The notes beneath the pieces are model-generated. The model made no database searches. It saw only the letters and a program-made list of their open reading frames with translations, and was not told the origin of the DNA. A DNA stretch of 64,000 nt from an uncultured Alphaproteobacteria bacterium (GTDB taxonomy: Bacteria > Pseudomonadota > Alphaproteobacteria > CAAHEQ01 > UBA3637). Made by a program: the position numbers and the translations under genes. Positions 1 to 64,000 of this stretch are shown here, piece after piece (the stretch's first letter is position 1; the number at the start of each line of letters is the position of its first letter). Where the stretch lies: positions 44,543 through 108,542 of the forward strand of contig CANPXT010000001.1 of the NCBI GenBank assembly GCA_947586835.1. Reading direction: 5' to 3'.

Positions 1-1078
1 TCAACAACTTGTTTCAAAACCGATTCCTCAAAAAAGACAAGATATTCACCTTGTTTTGGCTTTGGGTATCGCCCAGCTTTATTATTTAAAAACACCTCCG
101 CATGCGGCGGTCGATACAAGTGTTTGCTTGGTGCGCGAAATAAATCACTCTTCTTTTGCAGGGTTTATAAACGGAGTATTACGTTCTTTCGTTCGAAAAT
201 TACCGCAATTAACGGAGCCCTCTGTTTTACTGAATTTGCCACAATGGGTTTATGAAAACTGGTCACAAACTTATTCAAAAGAATACATAAAAAGTTTTGT
301 TGAAACCTTTATGCAAGAAGCACCGCTCGATATTTTCGTTAAAACCAATGCCAATCAATGGGCTGACAAATTAAACGGAACACTTTTACCGACAGGCGGC
401 ATTCGGTGTATTTGCTCGGGCGCCGTAACGCAATTACCGGGATACCCGGAAGGAGCTTGGTGGGTTCAGGAAGCTTCCGCCTCGGTTCCGGCGCAGCTTT
501 TTCCGGATGTGCATGAAAAAAAAGTTGCCGATTTATGTGCCGCGCCGGGCGGAAAAACGGCGCAATTAATTAATCGGGGCGCCGTTGTGGACGCGTTCGA
601 TATTTCAGCTCATCGGCTGGAGCGCTTACGTGAAAATATGAAGCGATTAGGGTTTGAAAAGCGGGTTTCAATTCAATGCACCGATATTTTAACCTTACCT
701 GATGCAGAAATATATGATTGTGTGTTATTAGATGCCCCCTGCTCGGCAACCGGTACCGTTCGTCGCCATCCCGACTTATGGTTTCATTTGTCAAAAGAAG
801 ATATTGTTCGCCTCTCTCGAATGCAGAAAAAATTATTGCAAAAAGCCATCTGTTTAACTCAAAAGGGAGGATATATCGTTTATTCCACCTGTTCGTTGGA
901 AAAAGAAGAAAATGAAGCTGTTATTGAAGCCGTTTTGACAGAAAACAAAAATGTTGTACGCGTTCCTTTGCCGGAAAAATGGCATTCTTTTTTAAACAAG
1001 CAAGGGGCCATACAAATTTTACCAACCCAAAATCAAGACGGATTTTATGCCGTTCTTCTGGAAAAAAGAATCTCTTGA
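1..1078 (+). CDS. rsmB: 16S rRNA m5C967 methyltransferase RsmB/Sun, 5'-truncated at window edge
   Basis: Frame is open from position 2. NusB-like region, then SAM-MTase motifs DLCAAPGGKT and DAPCSATGT and the catalytic TCS. ORF-track start at 56 is an internal TTG. Confidence 0.85.
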   Translation, partial: QQLVSKPIPQKRQDIHLVLALGIAQLYYLKTPPHAAVDTSVCLVREINHSSFAGFINGVLRSFVRKLPQLTEPSVLLNLPQWVYENWSQTYSKEYIKSFVETFMQEAPLDIFVKTNANQWADKLNGTLLPTGGIRCICSGAVTQLPGYPEGAWWVQEASASVPAQLFPDVHEKKVADLCAAPGGKTAQLINRGAVVDAFDISAHRLERLRENMKRLGFEKRVSIQCTDILTLPDAEIYDCVLLDAPCSATGTVRRHPDLWFHLSKEDIVRLSRMQKKLLQKAICLTQKGGYIVYSTCSLEKEENEAVIEAVLTENKNVVRVPLPEKWHSFLNKQGAIQILPTQNQDGFYAVLLEKRIS

Positions 1079-1119
1079 TTAACTGTTTTTTCTGCCTATT
1101 TTTTTAAAAGAGGCAAAAA

Positions 1120-1479
1120 ATGACGCAGATTTTGGTTGTTGAAGATAATGAAATGAATATGCGACTCTTTTCTGATTTACTGAAATCACAAGGGTATGAT
1201 GTGTTACAATGCAATCAGGCTGTTTATGTAATGGATATGATTTTAAAACATCATCCCGATGTTGTTTTAATGGATATTCAACTGCCGTTTATTTCCGGAT
1301 TGGAATTAACACAACGTATTCGTTCCGATCATCGCTTAAAAGAAACAAAAATTATTGCCATATCGGCCTTCGCAATGGATGAAGATAAAAAACGTATTCT
1401 GAAAGCCGGTTGTAACGATTATATATCAAAACCGATTGAATTAAAATCTTTTTTTAAAACAATCCGAAAATGGATATAA
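1120..1479 (+). CDS. divK: single-domain CheY-like response regulator, DivK-like
   Basis: 119-aa receiver domain with the acceptor Asp in VVLMDIQLP. Close resemblance to alphaproteobacterial DivK (VEDNEMNMRLF..., AISAFAM..D, GC.DYISKPI). RBS AGAGG upstream. Confidence 0.75.
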   Translation: MTQILVVEDNEMNMRLFSDLLKSQGYDVLQCNQAVYVMDMILKHHPDVVLMDIQLPFISGLELTQRIRSDHRLKETKIIAISAFAMDEDKKRILKAGCNDYISKPIELKSFFKTIRKWI

Positions 1480-1508
1480 AAAAACCTTTCTTTCGAAAGG
1501 CTTTTTTA
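1478..1508. terminator. bidirectional rho-independent terminator between divK and adhE
   Basis: CCTTTC-tttc-GAAAGG hairpin flanked by an A-run and a T-run. Confidence 0.55.
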
Positions 1509-1529
1509 TTGTTCGCGAAAAACAATTTT

Positions 1530-4142
1530 TTATAAAACGGGTTTACCGTAATAAGCTTCCAAGAACAAGTCTTTAATTTCGCTGATTAACGGATACCGTG
1601 CATTGCATCCCGTGCATTGATCGTCAAACGCTTTCACGGATAAGGCATCAAGCGAAGCCAAGAAAGCCTTTTCATCAACATTCACTTCTTGAATGGACAT
1701 TGGAATATTTACAGCTTTTTTCAAATCTTGAATGGCTTGAATTAAACGCGCGACTTTTTCATCAACCTGCGAATCGGTTAAACCAGTTGTTAAGCCCATG
1801 GCATCGGCAAATTCGGCATATCTCTCTTTAACAAACGGATACCGATATTGCGGAAATGTTCCTTGTTTTGTCGGCGCATCCGTTGCATTATATTTTACCA
1901 CATAGGGCAGTAACAATGCATTTGCCAACCCGTGCGCCACATGAAATTCACCACCGAGTTTGTGCGCCATTGAATGACACAAACCCAAAAAGGCATTTGC
2001 AAACGCTTGCCCGGCCAATGTTGCGGCATAGTGCATTTTTTCCCGCGCTTCGGGGTCTTTGGCACCGTGTTCGTAAGAACGAGGCAAATACTTAAAGACA
2101 AGACGTGCTGCTTCCAACGCCTGCCCGTCGGACAAGTTGTTTGCCATCACGGATGTATAAGCTTCCAACGCGTGTGTTAATACGTCAACGCCCGAAAATG
2201 CCGTTAATCCTTTCGGCATACTCATAGCCAAATCGGGATCAACAATGGCCATATTCGGCAAAATAGCATAGTCGGTAATGGGATATTTTTGGTTGGTTTT
2301 ATCATCGGTAATCACAGTAAACGGTGTGACTTCCGATCCCGTTCCGGATGTGGTCGGAATGGCAACCATTAACGCTTTTGTACCTAATCGCGGAAATTCC
2401 ACAATCCGTTTTCTAATATCCAAAAAGCGCATGGCAATATCTTCAAACGCCAATTCGGGATGTTCATACATAAGCCACACGATTTTAGCGGCATCCATCG
2501 GTGAACCACCGCCGACGGCAATAAACACATCGGGTTCAAACCGTTTGACTTGTTCCAAAATTAAACCGATGGTTGATAAATCAGGATCGGGCTTGACGCT
2601 GTCAAAAACCTGATAACTCATACCGTTCTTTTCCAAAATACCGCCGATACGACCCGTAATACCGATTTGCGTCATCGTTCTATCGGTTACGATAAATGCT
2701 TTTTTACGTCCTTGTAATTCAGCCAACGCAAAATCAAGGCTGCCCCGTTTAAAATAAATTTTTTCAGGTGTTTTAAACCAGAGCATGTTTTCACGGCGTT
2801 CCGCCACGGATTTGATATTCATCAGATGTTTCACTCCTATATTTTCACTGACGGAATTACCGCCCCAAGAACCGCACCCCAATGTTAACGACGGCGGCAG
2901 TCTGAAATTGTATAAATCACCGATAGCACCCTGCGATGAAGGCATATTAATTAATGTTCTGCCGGTAGTCAATGTCTCGCGGAACAATTTAATTCGATCT
3001 TGATTCGACTCGGCCGTATATAAGACCGACGTATGCCCGGCACCGCCGATGACAATAAGCTTTTGAGCATCTTGCACAGCCTCTTCAAATGTTTTGGCTT
3101 TAAAAAAGCCTAAAATCGGCGACAACTTTTCATGTGCAAACGGATTGGCTTCATCAATTTCTTTGGATTCCACCAATAACACTTTGGTTGTAAACGGAAC
3201 TTTAATACCGGCCATTTCCGCGATTTTGGCTGCCGGTTGTCCGACAATGGCAGAATTGAGTTTTCCGTCCTTAAAAATTAATCCTTTTAATTTTTTCTTT
3301 TCCGATTCATTCAAAAAGACGCATCCGCGTTTAATGAATTCGGCTTTAATGTCATCATAAACGGATTCTAACGCCACAACCGCCTGCTCGGAAGCACAAA
3401 TCATGCCGTTATCAAACGTTTTACTCATAATCACGCTGCTGACAGCCATTTGCAAATCGGCCGTTTCGTCAATCACAACCGGCGTATTTCCGGCACCGAC
3501 ACCGATAGCCGGTGTACCGGACGAATAAGCCGCCTTTACCATTCCCGGTCCGCCGGTTGCCAAAATTAAAGAAATATCTTTATGCCCCATTAAATAACCT
3601 GTAACGGCCGGTGTTATTTCTTCCAATCCGGCAATAATATCTTTCGGAGCACCGGCTTTAACGGCTGCATCCAAAACAATTTTAGCCGCTGCATTCGTAC
3701 AATTAATCGCACGAGGATGTGGGGCAAAAATAATACCGTTTCTGGTTTTTAAAGCAAGCAATGATTTAAAAATAGCGGTTGATGTGGGGTTTGTTGTCGG
3801 AACAATACCGGCAATCAAGCCGACCGGTTCTGCAATTTGCGTATAACCGTGTTCCACATCTTGGCAAACAACACCGCACGTTTTTGTATTTTTATATGCA
3901 TTATAAATATATTCCGCCGCAAAATGATTTTTAATAACTTTATCTTCCGTAACGCCCATACCGGTTTCCTGAACCGCTGCCTGCGCCAAAGGAATACGTT
4001 GAGACGCTGCCGCCAATGCTGCAGCTTTAAAAATAACGTCAACCTGCTCTTGGGAATAAGTCGCATAAACGGCTTGTGCTTTTTTGACTCGTTCGACAAG
4101 CAAATCAACTTTCTTTTTTTGTTCTTCTGTTAAATCAGCCAT
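1530..4142 (-). CDS. adhE: bifunctional acetaldehyde-CoA/alcohol dehydrogenase AdhE
   Basis: 870 aa. N-terminal ALDH domain and C-terminal Fe-ADH domain with a GGGSPMD-like motif. Typical AdhE length and start (MADLTEEQ...). Confidence 0.9.
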   Translation of the reverse strand: MADLTEEQKKKVDLLVERVKKAQAVYATYSQEQVDVIFKAAALAAASQRIPLAQAAVQETGMGVTEDKVIKNHFAAEYIYNAYKNTKTCGVVCQDVEHGYTQIAEPVGLIAGIVPTTNPTSTAIFKSLLALKTRNGIIFAPHPRAINCTNAAAKIVLDAAVKAGAPKDIIAGLEEITPAVTGYLMGHKDISLILATGGPGMVKAAYSSGTPAIGVGAGNTPVVIDETADLQMAVSSVIMSKTFDNGMICASEQAVVALESVYDDIKAEFIKRGCVFLNESEKKKLKGLIFKDGKLNSAIVGQPAAKIAEMAGIKVPFTTKVLLVESKEIDEANPFAHEKLSPILGFFKAKTFEEAVQDAQKLIVIGGAGHTSVLYTAESNQDRIKLFRETLTTGRTLINMPSSQGAIGDLYNFRLPPSLTLGCGSWGGNSVSENIGVKHLMNIKSVAERRENMLWFKTPEKIYFKRGSLDFALAELQGRKKAFIVTDRTMTQIGITGRIGGILEKNGMSYQVFDSVKPDPDLSTIGLILEQVKRFEPDVFIAVGGGSPMDAAKIVWLMYEHPELAFEDIAMRFLDIRKRIVEFPRLGTKALMVAIPTTSGTGSEVTPFTVITDDKTNQKYPITDYAILPNMAIVDPDLAMSMPKGLTAFSGVDVLTHALEAYTSVMANNLSDGQALEAARLVFKYLPRSYEHGAKDPEAREKMHYAATLAGQAFANAFLGLCHSMAHKLGGEFHVAHGLANALLLPYVVKYNATDAPTKQGTFPQYRYPFVKERYAEFADAMGLTTGLTDSQVDEKVARLIQAIQDLKKAVNIPMSIQEVNVDEKAFLASLDALSVKAFDDQCTGCNARYPLISEIKDLFLEAYYGKPVL

Positions 4143-4287
4143 AGAATTCTCCTCACAAAAATAAACATTTTTCGCGTTTAGTATATTTGTTTTTGAAAAA
4201 TAAGCAAGTTATTTTAACAAAATTTTGAAAATTCTTTTTGTGCTGCGTTAACAAATATTTTATCCGATACAAAAAAATTCAGATAAG

Positions 4288-4896
4288 TTATTGTTTTGTA
4301 ACAATAACCATTGCTTCTCTCAACACACGGTCACCTCCGATGGTATAACCGCTTTGCAATTCTTGCACAATGGTACCCGGCTCTTTTTCATTATTTTCCA
4401 CTTCTTGAATTACTTTATGTAAATTAGGATCAAAAATTGTGCCGAGAGCTTCCATTTTTCGAATCTGATGTTGTTCAAAAACGGTTTGAAGCTGTTTTTG
4501 CGTCATTTCCACACCTTTAAGCAGATTAATTAAAAACGAATCACAATCGGTGTGTGCTTCCTTTGCTTTTTCAATTTCTTTTTGAGCATAGTCTATGGCG
4601 TTGGATAAATAATCGGCAACCGGCAACAAATCACGCGCAAAAGAGGCATTGGCATAGCGATTGGCTTTTTCAATATCGAGTTGAGTCCGTTTGCGCAAAT
4701 TTTCCATTTCCGCCTGCGCCCGCATGGCTAAATCTTTCCATTTTTCCAACTCTTCGTTTTGAGATGATGAATCGGCTGTTTCTTTCGGTGTTATTTCAGC
4801 CGAATCCGTTGCGTTTTTTTCCGTTTCTTTTTCCTGTGTTGTCTCAATGGATTCCGGTGATGCGTTTTGTTGTTTATGATGATGTTTATGACTCAT
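4288..4896 (-). CDS. grpE: nucleotide exchange factor GrpE (His-rich N-terminus)
   Basis: GrpE coiled-coil and C-terminal beta domain (…GTIVQELQSGY…). Start moved to the ATG at 4896 (MSHKHHHK), which has an AAGGA RBS. The ORF-track extension to 4947 is AT-rich with no RBS. Confidence 0.85.
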   Translation of the reverse strand: MSHKHHHKQQNASPESIETTQEKETEKNATDSAEITPKETADSSSQNEELEKWKDLAMRAQAEMENLRKRTQLDIEKANRYANASFARDLLPVADYLSNAIDYAQKEIEKAKEAHTDCDSFLINLLKGVEMTQKQLQTVFEQHQIRKMEALGTIFDPNLHKVIQEVENNEKEPGTIVQELQSGYTIGGDRVLREAMVIVTKQ

Positions 4897-5012
4897 AATA
4901 ATCCTTTCCGAATAAAATAATATGAATATGCTTATATGTAGAAGCAAGTCATATAAAAATCAAGAGAAAAATTAAAAAAAATTTAATTTCAAGACAGAAT
5001 TATGAAAAAAAC

Positions 5013-5041
5013 TTGCATAAATCAATGAAACGGCATAATAT
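5013..5041 (+). promoter_or_regulatory. putative sigma70 promoter of rph (TTGCAT-17-TAATAT)
   Basis: -35/-10 hexamers with a 17-nt spacer, about 30 nt upstream of the RBS AAAGGAG. Confidence 0.3.
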
Positions 5042-5071
5042 ACGTTAAATTCATATTAAAAGGAGAAAAAA

Positions 5072-5800
5072 ATGACAAGATCCGCCAATCGACAACCCAA
5101 TGAACTGCGTCACGTTGAATTGATTATCAACGCAAACAAACATGCGGAAGGCTCCTGCTTAATCAAATGCGGTGACACACATGTTTTGTGTACGGCAACA
5201 GTGGAAGACAAAGTGCCGGTATGGGTTAAAAATACCGGTCAAGGTTGGATTACCGCCGAATACGGTATGTTGCCGCGTGCAACGGGTGTTCGAACGGACA
5301 GAGAAGCCAAAAAAGGACAATCTGGTCGCACGCAAGAAATTCAACGTCTCATCGGTCGGGCTTTAAGAGCCGGTGTAGATTTACGCGCACTGGATGGTTT
5401 TTGCATTAAAATTGATTGCGATGTATTACAAGCGGACGGCGGCACGCGAACAGCTTCCGTTACGGGTGGCTTTGTTGCGCTTTACTTAGCCTGTCAATAT
5501 TTAAAAAAAGCCGAAAAAATTAAAAAATTTCCGATTAAACAAATGATTGCCGCGGTTTCCTGCGGAATTGTGCAAGGCATTCCCGTTTTAGATTTAGATT
5601 ATATGGAAGATTCAAACGCCGGAACCGATTCGAATTTTGTTATGACAGATCATAATGAGTTGATTGAAATTCAAGGAACAGCTGAACATGGCACATTTAC
5701 GCCGCAAGAATTAACTGAATTATTGACACTGGCACAAAAAGGCATTCACGAATTAATTGAAAAGCAAAAAGCCGTTTTAAATATAGAAAATAAGGAATAA
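5072..5800 (+). CDS. rph: ribonuclease PH
   Basis: 242 aa. Matches RNase PH throughout ([26 protein letters not shown]). Confidence 0.95.
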
Positions 5801-5802
5801 AA

Positions 5803-6390
5803 ATGAAAACTTTTGTTTTAGCGTCACATAATACGCATAAATTAGAAGAAATACAACGTATTTTATTACCGCTGAACATTCAAATTATCGATTCCAAAAC
5901 GGCGCATTTGCCCGATGTAATCGAAACGGGTGAAACTTTTAAGGAAAATGCCGTTTTAAAAGCAACGGAAGGATTTAAACAAACAAAAATGCCCGTTTTG
6001 GCAGATGATTCGGGCTTGTGTATTTCGGCTCTCAATGATGCGCCGGGTGTTTATTCGGCACGGTTTGCAGCCAAACACGGCGGTTTTCCTGCCGTTTTTG
6101 ATGTTTTAAACGAGCAGTTAAAAGAAAAGCCGAATCGCAAAGCGCATTATGTATGCGTGATTGCTTTAGCCATGAGCGAAACCCAAGTTTACACATTTGA
6201 GGGAGAAATGCACGGGACTTTGGCTTTATCGCCCGAAGGAACAAACGGTTTCGGTTATGATCCGCTTTTTATTCCCGACGGATACCGTAAAACGCTGGGG
6301 TGTATTTCGGCGGAAGAAAAAAATAAAATTTCTCATCGAGCCAAGGCATTGGAAAAGTTATTTGAATTTTTGAAAACGCAACACTTATAA
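5803..6390 (+). CDS. rdgB: non-canonical purine NTP pyrophosphatase RdgB/HAM1
   Basis: 195 aa. Ham1 motifs (SHNxHK, FxENAxLKA, GFGYDPLF). Conserved rph-rdgB pairing. Confidence 0.9.
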   Translation: MKTFVLASHNTHKLEEIQRILLPLNIQIIDSKTAHLPDVIETGETFKENAVLKATEGFKQTKMPVLADDSGLCISALNDAPGVYSARFAAKHGGFPAVFDVLNEQLKEKPNRKAHYVCVIALAMSETQVYTFEGEMHGTLALSPEGTNGFGYDPLFIPDGYRKTLGCISAEEKNKISHRAKALEKLFEFLKTQHL

Positions 6391-6415
6391 AATAAAAATC
6401 CATTAATTGTAAAAA

Positions 6416-7708
6416 TTATTGATCATAAATTGCACTGTCATATTCGGAAAAATATTTATTAACGGCTCTTACCAACGCTTCGCTTAATTTTTGCCGATAC
6501 GATGCTTTTTGTAATTGTGATTCTTCCGTACGATTGGACAAATAGCCCATTTCCAGTAAAACTGCCGGAACACTCGGTGATTTTAACACGGCAAACCCGG
6601 CATGTCGATGCGGTTGCGGTAACGTATGAACGGCTTTACGCATTTCGGTTGCCAGCAAATCGGCATATCGACGGGATTGCTTCATGGTTTCGCCTTGTGC
6701 CAAATCAATTAAAACCATACTGGCATCTTGTTTCACATCCCCCAAATCCATTTCAAACAAAATATCCGATTTATTTTCCCGTTCCGCCAAAGCCGCAGCC
6801 TCTTTATCCGATGATGTTTCGGAAAGCGTGTAAACCGATAAACCTTTGGCAGAAGAATTGGTGGAACTGTCGGCATGAATGGATATAAACAAATCTGCTT
6901 GAGCCTGATGCGCTTTCTTAACACGACCGCGTAAAGAAATATACACGTCGGAATCGCGAGTCAAAACCACTTTATAACCGGCTTTTTCCAATAATTTTCT
7001 GGTTTCGCGCCCCATTTTAAGCGTTAAATCTTTTTCATAATGACCCGTTTTTGAAATGGCTCCCGGATCTTTCCCACCATGTCCGGGATCAAGCATCACG
7101 ATATGTTTTTTCATTTTATTAAACGGTTGCAAGCCTACCTTCACGTCGGTTGATTTTTTGGCTGGCGGCGTTTTTTGAGGCTTATTCACGGCTTTAATAC
7201 CGGAAGAATTCTCTTTTGTTTTCATCAGCGGCACACGCGAAGAAGTTGGGTTTGTCGGAGCGGTTAACGATTTAATACCGACCGATGAAGCCCCTTTTTC
7301 ATCGCCGCGCAAATCAACGACATAGCGCCAAATACCCCCTGTTTGACCAACTTGCGGCGGCAAAATAAACTCTCGGGTAACACTTACTTTTTTTTGTAAA
7401 TCAAAAACCAACCGCGACACATTTCCCGTGTGTGTTCCGAATCGCACGCTTTTAACCAATGTGTTGGTGGGATAATTTTTTTGCTTTATGTTATCGGGTA
7501 CGGTTAATTTTTCCACATCAAACACCAATCTGTCGGGATTTGATAAAAATTGATGCTTAAAATCTGTTCGATCATCCGTTTCGACAACAATTCGCACATC
7601 ACCCGTTTCAAAATTGGCAAAACGAATGTCTTTCACTGTTGCCGCGAATGTTTGAATACAATACAAACAGCCTATTAAAGCAAAAATCCATACTTTTTTC
7701 AGTGTCAT
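6416..7708 (-). CDS. amiC: N-acetylmuramoyl-L-alanine amidase with N-terminal AMIN domain (AmiC type)
   Basis: Signal peptide, AMIN domain, then Amidase_3 motifs (DPGHGG, HADS). Confidence 0.8.
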   Translation of the reverse strand: MTLKKVWIFALIGCLYCIQTFAATVKDIRFANFETGDVRIVVETDDRTDFKHQFLSNPDRLVFDVEKLTVPDNIKQKNYPTNTLVKSVRFGTHTGNVSRLVFDLQKKVSVTREFILPPQVGQTGGIWRYVVDLRGDEKGASSVGIKSLTAPTNPTSSRVPLMKTKENSSGIKAVNKPQKTPPAKKSTDVKVGLQPFNKMKKHIVMLDPGHGGKDPGAISKTGHYEKDLTLKMGRETRKLLEKAGYKVVLTRDSDVYISLRGRVKKAHQAQADLFISIHADSSTNSSAKGLSVYTLSETSSDKEAAALAERENKSDILFEMDLGDVKQDASMVLIDLAQGETMKQSRRYADLLATEMRKAVHTLPQPHRHAGFAVLKSPSVPAVLLEMGYLSNRTEESQLQKASYRQKLSEALVRAVNKYFSEYDSAIYDQ

Positions 7709-7741
7709 TTCTTTAAATAATAAAAAAGGTGTAAAAAAAAC

Positions 7742-7770
7742 TTGCTTATTTATTCATATACCGATATAAT
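7742..7770 (+). promoter_or_regulatory. putative sigma70 promoter of rne (TTGCTT-17-TATAAT) giving a ~180-nt leader
   Basis: Consensus -10, good -35 and a 17-nt spacer. A long 5' UTR is typical of autoregulated rne. Confidence 0.4.
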
Positions 7771-7959
7771 AAAAAAAGCAATCAAAAATATGATTGTCCA
7801 AACTATTTTTTAAACAAACCGAAACGGATGAACAATGCAATCATTTATTCTTTCGCCTTATTTTTGGAAATTTCCGATTAGAATCGGTTTGTTTTCTGAT
7901 TTTTCGTTGCTTTTCCACAAAGCAATGACTTCACCTATTATTTTAAAGGATTATTATTT

Positions 7960-10194
7960 ATGTCAAAAAAAATGCTTATTGATGCCACGCATCCCGAAGA
8001 GACGCGTGTCGTTGTTGTTGAAAACGGGAGGGTTGAAGAATTAGATGTTGATACCTCCACCAAAAAACAAATTAAAGGAAATATTTATTTAGCCAAAATC
8101 ATTCGTGTTGAACCTTCTTTGCAAGCGGCGTTTGTCGATTACGGCGGAAACAAACACGGTTTTTTGGCTTTCGGCGAAATTCATCCCGATTATTATCAAA
8201 TTCCCGTTGCGGACAGAGAAGCTTTAAAAGCCATGATTGCCGCCAAACAGGAAGAAGAGGAAATTGATCCGGTTTCTGATAAAAGCGATGATGTGGAAGT
8301 CATCAGTGAATCGGAAGAAACGCCGCGGCAACGTATGTATTTTTACAAAAAATACAAAATCCAAGAAGTTATTCGTCAAGGGCAGGTTATGCTGGTTCAG
8401 GTTGTGAAAGAAGAACGCGGCAATAAAGGGGCCGCTTTAACAACTTATTTGTCGCTGGCCGGACGATACAGCGTTTTAATGCCGAATAACGGAAAAGGCG
8501 GTGGTGTCTCTCGTAAAATTACAAATATCAAAGACAGAAAATCGCTGCGAACCATTGTTGATAAATTACCCATTCCGCAAGGAATGAGCGTGATTATTCG
8601 CACGGCCGGACAAGGTAAAACGAAAACGGAAATTAAACGCGATTATGACTATTTAATTAAAACATGGATGAAAATTCGGGAAAATACACTTGAATCATTG
8701 GCACCGAAGCTTATTCATGAAGAAGGCGATATTATTAAACGTTCTTTACGCGATGTTTTTTCACCGGATATTGATGAAGTATGGGTGGAAGGCGAAAGTG
8801 TCTTTAAGTCTATTAAAGATTTCATGAAAATGTTAATGCCGGGGCAAGCTAAAAAAGTCAAACAATACAAAGGAGAAGATCCGCTCTTTTTGGTTAATCA
8901 GGTTGAATCGCAGTTAGAGGCCATTCACAGCAACATCGTTCAATTAAAATCGGGCGGTTATTTGGTGATTGATCAAACGGAAGCTTTGGTTGCGGTTGAT
9001 GTAAACTCCGGTCGAGCAACCAGAGAACATGATATAGAAGAAACGGCATTGCGCACGAATTTGGAAACGTGTGACGAACTTGCGCGTCAATTACGGTTAC
9101 GCGATTTGGCAGGCTTAATCGTGATTGACTTTATCGATATGGATGAAGCCAAAAACAATGCGACCGTGGAACGTCATTTAAAAGAAGCTTTAAAACGTGA
9201 CCGCGCCCGTATACAAGTCGGGAAAATGTCGGGTTTCGGGTTAATGGAAATGTCCCGCCAACGCCTGCATTCCAGCTTTTTGGAAAGCAGTTATCATTTA
9301 TGCCCGCATTGCGCCGGTAAAGGAATGATTCGTTCGGTTGAATCCTGTGCCATGCACGCTTTACATATTTTGGAAGAGGCCTGTTTGAAAAACAGAGAAA
9401 CAAATATTGTTTTATCCTTACCGCAAGCGGTGGCCACATATGTGTTAAATAACAAGCGTAAAAATTTGGTGGATATGGAAAAGCGATATGCCTGTTCCGT
9501 AACCATTTCGGTAGATGACACCATTGAAAAAATATCCGATTATAAATTAGAGCGTATAAGAGAAGACGGCGAATGTGTCAATTTATCTTTAACGGCACAT
9601 TATTCCAAAACAAACGATAAAAAACAAAGCGATTTTGCCAAACGCAATAAAGGAATCGCGGAAGAAGTGTCAACGGAAAAATCAACGCAATCGAACGAAA
9701 CTGATGACGATAACTCTTTCTTCGGAAATCGGAAAGGGAAAAATCGGCGGCGGTACGAATGGCGCAAAAAACGGCGCGAACGACGCGAACATTTTACCGA
9801 ATCCGAATTGAGCGATGAAAGTATCATTGAAACACCGACAACTGAAGAACATTTTACGGTTGTGGAACAACAATCACTTGATACTTTTAATGAAACTCCT
9901 CTGCCGGTTGAATCATCCGAAGCAAGCACTCCGATTACCAATGAGGAAGGGGTTCGCAACAATCGGTTTAATAAAAAAGCACCGAAAAAATATCGCTCGT
10001 TTAAGAGTCGACATGCGGCCAAAATGCAAAGAGAAGCCGAAAATGCTCAAATGACAGCCGAACCGTCCGTTTCAATGCAAAACACTCATCCGTCCGTGAC
10101 GGAAGCATTAGAAACCGTTGCAACGCCGATAACGGAACCGAAAAAGAAAAAACGGGGTTGGTGGAATAAATTGGTTAACTCCGATGAAGCTTAA
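7960..10194 (+). CDS. rne: ribonuclease E
   Basis: 744 aa. S1/RNase E catalytic N-terminal half (VDVNSGR…, CPHCAGKG zinc link) plus an Arg/Glu-rich unstructured C-terminal tail. Confidence 0.9.
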   Translation: MSKKMLIDATHPEETRVVVVENGRVEELDVDTSTKKQIKGNIYLAKIIRVEPSLQAAFVDYGGNKHGFLAFGEIHPDYYQIPVADREALKAMIAAKQEEEEIDPVSDKSDDVEVISESEETPRQRMYFYKKYKIQEVIRQGQVMLVQVVKEERGNKGAALTTYLSLAGRYSVLMPNNGKGGGVSRKITNIKDRKSLRTIVDKLPIPQGMSVIIRTAGQGKTKTEIKRDYDYLIKTWMKIRENTLESLAPKLIHEEGDIIKRSLRDVFSPDIDEVWVEGESVFKSIKDFMKMLMPGQAKKVKQYKGEDPLFLVNQVESQLEAIHSNIVQLKSGGYLVIDQTEALVAVDVNSGRATREHDIEETALRTNLETCDELARQLRLRDLAGLIVIDFIDMDEAKNNATVERHLKEALKRDRARIQVGKMSGFGLMEMSRQRLHSSFLESSYHLCPHCAGKGMIRSVESCAMHALHILEEACLKNRETNIVLSLPQAVATYVLNNKRKNLVDMEKRYACSVTISVDDTIEKISDYKLERIREDGECVNLSLTAHYSKTNDKKQSDFAKRNKGIAEEVSTEKSTQSNETDDDNSFFGNRKGKNRRRYEWRKKRRERREHFTESELSDESIIETPTTEEHFTVVEQQSLDTFNETPLPVESSEASTPITNEEGVRNNRFNKKAPKKYRSFKSRHAAKMQREAENAQMTAEPSVSMQNTHPSVTEALETVATPITEPKKKKRGWWNKLVNSDEA

Positions 10195-10217
10195 GACCTA
10201 AACGAAAAGCTCAAAAA

Positions 10218-10248
10218 AACGGCAGAAATAACACTGCCGTTTTTTTTA
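10218..10248. terminator. bidirectional rho-independent terminator (rne / RND pump, convergent)
   Basis: AACGGCAG-loop-CTGCCGTT with an A-run before and T8 after. Confidence 0.65.
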
Positions 10249-10250
10249 TA

Positions 10251-13200
10251 TCATTTTTTCCCGTGTATTTTTTCATAGATTGATTGTACCAAAACGTACA
10301 TTAAAGGAATCATCAATAAACCGCCAACGGTACCGATAAGCATGCCCCAAAAAACGGGCACACCGATTGCCTGTCGTCCGGCAGCAGCTGCTCCCGATGA
10401 GACCACCATCGGCCAAATACCTAAAATAAAAGCGGAAGCCGTCATTAAAACGGCTCTGAACCGTTCTTTCAATCCCTTTAATGCCGCATTGGTAATTGTG
10501 GCGCCTTTTTGACGTTCTTCTTTGGCAAACTCCACAATCAAAATGGCATTTTTACTGGCCAATCCGATCAGCAAAATAAGCCCCAATTGCGCGTAAATGC
10601 TTAAAGACAATCCCGAGAAAAACAATCCGATTAAGGCACCGTTAACAGCAACAATCAAGGAAAGCAAAACCGGTAAAGGCACTACAAAACTTTCATATTG
10701 CGCCACCAAAAAGAGATAAGCGAATAAAACGGCTAAAATAAGCAGATAACCAATTTGTCCGTGTGCCTGTTTTTCCTGAAAACTGGTAGTTGACCATTCA
10801 ATACCGAATCCTTTGGGTAATTGAGTCGTTAATTTTTCAACGGCTTTCATGGCTTCACCCGTACTAATACCCGGTTTTTGAACGGCAGTTATAGCGGCAG
10901 ACGGATATTGATTATACCGATTTACCACACGGGGAGCCAATACTTTATGCAACTCAACCAAACCGCGCATAGGAACCATTGCCCCGTTCTGATTCATAAC
11001 ATATAAGTTATTAATGCTGTCAATATCTTTACGATACGGCCAAGCCGATTGTAACATCACCTTATTGACTTGTGTGCCTAAATTAATATCATTCACATAA
11101 GCCGAACCCAAATAGCTTTCCAAAGTGGAAAAAATATTGCCGATCGGCACATTCATACTTTCGGCTTTTTCGCGATTAATATCTAAAAACACGTTGGGTG
11201 TTTTTGCATTAAACGTGGAATAAGCATAAGCAATTTCCGGCAACTGATTAATCTTACTTAAAAAGCTTTGCAAGGCAGCATCTAATTGTTGATAATCCAT
11301 TGATTGACGCGATTCTAAACGAATATCCAAACCATTTGCCATACCCAGCCCCGGAATGTCCGGCATTTCAAACATTTGAAATTCAGCTTCGGGAAATGAA
11401 GAAATTTTACCTCTCAAACGATTTAAAATCGTGGTGGAATATTCCGAATCGGCTTTTCTTTCATTCCACGGCTTTAATACAATAAACGACATGGCAACAT
11501 TCTCGCCGCGACCGGAAAGCAAACTGTATCCGACCACATCGGAAATACCTGCAACGCTTTTTTCCGATGCCACCACTTCATTGACTTTTTTTAAAAGCGT
11601 TTGCGTTCGTTTTTTGGAAGCCCCTTCCGGCAATTGCATATTTAAAACCATTACTCCTTGATCTTCATCGGGAATAAAAGAACTTTGCGTTACGGAAAAT
11701 AAACCGTATGCCAAAAGAATCAATAAACAAAAAAGTGTTGCAATCACACGTGGTTTTTTGGCAATAACGGAAACCGAAACACTGTATCCGTGAATACTTC
11801 TCGCAATGGTGTGATTTACTTTACCCCAAAACCCTTTTTTACGCGGTTTGATTTTCTTAATCAATAACGCACACAAGGCAGGCGATAATGTTAAAGCGTT
11901 TAACAGCGAGAACAAAATAGCCGTGGCAATTGTCACGGAAAATTGTTGATAAATCATTCCGACAATACCGTCCAAAAAGCCGACCGGAATAAAAATAGCC
12001 AACAGCACTAATGACGTTGCTACCAACGCTCCCGTAATTTCTTTCATAGCCTGATAGGTTGCTTCACGCGCCGTCATTTGCTCATTTTGCATTAAATGAA
12101 CTACTCGTTCCACCACCACAATGGCATCATCAACCACCAAACCGATAGCCAATAATAAAGCAAATAATGTAAACATATTAATACTGTATCCGAGTGCCAA
12201 AATCACGCAGAATGTTCCTAAAATGGAAACGGGAATCGTCAACGACGGAATGAGGGTAGAATAAAAATCCTGCAAGAAGAAATAACAAACGCCAATCACC
12301 AACGCCAACGTTAAAAAGAGCGTAAAAATCACTTCTTCAACCGAAGCATCAATATACTTTGTGGCATCATATCCGAAATCATATGTAATATCTTCAGGGA
12401 AAGTTTGAGATAACTCTTTGAGTGTGCTTGAAATGTTTTTAAATGTTTCCAACGCATTGGCACCTGATGAGAGGTTAATGGCCAACGTGACAGCCGTTTG
12501 TCCGTTATAAAGCCCGGAAATGGCATAAGATTCCTGTCCGATTTCAACGGTTGCCAAATCTTTTAAACGTGTTAAACCACCCTGCTCCGCCGTCCGAACA
12601 ATAATGTTTTCAAATTCTTCGGGCGTACTCATTCTTCCTTTGGTTTGTAAAGAATAAATCATCGGCGTATCGGAAGCCGTTGGCGACGCCCCTACACTGC
12701 CCAATGTCGGCTGATAGTTTTGTCCGGAAATGGCCGCATGAATATCCTTAACCGTAATATGCAAAGCAGCCATTTTATCGGCATTTAACCAAACGCGCAT
12801 ACTGAGTTTCGAGCCGTAAACATTCACGTTTCCGACACCGCTTACCCGAGCAATCGTTCTTTCAACGTTATTATAAATGTAATCGCTTAATTCTTTTTCG
12901 TTATATGTTCCTTTCGGCGAAGAAAACACAATGAATGCCAAAATGTTAGATGATTGCCGTTTTACGGAAAGCCCTTGCCGCGTCACTTCTTCGGGCAATT
13001 TTGCCATTGCCTGTTGCACGCGGTTTTGTACTTTAACTTGGGCAATATCCGGATCAATACCGGCTTTAAACGTGACCGTTAACGTATAACTGGAATCTTC
13101 GGAAGTGGAATCCATATAAAGCATATCTTCCACCCCGTTAATTTCATCTTCCAACGGAATACCGACCGTTTTGGCAATCACATCGGCATTGGCCCCGGGA

Positions 13201-13349
13201 TATGTTGCTCGCACGGCAATTTGCGGTGGCGTAACTTCCGGATACAGCGCAACCGGAAGTTTAAAAAGCGAAATCAGTCCCGCCAAAACAATCACAATGG
13301 AAATCACAAACGAAAAACGCGGTCTGCGAATAAAAAATCCGGAAAACAT
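10251..13349 (-). CDS. RND multidrug efflux permease (AcrB/MexB family)
   Basis: 1032 aa, 12-TM RND architecture with a typical N-terminus ([12 protein letters not shown]…). Confidence 0.9.
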
Positions 13350-13358
13350 AAGTACCTC

Positions 13359-14456
13359 CTATTCGCCGACCAAAGTCGGATTGACTTGCGAACCGTTTTT
13401 CACACGCTGTAATCCCTGTACAATCACGCGATCCGATTCGTTTAAACCTGATAATACAACTTGATTGTCTTCTACAACATCACCTAATTTCACATATTTT
13501 TGTTCAACAGTGTTCTCGTTATTCACCGTCATGACATATGTGCCGTTCACATCAGCGGATAAAGCAACCTGCGGCACTAAAAGCGATTCGTTTTTTTCAC
13601 CGAATCGAATGTAAATATCGACATAATTTCCGGGAATCAGTTGCATATCGGCATTTTCCAAATCAATATAAACGGGAATGGTTGCCGTATCTGGATTTAC
13701 TTCGTTATCGGAAAACATTTTCGAAGCGCTGACACTTTTAATGTTGCCGTCCGGCAAACGAATATCCGCAAAAACTTCATCTTCTTTTGCTTTTTTTAAA
13801 AAATTTGCCCGTTCTTTATCGGTAACGGAAAAAGCAATTCGAATCGGATCTGTTTGCACAATGCGCGCCAACTTTTGTGCATTCGGACTGACTAAATTTC
13901 CTTCTGTTACCAATGCTTTACCGATTCGACCGGTAATCGGTGCCTTAATTTCCGAATATTCCAAATTTAAGCGCGCCAAATCAAGCTGTGCTTCCGCTTG
14001 TTGCAAAGCACTTTGAGCAATATCAAGTTGTTTATCGGGAATATCACCGCTTTTATGCAATTTTTCCATCCGTTCATAATCTCTTTTAAGCTGAAAAACC
14101 GCCGCTTCTGCCGATTTTAAATCTGCTTTATACTTTCGTTGCTCAATCAGAAAAATATTATCTCCCTTCTGCACGAGCGATCCGTTTTGAAACAACACTT
14201 TTTCCAAATAACCCGAAACCTGCGGAATAATATCAACGCTGTTAATGGCTTCGACTTGGGCAATAAATTTTTTCTTGGGCGAAACATCTTGTTTTTTAAG
14301 ACCGGAAATTAAAACAAACGGCGTTTGATTCCAACCGTCAGCACCGGAAAAAGCGGGCATCATTTTTCCGTGTAAATACCATCCGAACGCACAAGCAACA
14401 ATAAAAAACGCAACTCTTTTTAAAATACGACTGCTTTTAATTTTTTTGATTTTCAT
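13359..14456 (-). CDS. RND efflux periplasmic adaptor (membrane fusion protein)
   Basis: 365 aa. Signal anchor, coiled-coil hairpin, and biotinyl-lipoyl-like and beta-barrel regions. Sits 10 bp upstream of the RND pump with a GGAGG RBS. Confidence 0.85.
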   Translation of the reverse strand: MKIKKIKSSRILKRVAFFIVACAFGWYLHGKMMPAFSGADGWNQTPFVLISGLKKQDVSPKKKFIAQVEAINSVDIIPQVSGYLEKVLFQNGSLVQKGDNIFLIEQRKYKADLKSAEAAVFQLKRDYERMEKLHKSGDIPDKQLDIAQSALQQAEAQLDLARLNLEYSEIKAPITGRIGKALVTEGNLVSPNAQKLARIVQTDPIRIAFSVTDKERANFLKKAKEDEVFADIRLPDGNIKSVSASKMFSDNEVNPDTATIPVYIDLENADMQLIPGNYVDIYIRFGEKNESLLVPQVALSADVNGTYVMTVNNENTVEQKYVKLGDVVEDNQVVLSGLNESDRVIVQGLQRVKNGSQVNPTLVGE

Positions 14457-14543
14457 TTTTATCCTCTCTTTTTTTTTAAATAATTATTCCGTATATGCCG
14501 AAAAAAACAGAAAATCAAGCAGAAAAAAACAAATGTAACTTTT

Positions 14544-14972
14544 CTAATGATATTTATTTTTTTCTTTCGGCCATTGAATAATTGTGTGAAAAAACGCGCG
14601 CGAAGGCAAAGGTGTCGTCATTAAAAGCACTTGTTCTTCCGGAGCGATTTTTAAAAATTGTTTTAACTGATTTCCCTGAATGGCATTAATTTTTGTTTTG
14701 GATCCGATTTCATTCATATAAGCAGGATGCCATTTTCGAATCCAACGCGAAACGGATTGCGCCGTCACACCCGTTAATGTTGCAATTTCCCGCATGGATA
14801 AACCGGAAAGATAAAGGGAATGAACGGCTAATTTTAAAAACATGGGTTTTCCGGCCGGTGTCATTTTTGTAAATTGATAACAACATTTTTTACATTGAAA
14901 TCGTTGTTTTCCAAATACTTTACCGTTTTTAACAATTTTTGTGAAACCACATTTCGGACATTTATATTGCAT
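14544..14972 (-). CDS. IS1-family InsA-like zinc-ribbon/HTH protein (solo; probable IS remnant or domesticated)
   Basis: CPKCG…NGK…RFQCKKC zinc ribbon plus an HTH (LSMREIATLTGV…SVSRW), as in IS1 InsA. No DDE/InsB partner. Start moved to the ATG at 14972 (GGAGG RBS); the ORF-track N-terminal extension is a poly-A/T artefact. Confidence 0.5.
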   Translation of the reverse strand: MQYKCPKCGFTKIVKNGKVFGKQRFQCKKCCYQFTKMTPAGKPMFLKLAVHSLYLSGLSMREIATLTGVTAQSVSRWIRKWHPAYMNEIGSKTKINAIQGNQLKQFLKIAPEEQVLLMTTPLPSRAFFHTIIQWPKEKNKYH

Positions 14973-15094
14973 TTTTTCCTCCGTTTCTTTAATATCATTA
15001 AAAAAGTTACAATTCAAGAAAAAAATAAAAAGAAAAACAGATAAAAAAATTTTTTTATTGCAAAAAAAAAAGAAATATAGTAAAAGCAATGTGT

Positions 15095-15169
15095 GACCCT
15101 ATCATCTAGCGGTTAGGATACGGCCCTCTCAAGGCCGGTACACGAGTTCAAATCTCGTTAGGGTCGCCA
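15095..15169 (+). tRNA. tRNA-Glu (anticodon CUC)
   Basis: Manual cloverleaf: acceptor GACCCTA/TAGGGTC, D-stem ATCT/GGAT, anticodon stem CGGCC/GGCCG with loop CTCTCAA, T-arm ACGAG-TTCAAAT-CTCGT, encoded CCA. Close to the E. coli tRNA-Glu scaffold. Confidence 0.8.
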
Positions 15170-15177
15170 TAACGAAC

Positions 15178-15204
15178 AGCAGGCTATTAAACGCCTGCTT
15201 TTTC
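15178..15204 (+). terminator. terminator after tRNA-Glu
   Basis: AGCAGGC-tattaaac-GCCTGCT followed by TTTTT. Confidence 0.55.
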
Positions 15205-15328
15205 TTTTATTTTCAAGCCTTTCAACTGGTTTGAAAGTTTGATTCTTTAAAAATGTCATTGATAATTATTAAAAATTAAACTTTGGAATCAATTAAATTT
15301 TACCACCTATCCATTTACCTTTTCATAA

Positions 15329-15360
15329 TAAAAAAAGCGGACATGTTCGCCCGCTTTTTA
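15329..15360 (-). terminator. terminator after gatB
   Basis: AAAGCGG…CCGCTTT hairpin with a T-run on the minus strand. Confidence 0.5.
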
Positions 15361-15381
15361 TCAGTTGTGTTTTTTTCAATA

Positions 15382-16833
15382 TTATTCTGCCAATTTTTTA
15401 TCCAGTAATTGATTGGCTAACGCCGGATTGACTTTGCCTTGCGAAGCTTTCATGATCTGTCCGACAAACCAACCTTTCAGCTTATCTTTGCCGGCCTTAA
15501 TTTCTGCCACTTTATCAGCATTTTGTGCCAAAATATCAGCAATCAACGCTTCAATGGCGCCGGTATCGGAAACTTGCTTCAACCCCTTTTCTTCAACGAT
15601 AACCGCCGGCGCTTTACCGGTTTCAGCCATCAGCTCAAACACTTCTTTGGCAATTTTACCGGAAATGGTACCGTCGGAAATCAACCCGACCAAAGCCCCG
15701 AGATTTTCCGCACTGATAGGGCTTTCCGTAACGGTTTTTCCCGATTTATTCAAATAAGCAAACAAATCGCCCATAATCCAGTTTGCCACTTTTTTGGCAT
15801 CTTGACCAATAATGGCAGTTTCGAAATAATGTGCCGTTTCGGTATCAGCCGTTAAAATACCGGCATCATAAGGCGTTAACCCCAATGTTTCAATATACCG
15901 TTTTTTCTTGGCTTCGGGCAATTCCGGCAAGTTACGCCGAATGTTTTCGATATATTCATCGGTTAAGATCACGGGCAACAAATCCGGATCGGGAAAATAC
16001 CGATAATCGTTAGCATTTTCTTTGGAACGCATCAGCCGTGTTTCCAAGTTAACCGAATCAAATAAACGCGTTTCCTGATCAAAAGATTCACCCGATTCAT
16101 ATAAATCAATTTGTCGCTGAGCTTCAATTTCAATGGCCTGCATGACAAAACGAACGGAATTCACGTTTTTCACTTCCGCCCGCGGACGCAAACCTGTTTC
16201 ACCTGTTTTCCGTACCGAGACATTAACGTCGCAACGCATGGAGCCTTCGTCCATATTCCCGTCACATGTGCCTAATGCCCGCACAATCGCGCGCAATTGC
16301 CGTAAATATTCGCCGGCTTCTTCAGGCGAACGCATATCGGGCTTAGAGACAATTTCCATTAAGCCGACACCGCAACGATTTAAATCAATAAACGATTGCG
16401 TGGGACTCATATCATGAATGGATTTACCGGCATCTTGCTCTAAATGCAATCGCTCGACACCGATTTTGCGCGTGCCTTCCGACGTCGTAACTTCAATATA
16501 GCCTTCTCCGACAATCGGATGATATAATTGACTGATTTGATAGCCTTGCGGTAAATCGGCATAAAAATAATTCTTACGATCAAACCGCGAATATTTATTG
16601 ATAACGGCATTTAACCCCATACCGGTTTTTACGCATTGTTCTATGCATTTTTCGTTCACCGACGGCAACATACCCGGAAAAGCCGCATCAATAAATGAAA
16701 CATGCGTATTTTGTTCAGCGCCGAATGCGGTATCGGACGGTGAAAACACCTTGGATTTAGAAATAATTTGACAATGAACTTCCAACCCGATGACCAATTC
16801 CCATGTACCTGTTTTTCCTTGAATTGTATACAT
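15382..16833 (-). CDS. gatB: Asp/Glu-tRNA(Asn/Gln) amidotransferase subunit B
   Basis: 483 aa. GatB N-terminal (GLEVHCQI) and YqeY-like C-terminal domain. Confidence 0.95.
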
Positions 16834-16836
16834 AAC

Positions 16837-18321
16837 TTATCCTTTCACATAATGCGGTGTTTTCACGAAACGTGCCTCATCTTCCAAAGCTTGCGCTACT
16901 TGAAAGACCGTTTGTTCATCAAAATGACGACCGATCACTTGCAATCCGACCGGCAAACCGTTTTTCGCCAAAGCAATCGGCAAAGCAATAGACGGCACTC
17001 CCGCTAACGAACTCGGTGTTGTGAAAACATCACCCAGATAAGTATCAACGGGACTCATGGTTTTCATGGCTTCATAGGAAAGAGCCGTTGTCGGCGCGGC
17101 AGGTGCCAAAATGGCATCCACTTTTTGAAACGCATCGATAAAGTCGTTATAGATGAGCCGCCGCACGCGTTGTGCCCGAATATAATAAGCATCATAAAAA
17201 CCGGCCGACAATACAAATGTTCCGAGTAAAATACGACGAATTACTTCGGCGCCGAATCCGTCCGTACGCGTGTTTTCATACATTTCATCCAATGTTTTAC
17301 CCGGCACCCGAGTCGTATAACGCACACCGTCATAACGCGACAGATTTGACGAAGCTTCCGCACAGGCAATAATATAATAAACCGGCAAGGCGTATTTCGT
17401 ATGCGGTAAGGAAATTTCAACCGTTTCGGCACCGGCATTTTGAATCATTTGAACGCCTTTATCCCATACTTCGGCTACCATCGGATTTAAATCTTTGGAA
17501 CGATATTCTTTCGGAATACCGATTTTTTTGCCTTTTAAATCACGTCCCAAAAATTGCGTAAAATCAGGAACGGGCAAATCGGCCACCGTTGAATCATGCG
17601 AATCCATACCCGCCATTTCCCGCAGCATTAATGCACAATCTTTAACCGTACGCGCCATGGGACCGGCCTGATCCAAAGAAGACGCAAACGCTACGATACC
17701 GTATCTTGAACATCTGCCATACGTCGGTTTCATTCCCGTAATGCCGCAAAAAGACGCCGGTTGCCGAATAGATCCGCCGGTATCCGATCCGGTCGCTCCT
17801 AAACATAACCCGGCAGCGACCGCGGCAGCCGATCCGCCGGAAGAACCGCCCGGAACCAAAGAATAAGCACCGGTTTCATCTGCCCACGGATTTTTAGTTA
17901 CACCGAAATAGCTGGTCATGGTCGATCCCCCCATGGCAAACTGATCGGTATTGACTTTTCCCAACATAACCGTACCGGCATTTTTTAAGTTTTGCGTGAC
18001 CGTTGATTCATAAGGCGGCACAAACTCGGACAAAATTTTTGAAGCCGCCGTCGTGCGAACACCTTTGGTACAATATAAATCTTTATTGGCAATGGGAATA
18101 CCTTCCAATCGACCGATTTTTTCACCCGATGACCGTTTTTTGTCGCTTTCCGCCGCTTGTCTTAAAGCCAATTCCGGTGTTTCGGTAATGAACACGTTTA
18201 AAAAGCGCGCTTTTTCCATTTCCGCCAAATGCGCTCGGGTTAATTCCACTGAGGAAATTTCTTTTTTATTCAATAAATCCAACGCTTCGGTTATTGTTAA
18301 ATCTGTCAAACGTTCAACCAT
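16837..18321 (-). CDS. gatA: Glu-tRNA(Gln) amidotransferase subunit A
   Basis: 494 aa. Amidase signature ([12 protein letters not shown]). Confidence 0.95.
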
Positions 18322-18326
18322 TTTTC

Positions 18327-18614
18327 TTACTCCACCATTTTGGGTACGACATAAAAACCTTGTATCGATTCGGGGGCATTTGCCATCAATTCCTCTTGAA
18401 TACCACCGACCAACACTTCATCTTTGCGTACGGCATTCGTACGCGGGGTAACGGAAACCAACGGTTCCACATTTGTAATATCAACTTCTTTTAAATCTTC
18501 CACCCACTGTAATATGCCGTTAATATCATTCATAAACTTTTCTTCTTGCTCTGCCGGAAAACGTAACCGCGCCAGCTTGGCAATATTTTTAATTGTTTTT
18601 TCATTAAAGCTCAT
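18327..18614 (-). CDS. gatC: Glu-tRNA(Gln) amidotransferase subunit C
   Basis: 95 aa GatC; gatC-gatA-gatB operon order. Confidence 0.9.
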   Translation of the reverse strand: MSFNEKTIKNIAKLARLRFPAEQEEKFMNDINGILQWVEDLKEVDITNVEPLVSVTPRTNAVRKDEVLVGGIQEELMANAPESIQGFYVVPKMVE

Positions 18615-18935
18615 TTTATTCTCTCACTTTATATTATTTCGAAAAAAAATATCGGATGTGTTCTTCTTCACACGTTTTTACAATACCTTTTTTCACTAAA
18701 AAGTCAATCATTTTTTCATATTTCAAAAACCGTTCTACTCAAAATCAAACACAAAAATGTGTTTCTGTTCGCATTCCCGATGTGTGACCAATAGCTTTCA
18801 GATTCTTTGTATCAAAATAATATCAAAGGATAAGTCAACAATCTTTTGGGTTGTTTTAAAAGCTTTTTTAGGGGTTTTAAATTTTCCCGAAAGTTATTTT
18901 TTCAAAAAAAGATGCTTTTTTTTCATTTTTTTCTG

Positions 18936-18962
18936 TTCATTTATTTTTTTATCTGTTATAAT
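18936..18962 (+). promoter_or_regulatory. putative extended -10 promoter for virB3-virB4 (TTCATT-15-TGtTATAAT)
   Basis: TGnTATAAT motif 33 nt upstream of the virB3 ATG. Confidence 0.35.
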
Positions 18963-18994
18963 ATAATGAAGCTGGTTTTAAAAGGAAAAAAATA

Positions 18995-19285
18995 ATGCGT
19001 GAACCGATTTTGAAAGCCGTGGCCATGCCACCTAAAATCTTTTGGGCACCGTTTGTGCCGGCAGTTGTTAATTTTTCCATGCAAATGGGCATTATGGTCA
19101 TGTGTTTAGCTGTGTTTAACACAAACCCGTTGTGGTTTATTTTACCGTTGGGAATCGGCCATTTTATTATTGCCGGTTATGCGTGGAACGAACCGCATAT
19201 GTCCCGTATGATGATGACTTACGGTCCCATGTCTTCTCCCACAAAAAACATTTACCCCGCTAAAGGGCATAAGTTAGCGCCTTAA
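18995..19285 (+). CDS. virB3: type IV secretion system protein VirB3
   Basis: 96 aa, two TM helices, VirB3/TrbD-like. Directly upstream of virB4. Confidence 0.7.
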   Translation: MREPILKAVAMPPKIFWAPFVPAVVNFSMQMGIMVMCLAVFNTNPLWFILPLGIGHFIIAGYAWNEPHMSRMMMTYGPMSSPTKNIYPAKGHKLAP

Positions 19286-19305
19286 AATAAGGATAATAAA
19301 AATCA

Positions 19306-21750
19306 ATGAACAGTATACCGATGGATCTAAACGTTTTTGGCATGTTGGCGCAGGGTGCTTCCTCGTTTTCAACGTGGATGGCCGTTATCGGCATTATCGG
19401 CACAATGATGATTATGTCCGTGTTCGTAACCAAGCTCGGCGATATTATTCTACCGAAACCAAAAGAAACACGCGTATCTGACTTTTTACCGTTCAGCAAG
19501 TTAGATGAAGACGGCGCAACCATTCATTTACGCAACGGTTCTTTGGCACGCGTGTATGAAGTTAAAGGCGTTGATACCACCTTATTAACCGGATCCGAGC
19601 GTGTTGCTTTAACGGGTGCCCGCAAACAATGGATTGATTCCATGGCGCAGTTGGAAATTGTTTCACGGGTAATTACCATTCGGGAAAAAGTTTCTTTATC
19701 CGATTTGGGGCAACATAAAGACAGTAAATTATTGCGTACGATTTCCGATAAATGGATGGAAAGTTTGCATCGGGTATTTCGAAATAAACATTATATTGTT
19801 ATCTCCGTTAATGATCGCAAAAACGCTATGGAAGATTTGCAACAAGCCTCTCTGGCCTTAACTTCTATTTTGGATATGTATGAACCGCGGCTTATTTCCG
19901 AAAAGCCGCCGTTTAAAACAAATGATCAAAGTCCGTTTTGGCTGTTTGCCCAATTGGCAAGCCCTTTATCGGTTCCAAAACCGCGCGTCGGCGGTGAACA
20001 AGGAGAATACTTAAATGCACTTTTAACGGCAGATTATATTCATTTTACCCGAGACGAAGGAATTATTAAATTTATTTCTGGTGATATGGAAAAACTCGGC
20101 ATTTGTATCGGCATTCGTAAGCCCGGTGACTTTATGGACGAACAAATGATTGCCGATATTTTAAGTATTGATTGCGAAGTTACGCTTTTACATAATATTA
20201 AAGCCATTCCGATGATTAAAGCCAATATGTTGTTGATGCAACAACGACGTATGGCCTTTTTAACCACTTTTTCAACAAACGTGATGGCTCAATATTCAAC
20301 GGCTTTGGAATGGTTGGATCAATCCGATGCCGACGGGCAAACGTTAAACGAATATGCCATGACGGTGTTTATTTTCGGAGAAACGAAAGATGAAGTAAAA
20401 TTCGGGCAGGAAGAAGTTGAAAAAATATGCCGTATTTACAACGTAACACCCGTTCGAGACGGTTGGGCGGCACAAGCTTCATTCTTTGCGCAATTTCCGA
20501 CATATGAAATTTACCCGCGCACGTTCTTGTACTTATCTCGCGTGGTAGCATGCAGTATTTGTATTGATAAAACAGCTGAAGGTCGACGGAAATCCGACTG
20601 GGGTCCGATGCCGCTTTCTTATTTCCGCACCATTACCGGTACGGCTTATGCTTTCCAATTCCATGTTTCGGAAGAAGCTTATGCCGTGGCACATACGGCT
20701 TTAATCGGTCCGACGGGACAAGGTAAAACAACATTCTTCTCCTTTATGGCCGGACAATCAATGCGCATTCCCGATTTGCATACCTATTTCTTTGATCGCA
20801 ACAACGGTGCCAAAGTGTTTGCTTTAATGCTGAATGCACCGTATGTTCGGTTTGACGGCGGTGAAGAATCGGTATCATTAAATCCGTTTGCCGTGCCTGA
20901 CACACCTGATAATCGCGCCTTTTTGCGCACATGGATGCGAGATATTACGGGGGGAACAGACGCCGTTTCCGAACAGGAAATTGCACGTGCCGTTACAACG
21001 GCGTTTGAATATTTGCGTCCCGATGAGCGATTAATGAAAAATCTTTATAAAAGCTGTTTTGCGCCGAACGGGTTTATGCGTCGGGAATTATTCCGCTGGG
21101 TAAATGATGATCAATACGGACGTATTTTTAACTCTTTAACCGATAATTTGGATTTATCCAGTCGTTACATGGCTTTTGATTTCACAACCATTTTCCAAGA
21201 CGGCGTGTTGGCACCTGCCGTTATCAGCTATGTGATGCATCGTATTCATACATTGGCAACGGCTACCGGTGCGCCGAGTTTAATTATGATTGATGAAACC
21301 GCACCGATGCTGGAACATCCTATGTTTAAAGACAGTTTTATTGTCGGTTTACGGGAAGGTCGTAAAAAACGGCAAGCATTTTTGTGCGCCTTCCAGCAAC
21401 CGCGCTTTTTGGATGATAACGGGTTAGGCGATGTGATTCGCGGTCAATGTCAAACGGTTATTTTCTTCCGCAACCCGCAGGCCAATCCATCAGATTATGC
21501 CACATGGAACTTAACACCGCGCGAAATGAATTTTATTATGGGTAAAGAGTTTGCCGATAGAAAATATGCGATTTTGGTTTCCCGTCCCGCTATTCACGAA
21601 TCGGTTATTTTAGATGTTGATTTAAGCGGATTAGGCCCGTATTTAAAAGTTTATTCTTCCGGTAATAAAAATGTGTTATTGGCTGAACAGCTGTCAAAAC
21701 AATTACAAGATACCGACGCGTTGGTTCAAGCTTATTTGGATAAGGCATAA
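19306..21750 (+). CDS. virB4: type IV secretion system ATPase VirB4
   Basis: 814 aa CagE/TrbE/VirB4 family with Walker A GPTGQGKT. Confidence 0.85.
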   Translation: MNSIPMDLNVFGMLAQGASSFSTWMAVIGIIGTMMIMSVFVTKLGDIILPKPKETRVSDFLPFSKLDEDGATIHLRNGSLARVYEVKGVDTTLLTGSERVALTGARKQWIDSMAQLEIVSRVITIREKVSLSDLGQHKDSKLLRTISDKWMESLHRVFRNKHYIVISVNDRKNAMEDLQQASLALTSILDMYEPRLISEKPPFKTNDQSPFWLFAQLASPLSVPKPRVGGEQGEYLNALLTADYIHFTRDEGIIKFISGDMEKLGICIGIRKPGDFMDEQMIADILSIDCEVTLLHNIKAIPMIKANMLLMQQRRMAFLTTFSTNVMAQYSTALEWLDQSDADGQTLNEYAMTVFIFGETKDEVKFGQEEVEKICRIYNVTPVRDGWAAQASFFAQFPTYEIYPRTFLYLSRVVACSICIDKTAEGRRKSDWGPMPLSYFRTITGTAYAFQFHVSEEAYAVAHTALIGPTGQGKTTFFSFMAGQSMRIPDLHTYFFDRNNGAKVFALMLNAPYVRFDGGEESVSLNPFAVPDTPDNRAFLRTWMRDITGGTDAVSEQEIARAVTTAFEYLRPDERLMKNLYKSCFAPNGFMRRELFRWVNDDQYGRIFNSLTDNLDLSSRYMAFDFTTIFQDGVLAPAVISYVMHRIHTLATATGAPSLIMIDETAPMLEHPMFKDSFIVGLREGRKKRQAFLCAFQQPRFLDDNGLGDVIRGQCQTVIFFRNPQANPSDYATWNLTPREMNFIMGKEFADRKYAILVSRPAIHESVILDVDLSGLGPYLKVYSSGNKNVLLAEQLSKQLQDTDALVQAYLDKA

Positions 21751-21771
21751 AGAAAAAAGAAAAAGAAAAAA

Positions 21772-21802
21772 AACATCTCCCGAAACAGGAGATGTTTTTT
21801 TG
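21772..21802. terminator. bidirectional terminator after virB4
   Basis: AACATCTCC-cgaaaca-GGAGATGTT followed by T-run. Confidence 0.65.
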
Positions 21803-22000
21803 TTATTCGACATGGTTTCGAATGGCAAGCACAACCAACACCACTGCCCCTATTCCGATTAAGGAATAAATAACACGAGAAAGAATACTCATTGTGCCAA
21901 ATAAAAATGCAACCAAATCAAAACCGAATAATCCGACCAGTCCCCAGTTCAAAGCACCGATCAGACATAACACCGAGAGTGTTTTCATTAATATATCCAT
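21803..22000 (-). CDS. DUF378-family small membrane protein
   Basis: 65 aa, two TM helices, GALNWGLVGLF motif typical of DUF378. Confidence 0.55.
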   Translation of the reverse strand: MDILMKTLSVLCLIGALNWGLVGLFGFDLVAFLFGTMSILSRVIYSLIGIGAVVLVVLAIRNHVE

Positions 22001-22131
22001 TATAGTCTCCTTTCGTTGCCTGTTATATATAGGGTTTCAAATAAAAATTACAATATTTTGACTAAAAATAATCGACATTCTCTTGTTTTTTGTGATTTTC
22101 AAATCCATAAAAAAGAAAAAAAGGGAAAAAA

Positions 22132-22857
22132 ATGACGCAATCAGAAACATCAGCCGAACCGGTCACTGTCACTGTCACACCGAACGGCCCGTATCTTGTA
22201 AAAGGGAAAGTGCCGATTAAAGAAGCACTGTTAATGCCTGATGAAAACGGTGTTATTATAAAATATCAGGTGGGAGAAGATAAAAATGTCGGGAAAAAGC
22301 AGGTAACACTTTGCCGCTGTGGAAAAAGTCGCAATAAACCCTTTTGCGACGGACAACATATTCACGGCTTTCACAGTACTTGCACGGCACCGCATTTACC
22401 GATTTTATCCGGTGCCGAAACATTTACGGGACCGAATTTAACACTGCATGACAACGAAAAATATTGTGCGTTTGCACGTTTTTGTGACGGCTTCGGACGT
22501 ATTTGGAATTTAGTGCGACAAGGACAACCGATCACGGATCAACTGACCGTTCAGGAAGCACATCTGTGCCCTGCCGGTCGCTTGATTATTACGAATAATC
22601 AAACAGGGGCTGTGATTGAATCAGAAGCCAATCCTTTGATTTTGGTAATTGAAGATCCGCAATTAAAAGTATCGGGACCGTTGGGTCTGCGTGGCGATAT
22701 TACCGTGATAGATGACAACTCAAAACCTTATGAAAAACGTCGTTTGCAAGCACTTTGTCGGTGCGGGAAAAGCAAAAATACGCCTTTTTGCGACGGTTCA
22801 CATGCAGCAAACAGTCCGGCACTTCACGAATCGGAGGAATCGTTTAACAGGCAATAA
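22132..22857 (+). CDS. CDGSH iron-sulfur domain protein (two CDGSH-type zinc-finger repeats)
   Basis: Two CRCGKS(R/K)N(K/T)PFCDG(Q/S)H motifs in a 241-aa protein. Confidence 0.8.
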   Translation: MTQSETSAEPVTVTVTPNGPYLVKGKVPIKEALLMPDENGVIIKYQVGEDKNVGKKQVTLCRCGKSRNKPFCDGQHIHGFHSTCTAPHLPILSGAETFTGPNLTLHDNEKYCAFARFCDGFGRIWNLVRQGQPITDQLTVQEAHLCPAGRLIITNNQTGAVIESEANPLILVIEDPQLKVSGPLGLRGDITVIDDNSKPYEKRRLQALCRCGKSKNTPFCDGSHAANSPALHESEESFNRQ

Positions 22858-23618
22858 ACAGGGGCATGATCGGAAGGTTTTTCGCTTTTTCTGTATTCAC
22901 GATAAACACCTGATTGAATGAGATTTTTATGCCAAGCGTTCGGAATAAAAATAAAATCAAGCAAAATGCCGCAATTGCGCTGAAAAGCCAACATTTGAAA
23001 ATCCCAATAAGAATAAAGCGGTTTTTGATACGGAAATGCTTTTATTGTGTTAATAAACGGTAGATTTGTAATTTGTTGAAAAGCTTTTCGAACCGGCGGG
23101 ACCATAAGCGGACCGAAACGAAACACATCGGGATCATAAACATCTTCATCGGATTCAATCACGTTAAAATCACCACCCAAAACAACGGAAAAACCTTGAT
23201 TAAAATAACCTTCCAATGTTTGTTTTAGTCCTTTATACCAAGAAAGCTTATAAAGCAAACGACTGTTATCGGCAGGATTATTCATCGGCGGAGCACCGTT
23301 CGGTGCATAAACACAAACAAAAAGTGTTTTTTGAAAGCGAGTTGCAATAAAACGCGCTTGCGTATTTTCTTCTTCCGCACAATTCGTTTGTACCACTTCC
23401 AATGACTTTTTACTTAACACGGCAACCCCGTTAAAACCTTTCTGACCGTGAATATAAGCAAAATATCCCGCAGATTTTACGGCTTCAAACGGAAAAGTTT
23501 CTTCGGTTGCTTTAATTTCCTGCAAAAACACAATATCGGGCTGTTTCTCGGCTAACAAACGAAGCAATAAGGGCAATCGCGCCCGAATTGATGCCACATT
23601 CCAAGAAATAATTTGCAT
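22824..23618 (-). CDS. xth: exodeoxyribonuclease III
   Basis: 264 aa. ExoIII/APE1 fold motifs (SWNV, LQE, SDHAPV). The 3' end overlaps the CDGSH gene by 34 nt. Confidence 0.9.
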   Translation of the reverse strand: MQIISWNVASIRARLPLLLRLLAEKQPDIVFLQEIKATEETFPFEAVKSAGYFAYIHGQKGFNGVAVLSKKSLEVVQTNCAEEENTQARFIATRFQKTLFVCVYAPNGAPPMNNPADNSRLLYKLSWYKGLKQTLEGYFNQGFSVVLGGDFNVIESDEDVYDPDVFRFGPLMVPPVRKAFQQITNLPFINTIKAFPYQKPLYSYWDFQMLAFQRNCGILLDFIFIPNAWHKNLIQSGVYREYRKSEKPSDHAPVYCLLNDSSDS

Positions 23619-23641
23619 TTTATTTTCCTTTTTGTTATATT

Positions 23642-24292
23642 ATGAAAAGTATGAAAAAAAGCTTTTTATTTTTTTTATTATATTTTCTTTATGCGCAAAA
23701 TGCAAATGCTTTATGTGCCAAAAACAGAATAAAAATCAACATTACGGCCCCCAATCCGGTTGTTATCTATGATTCATCACATACACATGAAGAGTTTGCC
23801 CATCTGACAAAAGCGAATGTTCAGGCAAATACATTAGGATTAACCACCGCTACCATGCAAGTTGGCATGAATGGAAAAACATATGCTCAACAGGAAGGGA
23901 ATCGCGTTTGCATCGGATTAAAAACCATTAATTTTACGTTGGGTTATCAAAGTTTAAAAGTGTATATTGATAAAAAATATCCGAAAAATTCCTGCAATTA
24001 TAAAGTCATTAAAGATCATGAAGATTATCATGTTGCCGTTTTTCAACAAGCTTTAACGTTTTTCCGTCCCGATATTGAAAGAGAATTAAGAGAAGCTGTC
24101 AAAAATCTGCGGCCGGAGTACGCTTATACCGAAACGCGCGCCAATCAAATTATGCAAAAACAATTTAATCAAATACAAAAAAAAATAAAACCGCTGTTAG
24201 ATCATATCAACAGGAAAATTGCCGAAAAAAATTATGCCATCGATACGCCCGAGTCCTATCGAAAAACAACAAAATTGTGTCCGAAATGGTAA
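23642..24292 (+). CDS. secreted hypothetical protein with HExxH motif (DUF922-like putative zinc peptidase)
   Basis: Signal peptide (…AQNANA) and an HEDYH motif. Confidence 0.5.
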   Translation: MKSMKKSFLFFLLYFLYAQNANALCAKNRIKINITAPNPVVIYDSSHTHEEFAHLTKANVQANTLGLTTATMQVGMNGKTYAQQEGNRVCIGLKTINFTLGYQSLKVYIDKKYPKNSCNYKVIKDHEDYHVAVFQQALTFFRPDIERELREAVKNLRPEYAYTETRANQIMQKQFNQIQKKIKPLLDHINRKIAEKNYAIDTPESYRKTTKLCPKW

Positions 24293-24296
24293 AAAA

Positions 24297-25268
24297 TTAA
24301 AACCAGCGCATTTTCTTTAAAACAGATAATTGCAAAACGGCAATTAAAAACAAAAATAAAGCAATAATACTAAATCCGTGACTGTCTTGCCCGAAAGGAA
24401 TACCACCGATATTGGCGCCCAATAAACCGGTAATAAACGTGAGCGGTGTAAAAATAACAATCACAATCGACATAATATACATTGTTTGGTTTAAGCTCAC
24501 ATTTGTCTTGGAATCCAATTCTTCCTGAGTGACGGTGGAGTGATCACGCGCTGAATTTAAATCTTCCACAGCTTTAGATAAGTCCAGATAGATTTCTCGG
24601 AGCTGGTTTGTATTTTCTTCCGTTAACACCGGATGAGAAACACTTCTCAACACCTTGGCCACGTCTCGTTGCGGCACCAAATAGCGTCGTAATCCCACAA
24701 TTTTATGTCGCAATTGGCTTAAATTTTCCCGAATTGATTTGTTGCGAAAACTATCCGGTTCAATCACTTTTTCTTCCAATTCATCAACTTCATCACCGAT
24801 TTGCACAATGGTGTTTTCAATGTGTTCCGTCATCACTTTCAGCAACGCAATAAAACAATCGGACGGCGTTTGAGGACCCATACCTTTCCGCAAAAGAGAT
24901 CGTACACGACGAACAGCCGGAACCGGACGGTGTGAAAGGGTTAAAATTCTGTTTTTTTCAAGCCAGATATGCAACGCAACCATATCATCAATTTCGGCGG
25001 ATTTTTGCATATTTATGCCGCGCATTACCACCAAAATGCCCTTCTTTTTCGGGAAATACCGCGGAGATGTATCTTCATCAACCAAGTTTTCAATCACACG
25101 TTCATCCAAACGCATTTCTTTAAGCCATTCCTGATTTTCGGCATCTTTATAGTCGATGTGAATCCACATCGGTTTTTCGGACGTGTTGGGGATACGTTCC
25201 AAATCAAGCAGTTTAGCGCCACCTTTTCCGTCAAACGTAATGCCGAATTCCGGTGTAATCGTTGTCAT
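24297..25268 (-). CDS. CorA/ZntB-family divalent cation transporter
   Basis: 323 aa. Cytoplasmic domain plus two C-terminal TM helices with a G-A-N loop in the GMN position. Confidence 0.75.
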   Translation of the reverse strand: MTTITPEFGITFDGKGGAKLLDLERIPNTSEKPMWIHIDYKDAENQEWLKEMRLDERVIENLVDEDTSPRYFPKKKGILVVMRGINMQKSAEIDDMVALHIWLEKNRILTLSHRPVPAVRRVRSLLRKGMGPQTPSDCFIALLKVMTEHIENTIVQIGDEVDELEEKVIEPDSFRNKSIRENLSQLRHKIVGLRRYLVPQRDVAKVLRSVSHPVLTEENTNQLREIYLDLSKAVEDLNSARDHSTVTQEELDSKTNVSLNQTMYIMSIVIVIFTPLTFITGLLGANIGGIPFGQDSHGFSIIALFLFLIAVLQLSVLKKMRWF

Positions 25269-25316
25269 TTTTCATCCCCCTTTTATTTTGTTTTATAAAA
25301 ACAATGGGTTCAAGTT

Positions 25317-25898
25317 TTATTCGATGCAACAGTCAACCGCTTTACGCACAACTGATTTTAATTTGCCGAATAAAGAATCCGGTTGCGCTTCAACAACGGG
25401 CGCGGCTGTTTTTTGTTCCGGTTTAATCAAAGCGGATGCTTCTTTTTTCACGTCTTCAAGCGAATCGGGTTTCCATGAAATTTCTTTGGCATCAACAAGA
25501 TTCATATTTAAGCCCCAAAACAGGCAATATAAATCGTATGCCTGATTAAATAATTGATAAGCTTCTTCTTTATTTCCCATGGATTGCTGTTTGGTTCCCA
25601 CTTCCATCAGTCGCATGGCGGTTGCCAATAAATGCTTTGAAATGCACCACACTTCTCCCTCATAAGAAGGAATAACTTTTAACATTAAATTTTTGCGCAT
25701 TTCCCGAATATCTTGTACCATATCATAAAAAGAGTTTTTTCCCGTTTTGGCCCCGGAAAAAATTAAATGCTCTTCAATGGAAATTAAATTCATAATTCCG
25801 ATGGTTAAATCTTGATCGGAAGAAAGATCTTTCGGATTTTTCTTTTTCATATTGTCAATGCGTTCGACAAATTCTTTAACGTTTTTTGCTTTTTCCAT
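25317..25898 (-). CDS. hypothetical cytoplasmic protein
   Basis: Start moved to the ATG at 25898 (MEKAKNV), which has a GGAGGG RBS. No recognisable domain. Confidence 0.5.
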   Translation of the reverse strand: MEKAKNVKEFVERIDNMKKKNPKDLSSDQDLTIGIMNLISIEEHLIFSGAKTGKNSFYDMVQDIREMRKNLMLKVIPSYEGEVWCISKHLLATAMRLMEVGTKQQSMGNKEEAYQLFNQAYDLYCLFWGLNMNLVDAKEISWKPDSLEDVKKEASALIKPEQKTAAPVVEAQPDSLFGKLKSVVRKAVDCCIE

Positions 25899-25908
25899 TT
25901 TTCCCTCC

Positions 25909-26469
25909 TTATTCTGATAAAATGGGCAAGTTATCTGCGGCTCGTTGGGCACAATCACACAACGGATGATAATAAAATAATAAACTGATTAACGCAACCG
26001 TTAAAACGGGAACAAGTACTTTTTCAAACGGAAAATGGGCATGTCCGCCGTTTCTAGCTTTCATCCATTCATAAAAATGAATACCGCCGATAAAAGCTGC
26101 CGCACCGATTAAATTACTGAACAAAAACGAATCAATATATAAAAAACCAATAATAATCGGGTGATAATCAATGCCCCCGGGCATATCGGGAATATACATA
26201 AATCCGATAGAACCGACGGATAAGGCCATTAAAATCAAATCGCGCGCAGGGAATTGCCAATTTTTTTTGTTAAACCACCGAATAAGAAAATAACCGACAA
26301 TAGCCAAAAGCGCACCCGACCAAACACCGATGACACATTTATCCACACCGGATTTTTCCGCCAGATATAAAGAGGCACCGACCGTAACCATACACACGGG
26401 GCAAGCCGGGTTCGCCCAAGATTTTAAAGTCACTGATAACGCTGCCAAAAAAGCATAAATTTTTATCAT
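25909..26469 (-). CDS. hypothetical polytopic membrane protein with CPVC motif
   Basis: About 5 TM helices and an ACPVCMV motif. Start at 26469 (MIKIY) preferred over 26505. The gene is 11 bp upstream of the next gene, same strand. Confidence 0.45.
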   Translation of the reverse strand: MIKIYAFLAALSVTLKSWANPACPVCMVTVGASLYLAEKSGVDKCVIGVWSGALLAIVGYFLIRWFNKKNWQFPARDLILMALSVGSIGFMYIPDMPGGIDYHPIIIGFLYIDSFLFSNLIGAAAFIGGIHFYEWMKARNGGHAHFPFEKVLVPVLTVALISLLFYYHPLCDCAQRAADNLPILSE

Positions 26470-26652
26470 TTTTCCATCCGTTTTTACTTTGACATTATTT
26501 AACAAGTGTTATACCTTTTTTTGTTTAAAAAAGCAATATGAAAAAACCGTTTTCGGGAAAAAATAATAATTTTTGTTATGTGTTCCTGAAAAAAAATCAA
26601 TCGCCGTTTTATTTTACGGTTTTAAAACAGTTAATTATCTTTTTAAAAAAAG

Positions 26653-27603
26653 CTAAAAGTGCCAAGCCAAATTAAGTTTTCCCGTTTGAGACGTATGACT
26701 GACGCGCCAATTTAATCCGTATCCGACGGAAAGCTCGGCTTGTTTATAAGTTACACCGAACCGTACACCCGTTTCTAAACCCAATCGATGTAACCGCCGT
26801 CCTTCAAAAGCATAAATAAATGCGGAATCGGGAACGTCAATTACGGTTTGTCGGCTGTTTGATTTTAAATCATATTGTCCCGATAACCAAAATAACGGTG
26901 TTAACGAAAGATTTTCGGTCGGTTGATACAAACGTTTATAGGAAGTTCCGATTATGGCGGTAATCACTTCTCCGTTTTGAAGCGGCGCACCGAAGGCAAC
27001 GTTATTTTTATCTTTTCCGTGCAAATATGTATATTTTAAACCCGAATAATTATGAACATTACCCATTTCATACCCGGAAAAAAGAGCTCCGCGATAAATA
27101 TCGGCATCGGACTGATTAATATCAGGATTTTTGTCTTTATATTGGCTGTGATTATAGGTCAAATCAGCCGAAACATACCATTTTTCAGGTTGATATTTAC
27201 CGAAAATAAAATAAGTATCGCCGTCAATGCGATTTTTAGCGCCGTCTTTTTTTAAATCGGTTGTTGAATAGCCGTATCCGATTCCGGCAGAAAATGAATC
27301 ACTCATTTGCGCCGTTATATCGGCACCCGTTCCTTTTAAATAAGATTTAAAGCCTTCACGCTGCGTGTTTCGAGTCATATTATAATCACCGAAAACATGC
27401 AAATGAATGTTTTTTGAAAACGAATCGTTTTTTAAAGAAGTGTTTTTAGTTTTTAATTGAAAAATATGAATATTTTCAGCTCCATGAGCCAATGTCGAAA
27501 ACAAAGAAACTTCAAAAAACAAACCGATTGACAAAGAAGCCGTCAGAAAAAGAGGTAATGATAAATATTTACATTTTTCATTGATTTTTATCATAATTTT
27601 CAC
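26653..27603 (-). CDS. outer-membrane beta-barrel protein (porin/autotransporter-beta like)
   Basis: Signal peptide, alternating amphipathic beta-strands, and a C-terminal aromatic residue (…LNLAWHF). Confidence 0.5.
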   Translation of the reverse strand: MKIMIKINEKCKYLSLPLFLTASLSIGLFFEVSLFSTLAHGAENIHIFQLKTKNTSLKNDSFSKNIHLHVFGDYNMTRNTQREGFKSYLKGTGADITAQMSDSFSAGIGYGYSTTDLKKDGAKNRIDGDTYFIFGKYQPEKWYVSADLTYNHSQYKDKNPDINQSDADIYRGALFSGYEMGNVHNYSGLKYTYLHGKDKNNVAFGAPLQNGEVITAIIGTSYKRLYQPTENLSLTPLFWLSGQYDLKSNSRQTVIDVPDSAFIYAFEGRRLHRLGLETGVRFGVTYKQAELSVGYGLNWRVSHTSQTGKLNLAWHF

Positions 27604-27855
27604 TCTCCCAATAAAGAATTATAAATTAATATTTAAAAAATAACCGTTGTAATTACTTTATTATTTATTCTAAAAGATGTCAAGAGATGTAACTTAAATG
27701 ATATAAACAAAATAAAAATTTAAATTATAATTCTATAAAATGCCAAAATAAACAAAAATATTGAATTATGAATTCATTGAAAAAAGAATAATAAAAATTA
27801 TAATTATAATAAAGCATGTATAATTTTAAAATAAATTTAATGTAAGGGAAAAATT

Positions 27856-28200
27856 ATGAATGATGAATTACGTGTTATTATCTCGGCAAATATTAAAAAA
27901 TACCGTAAAAAAATGAAAATAACACAGTCTCAACTTGCGGAACAAATCGGTAAAACAGTTGAAATGGTTTGTCAATTGGAAAATAATATTGCCAGTACAA
28001 AATTATCCACCTTGGAAACCATTGCTCATGTTTTCGGTATTGAACCGTATCAATTATTATTACCGCATGAATATCCTGATTTTGAAACTCTGCCTCCGGA
28101 ATTAACGGATTTAATGTTAGAAATTCAAGAGCAACCCAAAGAGTTTTTAGAAGCTTTAACACAGCTGCTGAAATATTGCAACAATAATCACAACATATAA
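27856..28200 (+). CDS. XRE-family HTH transcriptional regulator
   Basis: HTH_XRE motif (ITQSQLAEQIGKTVEMVCQLENN…). Sits at the head of the ABC-2 cluster. Confidence 0.75.
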   Translation: MNDELRVIISANIKKYRKKMKITQSQLAEQIGKTVEMVCQLENNIASTKLSTLETIAHVFGIEPYQLLLPHEYPDFETLPPELTDLMLEIQEQPKEFLEALTQLLKYCNNNHNI

Positions 28201-28267
28201 TATTAATTGACAAGGCATACATTTTAAATTATACTCGCTCATATTAATATAAAACGGGAGATTAAAG

Positions 28268-29161
28268 TTGCCTGAAACAGTTATCATTGCCGATCATTTA
28301 ACTAAAATTTTTAAATATAAAAAAGGGGTTTTAGGAAAAATTATCGAAAATACTGCAGTGTCCGCGCTTTCATTTGAAGTTAAAGCGGGTGAAATCATTG
28401 CTTTTATCGGTCCGAACGGGGGCGGAAAATCAACAACCATTAAAATGTTAACATCTATTTTGTATCCCTCGTCGGGTCATGCCTCCGTTTTAGGTCTGAC
28501 ACCTTGGAAAAATCGAGAAAAGTTGGTGCGACAAATCGGCGTGGTCTTCGGGCAAAAATCACAGTTGTATTATCATCTTTCGCCAACAGACAGTTATACG
28601 TTATCGGCAGCTGCTTATAATCTTTCATCTCGTGAAGCCAAGGCACGTGTTCATGAACTGGCAAAGCAGTTTGAAATTGAAGATTGTTTGAATTTACCGG
28701 TTAAAAATTTATCATTGGGGCAACGCATGCGTTGTGAATTGATTGCATCACTGTTACATCGACCGTCCGTGTTGTTTTTAGACGAACCGACATTAGGTCT
28801 GGATATTGAAGCAAAATATTTATTTCGTTCTTTTTTGTTAAAACAGGCTCAAAAAGAAGGGACAACCGTTTTTTTAACTTCTCATGACGTGGGAGATATT
28901 GAATCGCTGTGTCACCGCATTTTGCTGATCAATCACGGAAAATTATTACTGGATTCCGATATTCAAAATCTAAAAGAAAAATACGGCGCCGGTCAGGTTT
29001 TGTGTGTGGAACGTCCCTCCGGAAAAATTGAAGAAATATCACTGCAAACCACAACGAAATTATCCCAATTAAAAAAGTTTTTTTCGTCTCAACCGTTTTC
29101 TAATGTTTTTGTGCGTTCAACAGATTTAGAAACCATTATTGCTTCTATTTACAGAAAATGA
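28268..29161 (+). CDS. ABC transporter ATP-binding protein (ABC-2 exporter type, C-terminal DUF4162-like extension)
   Basis: TTG start with GGGAG RBS. Walker A GPNGGGKST, signature LSLGQRMR, Walker B LFLDEPT. Confidence 0.9.
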   Translation: MPETVIIADHLTKIFKYKKGVLGKIIENTAVSALSFEVKAGEIIAFIGPNGGGKSTTIKMLTSILYPSSGHASVLGLTPWKNREKLVRQIGVVFGQKSQLYYHLSPTDSYTLSAAAYNLSSREAKARVHELAKQFEIEDCLNLPVKNLSLGQRMRCELIASLLHRPSVLFLDEPTLGLDIEAKYLFRSFLLKQAQKEGTTVFLTSHDVGDIESLCHRILLINHGKLLLDSDIQNLKEKYGAGQVLCVERPSGKIEEISLQTTTKLSQLKKFFSSQPFSNVFVRSTDLETIIASIYRK

Positions 29162-29949
29162 AACCATATCTCCTTGCCGTTTTAATGAATATGAGAGACC
29201 AGCTTCAGCGATCGCGCGAATGGGGCATATTTTTAATTCGAATTATTTTTTTATGCTTTATGATTTTAATTTTTCATAAATTTTGGCTTGTGTTGAAAGC
29301 GGGCGAAACACACATGGTAATTGATCCCGTTTCTTTTTTAAGCTATTTAACCGTCGGTGCCGGTTTGCAATTTTCGCGGCCGGAAGGCAGAGTCAAAGAA
29401 ATTGAAGAAGAAGTGCGAACGGGAAACATTGCTTATCGGTTTATTCGACCGATACATTTTGTTTTATTGAATTTTTGCGAATGTTTAGGTGTTTATTTTG
29501 CTCGATTACCAATCTTGTTTTGTGTCGGCACGGGAATGATTTATCTTTTAACCGGTTCATTTCCGCCGATTAATCCGCTTTATTTGCCGATTGTTCTCGG
29601 ATTGCTTATATTAAGCGCTTGTTTTGCTTCGCTTTGCATGGTGTTTATCGGATTATCGGCTTTATATTTTTATGATCCGTTACCGTTTTTCTGGATTGTA
29701 CAAAAATGTGAATACGTTTTGGGCGGGTTGTTTTTTCCGATTATTTTTTATCCCGAATGGTTTCAAAAAATTTGTTTAATGACGCCTTTCGGATGGACAG
29801 GATACGGTGTTTCTTCTCTGATTTATGATTTTTCTTTTGATAATGCTTTAACGGTATTTCTTCATTTAATTGCTTGGAATGCCCTTTTGTTGGGCGCGTT
29901 ACTTGCTTTATATAAAACGGTTCAAAAAAAGGTGTGTGTTTATGGATAA
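29158..29949 (+). CDS. ABC-2 family transporter permease
   Basis: 263 aa, 6 TM. Start overlaps the ATPase stop. Confidence 0.75.
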   Translation: MKPYLLAVLMNMRDQLQRSREWGIFLIRIIFLCFMILIFHKFWLVLKAGETHMVIDPVSFLSYLTVGAGLQFSRPEGRVKEIEEEVRTGNIAYRFIRPIHFVLLNFCECLGVYFARLPILFCVGTGMIYLLTGSFPPINPLYLPIVLGLLILSACFASLCMVFIGLSALYFYDPLPFFWIVQKCEYVLGGLFFPIIFYPEWFQKICLMTPFGWTGYGVSSLIYDFSFDNALTVFLHLIAWNALLLGALLALYKTVQKKVCVYG

Positions 29950-30727
29950 ATTGATTTACTATCAACAGCTTATAAAAACCGGTTATAAACAAGCGTTTGC
30001 TTTGAAAAAAGTGTTTATCCTGCGTGTGTTGTTTATGATTTTAAATAATCTCATGTTATTATATGCTTGGCATTTAATGTTTTTAAATTTTTCGACCATT
30101 CATTCATGGACATTCAACGATTTTATGTTTATGACGGGACTGGTTGTTCTTACGTTTTCGATTTGGCCTATTTTCTTTCGCGGTATCGGCATTCATTTAA
30201 TGCGTTTAATTGAAAACGGCGAGTTGGATTCTTTTTTGGTGATTCCGCGACATGTTTTGTTCAGCGTGGGATGTTCTGTTTGTGATCCGTCCGGAATCGG
30301 CGATTTTATTACGGGCATCTTGTTGATTTTCTTTTCCGGTTTGGTTTCACTCTCAAACTTACCGATGGTATTTTGTTTTATCTTTTCGGGAATTTGCGTC
30401 TTTTTGACCATTAACATTTTGATCAGTACCTTACCGTTTTTCATTAAAAATTCTTCGGATATAGGCGAACGCCTTTTTTATATGTTTTTCAATATTGCCG
30501 GCTATCCCGGAAGTATTTACAGCGGATATTTAAAACTGATTTTCTGTACCCTTTTACCTGTCGGATTCATTTCCATTCTGCCGGTTGAATTGATGCATAA
30601 TTTTTCAGGTACGGTATTCATGTTTTTAATTGTGGCAAGTATTTGCTTCTTAAGTTTAAGTATTTTTATTTTTTCGTACGGATTAAAAAAATATGAAAGC
30701 GGCAACAGGTTTAATATTCACCATTAA
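29942..30727 (+). CDS. ABC-2 family transporter permease (second subunit)
   Basis: Start moved to the ATG at 29942 (MDKLIYY), which overlaps the upstream stop. 6 TM. LnrLMN-like ATPase+2 permease layout. Confidence 0.75.
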   Translation: MDKLIYYQQLIKTGYKQAFALKKVFILRVLFMILNNLMLLYAWHLMFLNFSTIHSWTFNDFMFMTGLVVLTFSIWPIFFRGIGIHLMRLIENGELDSFLVIPRHVLFSVGCSVCDPSGIGDFITGILLIFFSGLVSLSNLPMVFCFIFSGICVFLTINILISTLPFFIKNSSDIGERLFYMFFNIAGYPGSIYSGYLKLIFCTLLPVGFISILPVELMHNFSGTVFMFLIVASICFLSLSIFIFSYGLKKYESGNRFNIHH

Positions 30728-32054
30728 AAAAGCATTGATTGTAATCAGTATTTTTTTGTTGGCTGTTTTTTCCGATAATTTAAATGAAAAACCACATGCC
30801 TGCATTTGGTTAAAACCCGGCAATTTATTTGAAACCCGCTTTGTATTGTCTTTTATGCAAAAATTAACGGATGAAAATATTTATCCGATTTATTCACCGT
30901 TTTGTGACAAAAACGGTGCTTTTATCATTGCAAATGAAATGCTTCAAACGCCTTTAGTACAAACAATGCCTGTCTTTTTGGTGGATTTCGGTCGATTAAA
31001 ATTTTTCCCGACAAATAACAATCCCCAATATACACATCTTTTTTATTTTAACAAAAAAAATGCTCCTGTATTGCCTGACTTTCTGCAACCATCCCTTTCC
31101 GTTACTTATGTTTCTCCCGATTCTCCCGAAACGGCGGCAAATGAAATTTCCTCATTTATTTTAAAGGATAAATGGTTAAATTTTTACATTTTGGAAAGTA
31201 TGTCAGGTTCCGGATTAGGTAATCAACTGTTTCTTTATGCTGCCGGATTAAGCTACGCCAACCGCTTCCACAAAAAATTTCTGTGGCGTAATCCGGAAAT
31301 TATAACAACTTTTGAGTTGGGTTCACAAGAATTTATCTTATATTATACTCCTTTTACAATGGCGTTGAAAAAAAGATTATCAAACTTATCTAACCGAGCA
31401 AGCTATTCACACAATTATAACCAAAGTTTATATCAACGTTCCGATATTGTTTTAATCGACGGATATCATCAGGCTTATAAAAACATTGAAAACAATGTGG
31501 CTTATCTTCAAAAAAAGCTCAAATTTAAACCGTTGACAGAAAAAGAAAATATAATGTTAGCCCAAAAACTGCAATCACAAAACAGTGTTTGTCTGCATGT
31601 GCGATTGGGCGATTATGTTTCAAACGGGTATCCTAATTTAGTTCGTTCAAACTATTACCAAAATTCAGTCGATTACATTTTAAAACGAATACCTGATCCC
31701 ACGTTTTATGTTTTTTCAAATAATCCGGAAGAAGCCGAAAAGCAATTAAAGTTATCCGTTTCGTTTGAAGTTGTTCGCGTTAATCAACAGAAGGCAGATT
31801 TTAGAGATATGCAGTTGATGAGCTTATGCAAACATAATATAATTGCTAATTCCTCTTTTTCATGGTGGGCTGCACTGTTGAATAAAAATCCCGATAAAAT
31901 TGTCATGTATCCGGATATATGGGATTGGGCAGATGAAAATTGGATAAATTATATGCGCGTGCCGGGGTGGATTGAAATTGACAGCGGTATTATGTATAAT
32001 AAGCAGTTACAAAAATTTATTTATCCGTCATATAAAAAGGAAAAATCTGAATGA
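30693..32054 (+). CDS. GT11-family alpha-1,2-fucosyltransferase-like protein with N-terminal TM anchor plus ~160-aa extension
   Basis: GT11 motifs GLGNQLFLYAAG, HVRLGDY and SSFSWWAALLN in the C-terminal 280 aa. N-terminal hydrophobic helix (ALIVISIFLLAVF). Overlaps the permease end by 35 nt. Confidence 0.75.
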   Translation: MKAATGLIFTIKKALIVISIFLLAVFSDNLNEKPHACIWLKPGNLFETRFVLSFMQKLTDENIYPIYSPFCDKNGAFIIANEMLQTPLVQTMPVFLVDFGRLKFFPTNNNPQYTHLFYFNKKNAPVLPDFLQPSLSVTYVSPDSPETAANEISSFILKDKWLNFYILESMSGSGLGNQLFLYAAGLSYANRFHKKFLWRNPEIITTFELGSQEFILYYTPFTMALKKRLSNLSNRASYSHNYNQSLYQRSDIVLIDGYHQAYKNIENNVAYLQKKLKFKPLTEKENIMLAQKLQSQNSVCLHVRLGDYVSNGYPNLVRSNYYQNSVDYILKRIPDPTFYVFSNNPEEAEKQLKLSVSFEVVRVNQQKADFRDMQLMSLCKHNIIANSSFSWWAALLNKNPDKIVMYPDIWDWADENWINYMRVPGWIEIDSGIMYNKQLQKFIYPSYKKEKSE

Positions 32055-32626
32055 AATATAATAATAAAAAGAAAAAAGAAGAACCGTTTCGTCCGTGTGA
32101 TTATCCCGGCTGTCCGGAAAACGGGCAGTTTCGGGCACCAAAAGACAGAAATTTAAACACTTATTATTGGTTTTGTTTAAAGCATGTGACCGAATATAAT
32201 AAAAATTGGGATTTTTATCAAGGGTTATCCGGTGATGAAATTGAACAGCATATTCAAAATGATATGACTTGGCAACGTCCGACATGGAAACTCGGGCACA
32301 ATCAAACTTTTCGACGTATGACAAATAATTTGCACGATTCATTCGGCTTTTTTAATGAAGAAGAACTCGGCATGAGCGGAAAATATAATCCGCCGCGCAC
32401 TCAAGATACAACAGATAAAAAATTAATTGCCGCCGTTAAATTTTTGGAACTTTCATTTCCGCTTGATTCGACGGAGATGAAAAAACAATTTAAAAAATTG
32501 GCAAAAAAATATCATCCCGATACCAACGGCGGTGATAATAAAAATGAAGCATTGTTTAAAGAGTTACTTGATCATTATCGATATTTAACGGCTTATTTAT
32601 CTTTACATAACAAGGTTAACAAGTAA
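32051..32626 (+). CDS. J-domain (DnaJ-like) protein with N-terminal Cys-rich motif
   Basis: C-terminal J domain (KKYHPDTNGGD…). N-terminal CDYPGC…YYWFCLKHVTEYNKNW motif, a family conserved in alphaproteobacteria. ATGA overlap with the upstream stop. Confidence 0.7.
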   Translation: MKYNNKKKKEEPFRPCDYPGCPENGQFRAPKDRNLNTYYWFCLKHVTEYNKNWDFYQGLSGDEIEQHIQNDMTWQRPTWKLGHNQTFRRMTNNLHDSFGFFNEEELGMSGKYNPPRTQDTTDKKLIAAVKFLELSFPLDSTEMKKQFKKLAKKYHPDTNGGDNKNEALFKELLDHYRYLTAYLSLHNKVNK

Positions 32627-33992
32627 AAGCATTTTTTGCCAACCCTGCCAGTGACGTTTCTTTATAGCCGCTGGACAGATTTTGCCCCGTTTCCAGCATG
32701 GTTTTAATCACGCTATCTAATGTAACTAAATGATTACCGTTGCCGCGAATGGCCAACCGTGCCGCATTAACAGCTTTAACAGCGCTGATGGCATTTCGCT
32801 CGATACAGGGAACTTGCACCAAGCCGCATACGGGATCACACGTCAGCCCCAAGTGATGCTCCATGGCAATTTCTGCCGCATTTTCAATTTGTGCCGTTGA
32901 TCCGCCCATGGCTGCCGTCAATCCCGCAGCTGCCATTGAAGCCGCTACACCGATTTCACCCTGACAACCGACTTCCGCACCCGAAATGGAAGCGTTTGTG
33001 CGATATAAACTGCAAACAGCAGATGCCGTTAAGAGAAATAATCCTTGTCCGATGGCAATATCAAACGGTGATTTTTTTGAGGCAAACCGAGAAAAATAAC
33101 GCAAAACGGCAGGAATAACACCGGCAGATCCCATGGTCGGCGCAGTAACAATTTGTCCGCCACAGGCATTTTCTTCGGCAACGGCAAATGCCCACAAGTT
33201 AATCCAATCAACAATCATTAAAGGATCTTCATCGTTTTGATGAAATTTTTCTTCCAATCGACGATAAATTGTCGGTGCTCGTCGTGATAAATTTAATTCT
33301 CCCGGCAGTTTCCCTTCCGTAACAATGCCTTTTTCAATACAATTATTCATCACATGCAGCAACCGTTCCGTATAACTTTTAACCGCTTTAAACGAATGCA
33401 ATGCTTCCTCGTTTCTGAAAACAACATCGGCAATGCTCATTCTGTTTTCACGGCAAATTTTTAATAATTCAGCACCGGTATTAAAGGGATACGGCACATT
33501 TTTTTGAACGATTTTCGGCTGTTCTTCACCATCACGAATAATAGTCCCGCCACCGATGGAATAATAAACATCTTCATACAAAATCTCTCCGTCAGAATTA
33601 AATACCTGAAACTTTAATCCGTTGGAATGGCGCGGTAAAAATGTTTGTTTTTCCAAAACAATATCGGTATTTTTACGAAAATCAATTTCTTTGACACCGG
33701 CTAATAAAAGCTTATGTGTTTCTTCAATTTTAGCAATATAATTTTGGGATAAATCAATCGTATCAGCCTTTAAGCCCATTAATCCGTAAATGACGGCATT
33801 CGGTGTACCATGACCAATTCCCGTTAACGCCAAAGAACCGTATAAAGTGACTTGAATACGCGTTATATTTTGAAGGCATTTTTTTTCTTTCAGAGAAGTG
33901 ATAAAAGCAAGCGCCGCCCGCATCGGTCCGACCGTATGCGAGCTGGATGGGCCGATTCCGATTGAAAAAACATCAAAATAACTGTAATACAT
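32616..33992 (-). CDS. sdaA: L-serine dehydratase (4Fe-4S, single-chain)
   Basis: 458 aa. Beta domain ([13 protein letters not shown]) and alpha domain with conserved cysteines. Confidence 0.9.
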
Positions 33993-34024
33993 TGTTTATC
34001 CCCAATCAAAATTTTATCTTATGA

Positions 34025-34055
34025 AAAAAAGCACCCGTAAAAAAGTGCTTTTTTA
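34025..34055 (-). terminator. terminator after rpsT
   Basis: AAGCAC-loop-GTGCTT hairpin with T-run on the minus strand. Confidence 0.5.
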
Positions 34056-34079
34056 AATATAATAAAGAACACGTCCGTT

Positions 34080-34340
34080 TTACATTTTTTTAACGGCATT
34101 AGCCAAACGCGAAACTTTTCGAGAAGCATTTTTCTTGTGAATCACTTTTTTACCGGCAGCACGCATTAAAGCCGATTCAGCGGATTTAAAGCTGGATTCG
34201 GCAGCTTCTTTATCACCCGCAGCAATAGCGGCTCTTGTTTTTTTGACGGCTGTTCTGACGGCATTTAAGCGGTCGGAATTAATTTTTGCTCTCTTTGCGT
34301 TGCGTTTGACACGTGTTTTTGCAGATGCAATATTAGCCAT
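34080..34340 (-). CDS. rpsT: 30S ribosomal protein S20
   Basis: 86 aa, MANIASAKTRVKRN… typical of S20. Confidence 0.9.
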   Translation of the reverse strand: MANIASAKTRVKRNAKRAKINSDRLNAVRTAVKKTRAAIAAGDKEAAESSFKSAESALMRAAGKKVIHKKNASRKVSRLANAVKKM

Positions 34341-34437
34341 ATTTTTTTCCTCAACAAAAAATAATTAATTTACAGGATATAATTTATACACCAAAAAAAA
34401 AGAAAAGTCAACCGTTTTTCGAACGAAATATTCATTT

Positions 34438-34797
34438 TTATTCAGACGGATTGCTCATCGTTGTTTCAAACCGCACAACAGCCGGTTTTGATTCTTTTAA
34501 AACAGTAATGACAAGAGAATCTTTTTCTCGGACGAATCGATTATCTTTTTCAACACGCCATCCGAGTGCCGATAAGGCTTGCCGATAATAGGCAGTAATT
34601 TTTCGACCGGTTAATGATTGTCCCGTGGCATTCACGGTTCGAATTTGTCCCGCAGGAGTATCAAAATCAATATTAGCCGTCGGATTCACACTTAACCCCT
34701 CCATTAAAGGTACATCTTCCGTACCGGGCAAAAAAGCATCGTCCGCACACGCGAGAGAAGATAGGAATAAAAAGCTTAAAAAGAGTGCTTTTTTCAT
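34438..34797 (-). CDS. secreted/lipoprotein hypothetical
   Basis: Signal peptide ending in LAC; 119 aa; no known domain. Confidence 0.45.
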   Translation of the reverse strand: MKKALFLSFLFLSSLACADDAFLPGTEDVPLMEGLSVNPTANIDFDTPAGQIRTVNATGQSLTGRKITAYYRQALSALGWRVEKDNRFVREKDSLVITVLKESKPAVVRFETTMSNPSE

Positions 34798-35600
34798 TTT
34801 TTCATTCGATCACTTTCGTTAAAAATATTGTCAACCGCCGGTTTGGAATTAGCTTTTTCCTGATTACCGCCAATTCTTGACTTATCTTGTGTTTTATTAT
34901 CCGATTGTTCCTTTTTTCGGGTTTGTTCCGACTTTTTCGTTTGATCCGTCTGTTCCCCGGCTTTTTCCGCATTCACATTTTGCTCGCCGGGTTGAATCAA
35001 TTCGGGCGGCTCAAAATGCACACCTAATATTTCATCAATTTCTTTATTGATATTTTCCAATATCTCTTTTTTCTCTTTCAATAACTCTTCTTGAGCAGCC
35101 AGATTTCCATTTTTTGTTTGATTCATTTCCGGCAACATCGGTTCAATCGTTTGAGTTGCCAACTTAATTTCATCGGCAGACAGCACCTGCTCTAACGTTA
35201 AAGCTAATTGTTCGGCTTCTTTACTGCCGTTCAATGATGCCAAAAAAGCCCAGCGATAAGCGACAATATCATTTTGCGGTAAGATTAAGCCTTTATTATA
35301 AAGCTGGGCAACACGATATTGTGCTTTAACATGTCCCTGAATAGCGGCAGACAAAAGACAATAACCGGCATTGTTCCGTGTTTCTCCTTTTTCCAGCAAA
35401 AACAATTCGCCTTGATCATATAACTCATCGGGTGACGGCATAAACACACCGCCGTGCGCTTCATCGAATTGACCGTCACACTGAGCGGGAATCATTGTTT
35501 CATTATTATTATCGTCATAACTCCAAAAGACATTTTGTGCCTGAGCCGATGCAATCGGCAATATAGAGAGTGCCATTACTGTTAAAATTATCCGACGCAT
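34794..35600 (-). CDS. secreted Sel1-repeat protein with K/E/Q-rich disordered tail
   Basis: Signal peptide and Sel1-like repeats (…AQYRVAQLYNKG…AYRWAFLA…). Confidence 0.55.
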   Translation of the reverse strand: MRRIILTVMALSILPIASAQAQNVFWSYDDNNNETMIPAQCDGQFDEAHGGVFMPSPDELYDQGELFLLEKGETRNNAGYCLLSAAIQGHVKAQYRVAQLYNKGLILPQNDIVAYRWAFLASLNGSKEAEQLALTLEQVLSADEIKLATQTIEPMLPEMNQTKNGNLAAQEELLKEKKEILENINKEIDEILGVHFEPPELIQPGEQNVNAEKAGEQTDQTKKSEQTRKKEQSDNKTQDKSRIGGNQEKANSKPAVDNIFNESDRMKK

Positions 35601-35682
35601 AAATCCTCCTATTCTTTCTCTTTATTATTCATACATTTTTTTTTAAATTGTGCAAGAATAAAATTCATTTTTCCTTAAAAAA

Positions 35683-37467
35683 CTATTCTTTCCACCATGT
35701 GGAAATATCAGGACCCTTCAATGGTGAAACATTCGGAAAATGTATTTTATCCCAAATCAGAAAACGCAATTCGGGCGAATACCAATGGGGCACGACAAAT
35801 TTTTGTGACAATAAGATTCTGTCTAATGCTTGGGTAGCTGTTATTAATTCTTCCTGCGAATGCGCTTGAATTAACGTTTCGATGACCGAATCGATTAAAT
35901 TGTTTTGAATACCGCTGTAATTCATTGATCCTTCACTGACAGCTGCCTGCGATCCCCAAAAATATCGTTGCTCATTACCGGGCGAAAGAGATTGTCCCCA
36001 AACAGAGACAATCATATCATAATCATACGAATCTAATCGATTTTTGTATTGAATGGCATCAACGCTTCTAACGCGCGCTTGAATTCCCAATCGTCTTAAT
36101 AAGCCGATATACGGTAAAACTACACGTTCCCAAACACCGCTGCTTCCCGATTCGAGTAAAATTTCAAACGTAAACGGTTGCCCGTATTGATTTTGCAAAA
36201 CACCGTTCTTTACATACCATCCGGCTGTATTGAGCAAATTGAGAGCCGTTTGCAGCTTTTGCCGCAATGACTTTGATTTGACAAAAGGCGTTGTGCTTAT
36301 GTCGGGAATGTCATTTTCCGTTACTCCCAATTTTTGCCATAATTTTTTTTCGTTCTCCGTCGGTATTAAGGGCGCTTTCAAATCGGAATTATCAAAAAAG
36401 CTTTCCGTTTGATGATATAAACCGTAAAATAAATTTTGATTCATCCAATGAAAATCAAACACACCGATTAAAGCTTCCCGCACAAAAATATTTTGGAAAA
36501 TTTTACGTCGTAAATTAAAGACAAACCCTTGCATACCGCTCGGAAGGCGGTGTGAAAAAGAAACAGCCTTAATTCGAGGAAATTTATCGGCATCTTTTTG
36601 GAATTGAACCCATTTTTTGGCTTCATTTTCTTGGCGAATATCAAACAAACCGGATTTAAAAGCTTCCATAGCCACGGTGGTATCTCTGAAATATTCATAA
36701 CTGATTTTATCAAAGTTATAAAAACCGCGATTAACATTTAAATCTGATGCCCAATAGTCAGGATTTCGCCGATAAACAATTTTTCTACCGGGTTGAAACG
36801 AATCAATCAAGTACGGACCACTGCCGATCGGAACGGTTAAATCGGTGCGATCAAAATTTTTCGATTGCCAATCTTTTTTGGGAAATATCGGTAATTCACC
36901 CAAAATAAACGGTAATTCCCGATTTTGCGAATCGGCTCGGAAATGAAACACAACCGTTTGCGAATCGGGCGCCGTTACCGATTCCACATCTTGATAATAA
37001 TAGCGATATGTCGGAACACCCTTGGCTTTTAAAGTTTCAAAAGAAAAAATAACATCCTGTGCCAAAATGGGTGAGCCGTCCTGAAAGCGAGCCTTAGGAT
37101 TAATATGAAACACAACGCCTTTCTTATCGGGCAAAATAAAAATACCGTCGGCAATTAAACCGTAAAGCGAAAACGCTTCATCGGCACTTGACTTCATCAA
37201 AGTGTCAAACAAAAGCCCGATACCGGCCGGCGCCATACCGTTAACGGAAAACGGATTAAACGTATCAAAAGAGCCGAACGCACTTTGCCGAAGCGTCCCT
37301 GTTTTAGGCGCTTGAACATTGACATAATCAAATGCTTGAAAATCATCGGCATATTTCGGCTTTCCATGCATGGAAACGGCCGATTGAAACGAATAAGGTT
37401 CAACAGCTCGTGCGGCAAATCCAATCAAAAGAAAAACGAAAGTGAAAAAAATTTTCATTTGACACAC
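35683..37467 (-). CDS. ABC transporter substrate-binding protein, family 5 (peptide/YejA-like), orphan
   Basis: 594 aa, signal peptide, SBP_bac_5 architecture. No permease or ATPase genes adjacent. Confidence 0.8.
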   Translation of the reverse strand: MCQMKIFFTFVFLLIGFAARAVEPYSFQSAVSMHGKPKYADDFQAFDYVNVQAPKTGTLRQSAFGSFDTFNPFSVNGMAPAGIGLLFDTLMKSSADEAFSLYGLIADGIFILPDKKGVVFHINPKARFQDGSPILAQDVIFSFETLKAKGVPTYRYYYQDVESVTAPDSQTVVFHFRADSQNRELPFILGELPIFPKKDWQSKNFDRTDLTVPIGSGPYLIDSFQPGRKIVYRRNPDYWASDLNVNRGFYNFDKISYEYFRDTTVAMEAFKSGLFDIRQENEAKKWVQFQKDADKFPRIKAVSFSHRLPSGMQGFVFNLRRKIFQNIFVREALIGVFDFHWMNQNLFYGLYHQTESFFDNSDLKAPLIPTENEKKLWQKLGVTENDIPDISTTPFVKSKSLRQKLQTALNLLNTAGWYVKNGVLQNQYGQPFTFEILLESGSSGVWERVVLPYIGLLRRLGIQARVRSVDAIQYKNRLDSYDYDMIVSVWGQSLSPGNEQRYFWGSQAAVSEGSMNYSGIQNNLIDSVIETLIQAHSQEELITATQALDRILLSQKFVVPHWYSPELRFLIWDKIHFPNVSPLKGPDISTWWKE

Positions 37468-37469
37468 AT

Positions 37470-37688
37470 TTATTTATTGTCACCGAGTTCAACCGCGTCG
37501 ACGGATATTGAACGGGTGGCGGAGGATAATTTTAACATTTTTTCCATTTGCATTAATTGCGCCGTCATATATTGAAAACCTTGTTTTTGGCGTTTTAAAA
37601 ACAAAATCAAAAGCACAACAACGGTCGTGGCAACACACATATTCCCGAAAATAAGCAAATAAATACCGAGTAAAAATAAGTTTGACAT
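37470..37688 (-). CDS. small single-TM membrane protein
   Basis: 72 aa with one hydrophobic helix, immediately upstream of the SBP gene. Confidence 0.35.
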   Translation of the reverse strand: MSNLFLLGIYLLIFGNMCVATTVVVLLILFLKRQKQGFQYMTAQLMQMEKMLKLSSATRSISVDAVELGDNK

Positions 37689-37777
37689 TTTTTTCCTTTT
37701 GATGGTGAATAAATAACTTTACTTTTTTTTTCGTCTTTACTATACTACAAAAAAATAGTTAAGTAAAGGAAAACAGA

Positions 37778-38731
37778 ATGCAATATTTGGATTTTGAACA
37801 AACAATTGCCGAAATTGATAATCGTATTGAAGAAATTAAACTCAAACTGATTAATGACGAAAAAGGCGCTTCGGAACTGGACAGATTACACGCAAAAAAA
37901 GAAAAAGCTTTAACGGGATTATATAAAAACTTAACGGCTTGGCAAAAATCAGCCGTGGCACGTCATGAAAATCGCCCGCATACCACTGATTATTTAAATG
38001 AAATTTTCACAAATTTTTGTCCGTTAAGCGGCGATCGTAATTTTGCCGACGATCAAGCCATTATCGGCGGGTTTGCCAAACTCGGCAATCGAACGGTTAT
38101 GGTAATCGGCCACGAAAAAGGACACGATACCGAAAGTCGTTTATTACATAACTTCGGTATGGCAAAACCGGAAGGATATCGTAAAGCCATTCGGTTAATG
38201 AAATTGGCTGAACAATTTAATGTACCCGTTATCACGTTGGTTGATACCGCCGGCGCTTTTCCGGGTATGGAAGGAGAAGAACGCGGACAAGGGCAAGCTA
38301 TTGCCGCCGGCACGGAAACGTGTTTAGATTTAAAGGTTCCGCTTATCTCTTGCATTATCGGTGAAGGCGGTTCGGGCGGTGCTATCGCATTGGCTGCCGG
38401 TAACATTGTTTTAATGCTTGAAAACTCAATTTATTCCGTTATCTCTCCCGAAGGGTGTGCTTCTATTTTGTGGAAAGATGCCAAAATGGCGCCCAAAGCG
38501 GCTGAAATTTTGCATTTAACGGCGCAAGATTTACTCAAACTCGGCATTATTGATTCCATTATTACCGAACCGATCGGCGGAGCGCAACGGCATCCCAAAG
38601 AAACCATGGAAAATGTGCGGTTTGCTTTGGAAAAATATTTGACTCAATTGGAAAAATTATCGCCTGATGAATTAAAAACACATCGACATGAGAAATTTTT
38701 AACCATGACGCGGTTAAATGAGGCGGGATAA
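37778..38731 (+). CDS. accA: acetyl-CoA carboxylase carboxyltransferase alpha subunit
   Basis: 317 aa. Classic AccA throughout (…GHEKG…, FGMAKPEGYRKA, GEGGSGGA). Confidence 0.95.
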   Translation: MQYLDFEQTIAEIDNRIEEIKLKLINDEKGASELDRLHAKKEKALTGLYKNLTAWQKSAVARHENRPHTTDYLNEIFTNFCPLSGDRNFADDQAIIGGFAKLGNRTVMVIGHEKGHDTESRLLHNFGMAKPEGYRKAIRLMKLAEQFNVPVITLVDTAGAFPGMEGEERGQGQAIAAGTETCLDLKVPLISCIIGEGGSGGAIALAAGNIVLMLENSIYSVISPEGCASILWKDAKMAPKAAEILHLTAQDLLKLGIIDSIITEPIGGAQRHPKETMENVRFALEKYLTQLEKLSPDELKTHRHEKFLTMTRLNEAG

Positions 38732-38790
38732 TGGAAAAAGTCAAAAGAAAAAAATTAAAGCGTCATAAAAAATTTTTAACGTTTTCTTGC
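38495..38790. repeat. direct repeat copy 1 (accA 3' end + start of fucosyltransferase), ~296 bp
   Basis: Near-identical to 40217-40512 with about 3 mismatches. Confidence 0.85.
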
Positions 38791-39855
38791 TTACTATTCT
38801 TCTTTGCTTGCTTTCTTTCTTCCGCAATTCTCACGATTTTTCTTCTTTTTTATATTTATCCCGCCACACCGGAACAAGCTGCTTTAATTCGGTGGGAACA
38901 GCTGGTTTTGCCGCCGACGAGTGACTATATTTCGGTGTTTGAGGAATTGAAAAACGTGATGAAAAAACACGGGATGACTTTTCGTTTAAAGAACCGCCCG
39001 AAATTGACGGATAATTTAATTTTTGTGGCGCGAGCCGATTATCATGTGCCTTCCCATATAAAAGCACCGGCTTATTTATGGAATGTTGAATCACCGATAA
39101 CCATTCGATTTCCGGCCATCAAGAAAGATGAAGAGCGATATTCTAAAATTTTTACTTATTCCAAGAGATTTACGGATAATAAAAAATATTTTTATGCACC
39201 CGTTCCGTTCCGATATGATAACGCTTTTCCGTATTGTCCTAATCCCGCGCGAAAAACAGTGCTGGTTTCGCAAATTGCCGGATTATATAAATACGGTAAA
39301 AAAAACGAGTTATATTTTTTGCGACAAAAATCAACCGAATGGTATGTACGCAATCATCCCGAAGATTATTTTTTATATGGTAAAGATTGGAAAGATTTCA
39401 AAAAAACATTATCATCGAAAGAGCAAGAAGCTTTTGATCGGGTTTATCATGGATATATTCCTCGAAAATCCGATGCCGTTATAAAAGCAAAATTTATATT
39501 GGCTTATGAAAACGGTATTTTTGACGGATACGTCAGCGAAAAAATTTTTGATGTTATGGCATACGGGGCTGTTCCCGTCTATATCGGCGCACCAGATATT
39601 AAAAATTATGTGCCGGAAAACTGTTTTATTGATAAAAACAAATTTCAAACGGAAGAAGCGCTATATAACTATTTAAAAAATATGACCGATGAGCAATATT
39701 ATGACTATTTGATTTGCGGATCGGAGTATATGTCACGTCCCGTTCATTATAACGATCCGCTGACGGTTTTTCACTTATTGGAAAAAGAGCTTTTTGCGCC
39801 GCGTGAAATTTTCCATCGGTTTTTTCAAAAAATAGAGCACTTGTTTTTTGTTTAG
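38731..39855 (+). CDS. GT10-family alpha-1,3/4-fucosyltransferase-like protein with basic N-terminus and TM anchor
   Basis: C-terminal FucT motif KFILAYENGIFDGYVSEKIFDVMAYGAVPVYIGAP matches H. pylori FutA and eukaryotic FUT. N-terminal MEKVKRKKLKRHKK then a TM helix. ATG overlaps the accA stop. Confidence 0.8.
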   Translation: MEKVKRKKLKRHKKFLTFSCLLFFFACFLSSAILTIFLLFYIYPATPEQAALIRWEQLVLPPTSDYISVFEELKNVMKKHGMTFRLKNRPKLTDNLIFVARADYHVPSHIKAPAYLWNVESPITIRFPAIKKDEERYSKIFTYSKRFTDNKKYFYAPVPFRYDNAFPYCPNPARKTVLVSQIAGLYKYGKKNELYFLRQKSTEWYVRNHPEDYFLYGKDWKDFKKTLSSKEQEAFDRVYHGYIPRKSDAVIKAKFILAYENGIFDGYVSEKIFDVMAYGAVPVYIGAPDIKNYVPENCFIDKNKFQTEEALYNYLKNMTDEQYYDYLICGSEYMSRPVHYNDPLTVFHLLEKELFAPREIFHRFFQKIEHLFFV

Positions 39856-39879
39856 CGAATAATGACCGGTCTGTTTCCC

Positions 39880-39956
39880 CCTATCGGCGGGTGTGGAGCG
39901 GCTTAAACAATGCCGCTCCGCTGTGGGCCGATAGGAGGAAAGTAACGGTTTTTTTT
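39880..39956 (+). terminator. GC-rich nested palindrome plus T8 (terminator-like element after the fucosyltransferase)
   Basis: Outer stem CCTATCGGC/GCCGATAGG, inner stem GGAGCGGC/GCCGCTCC, then TTTTTTTT 13 nt downstream. Confidence 0.4.
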
Positions 39957-39958
39957 AG

Positions 39959-40003
39959 AGTGTTGCACAAATTAAACGTACGATTTTTGCAACACTTTTT
40001 TTA
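39959..40003 (+). terminator. second hairpin terminator
   Basis: AGTGTTGCA-21 nt loop-TGCAACACT followed by T7. Confidence 0.45.
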
Positions 40004-40216
40004 AAATTTGTAAAAAATTTTTATTTTGCCCAAAATAATTGATTTTTCGGCTGTTTTTGGAGGGTGAATTTTGGCATTTTAAGAGCAAAAATCACCCCCG
40101 AATCAGCATTGCATTAAAGGTACGTTTAATTGTATACTGTTTTTATTAACAGCGGAAGTCGAAAAATGACAAAATATGCAAAAAACTAGCAATTAAAACA
40201 AATGGAAAATCAATTG

Positions 40217-40512
40217 CAAAGCGGCTGCAATTTTACATTTAACGGCGCAAGATTTACTCAAACTCGGCATTATTGATTCCATTATTACCGAACCGATCGG
40301 CGGAGCGCAACGGCATCCCAAAGAAACCATGGAAAATGTGCGGTTTGCTTTGGAAAAATATTTGACTCAATTGGAAAAATTATCGCCTGATGAATTAAAA
40401 ACACATCGACATGAGAAATTTTTAACCATGACGCGGTTAAATGAGGCGGGATAATGGAAAAAGCCAAAAGAAAAAAATTAAAGCGTCATAAAAAATTTTT
40501 AACGTTTTCTTG
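40217..40512. repeat. direct repeat copy 2 (duplicated accA 3' fragment + fucT 5' fragment)
   Basis: See copy 1. Followed by a degenerate match (40514-40554) to 39048-39078. Confidence 0.85.
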
Positions 40513-40557
40513 TTTATCATGTGCCTTTCGGTATAAATGCACCGGCTTATTTTTTTA
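40453..40557 (+). pseudogene. truncated, scrambled remnant of the GT10 fucosyltransferase 5' end (34-codon ORF)
   Basis: Begins MEKAKRKKLKRHKKFLTFSC, identical to the intact gene start. Continues in a different frame to a stop. Confidence 0.7.
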
Positions 40558-40576
40558 AGATAACATAAAACGTGCG

Positions 40577-40858
40577 TTAAAAAATGTCTTCAAAATCATC
40601 ATTAAAACAGTTTTTTTTCGGAAATACTACCAGTTCTTTTTCATATTCACTGAGTTTTTTTCGAAAATACGCCAAAATAAAAAACCGAACGGCGGCTGAT
40701 AATTGCATTTTTCCTCGAATATCATCTATTTTCGAACATATTTGATTTAAACTTGCCTTTTCTTTTAAACATATTTTATCCAATGCCCACCACATTTCTT
40801 TTTGTAATCGTATACTGGTTCGGCGATTGTTTACAACAATATTTTTATTTAACAGCAT
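40577..40858 (-). CDS. ribbon-helix-helix (RHH_4-like) DNA-binding protein
   Basis: RRTSIRLQKEMWWALDKIC…ASLNQICSKID…LSAAVRFFILAYF matches the RHH_4 family pattern. Confidence 0.6.
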   Translation of the reverse strand: MLLNKNIVVNNRRTSIRLQKEMWWALDKICLKEKASLNQICSKIDDIRGKMQLSAAVRFFILAYFRKKLSEYEKELVVFPKKNCFNDDFEDIF

Positions 40859-40991
40859 TATTCATCCTTCCGATTTAAATTTACTCACAAAAACCAACTT
40901 TTCTCCCATCAAAATGTTTAACGTTAATCAAACCACATATCAAGCAAAAAATGTTTATATTTAAATTAATTTATTAAAATTGTAATTTATT

Positions 40992-41759
40992 TTAAAACGA
41001 GATGGCGGTAATTTTGGCCGAGTGATTTAAAACAAGAGTAATTTCTTGTGAAAATTTATCATATTGATACAAACTGTTGCGTCCGCTTTTACATGTTGAA
41101 AAAAACAAGCTGTCCCCCGTTTCGTTAAAGCCGATTGCCGTCACATCAAAAGCAATAAATTGTCGCAATTGTCCGATTTTAAAATCTACCCAACGAATCA
41201 TATCATTCGTGTAAACGGCATATTCCGTTTCGTTCGGTGATAAAGCAAAATAAGTAACATTTTCACACACCACTTGACTTTCTTTCATTAATCGCTTTGC
41301 AAAATGTTTTTGCGTATCAATGTAATAAAGTGCACCGCTTTTGGCAAAAAACATCGGCAACAAAGCACCGGAAAACGAATCGCTTAAATGAAACTTTGTG
41401 CGGGCTTTTTTATAAATTAAAATATCTGCCGTTCCTTTCGGATTTAATAAATCGGCACGTAAAAAGGCCAGTTGCGCATGCGGCGTGTTCCAAAGTGCCG
41501 GATAATAGCAATATCCTGATTGCATCATTATCGGCAAAGATTTTTGTTGTTGAAAGTTGGCAAGCGTCCATAAAAAATGCGTTTGCTCACCATCTAACTC
41601 AACGCCCGTAATAACCGTATGATCCGATGAAAATGTTGCAAATGGCGGAATATCTTTCATTAAAACCAAACGTCCGTTTCGCATAACCGCCCAAAGTTGA
41701 TGATTATCATCCGTAAAAAATATGCGATAAAGGGATAAAATTGAATTTGTCATTTGCAA
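40992..41759 (-). CDS. hypothetical protein, possibly beta-propeller-like
   Basis: 255 aa, no signal peptide, no recognised motif. Divergently transcribed from moxR. Confidence 0.45.
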   Translation of the reverse strand: MQMTNSILSLYRIFFTDDNHQLWAVMRNGRLVLMKDIPPFATFSSDHTVITGVELDGEQTHFLWTLANFQQQKSLPIMMQSGYCYYPALWNTPHAQLAFLRADLLNPKGTADILIYKKARTKFHLSDSFSGALLPMFFAKSGALYYIDTQKHFAKRLMKESQVVCENVTYFALSPNETEYAVYTNDMIRWVDFKIGQLRQFIAFDVTAIGFNETGDSLFFSTCKSGRNSLYQYDKFSQEITLVLNHSAKITAISF

Positions 41760-41823
41760 TCCTTATAAAAACAGTATATATTATTTTACATAACATTGCA
41801 ACTTGAAAAACGGAGTATAAAAA

Positions 41824-42783
41824 ATGACTTTATATGAAAGCTTTAAACAACTTGAAAAATATATGAATTCTTGCATTGTCGGACAATCAGATCTTGTAAA
41901 GAAACTCATTATTTCTTTATTGGCAAACGGTAACCTTTTGGTTGAAGGTGCGCCGGGATTAGCTAAAACGAAAGCCATTAAAACATTGGCACATGCCATT
42001 GATGCTAAAGAACAACGTATTCAATTTACGCCTGATTTATTGCCTTCCGATGTCACGGGCAGCGATGTTTTTCGTCCGGAAACAAATCAATTTTATTTTC
42101 AAAAGGGTCCTATTTTCAGCAATCTTGTTTTAGCCGATGAAATCAATCGGGCGCCGGCAAAAGTACAATCCGCCCTGCTCGAAGCCATGGGCGAACGACA
42201 AGTGACCGTAGGGGCAACAACTTATCGTCTGCCTGATTTGTTTATGGTAATGGCCACGCAAAACCCGATTGACAATGAGGGAACATATGTGTTGCCGGAA
42301 GCACAACTTGATCGCTTTTTGCTTTATATAAAAATCGGTTATCCTGATATTGAATCGGAACGAAAAATTTTAAAAATCATTCGTAAAGAAGAGAAAAAAG
42401 AGCCTTTGCCCGAAATTGAAAAAATTACCGAACGAATGATTTTTGCCGCACGTCGGGAAGTATCAAACATTTATATGTCACCCGAAATTGAAGAATATCT
42501 CCTTCAATTGGTAATGGCAACTCGTTTCCCGGCAGCTTACGGCGAAGATTTGGCAAAATATATTGCATTCGGTGTTTCACCACGCGGTACCATTGCTCTT
42601 GATATATGTACGCGTGCCAACGCTTGGCTTAACAATCGCGATTACGTCATGCCTGAGGATATTAAAACTATTGTGTATGATGTGCTCCGTCACCGTGTTT
42701 TGCCCACATTTGAAGCCAAAAGCACCGGCATTACGTCCGATAAGATTTTAGAGTTGCTATTATCTCGAATTCCCATATTGTAA
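41824..42783 (+). CDS. MoxR-family AAA+ ATPase
   Basis: Walker A GAPGLAKT, Walker B LADEINR, sensor motifs. 319 aa. Confidence 0.9.
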   Translation: MTLYESFKQLEKYMNSCIVGQSDLVKKLIISLLANGNLLVEGAPGLAKTKAIKTLAHAIDAKEQRIQFTPDLLPSDVTGSDVFRPETNQFYFQKGPIFSNLVLADEINRAPAKVQSALLEAMGERQVTVGATTYRLPDLFMVMATQNPIDNEGTYVLPEAQLDRFLLYIKIGYPDIESERKILKIIRKEEKKEPLPEIEKITERMIFAARREVSNIYMSPEIEEYLLQLVMATRFPAAYGEDLAKYIAFGVSPRGTIALDICTRANAWLNNRDYVMPEDIKTIVYDVLRHRVLPTFEAKSTGITSDKILELLLSRIPIL

Positions 42784-42792
42784 AGGAAAAAA

Positions 42793-43713
42793 ATGCATTT
42801 TGATTCCCCTACCGTTTCCGCCACTCTTGATGATTTACTGCGTTTAAAAAAACAAGCGCAGCGTTTTGAGTTGAAAGAAACAAATCGACAAGCATATCTC
42901 GGATGGGGACAAACAAAATCACCTTTTAAATCAAAAGGTCTCGACTTTCAAGAAGTGCGAACCTATCAACCCGGCGATGATATTCGTCAGATTGATTGGC
43001 GGGTCACGGCAAAATACGGTAAACCGTTTACCAAACTATATACCGATGAAAAAGAAAGACAAGTTTTTCTCATTTGCGATATGCGAACACGAATGAAGTT
43101 TGCCTCGCGCGGTCGATTTAAATCGATTGTATGCGCATATGCAACAACATTACTCGCATACTTAGCCGCAAATAAATCAGATCGGCTGGGTTTTACGATT
43201 TTAACACCCGAAACGATTGAAACCGCACGTGCTTACGGTTCTCATGAAGTAACGGACGGTTTATTAAAGTTGTTGGTTACGTCATCTGATCCGACAAAAA
43301 TCGAATCGGATCAAATAACATTGCAACAGGCGTTACAAAAGTCAAAACCGCTTATTCGAGCCGGTTCGTTGATATTTATATTAAGCGATTTTTCGGATTG
43401 GTCACCGGCTTGTGAAACAATTGTCCGACAATGGACACAAAAAAGCATTTGCGGGCTGATTCATATTTACGATGAATTGGAAAAACAATTGCCGCGCGGC
43501 ATATTTTCGGTTTCGGACGGAAAAGAAATAAGCGCAATCGATACCAGGAGTCATCATTTTCAAGTCGATTATGCCGACATATTTTTAAAACGCACGGAAG
43601 CCCTTCAAAATTTAGCACGGAATTTTGAAATCGGTTATTTGCCGATTCGTACCGATGAAAATATTATTCCCAAAATCCTGGCTTATTGCATTGGAGAAAA
43701 AAATAATGCCTGA
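42793..43713 (+). CDS. DUF58 (VWA-fold) protein, MoxR partner
   Basis: GLDFQEVRTYQPGDDIRQIDWRVTAKYGKPFTKLY hallmark of DUF58. Confidence 0.85.
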   Translation: MHFDSPTVSATLDDLLRLKKQAQRFELKETNRQAYLGWGQTKSPFKSKGLDFQEVRTYQPGDDIRQIDWRVTAKYGKPFTKLYTDEKERQVFLICDMRTRMKFASRGRFKSIVCAYATTLLAYLAANKSDRLGFTILTPETIETARAYGSHEVTDGLLKLLVTSSDPTKIESDQITLQQALQKSKPLIRAGSLIFILSDFSDWSPACETIVRQWTQKSICGLIHIYDELEKQLPRGIFSVSDGKEISAIDTRSHHFQVDYADIFLKRTEALQNLARNFEIGYLPIRTDENIIPKILAYCIGEKNNA

Positions 43714-44176
43714 TATTGATTTAACACCTTTAAAAGATGTTCATTTGCCGACAGAGCCTTCCCTGTTTCCGCCGGCAACGGGTTGGTGGATTGTTGCAGG
43801 TGTTTTATGTATATTGATAATCGGCAGTTTCTTGTTTCTTTATTTTCTCAAGCGCTCTCCCAAAAGATATGCCTTACGTATTTTAAAATCCATTGAACGA
43901 AACCAAAGTGATTTACCTACCATCGGCGTTGAATTGGGTATATTGCTAAAACGCGTTGCATTGGTGGCTTTTCCGCGGGAAGAAGTTGCCTCGTTAAGCG
44001 ATAAAGAATGGGCCGATTTTTTACTGCAACACGGAAACGGTGCCTTATCTCCGGAACAGGCAAAATTTATTGTATCGGCAGCTTACTTACCGAAACAAAA
44101 AGCAGTTGCAATCGAAACAGAAAAATTATATACTGCTGTTAAAGATTGGATTTACTATGTTTTGAAAAAAGGATAA
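43706..44176 (+). CDS. DUF4381-like membrane protein
   Basis: Start at the ATG at 43706 overlaps the DUF58 stop. N-terminal PDIDLTPL…P…GWW then one TM helix, as in Bat-type operons downstream of DUF58. Confidence 0.55.
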   Translation: MPDIDLTPLKDVHLPTEPSLFPPATGWWIVAGVLCILIIGSFLFLYFLKRSPKRYALRILKSIERNQSDLPTIGVELGILLKRVALVAFPREEVASLSDKEWADFLLQHGNGALSPEQAKFIVSAAYLPKQKAVAIETEKLYTAVKDWIYYVLKKG

Positions 44177-44179
44177 TTT

Positions 44180-44929
44180 ATGGAAAATAATGCGCAAACC
44201 ACAACGGATAATCAAGACACTCAAACCGTTTTACCTTCCCTGGTTGAAGAAACACTTTCTTCCTCAACGGAAAGTCGAGCGGGCGTATCTTTTCTGGTAA
44301 CGGTTAATTATCAATCGTTAAGCGGTAATTTAAAAAGTCGTGATTTTTTAATTCGGCGCATTATTAAGCATCAAAATGAATATTATCTGGACGGTTTGGC
44401 AATGGATGTTAAATCTCCGCGTTTGATTCGTGTCGCACAAATATCGTTTATCAAAGATAAAGCCGCCACAAACGGTTACAGTAATCCTTATCGTTTTTTG
44501 CAAGATGTTTTGGGTGTTGAAATCGATAACAGTCTTTTACCCGAAGATATGTCTGATTTTTCAAAAGCCATTAAAGAAACCGGTGATGAATTAACGGTTT
44601 TAATGTATTTAATTGCCGTTGACGGCATTCGCAGCAGTTCCGAAAGAGAAAAAGTGTTGACCTATGTTAAACGACGCGTTCCTTATTTAAATTATGATGA
44701 ATTGCAAATGAATGATTATTTAATTTCCATGGCACCCGATGAAGATAGTTTCTCCATGGCATTACATCGTGTTATTCGAAAAGGTATTATCGTTATTCAG
44801 CCGCTTATGGAAACAATTTTAGCCGTAATTATGGCAGACGGACAAATACACGAAAAAGAACGAGCCTTATTAGCGCGCATTATTGATACTTTAAAACAAG
44901 CCGGCTATGAGTTTCAATTACCGGAATAA
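44180..44929 (+). CDS. TerB-like domain protein with N-terminal WYL-like region
   Basis: C-terminal duplicated ADG-x-I…E…L motifs (IAVDGIRSSSEREKVL; IMADGQIHEKERALL) typical of TerB. N-terminal RDFLIRRI…EYYLDGLAMD…RLIRVAQISFI resembles the WYL beta-barrel. Confidence 0.45.
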   Translation: MENNAQTTTDNQDTQTVLPSLVEETLSSSTESRAGVSFLVTVNYQSLSGNLKSRDFLIRRIIKHQNEYYLDGLAMDVKSPRLIRVAQISFIKDKAATNGYSNPYRFLQDVLGVEIDNSLLPEDMSDFSKAIKETGDELTVLMYLIAVDGIRSSSEREKVLTYVKRRVPYLNYDELQMNDYLISMAPDEDSFSMALHRVIRKGIIVIQPLMETILAVIMADGQIHEKERALLARIIDTLKQAGYEFQLPE

Positions 44930-45105
44930 GTAATTTTTTATTACTTTCACTAAAACAGAGTTAATCAAGCGGTACAGCTGAACATGTTATACTTTCTTTA
45001 TTTTTCATTTACTTAAATAATTTTTTCATCTCATTTGATTTTTCTGTCGGAACAAACTTTTAAAGCAAAAGAAAAATGTTTTTTTATGCATTTACCATTT
45101 AATGC

Positions 45106-45134
45106 TTGACTTATGCTAAATTTTTTGTTATATT
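45106..45134 (+). promoter_or_regulatory. putative sigma70 promoter of rpmG (TTGACT-17-TATATT)
   Basis: Near-consensus hexamers 43 nt upstream of the ATG. Confidence 0.4.
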
Positions 45135-45176
45135 TTCTTTCCGTAGTTCAATTTTTTTATAAAGTGGTGATTAACA

Positions 45177-45344
45177 ATGGCAAAACCAACAACTGTTGAA
45201 ATTAAATTAGAAAGCACAGCCGGTACGGGTACTTTCTATGTTACAAAAAAGAATCCGCGGACGAAAACCGAAAAGATGAAAGTTCGCAAATATGATAAAA
45301 AAGCCAGAAAGCATGTTGATTTCGTTGAAAAGAAAATCAAGTAA
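45177..45344 (+). CDS. rpmG: 50S ribosomal protein L33 (frame disrupted at an A5 tract 45297-45301 as sequenced; intact with A6)
   Basis: N-terminal 41 codons read [41 protein letters not shown]. The conserved C-terminus [14 protein letters not shown] appears only in the -1 frame after the A-run. Confidence 0.7.
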
Positions 45345-45365
45345 GTTTTCGGGTTATTTTTCAAA

Positions 45366-45398
45366 GTTAAAAAAGCCGCTTGTTAAAGGCGGTTTTTT
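45366..45398 (+). terminator. terminator after rpmG
   Basis: AAAAAAGCCGC…GCGGTTTTTTT hairpin with U-tract. Confidence 0.4.
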
Positions 45399-45476
45399 TA
45401 TGAGTAAAATTTTTTGTTGTATAAAAGAATTTTTTTTGCTATAATATAAGTGAGGAAGTGTTTATCAGGAGGGAAA

Positions 45477-45608
45477 AATGAAAAAAATTCTTTTACTTAT
45501 CTTAATGGCTGTTTTTTTGGCGGCACCTGCCATCTCTTATGCTAAAATTAACTTTGAAGACGCCGATAAGGAAAGCAGTTCAAATCCGTACAATAAGACA
45601 AAATGTGA
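45477..45608 (+). CDS. small secreted peptide (43 aa, signal peptide + ~21-aa mature part)
   Basis: Strong RBS AGGAGGG 6 nt upstream, TGcTATAAT-like -10 at 45436-45444, signal peptide MKKILLLILMAVFLAAPAISYA, terminator downstream. Confidence 0.3.
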
Positions 45609-45671
45609 TGGTATGACAACCTTAACAAAATGTGTGGGAAGCTGAAAAATTGTTTTTCCATAAAAGTCGGT

Positions 45672-45697
45672 AAGTCAAAAGTTTTTGACTTTTTTAT
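45672..45697 (+). terminator. terminator after small peptide gene
   Basis: AAGTCAAAA/TTTTGACTT hairpin followed by TTTTT. Confidence 0.5.
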
Positions 45698-45756
45698 CCG
45701 TGTCGAAGTGGTCAGACACATCGAATAATGAATGGTGCTTTACCGTTTTATATGTT

Positions 45757-47313
45757 TTAATTACCCGACAACAATGCGTCAATTAATTCTTGCACAGTCG
45801 GAATGTATCCGTTTTTATACATCGGATCCGTTCCGAATCGATAGGCCAAATGTCCGGCAAACATTAAATTATTGTCAATGCTTTCACCATGCGCAATGGC
45901 AGTTAAGGTTTTTGTAATACAAAACGAACGCGAATCGGGTAGTCTGTCTAAATGTCCATTGGTCTGTGACCACCCTGAAAACGCACAAGCCGATAAACAC
46001 CCGACACAATTGGCTCTATCCTCTTTTATTTGCGCGTCTTCCTCACGTGACAAGAAAATTAAAGATTTATCGGGCGTACGAACGGCAATCGGTTTATCAC
46101 CCGCCTGATAAGCTTTAGCACGCCTAAAATCGTGTTCCGTTAAATAAACGGTATGCGCAACCGAAACAACAAACGGCTTGACAAAAATACCTTCCGGCTT
46201 TTCCGTGTAGGGCATTTCCGTATCTTTTCGATCAATTAAACTTTGCAAAAACTTGTTTTTGACGGCTGATGAATAAAACCCTGTCGGAGAAAATTGTTGT
46301 AAAATCACATCACCTTTCTTCAAAGCCCGCAGGCATCCTTGCCAAGCTTTTGCCACCGGACTTTCAACCGTTAACAACGGACGAGTACCCAATTGAAATG
46401 CAATCGGACCGATTTCCGGATTGTCGATAAAATCTTCAAATTCGCTTAAATTCCAAACACCACCGGCCATAATAATCGGCACGTTTTCCAAATGATATTC
46501 ATTCATCTGCTTGCGTAAAGTAACCAATCGCGGATACGGATTTTCGGGCTGTTCGGGATTTTCGGAATTGGATAAGCCGTTATGACCGCCCGCCAACCAC
46601 GGATCTTCATAAACAACACCGCCTAAATATTCGGGACAATTTTTATAACTTCTGAGCCATAAAGCCCGAAACGCCCGAGCCGAAGAAACAATCGGATAAT
46701 AATAAAGACCGTATTTTGACGCAATTTCCGCGAGTTTATACGGCATTCCGGCACCGCAGGTAATTCCGTGAATCAACTTATGCACTTCCCCTAAAATATC
46801 ATTTACGACGGGAACGGCATCTTTCACACGTTTTTGGTATTGAAATCGAAGTGTTCCGAGCGTTTGTTGTACCAATTCGCCGACGGCTTCCAACTTTTCC
46901 TGATATTTCTCAGGTGCTTTTTGCATTAAATTTTTCATGACGGTTTCACATGAGTTCATCACACCTTCCAAAATGGGAATACTTCCCCCCATTTCCCAAA
47001 GCACGTTCATGTGAATTCGCCCTTTATCTCCGGCAATTTCATGAGCAATTTTTGCTTGTGAAATACCGCCTTTAATAGACATTTCAATCAATTCGTTATG
47101 TCTTTCCGGACGCGTTTTACGCGTATAAACTTTGGGAACAATGCGCCCTTTTTCATCAACCGTATCGGCAAACACGCCGGAAATGGTACCGACAGCACCG
47201 GCTTTTGCCCAAGCACCCGATGAATGTCCGTCGGATACGGCAATACCTTTACCGCCCTCAATTAACGGAATAACTTCTTTACCGGAAATAATAATCGGAT
47301 TTAATTGTTTCAT
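45757..47313 (-). CDS. FMN-dependent oxidoreductase, nitronate monooxygenase/FabK-like (NMO) family, long form
   Basis: 518 aa. TIM-barrel NMO-like motifs (GGKGIAVS, IIMAGGVWN) with a long C-terminal extension. Confidence 0.6.
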   Translation of the reverse strand: MKQLNPIIISGKEVIPLIEGGKGIAVSDGHSSGAWAKAGAVGTISGVFADTVDEKGRIVPKVYTRKTRPERHNELIEMSIKGGISQAKIAHEIAGDKGRIHMNVLWEMGGSIPILEGVMNSCETVMKNLMQKAPEKYQEKLEAVGELVQQTLGTLRFQYQKRVKDAVPVVNDILGEVHKLIHGITCGAGMPYKLAEIASKYGLYYYPIVSSARAFRALWLRSYKNCPEYLGGVVYEDPWLAGGHNGLSNSENPEQPENPYPRLVTLRKQMNEYHLENVPIIMAGGVWNLSEFEDFIDNPEIGPIAFQLGTRPLLTVESPVAKAWQGCLRALKKGDVILQQFSPTGFYSSAVKNKFLQSLIDRKDTEMPYTEKPEGIFVKPFVVSVAHTVYLTEHDFRRAKAYQAGDKPIAVRTPDKSLIFLSREEDAQIKEDRANCVGCLSACAFSGWSQTNGHLDRLPDSRSFCITKTLTAIAHGESIDNNLMFAGHLAYRFGTDPMYKNGYIPTVQELIDALLSGN

Positions 47314-47487
47314 ACCTGACCCTCATTCTTAATTAAACGAAGATATTTTAAACGGATTTTTAAAAAAAAGCAATGAAAATCCATTATTTTGACAATTTTA
47401 TTTTATAAGAACATATTTTTCTTGAATTTTATAAAAAAAAACAGATATAATTTCGTTAAAACAAAACAACTTCTTCCGGGAGGCAGA

Positions 47488-49467
47488 ATGTATTTAACAG
47501 GCGATCATGTTTCCAAAGAAAAACTTTTAAAAATTGCCGATAAATGCAAATTATCGGTGTGGCCGAATGCCGAAAATCCCTTTCTGCACCAAGGCAGTCT
47601 CTCCGAACTGCCCGAGTCTTTGTGCGTTATTTCCGATGAATTAACCGAAACACGTCTGGAAACATTGTTTCAATTACCCGTCACCGTTTTAATTGACGCA
47701 CAAGCTTCATTTAAAAGTATTGTCGATTTCATCAATCAACAAAAAAATCATACCTGGTCGGACGGATTGGGCTTTTTGTTGACCGGTCCCGTTATTTATC
47801 ATTATGACGTGGCACTCATTTTTTCCAAAGCTTTACAAAAACGACAGAGATTTTCCGACAGACGATTTGAATCCATTCATTTAGCTTTACACGAATCATT
47901 AGTCAACGGTTTAATTCACGGCAATTTGCGTTTATCCGGGAAATTGCGTCAAAACGCCGCTGAATACACATCATACAGTGATTTGGTTCGCGAACGCTTA
48001 AATACACCCGCCTATGCGCGAAAAGCCATCAGCATTGCGGCACAATGGAATCGTTCCAAAATGAAAATTACGGTGCGTGATGAGGGGATGGGTTATTCCC
48101 TCGCAGAAATTTTAAAACAAACACCAAGCCTTCGCGCCACATCCGGACGGGGATTACGAATTATTGCCGGAGCAGCCGATTCGTGTACCATTGATAATTA
48201 CGGCAAAGAAATTTCTCTTTCGTTTTTGCGTGAAAAATCTCAAACTCCCGATGCCTTGCCCGCCATCGAGACGGTTTCATCCGCAGAAACAATTCGGCAC
48301 GAAGATTTATCCCAAGCCAAAGTATTAATTATTGAAGATGATAAAAGCAATCAGGCTCTGCTCGGCGGATTGTTATCACAACTGGGCATTAAGCAAATTG
48401 AAATTGCCGAAGACGGCGTTTTGGGACTGAACAAAGTTTTAACGTTTGAACCCGACTTGATTATTTTAGATATCGGTATGCCGAAACTTAACGGATACGA
48501 AGTATTAAAACGATTGAAATCAACGCCTGTTACGCATGCCATACCCGTTTTAATTCAAACCGCATCCGATACGCGCGAAGCCAGAGATAAAACTTTTAAA
48601 TCAGGTGCTTCCGATTTTATTACCAAACCGATTAATCCGCTGGAATTTTTTGCACGCGTGCGCATTCATTTGGAAAATAAAATGCTGGTTAATCGATTAC
48701 AAAAACGATTAAAGCAAATTCATCAAGAACTTTCAACGGCACAAAGTATGCAAATGGGTCTTTTACCCCATGCCGAACGTATGCAAAACATTCATCGGCG
48801 ATACGGATTGGATATAGCCTCCTATTTTGAACCATCCGATAAATTAGGCGGTGATTTTTGGCAGATTATTGAATTAGATCGCTATCGAATCGGTTTTTAT
48901 TTATGTGATTTTTCGGGACACGGATTGGCTTCGGCCTTAAACACATTCCGTCTGCATACGCTCATTTTTCAAATGCATGAAAAAATTAAACAACCGTCCG
49001 ATTTTTTAACAATCTTAAATCATCATCTCTATGCGTTATTGCAACGCGGACAATTTGCCACCTTCTTTTTCGGTATTTATAATCTGTCAAATAAAACATT
49101 AACCTATTCGGGTGCTGCCGCTCCGGCACCGTTTCACTGGGACGGTAAAAAATGGCATATTTTAACTACACGCGGACTTCCGCTCGGCATTTCTCAATCA
49201 GCGGTTTATGAAGATAAAACCATTTCGTTTAAACCCGGTAATCGTTTGTTTATTTACAGTGATGCTTTAACAGAAACCGTTAACACTCAAAACGAACAAA
49301 TGAGCGTGAAAGAATTAATGCGCTTTGTTAAAGAATTATCCGTACAAATGCCCGTTCGGGAAGGATTAACCGGCATTATGAATCGCTTTTTCAGCTTTGC
49401 TCCGCCCCCCATTAATGATGATATTACCGCTGTGTTAATTGAATCTCAAAGAAAGGATACGAAGTGA
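47488..49467 (+). CDS. tri-domain regulator: anti-sigma-factor-like kinase domain (HATPase_c_2) + REC receiver + PP2C/SpoIIE phosphatase
   Basis: Start at the ATG at 47488 (GGAGG RBS). Residues ~130-260 are RsbW-like (LALHESLVNGLIHGN…VRDEGMG…GRGLRII). REC domain (VLIIEDD…ILDIGMP…KP). C-terminal SpoIIE (GGDFWQII…CDFSGHG…). Confidence 0.8.
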   Translation: MYLTGDHVSKEKLLKIADKCKLSVWPNAENPFLHQGSLSELPESLCVISDELTETRLETLFQLPVTVLIDAQASFKSIVDFINQQKNHTWSDGLGFLLTGPVIYHYDVALIFSKALQKRQRFSDRRFESIHLALHESLVNGLIHGNLRLSGKLRQNAAEYTSYSDLVRERLNTPAYARKAISIAAQWNRSKMKITVRDEGMGYSLAEILKQTPSLRATSGRGLRIIAGAADSCTIDNYGKEISLSFLREKSQTPDALPAIETVSSAETIRHEDLSQAKVLIIEDDKSNQALLGGLLSQLGIKQIEIAEDGVLGLNKVLTFEPDLIILDIGMPKLNGYEVLKRLKSTPVTHAIPVLIQTASDTREARDKTFKSGASDFITKPINPLEFFARVRIHLENKMLVNRLQKRLKQIHQELSTAQSMQMGLLPHAERMQNIHRRYGLDIASYFEPSDKLGGDFWQIIELDRYRIGFYLCDFSGHGLASALNTFRLHTLIFQMHEKIKQPSDFLTILNHHLYALLQRGQFATFFFGIYNLSNKTLTYSGAAAPAPFHWDGKKWHILTTRGLPLGISQSAVYEDKTISFKPGNRLFIYSDALTETVNTQNEQMSVKELMRFVKELSVQMPVREGLTGIMNRFFSFAPPPINDDITAVLIESQRKDTK

Positions 49468-50159
49468 TCAGATTATATGTAAACAATTTATTACAACCAT
49501 CATTGAAAATTTTGTTGTCGGAAAAACAGGCGCATTATTTAAAACATGTCATGCGTGTGAAAGACAATGAAGAAATAACTGTATTTAACGGACAAGATGG
49601 TGTATTTTTATCGCAAGTTACCTATCAGGGGAAAAAGGATATTTACTTAATTATTCGCGAACAACTGCATATGCAAAAAAATTTACCCCCTTGCGGATTA
49701 GCTTTTGCATTAATTAAAAAAGAAAATATCGATTTAATTTTGCAAAAAGCAACCGAATTGGGTGTTACGGATATTTTTCCGCTTTTAACGGAAAGAACAA
49801 TCATCCGACAATTCAATCAAACTCGTGCCGAATCAATTGTAATTGAAGCTGCCGAGCAATGTGAGCGATCCGATATACCGACGATTCATCAAATAACGAA
49901 TCTCAAAACATTTTTGGCACACTTTCCCGAACGGTTCACGCCTGTTTACTTGGCGGAACGAATTTTAACAAGCGAAAAACTGTCTGCGCAAATCAATCCG
50001 TTATTTATCATCGGACCCGAAGGCGGATTTACCAATTCGGAGAGTCAACTGCTTCAAAAAACACCCGACATAAAAACACTTCATTTGGGAGAAACGATTT
50101 TACGAGCGGAAACAGCGGCTATTGCCGTTTTAAGCGCTTGGAATTTCCGCCTGTTTTAA
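49464..50159 (+). CDS. rsmE: 16S rRNA m3U1498 methyltransferase RsmE
   Basis: 231 aa RsmE fold. GTG start overlaps the upstream stop. Confidence 0.85.
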   Translation: MIRLYVNNLLQPSLKILLSEKQAHYLKHVMRVKDNEEITVFNGQDGVFLSQVTYQGKKDIYLIIREQLHMQKNLPPCGLAFALIKKENIDLILQKATELGVTDIFPLLTERTIIRQFNQTRAESIVIEAAEQCERSDIPTIHQITNLKTFLAHFPERFTPVYLAERILTSEKLSAQINPLFIIGPEGGFTNSESQLLQKTPDIKTLHLGETILRAETAAIAVLSAWNFRLF

Positions 50160-51048
50160 GGCCTCTTTTCGAATAAGGTTCCGGGTGAATAATGACCTTT
50201 AAAGACGGATATTTTTGACAAATTATTTTTTCAATTTCATGCACTTTTTCATGCGCTTGCGGCAAACTTAACTGATCATTTAAGGCAACGGAAAATTGGG
50301 CATACATTTCATTACCCGATAAACGAGTTTTCAAGTCAAAACAATCATAAACACCATCAACAGACCGAACGATTTTTTTTAAATTTTGACGAATATCTTT
50401 TGATAATTCTTTATCCATTAACATATTCAATGATTCTCTTAAAACACAAGCAACACTGCAAAACAAATAGGCTGAAACCAAAATACCAAACACAGAATCC
50501 ACAAAATACCATTGTAAATAATAAGCACAAAGAATGGATACGGCAATGCCGATATTCATAAACAAATCGCCGGTATAATGCGCTAAATCGGCTTTAATGG
50601 ATAAAGAATGCGTGCGCTTGACAACCGCTTTTTGAAAACACACCAAACAAAATGATAAAATAAAAGCTAACGCCGTAACACCCAAACCGAAACCAACTTC
50701 TTGCAATCCGCTCGGATGAAATAATCGCATCACTGATTCTTTAAGTAACACAAATGCAGCGGATAAAATAATAAACGATTGAACCAATCCCCCGATAGCT
50801 TGTGCTTTTCCGTGCCCGTAACGATGATCGGAATCAGCCGGTGTTGTCGCCTCTTTAACGGCAACTAAATTAACCAGCGAAGTTAAAACATCTTGCGCCG
50901 AATCAAATAAGCCGGATAAAATAGCGACTGAACCCGTCAGGTAAAAGGCAACGGCTTTGGTTATAACCAACGTACCGGCCGTCAAAACGGAAAAAATGCT
51001 GGCAAGCCGCATTAACCGATTGTTTTTTTGTGTAAAATCCATCATCAT
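50119..51048 (-). CDS. cation diffusion facilitator (CDF) family metal efflux protein
   Basis: 6 TM plus a C-terminal cytoplasmic domain, HxxxD motifs. 41-nt convergent overlap with rsmE. Confidence 0.85.
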   Translation of the reverse strand: MMMDFTQKNNRLMRLASIFSVLTAGTLVITKAVAFYLTGSVAILSGLFDSAQDVLTSLVNLVAVKEATTPADSDHRYGHGKAQAIGGLVQSFIILSAAFVLLKESVMRLFHPSGLQEVGFGLGVTALAFILSFCLVCFQKAVVKRTHSLSIKADLAHYTGDLFMNIGIAVSILCAYYLQWYFVDSVFGILVSAYLFCSVACVLRESLNMLMDKELSKDIRQNLKKIVRSVDGVYDCFDLKTRLSGNEMYAQFSVALNDQLSLPQAHEKVHEIEKIICQKYPSLKVIIHPEPYSKRGLKTGGNSKRLKRQ

Positions 51049-51186
51049 TTGTTTATAACCGAATTTTTGATAAATTTCAATAACTTTAATAAATAAGGTG
51101 TTTTTTTATTTTTGCAACAGGTATATTGACAAAGGAATCATTGTATGATATAAATAATTATTGACAAAAACCGAACGGGTAAAAAA

Positions 51187-52248
51187 ATGACGGATCGTAA
51201 CAAAAAAAATACTATAATTGAAAATCATTTGGGGCGTTTTTCTTTAAAGCAACTCAAGGAAAGGATCTATCAAACGAGTGCTTTTGATAAAATTGAAAAG
51301 TGGACGAATGAATTGACTTTGTGTTTTCCCGAATTTCAATCGGAAATAAAAACTTATATGCCGCTTTTATTGCAATCGCAAGATAAGTATGTGTTGGAAT
51401 CGCTTCTTTATGCCGATGTCAATTTATTTTTCAGTGAAAATAAAGATCATGACGGGTATGGAATGAAATACAAATATAATATGAACTGCATTCAAATTTC
51501 ACGCTCGTTTTTAAAAGAAATATTCGGACAGGAATCAAAGTTATACGGTGCCGCTTTGTTTTTGGGTAAAACAATACACGAACTCACGCATGCCGCACAA
51601 GATATGCGGGGTGTTGCGCCGTTACGGGTTTCAAAAATGAATTTGGCAAATGTCGTTACGATGGAATTGATGACGGAAGTTGATGCGACAATTGTGGAAA
51701 TGCGGTTGCAATATGAATTGACCGCCAATCAGTTACACCATGCACCCGAGCAGATTAAAAATACCGATTTGGGATTTTATGCCGATTTAATGCAACAATG
51801 CGAAACGTATCAGGATCTGAAATTAATGCCGACACAACAACATTCGTTAGCAGATATGACTTTAATGCATCTTTGTTTGGATTATAAAGAAAATGCTCAA
51901 CAAAATAACGATTGGCAGGAAACTTATTTTCGACAAATGGTGCAACATGTATTATGTCGGCCGGTGCATTCTTTAACAATCGATGACACGCCCGGCGAAT
52001 CGGAACGGTATTTAATAACTTATTATCAAAAACGGTATCCTTTATTGCCGGAAATTCAAAAAAAATTGATGACGGTACTGCCGATTTATCCGATTGAGCA
52101 GGCAGTTTTAATCGGCAATTCATTTCCGAAGTCGACGCTTGCCATTTACAGAGATGTTCATCAAGCGAAAATAAAATTGTTGTCTCATCGGCAAAACGTC
52201 AATGCTCATAACATTTATAAGTTGATTAAGAAACAAAATCAAAGATAA
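51187..52248 (+). CDS. hypothetical cytoplasmic protein with HExxH motif
   Basis: 353 aa with a TIHELTHAAQD motif, no signal peptide, no other recognisable domain. Confidence 0.5.
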   Translation: MTDRNKKNTIIENHLGRFSLKQLKERIYQTSAFDKIEKWTNELTLCFPEFQSEIKTYMPLLLQSQDKYVLESLLYADVNLFFSENKDHDGYGMKYKYNMNCIQISRSFLKEIFGQESKLYGAALFLGKTIHELTHAAQDMRGVAPLRVSKMNLANVVTMELMTEVDATIVEMRLQYELTANQLHHAPEQIKNTDLGFYADLMQQCETYQDLKLMPTQQHSLADMTLMHLCLDYKENAQQNNDWQETYFRQMVQHVLCRPVHSLTIDDTPGESERYLITYYQKRYPLLPEIQKKLMTVLPIYPIEQAVLIGNSFPKSTLAIYRDVHQAKIKLLSHRQNVNAHNIYKLIKKQNQR

Positions 52249-52326
52249 TTGTTAAAACCATATTTTTTTCTTGATATTCTTTTTAAAAAAACATAATCTC
52301 TTTGTATATAAAATAAGGAGATTAAT

Positions 52327-53289
52327 GTGCAAAACTTTCAGTTCAAAAGATTTTTGAAAAAAGCTGTTTCATGGGCAGGACTGTTTTTCTTTTTAATTGC
52401 CGCCGTTATGTTATATATGCAGTTATCAAAATATCACCTTTCCGATATTCACAAAGCGTTAACAGATATTCCGCTGATGAATATTTTAGGTGCCTGTGCC
52501 GCTTCTTTTTTCGGTTATGTAGCCTTATCCTCTTACGATTTTTTGGCCATTAAATATATCAATCGAACATTAGCCGCTTGGAAATGGATATTTGTCGGGT
52601 TTGTCGGTTTTTCCGTCAGTAATAATGCCGGACATGCCATTTTATCGGGCGGAACGGTTCGCTATCGGTTTTATACACGTTGGCGTTTCAGAGCCAATGA
52701 AATTGTGCGAATGATTACCTTTTCGGGATTTACCTATTTAATCGCCTGCTTCTTTTTAAGTGATTTAGGATGGCTTTTAACACCGTCTCACACGTTTGCA
52801 GATCTTTCGGCATCTCAATTAACAACAAACATTGTGGCATTTATTTCATTCATCGGACTTATCGTTTATTTCGGGCTTTGCCGATTTTATAAAAAAACCG
52901 TTACCATTCGGGAAGTGCCTTTTACTATGCCGAGCGTTAAAATGGCATTGGCACAGGTTGTTATCGGCAGCGCCGATATTTTAATGGCATCCTTTGTTTT
53001 ATACTTTTGTTTAATTCCCTTTGTTTCCATCCCGTTTGATGTGTTTATCGGCGTTTTTATCATCGCACAGGTTTTGGGGGTATTCAGTCAGGTTCCCGGA
53101 GGATTGGGAGTATTTGAAGGACTGTTTTTAGCTATTTTACCTTCCGATGCTAATCCTGCTATTTTATTCGGCGCATTAATTGCATATCGAATCATCTATT
53201 ATTTATTGCCGTTACTGCTGTCCGGTCTTGCCTTAATTTCATATGAAGCCTTTTTAAATTACCGGTATCGTAAGTTATTACGAAAATAA
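52327..53289 (+). CDS. polytopic membrane protein, UPF0104/YbhN (lysyl-PG synthase TM-like) family candidate
   Basis: GTG start with AAGGAG RBS, about 8 TM helices. The family assignment is tentative. Confidence 0.5.
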   Translation: MQNFQFKRFLKKAVSWAGLFFFLIAAVMLYMQLSKYHLSDIHKALTDIPLMNILGACAASFFGYVALSSYDFLAIKYINRTLAAWKWIFVGFVGFSVSNNAGHAILSGGTVRYRFYTRWRFRANEIVRMITFSGFTYLIACFFLSDLGWLLTPSHTFADLSASQLTTNIVAFISFIGLIVYFGLCRFYKKTVTIREVPFTMPSVKMALAQVVIGSADILMASFVLYFCLIPFVSIPFDVFIGVFIIAQVLGVFSQVPGGLGVFEGLFLAILPSDANPAILFGALIAYRIIYYLLPLLLSGLALISYEAFLNYRYRKLLRK

Positions 53290-53350
53290 TTTATCCCTCC
53301 CGTTCAAAGGTTTTATACGAAATTATTTTTTAAAAAATAACGGATTACAC

Positions 53351-53379
53351 TTGCTTTTTTCCCAAAAGCGCCCTATACT
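53351..53379 (+). promoter_or_regulatory. putative sigma70 promoter of cspA (TTGCTT-17-TATACT) with ~105-nt 5' UTR
   Basis: Good hexamers and spacing. A long leader is typical of cspA. Confidence 0.45.
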
Positions 53380-53490
53380 AAATGTGTCTTCGATTTTCTT
53401 AATTGAGGGGGGTAGGGGTTAAAAAATACCGCGTTCGACTAAGCTATCGAATTTTGTGCCGATGATAAGGTTTTTTTATGGAGTACTAAA

Positions 53491-53697
53491 ATGCAATCAG
53501 GTAAAGTCAAATGGTTTAATTATCGAAAAGGCTATGGATTTATAACGCCGGATGAAGGAGATAAGGATGTTTTCGTGCATATTACCGCCGTTCATGAAGC
53601 AAAATTGCACGGATTGGAAGATAATCAGCCAATCTCTTATGACTTAAAAGAAGAAAACGGCAAAATTTGCGCGACAAATTTGACTTTGAAAAGTTAA
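53491..53697 (+). CDS. cspA: cold-shock protein CspA family
   Basis: 68 aa with RNP1/RNP2 motifs (KWFNYRKGYGFI, VFVHI). Confidence 0.95.
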   Translation: MQSGKVKWFNYRKGYGFITPDEGDKDVFVHITAVHEAKLHGLEDNQPISYDLKEENGKICATNLTLKS

Positions 53698-53721
53698 ACG
53701 CGGGTTTCTTAAATTCAAAAA

Positions 53722-53756
53722 AACGCACGGATAATCATTATCAGTGCGTTTTTATT
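53722..53756. terminator. bidirectional terminator after cspA
   Basis: AACGCAC-15 nt-GTGCGTT followed by T-run. Confidence 0.6.
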
Positions 53757-54577
53757 TAAGAACAGCGCGTGTGCTGATGTTGAGAACGATAAACCGGCCC
53801 ACGGGATTCAAGACACATACATGCCGCTGCCGAACCGAGCTCTTTAAATTTTGCTTTCGGAACATATGCCGCTGCCATTCGATTTATATATTTCCGAAAT
53901 GTCGGATTCTTTGTTGCATACATCATCACCCACTGCGTAAATTGTTTTTTCTGCGCATTCGTAAAACGATGAAAATCAAAAGAACCTTCCGCTGTTCGCG
54001 GTAAGCGAGAAACAAATAAATATTTTTTATAATGTGCTTTTTGATAAGGCGTTAATTGATTTTTTTCTATTTTTCCATTGGAATCAAACGGCAACATACT
54101 GTAATCATTTAAAAATTTTTGTACATCTCGCGCAATAAGAACAGTTAAAGATAACTTGGAATGTTTATTTTCTTTTAAAGACTCTTTTATGGCTTTTTCT
54201 TTTTCTTCAAGATTCTTTTTCCGAGCTTCCTTCAGTGCTTTGTTTTTACGTTTTAAATATTCATATACAATCATAAACGGTATCATGATAACGGCAAAAA
54301 AAACTTCACGAACCAAATCTTCCGGTTTTTTGTTGCCGCGAAAGGCTTTTTCTATCTGCTTAAAAATAGCTTCATCTAAAACGGCATCCCAATCAATATC
54401 GGCACTGTGTTTTTTAAAATCACTATCCGCGCGAATACCATAAAGGGTTGCTTTTTCTAAAACATCGGCGGCTTTTTGTGCTTTTTTGATAACTTCGTCT
54501 TTCGACACGGGTTTATTGTCGATTGCCGAAGCTTGACTATTCGATTTTGGCGTTTCTAACGGTTTTTTTTGTTGCAT
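53756..54577 (-). CDS. hypothetical K/E-rich coiled-coil protein with one TM helix
   Basis: Start at the ATG at 54577 (MQQKKP); the ORF-track start at 54607 is TTG and lies inside a hairpin. A TM helix at FFAVIMIPFMIVYEYL. Confidence 0.4.
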   Translation of the reverse strand: MQQKKPLETPKSNSQASAIDNKPVSKDEVIKKAQKAADVLEKATLYGIRADSDFKKHSADIDWDAVLDEAIFKQIEKAFRGNKKPEDLVREVFFAVIMIPFMIVYEYLKRKNKALKEARKKNLEEKEKAIKESLKENKHSKLSLTVLIARDVQKFLNDYSMLPFDSNGKIEKNQLTPYQKAHYKKYLFVSRLPRTAEGSFDFHRFTNAQKKQFTQWVMMYATKNPTFRKYINRMAAAYVPKAKFKELGSAAACMCLESRGPVYRSQHQHTRCS

Positions 54578-54606
54578 ATTTTTTTCCGAATCATAAAAGG
54601 CAGTCA

Positions 54607-54640
54607 ACGCGTCTCCGTTCTATTTAAACGGAGACGCTTG
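54607..54640. other. perfect 11-bp stem hairpin (GCGTCTCCGTT / AACGGAGACGC) between eno and the downstream gene
   Basis: Seen directly. T-run on the + strand, weak A-run on the other side. Confidence 0.4.
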
Positions 54641-54649
54641 ATTATTTTT

Positions 54650-55966
<1,317 letters not shown>

Positions 55967-55973
55967 TTAAACA

Positions 55974-56798
55974 TTATCCTTGTTTCGCCAGCGCATCAAA
56001 CGCTTTCAGGCGCGTTAAAACCGATTCCATCTCTTTCAGCGGAATCATATTCGGACCATCACTCGGCGCGGTATCAGGCGTTTCATGTGTTTCAATGAAA
56101 ATGCCGGCAATGCCCGTCGTGACGGCACAATTGGCCAAAACGGGTGCAAACTCGCGTTGCCCGCCGCTCGATGTGCCCTGCCCGCCCGGTTGTTGGACGG
56201 AATGTGTAGCATCAAACACGACGGGATAACCCGTTTGTTTCATAATCGGCAAGGAACGCATATCAACCACAAGCGTATTGTAGCCGAATGAAACACCGCG
56301 TTCCGTTAAAAGAATTTTATGATTGCCCGTGCTTTCAATTTTCGCTGCAACGTTTTTCATATCCCACGGAGCCAAAAACTGTCCTTTTTTAATGTTAATT
56401 ACCCGATTTGTTTTGCCGGCAGCAAGCAACAAATCCGTTTGCCGACATAAAAAAGCCGGTATTTGAAGCACATCAATTACTTCAGCCGCAATCGGGCATT
56501 GATAAGGCTCATGCACATCGGTAAGCACCGCACAATGATATTTCTCTTTAATATCGGCAAAAGCGGTTAAGGCTTTTTCCAACCCCATACCGCGAATACC
56601 ATTAACACTGGTACGATTAGCTTTATCGAAAGAGGCTTTAAATACAAACGGGATGTGCAATTTATCGGTTAACGTTACCAACGCATGCGCCATCTCCATG
56701 CCATGGGAAGCACTTTCCATTTGGCAAGGACCCGCAATTAAAACAAACGGCGATTCGTTTGAAAATCGAATATCATTCACTTGCACAATTTGTTGCAT
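55974..56798 (-). CDS. kdsA: 2-dehydro-3-deoxyphosphooctonate aldolase (KDO8P synthase)
   Basis: Start moved to the ATG at 56798 (MQQIVQV…, AAGAGGA RBS). PFVLIAGPC…FKASFDKANRTS motif. Confidence 0.9.
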   Translation of the reverse strand: MQQIVQVNDIRFSNESPFVLIAGPCQMESASHGMEMAHALVTLTDKLHIPFVFKASFDKANRTSVNGIRGMGLEKALTAFADIKEKYHCAVLTDVHEPYQCPIAAEVIDVLQIPAFLCRQTDLLLAAGKTNRVINIKKGQFLAPWDMKNVAAKIESTGNHKILLTERGVSFGYNTLVVDMRSLPIMKQTGYPVVFDATHSVQQPGGQGTSSGGQREFAPVLANCAVTTGIAGIFIETHETPDTAPSDGPNMIPLKEMESVLTRLKAFDALAKQG

Positions 56799-56808
56799 GC
56801 CATCCTCT

Positions 56809-57114
56809 TTATTCCGTTGGTGAAACAGGGACGCTTTGTTCAACGGGTGTTGTCGGCAAAATAGATATTTTTTCGGGCGTACCGGCTTTTTGTGCCAAAA
56901 TAACCAACGTTAAACTGGTAGCAATAAAACCGATGAATAAATAAACGGTCATACGAGAAAGAAAGTTTCCCGTTTGACGTCCCGTAAACAACCCGGAAGC
57001 GCCTTGTGAACCGCCGAGTGAGCCGAGTGCACCGCCTTCAGAGCGTTGCAATAAAACAAAAACAGTAATACAAATTGCTAAGATAATATGAACGGTTAAA
57101 ATAATTGTTTGCAT
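56809..57114 (-). CDS. secG: preprotein translocase subunit SecG
   Basis: 101 aa, two TM helices, Gly-rich C-terminus. Confidence 0.8.
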   Translation of the reverse strand: MQTIILTVHIILAICITVFVLLQRSEGGALGSLGGSQGASGLFTGRQTGNFLSRMTVYLFIGFIATSLTLVILAQKAGTPEKISILPTTPVEQSVPVSPTE

Positions 57115-57195
57115 TTTCTTTCCTTTTTTTAATATATCAAATAATGCAAAATATTACTCCGTTTTTTAATTTTTTGCAAGCATAAAAGCAATTTT

Positions 57196-57789
57196 TCAAT
57201 TGTTTTTACCGAATAAATCAGATTGAATTAAGCAAAAAGTGATTTTTTTAAGAGATTTTTGAATAACTTTTGTCAAAAACGATTCGGCTAAACGAAAATT
57301 TGCCGCTTGATCTAATCCGTTCATCTGTCGACAAGAGGCGCGATATTTTAAAAACTGATTTCCAACATCTGTTAATGCCAAAAATTGAGTTTGCTCATCC
57401 GTATTATCTTTTGATTGAACAAAACCATCTGCAAAGGAAAACTGAACTCCGTCAATTTCTTTTTGAAAAGAATGAACAAACTCAAACCCGTCAAAATCGG
57501 TCAATTCATCTTGAACATCCGATTCGATAATCTTTTTTTTCCCGTGCGTATAAAGATAAATAACGATTTCACAGACACTGTTTTGATATTTCACGGAATA
57601 CCCCCACCCCGCACCGCCGACTTCTTCTTCATAATTTCTGATACCGTTTAAAGCACGTTTAAATTGAAAAGATGCCGGTACATCGCTTTCCGAAAATGTT
57701 TCAGGCAATTGTTTGATGCATGTAAATGCCGTATCAGCCAAAACATTAATCGGCAAAAAGCAAAAAACAAAAAAGAAAAGCCGACGCAT
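57196..57789 (-). CDS. secreted hypothetical protein (tandem paralog A)
   Basis: Signal peptide. Shares Y(Q/K)NSVC…I…Y and R(A/E)(S/T)C motifs with the adjacent paralog. Confidence 0.5.
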   Translation of the reverse strand: MRRLFFFVFCFLPINVLADTAFTCIKQLPETFSESDVPASFQFKRALNGIRNYEEEVGGAGWGYSVKYQNSVCEIVIYLYTHGKKKIIESDVQDELTDFDGFEFVHSFQKEIDGVQFSFADGFVQSKDNTDEQTQFLALTDVGNQFLKYRASCRQMNGLDQAANFRLAESFLTKVIQKSLKKITFCLIQSDLFGKNN

Positions 57790-58376
57790 TATTCACCTTT
57801 AACGGCTGAAAATTTTTCGGCAATAACTTTTGCCCAATCCAACGATAAGCGCCGATTTTCTTTTTGTGATAATGCCGGAAGTGTTTGACAGGTTTCCCGA
57901 ATTTGAATCATATTATTTTCTACTCGCGAGATTAACAAAACATCGGTTTGATCCGCATGAGAACTGATAATATAATGATACCGTTTTTTGTTGATTTCGA
58001 CACTGTTTTGATGCGTAATTTGAAACGGTGCTTTTTCTTTGAGGTATCTTCTGAGCTTTGTATTGGAAAGACGCCCCATATTCGGATAAAAATAACTAAT
58101 TCGGACAAAACAGACGCTGTTTTTATAATCTTGCGCTACGCCGATTGTATTTTCTTCATTTTTTAAAACTTGAAACGCATCGGCACGCGCATTTTTCTCA
58201 AATCGAAAAGAGGAATCGGGAAAAGGTGTTTCAAAAGCATTCGGAAACAGTGTTGTTTGCCATTTTGCAATTTCATCGGCCGAAAAATCGGTATTGACCG
58301 CACGGACAACAAACGAAACAGCAATCATCGACAAAAACAAACATAAACCGAGTCCCAAGCTTTTATAACGCATCAT
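57789..58376 (-). CDS. secreted hypothetical protein (tandem paralog B)
   Basis: Signal peptide; paralogous to 57196-57789. Confidence 0.5.
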   Translation of the reverse strand: MMRYKSLGLGLCLFLSMIAVSFVVRAVNTDFSADEIAKWQTTLFPNAFETPFPDSSFRFEKNARADAFQVLKNEENTIGVAQDYKNSVCFVRISYFYPNMGRLSNTKLRRYLKEKAPFQITHQNSVEINKKRYHYIISSHADQTDVLLISRVENNMIQIRETCQTLPALSQKENRRLSLDWAKVIAEKFSAVKGE

Positions 58377-58388
58377 TTTCCCCTTTTT

Positions 58389-59141
58389 CTATAATTGTGT
58401 TGAAGCAATTCCCCAAAAATCATCGATTTTTAAACTGGCACCGCCGATTAAAGCACCGTCAACGTTTTCAACCGCCAATAACTCTTTGGCGTTAGTCGGT
58501 TTCACGGATCCGCCGTATAAAATACGCATGTTATCGGCTGTTTGTGAGCCTAATAAAGTTGCCAATTCATGACGAATCGCGGCATGCATTTGCGCCACAT
58601 CATTTGTGGTCGGCGTTTTGCCCGTTCCGATAGCCCAAACAGGCTCATAAGCGATTACGCAATTTTCGGCTGTTGCATTTGTAGGCACGGATTCTTTAAT
58701 TTGTCGTGCCACCACTTCCAATGCTTGATTGTTATCACGTTCGGCTTCCGTTTCACCGATGCAGATAACGGCCGTTAAACCGGCTTGAATGGCATTTTGT
58801 GCTTTTTGACACACAACGGCATTCGTTTCATGATGCAACGTACGGCGCTCCGAATGACCGACAATAGCACAAGCAGCTCCTAAATCTTTAACCATTTCCG
58901 CGGAAACATCACCGGTAAAAGCGCCGGCAGTTTTTGTCGTTTCGGCTACATCTTGCGCACCCAACAAAACGTTTGTATGTTCCTGATTACCGATCAATCC
59001 CAATAAATTCATCGGCGGACAAATTAACACATCGAATGATAAGTTACCCCGACATTTTTCAGCCACGGCTTTTGCCAACTTCAGCCCTTCTTCTTTTAAA
59101 CCGTTCATTTTCCAATTTCCTGCTATAAGTTTACGACGCAT
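58389..59141 (-). CDS. tpiA: triosephosphate isomerase
   Basis: 250 aa with AGNWKMN, IVGHSERR and YEPVWAIGTG motifs. Confidence 0.95.
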   Translation of the reverse strand: MRRKLIAGNWKMNGLKEEGLKLAKAVAEKCRGNLSFDVLICPPMNLLGLIGNQEHTNVLLGAQDVAETTKTAGAFTGDVSAEMVKDLGAACAIVGHSERRTLHHETNAVVCQKAQNAIQAGLTAVICIGETEAERDNNQALEVVARQIKESVPTNATAENCVIAYEPVWAIGTGKTPTTNDVAQMHAAIRHELATLLGSQTADNMRILYGGSVKPTNAKELLAVENVDGALIGGASLKIDDFWGIASTQL

Positions 59142-59230
59142 TTTTCTTCTCCTTTTCTAAATTATCGTCAAATGTTTTTTTTAATGAATAACATACTTTT
59201 TTTTCGTTTGCAAGAGGGCAAAGCATTTCC

Positions 59231-59259
59231 TTGACAAAAAAAATTTTTTCAGATATTAT
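59231..59259 (+). promoter_or_regulatory. putative sigma70 promoter (TTGACA-17-TATTAT) for the 59286 gene
   Basis: Consensus -35, 17-nt spacer, then RBS AAGGAGAG. Confidence 0.45.
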
Positions 59260-59285
59260 TAATGGAGTCTTTTTAAGGAGAGATC

Positions 59286-60200
59286 ATGCCGAAACATGCA
59301 CAAATGAGTCAACTGATTCACAACGCTTTTCCTGATTTGCCTGAAACAGATTTTTCGGCGATTCTAAAAGATTCCGTTCTATGTGCTCAGGCCGCCGAAC
59401 TGGCCTTAAAAAACGCTTGGACACATAAAATTATTTTAGCTTTAAACGGTTACGGATTTCAAGATATTCTCTTTGCATTTGAAGAAGATAATCAAATTTT
59501 TTGTTCCAAGCTAAATCCTTTTTATAAAACAACCTTACCCCTTGACCCGACCAAACGCATCACCTATGGCGACGTATGTCTGCATGCACATGATTATCAA
59601 CTATTTGTCACCGCTTTAAAACCGTATGAAAATTGCATTCTGCCTTTTAAAACGAATACATTGTTTCATATGGAAACATTGGCACCCGTTTTTCGAAGAG
59701 ATATTTTTTCCGTCCCGAAAAATACGTCTGACAAGGAAGTTTTAAATCGAAAAAAAGAATTAGATGTTTTTTTAAGCAAAATGGGAAAAATATTCGGCAC
59801 GCAAAAATTTTGGCAAGAGCTTTTTTCCGATCGCATTCAGCAGTTGGACAGTTTGGAAGGAGAATATCCGTTTCGTAAAAAGAGTGAGAGTTTGTATACA
59901 ATTATGGATGTGTGTTTGGAAAATAATTTACCGAACACCGCTATTCAAATGATTGATGAAGTTTACGGAAAAAATAAAGATTATAATGCGGTTGTCAGGT
60001 TGTTAAAAGGATCGACAACTTTAAATTTATTCCAAAAAAATATGCGATTAAACTATAATAAACAACCTAAAAACAGCGTGACAAAAGTGATGGATCATTT
60101 AAGAAAAATTTTACCGATTCATCTTTATCATTCGCAAGTAGAAGGACGACGCATGTGGAATGATACGGGATATCAACGAGGAGAATTACAATTAGAATGA
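59286..60200 (+). CDS. hypothetical cytoplasmic protein
   Basis: 304 aa, no signal peptide, no recognisable domain. Stop overlaps the next gene start (ATGA). Confidence 0.5.
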   Translation: MPKHAQMSQLIHNAFPDLPETDFSAILKDSVLCAQAAELALKNAWTHKIILALNGYGFQDILFAFEEDNQIFCSKLNPFYKTTLPLDPTKRITYGDVCLHAHDYQLFVTALKPYENCILPFKTNTLFHMETLAPVFRRDIFSVPKNTSDKEVLNRKKELDVFLSKMGKIFGTQKFWQELFSDRIQQLDSLEGEYPFRKKSESLYTIMDVCLENNLPNTAIQMIDEVYGKNKDYNAVVRLLKGSTTLNLFQKNMRLNYNKQPKNSVTKVMDHLRKILPIHLYHSQVEGRRMWNDTGYQRGELQLE

Positions 60201-60994
60201 AAATATTTTTCTTTTTATTTTTCGGTTTACTCAGCTTGGGATTGAATGCGCAAGCAGCATCAGATTCGCAATTGGATAATCTTGCGCGTACTTTACCCGT
60301 TGAACAAGGAACAAGTGTTGAAGACGTTGTGAAAAATTTAATTCACCCTGATTATACCGATCAAGAAAAAGCACGCATATTGGCGGCATTTGTTACTTAT
60401 CAGATTCAAAAAAACGGGTATGCTTTGCGAGAAGCGAAAAAAGCATCCATGAACAATCGGGAAGCTAAAATCGTACCGACCGGCGATATATTAAAAACAC
60501 GTTTGGGCACAGCTTTCGATTATGCCGAACTGTATCAGCAATTATGTACGGCTGCCGGTTTAAAAGCTGTTGTCATTCACGGATATGCCGGTGCAAACGT
60601 CCGTCAACCGAATCGGAGAAATCCGAAATTGGAAATTGTCAAGCACGCTTTACAACAAAACGGAGTAATTCCGAATTATGATATGCAAAAATATGAATCG
60701 GCATGGAATGCCGTTCAAATCAACAATCAATGGATTTTAGTCGATACTTATTGGATGAGCGGACGCGATAAAGCTTTTGTCGGACGTGATATGAAAGATG
60801 CCCGCGATATGAATCGCTTTTTAAAACAACGGGAACGGCATCAACCCAATTTAAGAGAATTAACACGCAACAAATCAATCGATAACGACTTTTTTAACGC
60901 TAACCCGCGTACTTTCGTTAAAACGCATTATCCCTTCGACGATGCCTGGCAATTATTGCCTGTACCGGTTACGCTTTCCTCTTTTTTAAAATAA
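60197..60994 (+). CDS. secreted transglutaminase-like superfamily protein with non-canonical catalytic positions
   Basis: Signal peptide. LGTAFDYAELYQQLCTAAGLKAVVIHGYAG resembles the TGase-like core (G-x-C-x-DFA…GIPAR.V.GY) but has Ala in place of the nucleophile Cys. The downstream H…D region reads QWILVDTYW. Confidence 0.4.
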   Translation: MKIFFFLFFGLLSLGLNAQAASDSQLDNLARTLPVEQGTSVEDVVKNLIHPDYTDQEKARILAAFVTYQIQKNGYALREAKKASMNNREAKIVPTGDILKTRLGTAFDYAELYQQLCTAAGLKAVVIHGYAGANVRQPNRRNPKLEIVKHALQQNGVIPNYDMQKYESAWNAVQINNQWILVDTYWMSGRDKAFVGRDMKDARDMNRFLKQRERHQPNLRELTRNKSIDNDFFNANPRTFVKTHYPFDDAWQLLPVPVTLSSFLK

Positions 60995-62353
60995 TTAAAA
61001 AGCTTTAATAATCGGCGCCGTCGGTCTTAAATGGCACAGCAATCGAACAGTCGGCGCAAGCTTGCTTTGAGGAACGGTATGTTGCGTTTGTTTTTCCATT
61101 TCTTTTAAAACAACCGTTTGTGTTTCTACTTCGTTTTCACCTAAAATCACCACATAAGGTATTTGCATTTTATTAGCATAGGCCATTTTATTTTTAAATT
61201 TTATATCCGTACTGAACACATCGACTTTAATACCTTCCGAACGCAATTCCTGACCGATTTTCAAAGCTTGATTCACTTCATTTTCACTCATGGGGATCAC
61301 AAGAACGGTTGTGGTTGTCTTCCCGAGAGAATTCAGTAAATCTTTTTCACGCAACAAGTCAAAAAAGCGCGTAAGACCGATACTGATACCGACGCCGGGT
61401 AATTTTCTGTCCGTATAATACTCCGCCAGATTTTCATATCGTCCGCCCGAACAAACAGAACCCCAATTCGGAAAATCGGGGACAAAAGTCTCATAAACCG
61501 TGCCGGTATAATAATCCAACCCGCGCGTGATTTTTAAATCAATCACAAAGTGTGATTCGGGCAACCCCAAAGATTTCATGGCTTCAACAACCATTTCAAG
61601 CGCCTCTAATCCTTCTGAAAACAAAGCGTTGTCAACGGAGAGTTTTTTAAGCTGACTGAACACATTTTCACTGCTTCCTTGAATGGCACAGAATGATAAG
61701 ACAGCATTTATATCCGTTTCTTTTAATCCTAAATCTTGTAAACAAAGGCGCACATTTTCCGTGCCGATTTTATCGGTTTTATCGATAATTCTTAAAATAT
61801 CGGTGGTTTGTTGAGCCAAACCGAGCGATTCGTAAAAACCTTGTAAGAGTTTACGATTGTTAATGTGTATTTGAAACCGCTTTAAACCCAACTTTGTAAA
61901 AATGCGATAAATAATGCACGGAATTTCAGCATCATAAGCCAAAGATAACTTTTCACTTCCGATAATATCAATATCAGCCTGATAAAACTCCCGAAAACGT
62001 CCGTGCTGCGGTCGTTCTCCACGATAAACCTTGGCAATTTGATACCGCTTAAAGGGAAATGTTAATTCATTTTGATGTTGTGCCACATAGCGCGCCAAAG
62101 GAACGGTTAAATCAAACCGCATGCATAAATCGGCATCACCTTTATTGAAGCGATAAATTTGTTTTTCCGTTTCACCGCCGGCTTTGGCCAATAAAATTTC
62201 CGATAATTCCAGCGTCGGAGTATCCAATTCCGTAAAGCCGAAAGATTCATATGAATCAGCAATAATTTGTTTCATTTGATTAAAAATTAATTGTTCATGC
62301 GGGGGTAATTCCATAAATCCAGATAAAATCCGAGGTGTAATTTTATGTGCCAT
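60995..62353 (-). CDS. hisS: histidine--tRNA ligase
   Basis: 452 aa, class II aaRS motifs and a C-terminal anticodon-binding domain. Confidence 0.95.
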   Translation of the reverse strand: MAHKITPRILSGFMELPPHEQLIFNQMKQIIADSYESFGFTELDTPTLELSEILLAKAGGETEKQIYRFNKGDADLCMRFDLTVPLARYVAQHQNELTFPFKRYQIAKVYRGERPQHGRFREFYQADIDIIGSEKLSLAYDAEIPCIIYRIFTKLGLKRFQIHINNRKLLQGFYESLGLAQQTTDILRIIDKTDKIGTENVRLCLQDLGLKETDINAVLSFCAIQGSSENVFSQLKKLSVDNALFSEGLEALEMVVEAMKSLGLPESHFVIDLKITRGLDYYTGTVYETFVPDFPNWGSVCSGGRYENLAEYYTDRKLPGVGISIGLTRFFDLLREKDLLNSLGKTTTTVLVIPMSENEVNQALKIGQELRSEGIKVDVFSTDIKFKNKMAYANKMQIPYVVILGENEVETQTVVLKEMEKQTQHTVPQSKLAPTVRLLCHLRPTAPIIKAF

Positions 62354-62387
62354 TTAAACTCCTTAATATTTTTATTCTTTGATATTT

Positions 62388-62684
62388 CTATTTTTTCATA
62401 GCGGGACAAACTCCGCGTGCTTCGGCATAAGCAACTTTTTTATTTTCATTGAAATAAACCAACGTGGTACAATTTCCGTGATGATACGTCCATAAATAAT
62501 TCGGCTCTTCATTACGCTCCATTAACGGTGTCCCCAATATTTTTTTAACGGATTCCATATCAAGTCCGGTTAAAAAATTTTCACGGTGCACTGCCATATG
62601 CGTCCGTCCTTGAAACACATCGTCCTGAAGGGCACATCCGGTTAAAAGCAACAAAAAAAACAAACATTTTAATTTCATGGGCAT
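62388..62684 (-). CDS. small lipoprotein
   Basis: Start at 62684 or 62678 (MPMKLKCLFFLLLLTGC with lipobox LTGC). The ORF-track N-terminal extension is rejected. Confidence 0.5.
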   Translation of the reverse strand: MPMKLKCLFFLLLLTGCALQDDVFQGRTHMAVHRENFLTGLDMESVKKILGTPLMERNEEPNYLWTYHHGNCTTLVYFNENKKVAYAEARGVCPAMKK

Positions 62685-62721
62685 TATTGTAACGATGATT
62701 AAAATAAAAATCAAGTGAAAA

Positions 62722-64000
62722 TCATTTGAAAAGATAAAAATACGGTTTTTCGGGGCAACTGACACGCCACGGACGATATTTATCCGTCTCACAAGCACGG
62801 CGTATGGAATACGCGTGATTCTTTTCGAAAACAGAAAGGGTCTGCCATGCATAAATCTGATAAGGATAAATCAAATGCGGACACGCGCGCATTGTATCAT
62901 CCGCAAAAACGGATAATAACGCCTTATTGCAATTTTGCTCATTTAATCCGATGAGTGGTGAGTGTTGCGGCAATAACAATTTTAAGTGATGCTTTTCGGG
63001 ATTCAATCCGGCATAAGTCATCCATGCCCGATTTAATGCTTTAAAATAATAACTTTCCGTTTCATAATAGGTGTTATGGTTGCGATATCCGATAAACTGT
63101 CCGCCGGCACCGATAAATGCAACGGGTTTTTCAATACCGAAAAATGCCGTGAACGCTAAAATAAAAAACAGACAGAAAATATACCGAATACGCGACTGAA
63201 ACAAAGCTAATCCGACAAGACCCGTTGTCCACAAAACAAGCCCGTAAGCATAAAAATACGGCGCATAAAAAGTTGCATGCGTCCAATCGGATAACGGCAA
63301 ACCGATCCATGAAACAAATGAAAGAAGCCTATCGGCAGTTTGCAACAAAAAATCGGAAACGGGAGATAAAGATAAAGTAATCACGCTTAAAAATAATAAA
63401 GGAATAACGGCAAAAGCAAAAAGAGAACTTAATAATATGTTTCCCAAAACGGTAAAAACGGATATTTGATGAAAAACATACAACACAAACGGGCTTGTGG
63501 CCAGCGTAACCAATAAATTAAACAACAGATAATTTACAATAAAGGCGCGTGTTTTATGAAAAGAGGTATATTCTTTCAATTGATTTTGAAAGCGAACATA
63601 AACACCTGTAATACATAACACGGCAATAAACGACAGCTGAAAACGAATATGCATTAACAATACGGGCTTAAAACATAAAATCAAAAAAGCGGCGAACAAT
63701 AAATTTCTGATTGATATAGCTCGTTTATCAAGCAAAAGAGCAACCATAACGGCACACACCATTAAATAAGAACGTACGGCCGGCGGATGCGCACCCGAAA
63801 GAAGCACATAAAAAAAGCAAACGCCGAGTGCCATCAACAGAGCAATTCGCTTTATTAAAATCCCGGAACTTTTCTGAAAAATCAAATTCAACAAAAAGCG
63901 AACGAAACAAAACACAAAAAAAGCAATTAACCCGATATGAAAGCCTGACACGGAAAGAATGTGCGAAATACCCAAATCCCGATACAAAAGGCGCGATGAC
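62722..64000 (-). CDS. comEC: ComEC/Rec2-family competence membrane protein, N-terminus beyond window
   Basis: Polytopic membrane protein with the ComEC signature region (GISHILSVSGFHIG). Confidence 0.7.
   Translation of the reverse strand, partial: SSRLLYRDLGISHILSVSGFHIGLIAFFVFCFVRFLLNLIFQKSSGILIKRIALLMALGVCFFYVLLSGAHPPAVRSYLMVCAVMVALLLDKRAISIRNLLFAAFLILCFKPVLLMHIRFQLSFIAVLCITGVYVRFQNQLKEYTSFHKTRAFIVNYLLFNLLVTLATSPFVLYVFHQISVFTVLGNILLSSLFAFAVIPLLFLSVITLSLSPVSDFLLQTADRLLSFVSWIGLPLSDWTHATFYAPYFYAYGLVLWTTGLVGLALFQSRIRYIFCLFFILAFTAFFGIEKPVAFIGAGGQFIGYRNHNTYYETESYYFKALNRAWMTYAGLNPEKHHLKLLLPQHSPLIGLNEQNCNKALLSVFADDTMRACPHLIYPYQIYAWQTLSVFEKNHAYSIRRACETDKYRPWRVSCPEKPYFYLFK

Follow-up and report, generated by a model that had tools for sequence, protein, structure and literature searches.

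A fucosyltransferase with an export-type leader and an orphan domain is linked to an ABC exporter in uncultured Alphaproteobacteria

Within the window (the whole 64-kb stretch of DNA analyzed here), a gene for a GT11 fucosyltransferase directly follows an ABC exporter cassette, and its catalytic core is preceded by a hydrophobic leader and by a folded domain found only in its own family. An export-type leader together with an orphan extra domain on a GT11 is unusual for bacteria. The genes form a four-gene module in which a DrrA-like ATPase and two ABC-2-type permeases are joined by one GDP-fucose-type transferase with a leader, either a GT10 or a GT11. This module is clade-specific to uncultured Alphaproteobacteria from metagenomes, and the sample names suggest animal guts. 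Our searches of the literature on PF06182/DUF990, anchored bacterial GT11s, GT6/GT10/GT11 fusions and periplasmic fucosyltransferases found no description of it. We hypothesize that the GT11 sits on the periplasmic side of the inner membrane and works with the exporter to fucosylate an envelope glycan, and we consider the chances of this to be about even; its periplasmic orientation, the nature of its acceptor and the cargo of the ABC system are what we infer.

Table 1 Features of the exporter-fucosyltransferase locus in window coordinates
Feature	Position	Strand	Basis and remarks
XRE-type HTH gene, possible local regulator	27856..28200	+	HTH_3 match; upstream of cassette
Sigma-70-like promoter candidate, TTGACA-17-TATACT	28207..28235	+	11/12 consensus matches only; just upstream of ATPase gene
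ABC ATPase, DrrA-like, 297 aa, first cassette gene	28268..29161	+	PF00005, 93.8 bits
Permease 1, divergent ABC-2-type, 263 aa	29158..29949	+	Weak Pfam ABC2_membrane match, E 0.065; 4-nt overlap with ATPase gene
Permease 2, 261 aa	29942..30727	+	PF06182 ABC2_membrane_6, 87.8 bits
Leader-bearing GT11 gene, 453 aa	30693..32054	+	ORF list; ATG start
GT11 leader, residues 1-33	30693..30791	+	Basic n-region (K2, K12, K13); 13-14 aa uncharged core ALIVISIFLLAVFS; short helical spacer
Orphan N-domain, residues 34-171, ~135 aa	30792..31205	+	Alignments and AF2; small alpha/beta, Rossmann/flavodoxin-like
GT11 catalytic core, residues 172-453, and stop codon	31206..32054	+	PF01531; motifs GLGNQ, HVRLGDY, YVFSNN, DMQLMSLCKHNIIANSSFSWW
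Leader-bearing GT10 fucosyltransferase, 374 aa	38731..39855	+	PF00852, 53.5 bits

The GT11 gene and its domains

The GT11 ORF is a genuine full-length gene whose N-terminal region is translated. The strings on which the earlier note based its GT11 assignment are all present in the 453-aa translation (ALIVISIFLLAVF at residues 14-26, GLGNQLFLYAAG at 174-185, HVRLGDY at 302-308 and SSFSWWAALLN at 387-397). That note left the start uncertain, with Met residues at ~55 and ~85 as alternatives. Internal Met residues lie at 55, 83 and 92 and are unconserved in the alignment of long-form GT11s, and M1 is favored because the leader and N-domain are kept in 15/15 long-form clusters, at the protein level and down to 32% identity. 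Differences from a 68% identical ortholog in the N-terminal region fall on the three codon positions as 38/22/53, which is the third-position-biased pattern of coding DNA. On conservation, these coding-type substitutions and a confident AF2 fold, we rejected a start at Met55, 83 or 92. The Shine-Dalgarno sequence upstream of M1 is weak (GGA), and the first 35 nt of the leader are dual-coding with the end of permease 2, with DNA nearly invariant relative to the related locus L001.

The extension does carry one hydrophobic segment, as first proposed, and this is the sole such segment in 15/15 family members. AF2 predicts a leader helix over residues 2-32, and most uncharged cores of the long GT11 family span 12-19 aa, with 2-5 Lys/Arg ahead of them. 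The segment that follows had been likened to the "TM plus stem" of eukaryotic FUT1/2. This likeness did not hold, because the spacer is a conserved, family-restricted alpha/beta domain that is confidently predicted over residues 35-157 (pLDDT 82 and pTM 0.79 when modeled alone) and has C37, C71 and F117 invariant across 15 homolog clusters. A Pfam search of the N-terminal 171 aa returned no match, and Foldseek against the PDB returned only generic flavodoxin/Rossmann-like matches to the N-domain with E above 1e-3, the best being the LdcI wing domain (TM 0.52). When searched against 1.84 billion proteins, the N-domain profile recovered only its own family, including one truncated member (P0131), and spurious repeat proteins. 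The N-domain is lineage-restricted and confined to the long GT11 family. As a possible origin of the N-domain, the N-terminal (acceptor) half of GT10 was compared by hhalign; the alignment covered 75 columns in a consistent and suggestive register and was not significant (E 0.012, probability 3.6%), and no GT10 structures were among the top 50 Foldseek matches of the N-domain.

The core is a complete GT11 of the alpha-1,2-fucosyltransferase type by its sequence, with that activity predicted. Pfam confirmed the GT11 domain, matching PF01531 (Glyco_transf_11) with 79.2 bits against a cutoff of 23.9 and aligning residues 256-403 to profile positions 123-272; an NCBIfam search of the full-length protein matched no model. 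Long and short GT11s have 24 invariant columns in common, and in a set of 33 there is little or no variation at G174/G176/N177/Q178, H302/R304/D307/Y308 and D372...W392. The full-length AF2 model (pLDDT 83.8) found GT-B fucosyltransferases as its top Foldseek matches in the PDB (AtFUT1, POFUT1, FUT8 and NodZ; probability 1.0, E down to 1e-6), and searching PDB sequences with the family profile yielded 0 matches and no GT11 structure. Most of 5655 homologs are 270-330 aa long and match only residues ~173-430, in agreement with the ~300 aa previously given for bacterial GT11s. The N-terminal extension is unusual because most homologs are short and have GxGNQ near their start (residue ~9 in most sampled short GT11s). 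The accompanying description of bacterial GT11s as soluble stands insofar as anchored forms are a minority, but anchored bacterial GT11s do exist. The nearest relatives of the catalytic domain are bacterial (MAGs and isolates, 33-37% identity), and nothing in these sequence comparisons points to a eukaryotic origin.

Linkage of exporter and fucosyltransferase

The ATPase gave its best NCBIfam match to TIGR01188 drrA (210 bits, under the cutoff of 312), and Pfam returned PF00005 and AAA-type matches only, with no Wzt-like carbohydrate-binding domain detected. We took ATG 29942 as the start of permease 2, as in public gene calls. Its homologs comprise 23 clusters at ≥46% identity, after which identity falls to ≤35%. 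Recent paralogy of the two permeases was rejected, as BLASTP detects no similarity between them, and no solved structures related to the permeases were found. In the distant cassette L094, both permeases match PF06182. Promoter-like matches over the region number 30, compared with 21.6 expected, and terminator-like hairpins inside the operon are at chance level (4 found, 4.5 expected). The upstream HTH gene occurs only in close relatives: a 111-aa ORF sits at the matching position of L001, and the gene is absent in L085-L087.

Over their full length, the ATPase and two permeases are 43-86% identical in the seven loci compared (ATPase 46-86% to L001, L003, L085-L087 and L089; permease 1 43-85% across cassette loci). 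Immediately after the clade-specific cassette, overlapping it or within 10 nt, lies a leader-bearing fucosyltransferase gene in 9/9 loci. This slot holds a long GT11 in five loci (the window, L001, L085, L086 and L087), a GT10 in three (L089, L092 and L093) and a GT10-GT11-GT6 fusion in one (L003). Distant cassettes (L094 and L095, ≤35% identity) are a bare ATPase and two permeases with no glycosyltransferase. Because the flanking genes differ between loci, the linkage of cassette and fucosyltransferase appears to be selected rather than inherited as synteny.

The earlier note held that the GT11 gene was translationally coupled on both sides and either inserted into, or co-transcribed with, an exporter operon. 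The ORF list shows both overlaps, 35 nt with the PF06182 permease gene upstream and an ATGA shared by the GT11 TGA and the start of a J-domain ORF (32051..32626). Coupling to the exporter is supported, as GT11 orthologs of 32-68% identity keep the linkage, but a recent insertion of the gene into the operon looks unlikely, since a fucosyltransferase comes after the cassette in every case. With the J-domain gene, coupling is not conserved: that gene is absent in L086 and L087, and another gene intervenes in L085. A promoter-like site at 31972..32000 (consensus scan) also counts against it. With the neighbor absent or separated in more distant orthologs, functional coupling between the two was rejected; the conserved partner of the GT11 gene is the upstream exporter, not the J-domain gene.

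The window also encodes a GT10 with a leader (MEKVKRKKLKRHKK followed by a 33-aa uncharged run) that has 9 K/R ahead of its hydrophobic core. Its gene overlaps the unrelated accA. Behind the cassette in L089, L092 and L093 are relatives 35% identical to this GT10, or similar GT10s, and it is a probable partner enzyme of the GT11. The genes around the cassette are housekeeping genes over the 64 kb, in which Rfam found one tRNA only. We found no GDP-fucose pathway, ligase or glycan cluster within the window, which counts against a periplasmic placement.

Leaders and the side of the membrane

Leaders were judged by pattern and by eye. Several in the slot look like signal-peptidase I or lipoprotein signal peptides, with canonical-looking sites (marked by a slash) in the L003 fusion (MKRWIFCLFFVLFTSISVA/ETSSPP, its start preceded by an AGGAGG Shine-Dalgarno sequence), the L092 GT10 (MKKFIMMLLFFLIPCTIYA/SSDTTP), the L093 GT10 (...GFSYG/NE) and the L089 GT10 (MKNLWIFLGSCFIAC/AVSAASGDSS, lipobox-like). 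A PS51257-like lipobox pattern occurs in 4/6 of the nearest GT10s. The slot leaders are similar to those of neighboring signal-peptide-bearing arylsulfotransferases, and in GT10 and GT11 relatives that lack a leader, the fold begins at the very start of the protein. The window GT11 has only a marginal VFS/D site with no canonical AXA or lipobox, and the charges on either side of its hydrophobic core almost balance (3 K/R ahead, 1-2 behind); these features count against a periplasmic placement. One conserved Cys pair is usual for GT10 domains with a leader, versus 3-6 scattered Cys in leaderless ones (Mann-Whitney p 1e-4), and long-form GT11 cores have a mean of 2.3 Cys versus 4.0 (p 0.002, uncorrected for phylogeny). 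These patterns, and the two invariant Cys of the N-domain, count in favor of a periplasmic enzyme. At 0.92-0.94%, however, Cys in the window enzymes is little below the window average of 1.2%, which is a further point against a periplasmic location.

In the mechanism that we propose, the leader would act as a Sec-type N-terminal signal peptide or signal anchor that takes the GT11 across the inner membrane and holds it at the membrane beside the exporter; in the AF2 model, ~2 residues separate the end of the leader helix (residue 32) from the first strand of the N-domain (residue 35). An envelope glycoconjugate, for example LPS or LOS, would there receive from the enzyme a terminal alpha-1,2-fucose, which makes an H-type epitope, and the ABC system would carry a substrate of fucosylation, either the donor or a lipid-linked acceptor, across the membrane. 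Acting with the separate GT10, the GT11 might generate Lewis/H-type, host-like surface glycans. A bolder version, which we advance as speculation and think rather unlikely, holds that Leloir-type fucosylation takes place outside the cytoplasm. GT10 and GT11, with GT6 added in one fusion, would be exported by Sec and act at the periplasmic face, beside a dedicated ABC exporter, on GDP-fucose, a shared donor delivered across the inner membrane by the exporter, and would build H/Lewis/ABO-like host-mimicking epitopes after envelope glycan export, with the N-domain docking the enzyme to the exporter. If this is true, the exporter would do in bacteria, driven by ATP, what the supply of nucleotide sugars does in the Golgi. 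Three points of background count against a periplasmic enzyme. The bacterial periplasm is not known to have a nucleotide sugar pool, the GT10 and GT11 enzymes characterized from bacteria work on the cytoplasmic side, and EvrABC (TCDB 3.A.1.141), the sole PF06182 (DUF990) system known to have been studied by experiment, exports a small cation.

The main competitor, somewhat doubtful in our judgment, places the GT11 at the cytoplasmic face, where an N-out or re-entrant anchor would hold it while an undecaprenyl- or lipid-A-core-linked glycan is fucosylated with cytoplasmic GDP-fucose and the ABC-2 system exports the finished glycolipid. Parallels would be the Wzm/Wzt pathway and H. pylori, in which the Wzk flippase acts after Lewis-antigen assembly. 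It agrees with what is generally known of the biochemistry of Leloir fucosyltransferases and ABC-dependent glycan export, and it accounts equally well for the conserved gene linkage. The near-balanced charges around the GT11 hydrophobic core fit it too, as does the AF2 model, which puts the domain tight on the membrane in a manner that suits lipid-linked acceptors. It is also in its favor that a type II topology was for a long time wrongly predicted for monotopic enzymes such as PglC. The leaders of the slot orthologs argue the other way, in that polar linkers come after their SPase I-type sites or lipoboxes; such leaders would be cleaved and place the enzyme outside. Also unfavorable are the basic residues that precede the hydrophobic core in every member (nine in the window GT10), the 12-14 aa cores of several members, which are short for a stable transmembrane helix, the position of the GT11 and GT10 genes outside any polysaccharide cluster and a transporter that lacks a detectable Wzt-like carbohydrate-binding domain.

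Mere adjacency, in which the fucosyltransferase rides on the exporter transcript of a compact genome rich in overlapping genes and the ABC system performs drug or toxin efflux or the like, strikes us as improbable. The overlaps of the window GT10 gene with accA and of the GT11 gene with the J-domain gene, both unrelated, would suit it, as would the distant PF06182 cassettes that lack any GT and our failure to find a glycan role for PF06182 transporters in the literature. Yet the fucosyltransferase is kept directly downstream in all nine clade-specific cassettes, the flanks differ and the GT family in the slot switches between GT10 and GT11, a combination that is hard to explain without selection for the pairing. 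Least probable by far, and already largely refuted, is that the N-terminal ~170 aa are untranslated and a soluble ~300-aa GT11 starts at an internal Met, or that a eukaryotic FUT1/2-type import has kept its TM and stem. The internal Met residues, the weak GGA and a layout superficially like that of a type II membrane protein speak for these versions; the conserved and confidently folded N-terminal region, its third-position-biased substitutions, the lack of conservation of the internal Met residues, the bacterial nearest relatives and a "stem" that is a folded domain speak against them.

Relation to known systems and significance

The window GT11 shares its Pfam family and the motifs GxGNQ, HxRxGDY and DMxLMSxCKHxIIANS[ST]FSWW with H. 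pylori FutC, E. coli O128 WbsJ and O126 WbgL. Unlike these enzymes, it has a ~33-aa leader and a ~135-aa orphan domain before the core, and its family is always ABC-coupled rather than located in an O-antigen or LOS locus. It also differs from other bacterial GT11s in having Leu (HVRLGDY) for the second Arg of HxRRGDY. With the Golgi type II enzymes FUT1 and FUT2 it shares the GT family and an N-terminal hydrophobic, signal-anchor-like segment, and the topology would be equivalent (i.e., on the non-cytoplasmic side) if the periplasmic reading is right. However, its spacer is folded and conserved rather than a flexible stem, we saw no specific eukaryotic sequence affinity, and its donor would need a supplier other than an SLC35-type antiporter.

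Among ABC-linked systems, Wzm/Wzt and H. pylori Wzk likewise tie an exporter genetically or functionally to surface-glycan glycosyltransferases; H. pylori Lewis-antigen LPS carries fucosylated host mimics and depends on the Wzk flippase. The transferases of these pathways, unlike those of the window module, are leaderless and cytoplasmic. Wzm belongs to PF01061 and Wzk is a PglK-type exporter; the window has, in contrast to Wzm/Wzt, two distinct permeases, one of them PF06182, and an ATPase without a carbohydrate-binding extension. The locus does not fit Wzm/Wzt-type polysaccharide export, given the ATPase (PF00005/AAA-type only), the housekeeping surroundings and the PF06182 permease. The three-component viologen exporter EvrABC has a similar makeup, since PF06182/DUF990 systems of its type also combine one ATPase with two different ~260-aa permeases, but a fucosyltransferase is present in the operon only in the clade-specific branch (≥46% identity). 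Neisseria Lst, an outer-membrane, nucleotide-sugar-dependent LOS alpha-2,3-sialyltransferase, caps a surface glycolipid with a host-like sugar (PMC4324315). Its likeness to the window GT11 is conceptual only, as it differs in GT family and sugar, is an outer-membrane enzyme, works with a donor scavenged from the host and lacks an ABC partner. Trypanosoma brucei TbFUT1 is a mitochondrial GT11, and thus one in an unexpected compartment (PMC8439653); unlike the window GT11, it is eukaryotic and mitochondrial, with an unrelated N-terminal region and no transporter linkage.

The locus suggests that sugars are added to the cell surface from outside the cytoplasm, by a potentially new mechanism. The general view in bacterial glycobiology is that nucleotide-sugar-dependent transferases act in the cytoplasm only, and the fucosyltransferase-exporter locus challenges that view: two unrelated fucosyltransferase families, both of them tied to one ABC exporter, have independently gained leaders of the export type. 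The pairing points either to glycosylation by a new extracytoplasmic route whose substrate the transporter supplies, or to an enzyme complex of a new kind, tethered to the transporter. The four-gene cassette is small enough for a direct test in E. coli, and the enzymes may be useful for the production of fucosylated oligosaccharides. The products that we predict, H and Lewis epitopes and in relatives those of A/B type, are mimics of host blood groups, and would bear on immune evasion, mucus colonization and the links of the microbiome to secretor and ABO status.

Reading frame and architecture of the long GT11 protein

An earlier note had proposed a GT11 fucosyltransferase gene with an N-terminal extension, coupled to its neighbours on both sides. 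Our ORF listing recovered this ATG-initiated gene and every peptide string quoted for it, along with its 35-nt overlap with the preceding permease gene and the ATGA overlap between its TGA and the ATG of the J-domain gene. Its catalytic domain matched Pfam PF01531 at 79.2 bits (cutoff, 23.9); the first 171 residues had no Pfam match, and no NCBIfam model matched the protein. Of the 5655 GT11 relatives retrieved from 5.8 billion proteins, nearly all have 270-330 aa and match only query residues ~173-430; 15 clusters (429-493 aa) match the full length. Alignment of this long GT11 family revealed one N-terminal hydrophobic segment in every member, then ~130 aa in which C37, C71 and F117 never vary, and dozens of invariant positions in the GT11 core. 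Between the window and a 68% identical ortholog in L001 (a locus from an uncultured Alphaproteobacteria MAG), codons 35-172 carried 38/22/53 substitutions at positions 1/2/3. This pattern resembles that of the catalytic part (52/37/71), which shows that the region is translated and under purifying selection. Codons 1-12 also encode the end of the permease, and their DNA is almost unchanged between the two loci. The internal methionines (55, 83 and 92) are not conserved in the family, so we assign the start to M1. These alignments show the N-terminal extension to be a conserved, translated part of the protein.

AlphaFold2 modeling on the family alignment (pLDDT 83.8, pTM 0.80) predicted a helix (residues 2-32), a compact alpha/beta domain of six strands and two helices (residues 35-157, the N-domain), and a GT-B core. 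Only ~2 residues separate the helix from the first N-domain strand. The N-domain folded equally well when modeled alone (pLDDT 82); thus, where the earlier note saw a eukaryote-like stem, the model has a confidently predicted domain rather than a flexible linker. The full model matched the GT-B fucosyltransferases AtFUT1, POFUT1, FUT8 and NodZ in the PDB (Foldseek), where no GT11 relative was found by sequence. For the N-domain, Foldseek against the PDB gave generic flavodoxin/Rossmann-like matches and none below 1e-3 (best, LdcI wing domain, TM 0.52, E 2e-3). When searched separately and exhaustively against 1.84 billion representative proteins, its profile recovered members of the long GT11 family (one of them truncated) and, beyond these, only spurious repeat proteins, which marks it as an orphan domain. 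Profile-profile comparison with GT10 enzymes matched 75 columns, keeping a consistent alpha1-beta2-beta3-beta4 register and placing F117 on the invariant GT10 "KIFT", at a non-significant E of 0.012 (probability 3.6%); descent from the N-terminal half of a GT10 is only a hypothesis.

Other features were seen in the family and the gene. A subgroup of the family (P0011-P0015) has a CxxC motif in the variable insert of the GT11 core (for example, C274/C277 in P0011; C254/C257 in P0012 and P0015), and a CC pair occurs within the last ~10 residues of P0007, P0008 and P0010. A hairpin lies across the invariant C71 codon, and terminator-like matches around it are at chance level overall. The strong promoter-like site near the 3' end of the GT11 gene suggests that the J-domain gene, although it overlaps GT11 at the ATGA, may be transcribed from a promoter of its own.

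Features of the window and of homologous loci in other genomes
Locus	Coordinates	Strand	Feature
Window	1530..4142	-	AdhE-type bifunctional aldehyde/alcohol dehydrogenase, 869 aa
Window	19306..21750, 26653..27603, 34794..35600		Features typical of host association near the locus: VirB4/CagE-like ATPase, autotransporter beta-domain protein, Sel1-repeat protein
Window	27300..28200		Very AT-rich stretch upstream of cassette (GC 0.24-0.25), several promoter-like sites
Window	27856..28200		XRE-type HTH gene
Window	28268..29161		DrrA-like ABC ATPase
Window	29158..29949		263-aa permease
Window	29942..30727		PF06182 permease
Window	30693..32054	+	Long GT11, 453 codons
Window	30895..30918	+	9-bp-stem hairpin with T-rich tail, N-domain coding region
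Window	31972..32000	+	Strong promoter-like TTGAAA-17-TATAAT (11/12), within GT11 3' end, 50 nt upstream of J-domain gene
Window	32051..32626		J-domain protein, 191 aa, PF00226
Window	37778..38731		accA
Window	38731..39855	+	GT10, second fucosyltransferase-like gene, 374 aa, PF00852
L003	6798..9458		GT10-GT11-GT6 fusion, 886 aa
L003	9858..11944		Arylsulfotransferase/exported-protein region
L092	6883..9269		Arylsulfotransferase/exported-protein region
L093	6848..10674		Arylsulfotransferase/exported-protein region
L085	2207..3502		Weak OspF/SpvC-like match
L088	1840..3072, 3184..4914		Tandem anchor-GT11-GT6 fusion genes: P0019 (576 aa) and a 410-aa copy with truncated GT6 part

An ABC cassette followed by fucosyltransferases of changing family

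The ATPase and two permease genes upstream of the GT11 gene all overlap or abut, and the same cassette precedes the long GT11 in L001, L085, L086 and L087, where the enzyme is only 32-68% identical to that of the window and the flanking genes differ. The J-domain gene adjoins GT11 only in close relatives, is one gene away in L085, and is absent from L086 and L087. Thus, of the two-sided coupling first described, the upstream half held across this divergence and the downstream half did not, indicating that the exporter is the conserved partner. Across the compared loci, the full-length identity of the cassette proteins was 43-86%, and the PF06182 permease has 23 closely grouped homolog clusters sharing at least 46% identity, beyond which the next homologs share at most 35%. 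The HTH gene of the AT-rich stretch upstream is confined to close relatives.

A GT10 or GT11 lies directly downstream in 9/9 clade-specific cassettes, overlapping the cassette by as much as 38 nt or following it after at most 10 nt. This slot holds a GT10 of 342-350 aa in L089/L090, L092 and L093, and in L003 (another Alphaproteobacteria MAG) a protein with serial GT10, GT11 and GT6 domains, which would thus make Lewis/H/ABO-type glycans with one polypeptide chain; a signal-peptide-like leader precedes its domains. Neither of the two distant PF06182 cassettes has a fucosyltransferase, and short GT11s elsewhere are not beside such a cassette, nor is the tandem gene pair in L088, which has a thioredoxin/DsbA-like gene nearby on the opposite strand. 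The sequences of the GT10 and GT11 families are unrelated, yet both use GDP-fucose as donor; what is paired with the exporter therefore seems to be fucosylation as such, not one given enzyme. The GT10 of the window, whose start overlaps the accA stop, has orthologs that fill the slot in other genomes. In the window enzyme, an extremely basic N-terminus (MEKVKRKKLKRHKK) leads into 33 uncharged residues that include a lipobox-like FFAC.

Leaders and cysteines of the cassette-linked enzymes

In leaderless GT10 and GT11 relatives, the first strand of the fold lies at the very N-terminus, in contrast to the cassette-linked enzymes, which have added N-termini. Examples (slash, putative cleavage site) are MKRWIFCLFFVLFTSISVA/ETSSPP-MKKASF in L003 (behind a strong AGGAGG ribosome-binding site), MKKFIMMLLFFLIPCTIYA/SSDTTP-MKKATL in L092, ...GFSYG/NEMHSPKS-MKKATL in L093 and MKNLWIFLGSCFIAC/AVSAASGDSS in L089. 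A PROSITE-like lipobox pattern occurs in 4/6 of the closest GT10s. These n-h-c leaders, with polar linkers after them, look like export signals placed ahead of an apparent ancestral start codon, and they resemble those of signal-peptide-bearing arylsulfotransferases nearby in L003, L092 and L093. Such arylsulfotransferases (PF05935) and a conserved exported protein of 154-157 aa recur a few kb from cassette-GT10 loci, which hints at a wider extracytoplasmic glycan-tailoring neighborhood, possibly involving sulfation; the window has neither gene of this kind.

Uncharged cores in the long GT11 family are mostly 12-19 residues, preceded by 2-5 Lys/Arg, and cleavage sites are inconsistent. The window GT11 has at best a marginal site (VFS/D), so its leader may act as a signal anchor that is not cleaved. 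In leader-bearing GT10 domains the usual pattern is one conserved cysteine pair, versus 3-6 scattered cysteines in leaderless relatives (p ~1e-4, phylogeny ignored), and GT11 cores average 2.3 cysteines in the long family versus 4.0 (p ~0.002, phylogeny ignored), against a cysteine background in the window of only 1.2%. Together with the two invariant N-domain cysteines, these counts lean weakly toward export.

Candidate function and its alternatives

The rest of the 64-kb window holds housekeeping genes (among them RNase E, AcrAB-like efflux, GatAB, enolase, KdsA-like, HisRS, a MoxR/DUF58 cluster, a VirB4-like gene and an autotransporter) and, by Rfam, one tRNA; neither a GDP-fucose pathway nor a glycan cluster was found in it. 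The AdhE-type gene suggests a fermentative, anaerobic lifestyle, in line with a gut origin, and the KdsA-like gene suggests that the organism makes LPS.

We give an even chance to a model in which GT11 works at the periplasmic face: the leader would carry it across the inner membrane, where, cleaved or anchored, it would be held beside the exporter and transfer alpha-1,2-fucose to an envelope glycoconjugate, with the ABC system bringing a substrate, its presumed cargo, across the membrane. The window GT10 would add alpha-1,3/4-fucose, yielding Lewis/H-type mimicry. That the cargo is GDP-fucose feeding periplasmic Leloir enzymes is rather doubtful, and we know of no precedent for such an exporter. 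A partial precedent for extracytoplasmic action by a nucleotide-sugar transferase is Neisseria Lst (PMC4324315).

In the main alternative, GT11 would sit at the cytoplasmic face on an N-out or re-entrant anchor, with the ABC system exporting its fucosylated lipid-linked product. This better fits known biochemistry but leaves the signal-peptidase and lipobox motifs seen in orthologs to chance, and we regard it as a real possibility of somewhat under even probability. Operon hitch-hiking, in which transferase and exporter share no function, appears unlikely when set beside the pairing of every clade-specific cassette with a fucosyltransferase. Less probable still is a mis-called start or import of the gene from a eukaryote; the coding-type substitutions and compact N-domain speak for a genuine extension.

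Our literature search found no description of this fucosyltransferase-exporter module. The window GT11 represents a new form of GT11 in both architecture and genomic context, with a leader and an orphan domain ahead of the catalytic core and a fixed link to a clade-specific ABC exporter; depending on its topology, it may also represent a new mechanism. It belongs to a broader set of blood-group-type glycosyltransferases with apparent export signals, found in uncultured Alphaproteobacteria.

What the first reader, a model, noticed from the sequence alone, without database searches (positions are those of the whole stretch)
38495..40557. accA-linked fucosyltransferase cassette bracketed by 296-bp direct repeats with a decayed second copy
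Positions 38495-38790 cover the last ~236 bp of accA plus the first ~60 bp of the downstream GT10 gene. They recur at 40217-40512 with only about 3 mismatches. The second copy then jumps to a degenerate match of 39048-39078 (at 40514-40554). This leaves a 34-codon remnant ORF (40453-40557) that begins with the same MEK(V/A)KRKKLKRHKKFLTFSC. The unit 38495-40216 is 1722 bp: accA tail + fucT + 360-bp spacer. It therefore looks tandemly duplicated and then internally deleted. RecA-type recombination between the two repeats would excise the fucosyltransferase precisely and leave accA intact. That would be a plausible high-frequency OFF switch for a surface fucosylation trait, conceptually like the phase variation of Helicobacter fut genes.
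Basis: partly seen in the sequence, partly recalled or inferred. Interest (0 to 1): 0.7.

Follow-up and report, generated by a model that had tools for sequence, protein, structure and literature searches.

The report
Duplication scar beside a fucosyltransferase gene
A gut bacterium carries a real, stably inherited 1.7-kb head-to-tail duplication around its accA-linked fucosyltransferase gene; it looks like a recombination scar at a fast-changing surface-sugar locus, and nothing here shows that it works as an on/off switch.

Summary
The repeat is real. Window 38494-38793 recurs at 40217-40516 (296/300, offset 1723), followed by a 39-nt GT10 fragment (35/39). An independent assembly is 100% identical across it, and Logan contigs break where a 31-mer graph should.

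The unit is the accA tail, GT10, a terminator hairpin, and the promoter plus first ~17 codons of a pilin-like gene. It rejoins accA codon 240 inside an 8-nt microhomology (CAAAGCGG), the signature of illegitimate recombination.

The distal copy is not a decayed copy of the present gene. Its 39-nt piece carries states of another GT10 allele. The intact gene's body is 98.5% identical to that of a relative whose flanking genes are only 81-89% identical, so it is an imported allele.

Relatives show the locus is hypervariable. A (TTAC)n tract in the GT10 5' coding region has 7 or 13 units (in frame) or 14 (frameshifted). Several lineages carry deletion alleles or no GT10. The window strain has lost the tract.

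Recombination between the repeats would delete GT10 and leave AccA unchanged, but it is one-way. The scar is shared by a 99.8% sister strain, and no deletion allele was detectable. This is an ordinary mechanism in a moderately interesting locus.

The parts
37778..38731 (+). accA (acetyl-CoA carboxylase carboxyltransferase alpha subunit), 317 aa, intact
   Evidence: Pfam PF03255, E=5.8e-134. Syntenic in all relatives.
38494..38793 (+). Repeat copy 1: accA codons 240-317 plus the first 63 nt of GT10
   Evidence: 296/300 identical to 40217-40516.
38731..39855 (+). Intact GT10 fucosyltransferase gene, 374 aa. Its start overlaps the accA stop (TAATG), so it is probably co-transcribed and translationally coupled (inferred).
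   Evidence: Pfam PF00852, E=3e-14. PDB hits 7yro, FUT9 and H. pylori FucT 2nzw. The motif FILAYENGIFDGYVSEKIF was read from the sequence.
38783..38797 (+). Degenerate remains (TTTC TTGC TTAC) of the (TTAC)n tract that relatives carry at this position
   Evidence: Alignment. Tract counts are 7, 13 and 14 in L001, L004 and L020.
38996..39860 (+). GT10 body of L001-type allele, recently imported. About 1.2% divergence from L001, against 11-19% in flanking genes.
   Evidence: Fisher P=2e-17 against the accA 5' part.
39864..39950 (+). GC-rich nested (REP-like) hairpin followed by a T-run: terminator of accA-GT10. It is the only copy of this element family in the window.
   Evidence: Fold (z=-6.7 for the spacer as a whole). 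Family copies lie in the L001 GT-pilin intergenic region.
39950..40165 (+). Conserved upstream module of pilin-like genes: a hairpin plus T-run at 39957-40003, and a promoter-like TTGCAT-N18-TATACT near 40109-40138
   Evidence: 71-84% identical to modules upstream of the L001 and L020 pilin-like genes. The promoter assignment is read from the sequence only.
40166..40216 (+). 5' stub (about 17 codons, with an in-frame stop) of a pilin-like gene
   Evidence: Aligns with the start of the L020 482-aa gene (MTNKRKQLKQIENQSQSG...). The prepilin-like N-terminus is only weakly supported (NF007800, E=0.003).
40217..40224 (+). Novel joint: the octamer CAAAGCGG, shared by the pilin-like gene 5' end and accA codons 239-242 (also at 38494-38501)
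   Evidence: L020 pilin gene...CAATCGCAAAGCGGGCG. accA: GCCCAAAGCGGCTG. Window: CAATTGCAAAGCGGCTGC.
40217..40516 (+). Repeat copy 2: promoterless accA' tail (40217-40454, one substitution, E243A) plus the GT10 5' 63 nt
40514..40552 (+). 39-nt fragment of GT10 body (equivalent to 39039-39077) from a different, L020-like allele. On its left is a 248-nt deletion with TTA microhomology; on its right the rest of GT10 is deleted.
40454..40558 (+). 34-codon remnant ORF (frameshifted after codon 20), presumed non-functional
   Evidence: no Pfam family.
40577..40858 (-). RHH_4 gene, the first gene of the backbone that follows accA directly in GT10-less lineage V
   Evidence: Pfam PF13467. L057 gene order is accA-RHH-253aa-MoxR-DUF58-DUF4381-TerB.

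Best explanation
This is a structural scar of illegitimate plus homologous recombination at a hypervariable surface-glycosylation locus. It is not a dedicated genetic device.

Proposed history:
1. An ancestor of this strain had accA-GT10-terminator-promoter-pilin-like gene.
2. A microhomology-mediated unequal exchange (CAAAGCGG) joined codon ~17 of the pilin-like gene back to accA codon 240. This created a 1,723-bp tandem duplication.
3. The redundant distal copy was then whittled down by two deletions. One removed 248 nt starting at the former (TTAC)n tract. The other removed everything 3' of GT10 nt 347, as far as the RHH gene.
4. The body of the surviving proximal GT10 was overwritten by homologous recombination with an allele from an L001-like sister species.
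5. Patchy gene conversion keeps the two 300-nt repeats about 99% alike.

Shown: the repeat, the joint and its microhomology, the deletion junctions, the allele mosaic, inheritance of the scar, and the locus variability in relatives. Inferred: the order of events, co-transcription of GT10 with accA, and gene conversion.

The repeats are a passive substrate for RecA-type deletion (one-way loss of GT10, AccA unchanged) or for amplification.
For: - Repeat geometry and uniqueness.
- Identical structure in independent assembly L012, and k-mer break points in Logan contigs.
- The joint lies in an 8-nt microhomology between a pilin-like 5' end and accA.
- The 248-nt deletion starts at the tract site with TTA microhomology.
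- GT10 body identity is 98.5% to L001, against SBP5 80.9%, accA 88.8% and GT10 5' 89.5%. L001-L020 GT10 identity (95.4%) equals their genome baseline, so the direction of import was into this strain.
- The 39-nt remnant shares GGT...AAT with L020, and in strain L010 also GTA. Heterogeneity of 4/300 against 4/39 gives P=0.0075.
- The spacer is only 71-84% like the L001 and L020 modules, so it is not part of the recent import. This favours a native GT10-pilin context.
- No recombinase or IS gene lies in the unit.
Against: - Lineage V has accA followed directly by RHH-253aa-MoxR, the same backbone as downstream of copy 2. That fits equally well a GT10-less ancestor into which the 1.7-kb unit was later inserted.
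- No pilin-like gene or module occurs elsewhere in the 64-kb window.
- The divergence of the two repeats (1.3%) resembles that of the imported body from L001 (1.2-1.5%), which would also fit a single event.
- The excess of differences in the remnant between two 99.8% strains (6 in ~100 nt against 1 in ~3,480; P=3e-9) is only loosely explained by gene conversion.
Confidence: 0.55

Rival explanations
1. One-step re-acquisition. The strain's ancestor had already lost GT10 (accA-remnant-RHH, like lineages V and Y). A donor fragment carrying GT10-terminator-promoter-pilin stub integrated with one end by homology and the other by illegitimate joining at CAAAGCGG in accA. This could be homology-facilitated illegitimate recombination, or merodiploid formation during DNA uptake. 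The event duplicated the accA tail as a by-product that kept the essential accA intact.
For: - GT10-less backbones with accA directly followed by RHH exist (L057; L018).
- The pilin module, the stub and the REP-like hairpin occur nowhere else in the window, but are typical of the L001/L020 GT10 locus.
- Repeat divergence is about equal to import divergence.
- Both mechanisms are documented (PMC3240628; PMC3784515).
Against: - The GT10 5' 265 nt and the accA tail of copy 1 are native-type (89-91% to L001), and the spacer is only 71-84% like L001/L020. The donor would therefore have to be an unseen mosaic.
- This scenario needs at least as many steps as duplication plus allele replacement.
Confidence: 0.25
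2. Functional loss or amplification switch. The 300-nt repeats are maintained because RecA-mediated recombination between them generates GT10-minus or GT10-amplified subpopulations at useful frequency. This resembles the duplicated H. influenzae type b cap locus with its truncated bexA copy.
For: - The geometry fits: a functional gene between direct repeats, with the distal copy truncated.
- The recombinant AccA protein is unchanged.
- GT10 is clearly under fluctuating selection in the clade: tract ON/OFF states and independent deletions.
- This strain has lost the tract, so another route to OFF could be favoured.
- The Hib precedent shows 0.1-0.3% capsule loss (PMC6535587).
Against: - Loss would be irreversible.
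- The scar is stably inherited in identical form across samples and in a sister strain.
- No deletion or amplification allele was seen. The only accA-stub-RHH contig (L018) is not a product of these repeats.
- Repeat similarity is explained by recency or gene conversion, without invoking selection.
Confidence: 0.12
3. Assembly artefact or strain-mixture chimera that stitches a GT10-plus strain and a GT10-minus strain into one path.
For: - The samples contain several related strains. One Logan contig (L018) may itself be a k-mer chimera at the only run of 31 nt or more that is identical between lineages (38471-38502).
Against: - The novel joint 40216/40217 has copy-specific bases on both sides (38505 and 38512 differ), so it needs real spanning k-mers.
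- The same structure appears in an independent metaSPAdes-style contig (L012) at 100% identity.
- Logan break points fit two copies in one genome.
Confidence: 0.03

Closest known systems
Duplicated cap-b locus of Haemophilus influenzae type b, with a 1.2-kb bexA/IS1016 deletion in one copy (Kroll et al. 1988, as cited in PMC6535587)
   Same: A tandem duplication of a surface-glycan locus in which one copy is truncated. Recombination between the repeats leaves only the defective copy and abolishes the surface trait.
   Different: - The Hib repeats are 18-kb units bounded by IS1016, and loss is measured at 0.1-0.3%.
- Here the repeats are 300 nt, the joint is a microhomology with no IS, and no loss event has been observed.
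- In Hib the truncated gene lies at the bridge. Here the truncated copy is distal.
Simple-sequence contingency loci in glycosyltransferase genes: H. influenzae lic/lgtC tetranucleotide tracts and Helicobacter pylori futA/futB poly-C tracts (own knowledge; PMC4081817 for H. pylori SSRs)
   Same: Relatives of this strain carry a (TTAC)n tract in the 5' coding region of the orthologous GT10 gene. It has 7 or 13 units (in frame) and 14 units (frameshift) in near-identical or sister genomes.
   Different: The window strain itself has only a degenerate 3-unit relic, so it cannot switch this way. The organism is an uncultured gut alphaproteobacterium, and the gene is fused to the 3' end of accA.
Microhomology-mediated tandem duplication, homology-facilitated illegitimate recombination, and transformation-induced merodiploidy (PMC3240628; PMC3784515)
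   Same: A head-to-tail duplication whose novel joint lies in a short (8-nt) identity between otherwise unrelated genes. The duplicated essential gene stays intact.
   Different: - Documented merodiploids in S. pneumoniae are 100-900 kb and use IS-derived repeats.
- Here the unit is 1.7 kb.
- The mechanism here is inferred from sequence only.
Tandem-duplication phase variation of pneumococcal capsule genes (cap3A and others; own knowledge)
   Same: Duplication and excision within a surface-polysaccharide gene region.
   Different: There the duplication itself inactivates the gene and precise excision restores it, so the change is reversible. Here the gene is intact and excision would destroy it.

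Membership tests
GT10 (alpha-1,3/4-fucosyltransferase family) | Match to the Pfam Glyco_transf_10 C-terminal domain above the curated cut-off | tested here: met
   PF00852, 53.5 bits against a cut-off of 23.9, E=3e-14. PDB fucosyltransferase hits with E from 1.8e-12 to 8e-5.
GT10 (alpha-1,3/4-fucosyltransferase family) | Fucosyltransferase activity and acceptor specificity | not testable with these tools
   Only the conserved motif YENG...GYVSEKIFD was seen in the sequence and in alignment A1.
Simple-sequence contingency locus (slipped-strand phase variation) | Uninterrupted short-unit repeat tract within the reading frame or promoter of the window gene | tested here: not met
   The window has TTTC TTGC TTAC only. 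TRF finds no tract in the window.
Simple-sequence contingency locus (slipped-strand phase variation) | In orthologues, tract length differs between near-identical genomes and shifts the frame | tested here: met
   L003 against L004: 99.9% identical over 14.9 kb, with 7 against 13 units. L020: 14 units, so the ORF stops after 76 aa.
Tandem duplication by illegitimate (microhomology) recombination | Head-to-tail unit with a single novel joint lying in a short identity between the two parental sites | tested here: met
   CAAAGCGG is shared by the pilin-like 5' end and accA codons 239-242. Offset 1723.
Tandem duplication by illegitimate (microhomology) recombination | Both copies derive from the same ancestral sequence | tested here: inconclusive
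   The 300-nt parts are 98.7% alike, but the only comparable body fragment (39 nt) is a different allele. This is explained by later allele replacement, or by insertion instead of duplication.
Recombination-mediated loss switch (Hib cap type) | Functional gene between direct repeats, with a truncated distal copy, so that the recombinant lacks the function and spares its neighbours | tested here: met
   The in-silico recombinant encodes an identical AccA and only the 34-codon remnant.
Recombination-mediated loss switch (Hib cap type) | Deletion or amplification variants actually present in populations at elevated frequency | not testable with these tools
   A deletion allele produces no new k-mers, because the copy-specific sites are more than 200 nt apart. 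Assemblies show only the full structure. Reads are not available here.
Mobile cassette (IS, integron or site-specific element) | Recombinase or transposase gene, terminal inverted repeats, or a short target-site duplication | tested here: not met
   The only long ORF in the unit is GT10. The repeats are 300 nt of host gene. The spacer has no plasmid match, and Rfam finds only a tRNA, elsewhere in the window.

The most novel reading that the evidence does not exclude
In this lineage the SSR switch of the accA-linked fucosyltransferase has been replaced by a loss-and-regain cycle. The 300-nt repeats cause recurrent RecA-mediated deletion of GT10, giving population-level OFF cells with AccA untouched. 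Inter-species import of GT10 alleles, seen here as a 98.5% identical body, restores or renews the gene. The accA tail would then act as a portable homology arm that makes the cassette exchangeable among gut alphaproteobacterial species.
Probability: 0.12. Interest if true: 0.55.

Novelty: new member of a known kind. Interest (0 to 1): 0.35.

Why it matters
The duplication itself is an ordinary product of illegitimate recombination. The locus around it has more value. In a clade of uncultured gut Alphaproteobacteria (rabbit-gut MAGs by their record names), a GT10 fucosyltransferase fused to the 3' end of the essential accA gene behaves as a contingency locus:
- tetranucleotide-tract ON/OFF states;
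- repeated independent deletions;
- cross-species allele import;
- this duplication scar.

A second fucosyltransferase (GT11) island lies nearby. Together these suggest strong fluctuating selection, from host immunity, phage or mucus interaction, on fucosylated surface structures in a gut commensal that has never been cultured. The locus is also a well-resolved natural example of how an essential gene's 3' end is preserved when a downstream cassette is rearranged.

Tried and rejected
1. Exact-protein look-ups of the window's AccA and GT10 found no record. Relatives were reached through cluster members instead.
2. I tested whether the 39-nt remnant evolved into an intrinsic terminator protecting the convergent RHH gene. 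The hairpin is weak (-7 kcal/mol, z=-0.16), and its 'substitutions' are simply L020-type allele states. Rejected.
3. I tested whether the inverted repeats 39970-39992 and 40109-40131 form an invertible promoter. The segment between them has the same orientation relative to the downstream gene in every copy. Rejected.
4. A scan of JGI metagenome contigs for the novel joint (20-mer) gave 5 hits, all unrelated chance matches.
5. The spacer has no match in plasmids, and Rfam finds no family in it.
6. I asked whether contig L018 (accA-stub-RHH') is the predicted deletion allele. It is not: its accA tail is 11% divergent from both window copies. I tried to establish whether it is a real recombinant by tracing its RHH' gene. 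The closest homologue with context lies elsewhere in its genome, so this stays unresolved.
7. I asked whether the window's AccA tail is an outlier created by conversion from the pseudo-copy. Tail identity to relatives (about 91%) matches the rest of accA (about 89%). Rejected.
Full report
**Observation.**
Window 38494-38793 is repeated at 40217-40516. The offset is 1723, and 296 of 300 bases are identical, with mismatches at 38505, 38512, 38741 and 38790. A BLAST search of copy 1 against the whole window finds only these two copies.

The repeat spans the last 238 nt of accA (37778-38731; Pfam ACCA, E=6e-134) and the first 63 nt of the next gene (38731-39855). That gene has a GT10 fucosyltransferase domain (PF00852, E=3e-14), and its closest solved relatives are fucosyltransferases, including H. 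pylori FucT. The accA stop and the GT10 start overlap (TAATG).

After 40516, copy 2 continues with a 39-nt match to 39039-39077 (35/39). This amounts to a 248-nt internal deletion with TTA shared at the junction. All GT10 homology then ends 24 nt before the stop of a convergent RHH_4 gene (40577-40858, minus strand).

**The structure is real and inherited.**
- ENA contig ERZ27249451 NODE_897 (L012) is 100% identical to window 31824-45319, including both repeats.
- Logan contigs from ERR10663692 and ERR10663693 are 100% identical to the window. They stop at 40483, exactly where the last 31-mer containing the copy-specific base 40513 ends.
- A Logan contig from an unrelated run (SRR29273042, L010) is 99.8% identical. 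It carries the same remnant with the same two deletion junctions, and it stops at 40454, again as expected if a copy-1-type sequence is present in that sample.

So the scar predates the split of at least two strains.

**What the 'spacer' is.**
The 361 nt between GT10 and copy 2 fold strongly (z=-6.7). They begin with a GC-rich nested hairpin plus T-run (39864-39950). This hairpin belongs to a REP-like family that is clustered in the GT10-downstream intergenic region of relatives and has only this one copy in the window.

The rest (39950-40165) is 71-84% identical to a module found upstream of large Cys-rich genes lying next to GT10 in relatives (L001 485 aa; L020 482 and 509 aa). Their N-termini look prepilin-like, but only weakly so (NF007800, E=0.003).

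Window 40166-40216 aligns with the first ~17 codons of such a gene. The novel joint falls in the octamer CAAAGCGG, which is present both in the pilin-like gene (L020...CAATCGCAAAGCGGGCG) and in accA (GCCCAAAGCGGCTG). A joint inside a short identity between two unrelated genes is the signature of illegitimate, microhomology-mediated recombination. The unit contains no recombinase or IS gene.

**The two GT10 copies are different alleles.**
| Segment | Window vs relative L001 |
|---|---|
| SBP5 gene | 80.9% |
| accA 5' part | 88.8% |
| accA tail | 90.8% |
| GT10 5' 230 nt | 89.5% |
| GT10 body | 98.5% |

From 38996 to 39850 there are 10 mismatches in 855 nt. The GT10 body compared with the accA 5' part gives P=2e-17.

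L001 and L020 differ in GT10 by 4.6%, the same as in their flanking genes. GT10 is therefore native to that clade, and the window strain imported an L001-type body.

The 39-nt fragment in copy 2 lies inside this imported stretch yet differs at 4 sites. Three of them (GGT...AAT) are the states of the L020 allele. Strain L010's remnant shares a fourth (GTA). The remnant is thus a relic of another, probably the older resident, GT10 allele rather than a decayed copy of today's gene. The heterogeneity of 4/300 against 4/39 mismatches is significant (P=0.0075).

**The locus in relatives.**
By their record titles, the relatives are uncultured Alphaproteobacteria MAGs: Lapin-032 bin105, Lapin-024 bin64 and CANQKV01. 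The accA-GT10 adjacency is confined to this clade; more distant GT10 homologues (33-48% identity) are not next to accA.

In the relatives, the GT10 5' coding region holds a (TTAC)n tract:
- 7 units in L001-L003 (367 aa);
- 13 units in L004/L019 (375 aa), which is otherwise 99.9% identical over 14.9 kb;
- 14 units in L020, where the frame is broken after 76 codons;
- one contig (L006) ends inside the tract.

This is a classic contingency-locus pattern. The window strain retains only TTTC TTGC TTAC at that site, and the 248-nt deletion in its remnant starts exactly there.

GT10 has also been destroyed or is absent several times:
- L007 keeps only about 60 nt at each end.
- L005 and L008 have L001-type accA followed by unrelated sequence.
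- L018 has a 93-nt stub.
- Lineage V (L057) has accA followed after 62 nt by RHH-253aa-MoxR-DUF58-DUF4381-TerB. This is the same backbone that follows copy 2 in the window.
- Lineage V also lacks the ABC-transporter/GT11 island at window 28232-32068.

**Most likely history and mechanism.**
I favour the following sequence (about 0.55):
1. A microhomology-mediated tandem duplication of the 1,723-bp unit arose in an ancestor that had accA-GT10-terminator-promoter-pilin gene.
2. The redundant distal copy decayed through two deletions.
3. The proximal GT10 body was later replaced by an L001-type allele through ordinary homologous recombination.
4. Patchy gene conversion occurred between the repeats.

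The spacer's only moderate similarity to the L001 and L020 modules argues that it was not part of the recent import.

The main rival (about 0.25) is a single insertion event into a GT10-less accA-remnant-RHH ancestor, with one homologous and one illegitimate end. This corresponds to homology-facilitated illegitimate recombination or transformation-type merodiploidy (PMC3240628; PMC3784515). It is favoured by the V-like backbone, and by the similar divergence of the repeats (1.3%) and of the imported body (1.2-1.5%).

Both accounts make the accA-tail duplication a by-product that keeps the essential accA intact.

**The switch hypothesis.**
A crossover anywhere to the right of 38512 would delete GT10 and the spacer, and would leave an AccA identical in sequence. 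The geometry resembles the duplicated H. influenzae cap-b locus with its truncated bexA copy, where capsule loss occurs at 0.1-0.3% (PMC6535587).

However, the event would be irreversible, and the scar is stably inherited across samples and strains. Assemblies cannot reveal a deletion allele, because it creates no new k-mers.

The one accA-stub-RHH contig from the same sample (L018) is not its product. L018 is 100% identical to the window up to 38502 and then 11% divergent, with an L020-clade-like tail and a different RHH gene (53% aa identity). Its switch point lies in the only run of 31 nt or more that is identical between lineages (38471-38502). It may therefore be a k-mer chimera, or it may be a genuine recombinant; I could not decide.

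I rate a selected loss switch at about 0.12.

**Unexplained.**
Six of the seven differences between the window and strain L010 over 3,582 nt fall in the ~100-nt GT10 remnant (P=3e-9). Some of them match copy 1 and others match foreign alleles. This suggests repeated small conversion events but does not prove them.

**Verdict.**
The duplication-then-decay reading is partly right. The OFF-switch reading is unsupported. The mechanism is ordinary. The locus is a moderately interesting new example of a contingency-type glycosyltransferase locus in an uncultured gut symbiont.

Noticed in passing
L001 10023-10050; L004 11004-11055; L020 5935-5990 (equivalent to window 38783-38797): A (TTAC)n tetranucleotide tract sits in the 5' coding region of the orthologous GT10 gene. 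It has 7, 13 and 14 units; the 14-unit allele is frameshifted. This is a candidate slipped-strand phase-variable fucosyltransferase in uncultured gut Alphaproteobacteria.
   Followed up: yes
window 28232-32068: An island holding an ABC transporter (two genes) and a 453-aa GT11 (PF01531) protein is present in the window and in L001-type genomes but is precisely absent from lineage V (L057). A second fucosyltransferase locus is therefore also an indel.
   Followed up: partly
L018 1-2275 (Logan ERR10663692_118280); window 36985-38502: This contig is 100% identical to the window for 1,518 nt. From 38503 on it is 11% divergent: an L020-clade-like accA tail, a 93-nt GT10 stub with TTACTTAC, and a different RHH_4 gene. 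It is either a real recombinant GT10-minus haplotype or a 31-mer chimera.
   Followed up: partly
window 41735-41764: Logan contigs from three runs (L015-L017) all start at 41735, and L011 ends at 41764. This is a graph branch at the divergent promoter between the 253-aa gene and MoxR. It may be the right-hand border of a strain-variable cassette.
   Followed up: no
window 40454-40552 compared with L010 (SRR29273042): Six of the seven differences between two 99.8%-identical strains lie in the ~100-nt GT10 remnant (P=3e-9). This points to local gene conversion or hypermutation of the pseudogene.
   Followed up: partly
window 39884-39931; L001 11105-11800; L020 8829-8877: A family of nested GC-rich palindromes (TCGGCGG - inner hairpin - GCCGA, with variable outer arms) is clustered between GT10 and the pilin-like genes in relatives. 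It has a single copy in the window.
   Followed up: partly
L001 11839-13296(-); L020 7054-8583(-) and 9172-10620(+): Large Cys-rich proteins (482-509 aa) with a prepilin-like N-terminus (...GRSMVEMLGVLAIIG...; weak NF007800 hit) lie next to GT10 in relatives. Each is preceded by a conserved ~170-nt upstream module. They have no Pfam family.
   Followed up: partly
L007 1982-2134; L005 10955-11081: Two further GT10-less arrangements exist in L001/L020-type genomes. L007 keeps only about 60 nt from each end of GT10. L005 and L008 have unrelated sequence running into a REP-like element.
   Followed up: partly
L060 2486-2767: The closest homologue with genomic context (87% identity) of L018's RHH_4 protein sits between DnaJ and the S20 gene, not after accA. 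RHH_4 genes therefore occupy different places in this neighbourhood in different lineages.
   Followed up: no

Follow-up and report, generated by a model that had tools for sequence, protein, structure and literature searches.

A 64,000-nucleotide stretch of DNA from an uncultured alphaproteobacterium (the window) encodes, directly behind a housekeeping gene, a GT10 fucosyltransferase whose very basic N-terminal tail and single hydrophobic helix recall the Golgi enzymes of eukaryotes. The locus raises the questions of how a bacterial gene came by such an N-terminus and on which side of the inner membrane the enzyme works. On balance it is probable that the gene encodes a bacterial, leader-bearing GT10 that fucosylates the cell's own surface glycan, that the locus is a contingency locus in the genus, and that the window allele has become fixed.

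Family, fold and descent of the enzyme

The gene, its upstream neighbour and its conserved sites lie at the following positions of the window:
37778..38731, + strand: accA, the housekeeping gene of the acetyl-CoA carboxylase carboxyltransferase alpha subunit (Pfam ACCA, 446 bits)
38731..39855, + strand: GT10 alpha-1,3/4-fucosyltransferase gene (ATG-to-stop open reading frame, 374 aa; Pfam PF00852, AF2, Foldseek)
39088..39090, + strand: codon of Glu120 in the invariant 'ESP' motif, the candidate catalytic base region (invariant in two alignments)
39490..39594, + strand: predicted GDP-fucose-binding motif K254-P288, with E260, N261, Y267, E270 and K271 (clade alignment)

The open reading frame is a real GT10 fucosyltransferase gene, and the assignment is a confident one. 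The protein scores 53.5 bits against PF00852, the GT10 C-terminal domain, at residues 249-327 (gathering score 23.9), and this domain is present in all of its homologs. Its AF2 model (pLDDT 89.8, pTM 0.82) has a GT-B fold, for which the best Foldseek match is the Helicobacter pylori FucT structure 2nzx (E 2e-11); ranks 1-9 are occupied by H. pylori FucT and human FUT9, at TM-scores of 0.43-0.58. The preliminary description, which had recognized a GT10 enzyme with a FucT motif in exactly this open reading frame, is borne out by the domain score and the fold. Nine residues (E120, Y195, R198, K246, E260, N261, Y267, E270 and K271) are invariant in the alignment of the GT10 clade, and in the profile alignment the 'ESP' Glu ('llEsp') falls on 'NLESP' of FUT9. 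Sequence and model together describe what is most likely an active-looking, GDP-fucose-dependent GT-B enzyme of alpha-1,3/4 specificity. An identical protein has already been deposited in NCBI/ENA, without a name.

The predicted GDP-fucose-binding motif aligns to the corresponding motifs of the H. pylori and eukaryotic enzymes, but the statement that it matches FutA and FUT3-9 nearly residue for residue was too strong: identity over its 35 residues is 16/35 to H. pylori FucT, 14/35 to FUT9, 17/35 to mango FUT13 and 18/35 to Arabidopsis FUT11, and the part common to all is the invariant core only, F-x-L-x-x-E-N...Y-V-[ST]-E-K...P-[VI]. H. pylori FutA and FutB (2NZW/2NZX/2NZY, 5ZOI) are thus GT-B enzymes of the same family and the best structural match, with the Y-V-[ST]-E-K donor motif and the E-N core in common, although identity over the structure is 14-16%. 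The GT10 fold and the donor motif are likewise common to human FUT9 (8D0O), mango FUT13 (7YRO) and Arabidopsis FUT11 (9S6A).

Acquisition from a eukaryotic host, with the order of tail, transmembrane segment and catalytic domain inherited from a Golgi type-II fucosyltransferase, was one of the origins first suggested, and it is now very improbable. The layout is superficially that of a tail, a transmembrane segment and a GT10 domain, and in a single-sequence phmmer comparison the best motif-region match of solved structure is mango FUT13 (50 bits, versus 26 for H. pylori FucT). However, the eukaryotic matches span only about 75-95 residues, whereas alignments with bacterial homologs extend across 55-90% of the protein at 95-285 bits; motif-region identity is 57% within the clade and 48% for bacterial homologs beyond it, as against 33-41% for FUT9, mango FUT13 and Arabidopsis FUT11 and 29% for H. 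pylori FucT. Of 5,268 homologs overall, 36 have E<=1e-30, and in an NJ tree built without eukaryotic sequences the query falls within a monophyletic clade of 28 tips, of which 27 possess an N-terminal hydrophobic leader as judged by hydrophobicity and charge. All relatives whose contexts were examined are on bacterial contigs, and the accA-FucT gene order is kept in congeners L001, L002, L010 and L012. The compositional check that had been proposed gave no strong anomaly, GC content and codon usage of the gene being inside the window's spread and only mildly AT-shifted, and the best structural match is a bacterial one, H. pylori FucT. The tail is absent from all orthologs and there is no stem region, as described below. 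With its closest relatives on bacterial contigs, a conserved bacterial locus and higher motif identity to bacteria, a eukaryotic origin of the gene is, on the sequence evidence, largely refuted.

Leader, start codon and tetranucleotide tract

The 5' end of the gene comprises four features:
38731..38772, + strand: Lys/Arg-rich tail MEKVKRKKLKRHKK, the translated A-rich accA-FucT spacer (ortholog alignment)
38773..38859, + strand: hydrophobic leader or signal-anchor helix, F15-Y43 (hydrophobicity, AF2, clade comparison)
38785..38795, + strand: decayed tract remnant TCTT GCTT ACT (comparison with the (ACTT/TTAC)n of orthologs)
38805..38812, + strand: 4-nt tandem duplication TGCT TGCT (alignment of the window, CTTTGCTTGCTTTC, with orthologs, CTTTGCTTTC)

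Nine of the first 14 residues are Lys or Arg, about 29-33 uncharged residues follow, and AF2 models residues 2-42 as one continuous helix, so that the very basic tail followed by one hydrophobic helix was correctly perceived. The leader has a maximum Kyte-Doolittle 19-mer value of 2.6 and a Hessa-type summed dG of -3.8, and for the window protein hydrophobicity and charge strongly predict an N-in signal-anchor. Strand beta-1 occupies residues 48-54, about five residues beyond the helix in the AF2 model, which leaves no stem region. An N-terminal signal-anchor and a non-cytoplasmic catalytic domain are characteristic of Golgi GT10s and are predicted features of the window enzyme; the clade of the latter differs in being bacterial, in having no stem and no conserved tail, and in having no identified equivalent of the GDP-fucose transporter. 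H. pylori FutA and FutB are not known to possess an N-terminal leader or anchor; their membrane association depends on C-terminal heptad repeats and amphipathic helices.

The start ATG of the window gene overlaps the accA stop codon (TAATG) and has a Shine-Dalgarno-like GAGG 7 nt on its 5' side; as laid out in the sequence, the gene is translationally coupled to accA. An inner ATG (AAAATGTT) is present in all eight orthologous loci, with products that begin MLQK... or MFSK..., and has been lost from the window locus (AAAGCGTC). The window-type upstream ATG leads to a stop after three codons in L001, L010, L011 and L015, and is out of frame in L002 and L012-L014. Because the ancestral inner ATG is lost, the window gene reads the A-rich spacer from the upstream ATG as the Lys/Arg tail, which is absent from 8/8 orthologous loci. 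The basic 'cytoplasmic tail' that had been considered meaningful is therefore a strain-specific translation of the spacer, and a Golgi type-II layout is not supported, since residue 42 is the last of the helix and residue 48 the first of beta-1, with no stem between them, and the tail is found in none of the orthologs. By alignment, the 'eukaryote-like' appearance is the product of a conserved bacterial leader and a strain-specific start-codon shift, a local accident.

The orthologs carry a perfect (TTAC/ACTT)n tract within the leader-coding region, of 12-13 units in L001 (TTAC x13.2, 100% matches), 6 in L010 and L011, 5 in L012-L015 and 13 in L002. The reading frame is kept with 5, 6 or 12 units (ON) and lost with 13 (OFF), each allele being consistent with the length of its leader. 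L001 and L010 are 99.8% identical, with 16 mismatches in 6.9 kb, and their sole indel is a 24-nt difference in the tract. From such between-sample allele differences in metagenome assemblies, we infer that the orthologs' locus is phase-variable in vivo, and sister lineages would switch the enzyme ON and OFF by slipped-strand changes in the tract. With the tract translated into the membrane leader, ON alleles would also differ in anchor length, an unusual arrangement. A search of the whole window detected no period-4 array, and the gene there has the degenerate TCTT-GCTT-ACT only. The TGCT duplication, as aligned, restores the reading frame after tract decay, and the decay suggests that the window gene is fixed in frame, its translation proceeding, with the ancestral start lost, from the ATG that overlaps the accA stop.

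Tetranucleotide tracts are also present in the 5' coding region of the glycosyltransferase genes lic2A, lgtC and lex2 of Haemophilus influenzae and Neisseria, where, as here, tract length differs between near-identical strains and only every third unit count keeps the reading frame (PMC6479036, PMC11868660). The orthologs of the window gene differ from these in glycosyltransferase family, in phylum (uncultured gut Alphaproteobacteria), in repeat unit (TTAC) and in that the tract encodes part of a hydrophobic leader (LTYL repeats), whereas the window strain has lost the tract. In H. pylori, the fut genes vary in phase and undergo recombination between their alleles (PMC2583950, PMC2211851). They are switched by a poly-C tract, whereas in the orthologs studied here the tetranucleotide tract itself is translated into the leader.

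Recombination has left three traces around the window gene:
39004..39876, + strand: recently recombined GT10 segment, 98-100% identical to L001 with flanks at 75-95% (sliding identity)
38494..38793, + strand: copy 1 of a 300-nt direct repeat, comprising the accA 3' end and the first 63 nt of FucT (repeat search, 99% identity)
40217..40552, + strand: decayed second copy, comprising the accA 3' end, 21 FucT codons and a 39-nt piece (repeat comparison)

The FucT body is 98.6% nucleotide-identical to a lineage with an ON allele, and dS is 0.028 for the body versus 0.51 for accA in the same pair of genomes. As judged from the sequences, the gene body is recombinant, and alleles would have been exchanged between lineages. 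The 39-nt piece of the decayed second copy matches 39039-39077 (90%), and the junction of the remnant falls at the recombination breakpoint near 39,000-39,040; by repeat comparison, 40217..40552 is a recombination or duplication scar. The window allele may be a recent mosaic. That it is a non-functional or mis-targeted one on the way to becoming a pseudogene, with function confined to the tract-bearing orthologs that keep the native start, is unlikely: the lost start, the decayed tract, the compensating 4-nt duplication, the partial second copy 3' of the gene and the break in synteny immediately behind it are what such decay might leave, and pairwise dN/dS is fairly relaxed (0.25-0.40, versus 0.07 for accA), but the frame has been restored rather than lost, the open reading frame is intact over 374 codons with all catalytic residues, the GAGG sequence stands at its ATG, and the body is nearly that of an ON allele.

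Partner enzymes and the surface glycan

Two further loci in the window bear on the role of the enzyme:
30693..32054, + strand: GT11 alpha-1,2-fucosyltransferase gene (Pfam PF01531, 79 bits)
28268..30727, + strand: three-gene ABC-2 transporter operon, encoding an ATPase, a 263-aa membrane protein and an ABC2_membrane_6 permease (Pfam, context comparison)

The GT11 protein also possesses an N-terminal hydrophobic leader (MKAATGLIFTIKKALIVISIFLLAVF) and shares 35% identity (E 5e-48) with the corresponding domain of P0060, a GT10-GT11-GT6 fusion. Fusions of this kind, with a leader, occur in the GT10 clade, and both the GT10 and the GT11 of the window match fusion domains; GT11 is likely to be the partner enzyme of GT10. 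The proposal that the two cooperate to build Lewis/ABH-type glycans gains support from the fusions, as does host mimicry of ABH/Lewis type, and FutA and FutB of H. pylori are likewise bacterial host-mimicry enzymes paired with a GT11 alpha-1,2-fucosyltransferase. In the window the slot 3' of the ABC-2 operon is occupied by GT11; relatives have GT10 or a GT10-GT11-GT6 fusion there, and glycosyltransferase genes are translationally coupled to the ABC-2 exporter in three lineages. A Gmd gene lies 3 kb from the GT10 gene of one relative, and no LPS or O-antigen cluster adjoins that of the window.

These data suggest a vertically inherited bacterial GT10, its leader placed directly against the catalytic domain as across most of its distinct subclade, which would fucosylate the surface glycan of its own cell in concert with the leader-bearing GT11 encoded seven kb upstream, the product being host-like Lewis/ABH epitopes. 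The phase-variation tract, the recombination between lineages and the Gmd gene of a relative point to variation of the cell's own surface glycan and not to a host effector. Uncultured gut Alphaproteobacteria thus appear to carry Lewis/ABH-type cassettes (GT10, GT11, GT10-GT11-GT6) that vary in phase and recombine as those of H. pylori and Haemophilus do, which points to host-glycan mimicry, and to evasion of immunity or phages, by a little-known component of the gut microbiota.

Topology and competing explanations

Topology, assessed by hydrophobicity scales, charge counts and Cys statistics, is the weakest step in this explanation. Many leaders of the clade are too weakly hydrophobic for a stable transmembrane segment and resemble cleavable signal peptides, the early mature region being acidic; most are short and MKK-initiated, with acidic residues thereafter. 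Cys content is 0.82% in the leader clade versus 2.04% in leaderless homologs, four common Cys positions are replaced, and Ala occupies the position of the Cys in the 'CFEN' of H. pylori FucT. Exactly two Cys are present in the catalytic region of 14/27 clade members, compared with 6.5 on average among leaderless homologs (MWU p 2.5e-9), and Cys329 is confined to the clade (Fisher 1.6e-11) and accompanied by Cys298 in every case, all of which comes from a single clade and so represents effectively one evolutionary event rather than independent observations. The leader clade resembles lumenal Golgi GT10s in being without the free Cys typical of cytoplasmic bacterial GT10s, and its few, paired Cys suggest the oxidising-compartment pattern of exported proteins. 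Leaders like signal peptides, together with the scarcity of Cys apart from the clade-specific pair, suggest export. For the window enzyme, an N-in/C-out orientation, in which the tethered catalytic domain would face the periplasm or lie beyond it, is favoured by these signals, and we regard it as an evenly balanced call. A bacterial lipoprotein processed by SPase II was considered and rejected: the window protein has FFAC at position 27 and its orthologs ILLC, a lipobox of the form [LVI][ASTVI][GAS]C closing the h-region is not conserved among relatives, and a PROSITE-type lipobox rule fits 4/33 clade members versus 3/116 controls.

GDP-fucose is made in the cytoplasm, and we know of no periplasmic supply of nucleotide sugars in bacteria and of no route by which GDP-fucose is donated outside the cytoplasm. 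The paradox pointed out in the preliminary description, of a catalytic domain outside and its donor inside, is therefore real, and it extends to the whole leader-bearing bacterial subclade; a triple glycosyltransferase fusion, if exported, would have to find two kinds of nucleotide sugar outside the cell. Alternatively, the same enzyme in the same role would have its catalytic domain facing the cytoplasm. The leader would then anchor the protein N-out, as a re-entrant segment or as a hairpin, or serve as a helix for interaction, with the ABC transporter for instance, and fucose from endogenous GDP-fucose would be joined to a lipid-linked glycan on the inner leaflet, the product being exported afterwards. 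This arrangement is a strong contender, if somewhat short of probable. To our knowledge, all bacterial Leloir transferases of LPS and O-antigen act on the cytoplasmic face; Gmd adjoins the locus of a relative, and the ABC-2 exporter coupled to glycosyltransferase genes could export the finished glycan. The N-termini of the orthologs (MLQK...) are almost without charge bias and precede a hydrophobic stretch of 33-45 residues, so that an N-out or hairpin topology is possible for them, and the 12-unit allele is long enough for a hairpin; the leaders of most of the clade, MKK-initiated and followed by acidic residues, are the opposite of what an N-out anchor needs. PglC, predicted to span the membrane, is in fact re-entrant, a precedent for the mis-assignment of N-terminal hydrophobic domains by predictors (PMC6133551), but the AF2 helix of the window enzyme is unbroken, with no Ser-Pro-type break. 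The window allele also tolerates a +9 tail, which would block translocation of the N-terminus, and a cytoplasmic location leaves the Cys depletion and the clade-specific Cys pair unexplained.

Bacterial GT80 sialyltransferases are leader-bearing. [quoted passage not shown] Lst and the GT80 enzymes resemble the window GT10 in being Leloir-type transferases that make host-like epitopes at a location reported or predicted to be outside the cytoplasm, although Lst is of an unrelated family with a different donor and the localisation of the GT10 is a prediction. With this precedent (PMC4324315), with Sec-type leaders and an exported-protein Cys signature across the clade, and with a gut habitat and fusion proteins that constitute a complete blood-group toolkit, the enzyme might be secreted or surface-located and act on host, environmental or bacterial glycans with host-derived nucleotide sugars, as an effector or as an 'extrinsic' enzyme like Lst. 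This is improbable, however, since the window anchor is very hydrophobic, appears to be uncleaved and would stay in the inner membrane, no type III or IV secretion signal or intracellular lifestyle is evident in the window, which resembles the chromosome of a free-living anaerobe, and the Gmd gene near a relative's locus suggests an endogenous donor. The host effector of the preliminary description has found no positive evidence, the tract, recombination and Gmd all pointing to the cell's own surface glycan.

Within the favoured explanation of a leader-bearing enzyme for the cell's own glycan, it is conceivable, though doubtful, that Sec exports the whole GT10 subclade, the 'blood-group synthase' fusions (signal-peptide-GT10-GT11-GT6) among them, and that these enzymes are active in the periplasm or at the cell surface. 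Such export would imply either that GDP-fucose and UDP-Gal/GalNAc cross the inner membrane by an undescribed route or that nucleotide sugars of the host or lumen are scavenged, as by gonococcal Lst. It would constitute a bacterial counterpart of Golgi-lumen glycosylation, its genes following an ABC-2 transporter, a conserved position in gut Alphaproteobacteria. It has long been asked whether transferases that use nucleotide sugars are able to function beyond the cytoplasm in bacteria, and this clade of leader-bearing Leloir fucosyltransferases offers a testable case.

A leader-bearing GT10 fucosyltransferase of probable bacterial descent

Judged from its sequence, the fucosyltransferase gene of the window (FucT) encodes a member of a leader-bearing bacterial GT10 subfamily and, in this genus, behaves as a putative tetranucleotide-switched, recombining contingency gene for host-like fucosylation.

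38731..39855 (+): FucT, GT10 alpha-1,3/4-fucosyltransferase, ATG to TAG, 374 aa

The placement of this open reading frame, its N-terminus and its C-terminal motif were confirmed, and its GT10 identity is agreed upon by a match to PF00852, the Pfam GT10 C-terminal domain (53.5 bits; curated cutoff 23.9), by the fold of an AlphaFold2 model built with 26 homologs as input (mean pLDDT 89.8, pTM 0.82), and by matches of that model to solved structures, headed by the H. pylori alpha-1,3-fucosyltransferase (2NZX/2NZW/2NZY, E 2e-11) and human FUT9, with plant FUT13 and FUT11 ranking after them. In alignments, E120 (of 'ESP'), Y195, R198, K246, E260-N261 and Y267-x-x-E270-K271 are invariant in the closest clade and align with the corresponding motifs of solved GT10 enzymes; E120, Y195, R198, K246, E260-N261, Y267, E270 and K271 are the predicted GT10-defining donor-binding/catalytic residues. 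The preliminary description went too far in calling the motif match near residue-for-residue: over the 35 aa, identity is 40-51% to H. pylori FucT, FUT9, mango FUT13 and Arabidopsis FUT11. An entry for the identical protein, unnamed, exists in NCBI/ENA.

Among 1.84 billion representatives scanned exhaustively with phmmer, 5,268 homologs were found, only 36 of them at E<=1e-30. Nearly all of these close homologs possess a hydrophobic N-terminal leader, which is found in none from about E = 1e-31 onward, and a neighbour-joining tree of 133 sequences (252 columns) places FucT in a 28-tip clade with the leader present in 27. The window itself looks like ordinary bacterial chromosome (rsmB, adhE, grpE, amiC, rne, acrB, gatAB, accA, moxR, eno, kdsA-like, tpiA, hisS, comEC), and its closest genomes are metagenome-assembled genomes of the 'Lapin' gut series, labelled 'uncultured Alphaproteobacteria bacterium'. 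The neighbourhoods of clade members are bacterial in every context retrieved (Cas9/Cas1/Cas2, alr, amiC, rne, ampG, MipZ, type III CRISPR, Cu/Zn-SOD, gmd). In the motif region FucT is 57% identical to its own clade, 48% to other bacterial GT10s and 33-41% to eukaryotic enzymes. Its G+C content (0.358 against 0.410 ± 0.032, -1.6 sd), its GC3 (0.339 against 0.373 ± 0.034, -1 sd) and its codon-usage divergence, which is inside the range for genes of like length, give no signal of foreign origin, a result that is uninformative on transfer from a eukaryote. Acquisition from a eukaryote, as had been proposed, is unsupported, given the bacterial contexts, the lack of any compositional sign of recent foreign origin and the greater likeness of the motif to bacterial GT10s.

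Among related genomes the GT10 gene is located variously 3' of accA, amiC, ampG, an SNF transporter or an ABC operon; because it follows amiC or accA in other genomes, it appears simply to ride at the 3' ends of housekeeping genes. The divergent pair of amiC (AMIN-Amidase_3) and RNase E genes (window 6416-10194) is kept in the genome that encodes the homolog P0043 (loci L007-L009), where a leader-bearing GT10 gene lies directly 3' of amiC.

Start codon, tetranucleotide tract and recombination

The basic N-terminus and single hydrophobic helix noted earlier are both present: nine Lys/Arg in 14 residues are followed by about 29-33 uncharged residues (KD19 = 2.6; summed Hessa-type dG about -3.8), AlphaFold2 models residues 2-42 as one unbroken helix, and the prediction of an N-in anchor for this protein holds up. 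The eight orthologous loci that share the accA-FucT gene order, with catalytic domains 90-96% identical to that of the window protein, all possess an inner ATG (…GAAAATTAAAATGTT…) that gives them an N-terminus (MLQKFLTF… or MFSKIFNV…) bearing just one positive charge; their ATG overlapping the accA stop meets a stop three codons later or is out of frame. The inner ATG is absent from the window (AAAGCGTCAT), and the TAATG overlap with the accA stop, preceded by GAGG at 7-nt spacing, is the sole in-frame start remaining, so that the A-rich spacer is translated as MEKVKRKKLKRHKK. The Lys/Arg-rich tail is thus a strain-specific by-product of a start-codon shift, neither conserved nor an inherited targeting element. 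A stem region is absent, since beta-1 of the Rossmann domain begins six residues past the helix in the AlphaFold2 model. With a strain-specific tail and no stem, the Golgi type-II layout that had been suggested does not stand as a conserved feature. P0032, a 356-aa member of the FucT sequence cluster (>=90% identity, ENA assembly), is without the entire hydrophobic leader (…KFLTF-IYVYPAAPEQ…), owing either to a true in-frame deletion across the repeat region or to assembly collapse.

Within their leader-coding region the orthologs contain a perfect tetranucleotide array (TTAC x13.2 in L001, 100% matches), translated as LTYL repeats, and they differ in tract length and reading frame.

Tract alleles of the orthologous loci (units; loci; frame; product)
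12 units; L001; in frame; 375 aa
6 units; L010, L011; in frame; 367 aa
5 units; L012-L015; in frame, leader one nucleotide longer; 366 aa
13 units; L002; no in-frame ATG; gene callers give a truncated product only

Over 6.9 kb, L001 and L010 differ by 16 mismatches and by a sole indel, the 24-nt tract difference, which argues that the tract mutates far faster than its surroundings. Its anatomy is that of the tetranucleotide contingency loci known from LOS glycosyltransferases in Haemophilus and Neisseria (PMC6479036, PMC11868660), with a functional parallel in the poly-C switches of fut genes in H. pylori (PMC2211851, PMC2583950). Only a decayed remnant, TCTT-GCTT-ACT, is left of the tract in the window, where a 4-nt duplication (TGCT TGCT) has put the gene back in frame, which indicates an allele fixed in frame; no period-4 array was found anywhere in the window. 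Simple sequence repeats were also absent from the 5' ends of five other clade members' genes (L003, L006, L007, L016, L018).

Compared with L001, the window shows a synonymous divergence of 0.51 in accA and of only 0.028 in the body of FucT (915 nt, 13 differences). Sliding identity is 75-95% over 36.0 to 39.0 kb and 98-100% over 39,004 to 39,876, beyond which synteny collapses. Pairwise dN/dS is 0.25-0.40 for FucT and 0.07 for accA. Repeats at and downstream of the gene:

38494-38793 and 40217-40516: 300-nt direct repeat, 99% identical, comprising the accA 3' end and the first 63 nt of FucT
40217-40552: decayed downstream partial copy, ending in a 39-nt FucT piece (40514-40552) that matches 39039-39077 at 90%
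39871-39935: long imperfect hairpin (CCTATCGGCGGGTGTGGAGCGGC…GCCGCTCCGCTGTGGGCCGATAGG) just past the stop codon of FucT; a T-run follows after about 14 nt
39970-39992/40109-40131: second inverted repeat

The junction of the remnant falls at the recombination breakpoint, and the downstream copy, an incomplete and decayed duplicate, marks a recombination event. The contrast in synonymous divergence, the identity profile and this scar together indicate that FucT is a recent mosaic, as expected of a surface-variation gene.

The downstream partial copy contains a 34-codon open reading frame (40454..40558). The hairpin at 39871-39935 was not called as a canonical intrinsic terminator. In the region of broken synteny, genes for an RHH_4 ribbon-helix-helix protein (40577-40858, -) and a 255-aa protein without family match (40992-41759, -) could be a small inserted module. 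On the 3' side of FucT, relatives have one or two genes (at 9779-11450 in L001, 9054-12620 in L002 and 4839-6510 in L010) whose Cys-rich products, 480-510 aa long, have an N-terminus resembling that of prepilins (…G RSMVEMLGVLAIIGV…); the genes themselves are absent from the window, where only part of the sequence upstream of them is left, in inverted orientation (39950-40185).

Probable partner glycosyltransferases and the side of the membrane

28268..30727: three-gene ABC-2 operon (ATPase, ~260-aa membrane protein without Pfam match, ABC2_membrane_6 permease)
30693..32054: GT11, starting with a hydrophobic leader and overlapping the last gene of the ABC-2 operon

The slot 3' of this operon is translationally coupled to it and, among related gut Alphaproteobacteria, holds interchangeable glycosyltransferase cassettes: GT11 in the window and, with a 4-nt overlap, a leader-bearing GT10 in the loci L003-5 and L019 or, in L082, a fusion of GT10, GT11 and GT6. 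This fusion, P0060 (L082 1369-4029), is a single 886-aa protein in which GT10, GT11 and GT6 domains come after a signal-peptide-like leader; a second, P0063 (903 aa), has a leader and the same three domains, and both contain very few cysteines (6 and 3, respectively). The window GT10 and GT11 are 37% (E 3e-62) and 35% (E 5e-48) identical to the corresponding fusion domains. GT11 (alpha-1,2-fucosyltransferase), GT6 (A/B-type alpha-1,3-Gal/GalNAc transferase) and GT10 make up the ABH/Lewis antigen enzyme set, and each fusion would be a complete ABH/Lewis blood-group antigen toolkit in one polypeptide. The suggestion that GT10 and GT11 cooperate on host-like fucosylated epitopes gains support from this Rosetta-stone evidence. 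L019 has a true Gmd 3 kb from its GT10 (TIGR01472, 442 bits; cutoff 415), an indication that GDP-fucose is endogenous to relatives; the window contains no GDP-fucose gene.

Overlaps with the stop of a transporter gene (ABC-2 permease, MFS or SNF) are seen for GT10 genes. A general functional coupling to transporters was rejected: the MFS protein is AmpG, the SNF protein is a generic Na+ symporter, and neither GT10 nor GT11 was found downstream of 58 distant ABC-permease relatives from metagenomes. The association that survives is the lineage-specific ABC slot only. Residues 1-166 of the window GT11 (30693-31190), a leader and a ~140-aa N-terminal extension, have no Pfam or NCBIfam match, and homology of this region to the GT10 N-domain was rejected (hhalign probability 3%). 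Upstream of the ABC/GT11 operon are genes for a VirB4/TrbE-like type IV secretion ATPase (19306-21750, +; weak Pfam match) and an autotransporter beta-domain protein (26653-27603, -).

The conflict between topology and donor access that the preliminary description raised is real, and wider than the window protein, because leaders are shared by the clade. GDP-fucose is cytoplasmic and is required by GT-B Leloir fucosyltransferases, and FucT retains its donor-binding residues; the triple fusion, if exported, would require two different nucleotide sugars, and the neighbouring ABC exporter suits a conventional pathway of building inside and then exporting. In the orthologs of FucT, charge bias is slight and the hydrophobic stretch spans 33-45 residues, and N-terminal hydrophobic domains have been mis-assigned by predictors before, as for the re-entrant helix of PglC (PMC6133551). 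A catalytic domain facing the cytoplasm is accordingly a serious candidate, at somewhat short of an even chance.

For an exported catalytic domain the chances are roughly balanced. Clade leaders are Sec-like in their n/h/c organization (MKK, 12-20 hydrophobic residues, Gly/Pro breakers, small residues), many have a summed dG above 0, too weakly hydrophobic for a stable transmembrane anchor, and acidic early mature regions precede a conserved 'LKKAT-x-V-W' strand. The +9 tail tolerated by the window allele is compatible with N-in only. Cysteine makes up 0.82% of residues in the clade versus 2.04% in leaderless homologs, a comparison involving one clade and so not phylogenetically independent; at four positions occupied by Cys in 52-84% of leaderless homologs the clade has other residues, and the catalytic region contains exactly two Cys in 14 of 27 members. 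Cys329 is all but confined to the clade (21/40 versus 2/93; Fisher 1.6e-11, again within one clade and not phylogenetically independent) and never occurs without Cys298, and the same 31-residue Cys pair recurs in the P0060 fusion. Lipoprotein status was rejected as an explanation for the clade at large: an [FI][AG]C motif is present in the six closest proteins, but a PROSITE-type lipobox rule fits 4/33 clade members versus 3/116 controls, and the orthologs have ILLC. For the proposed role as an effector in the host no positive evidence was found. The clade may work outside the cytoplasm; an extracytoplasmic Leloir transferase is known in gonococcal Lst, an outer-membrane enzyme whose donor is host CMP-NANA (PMC4324315).
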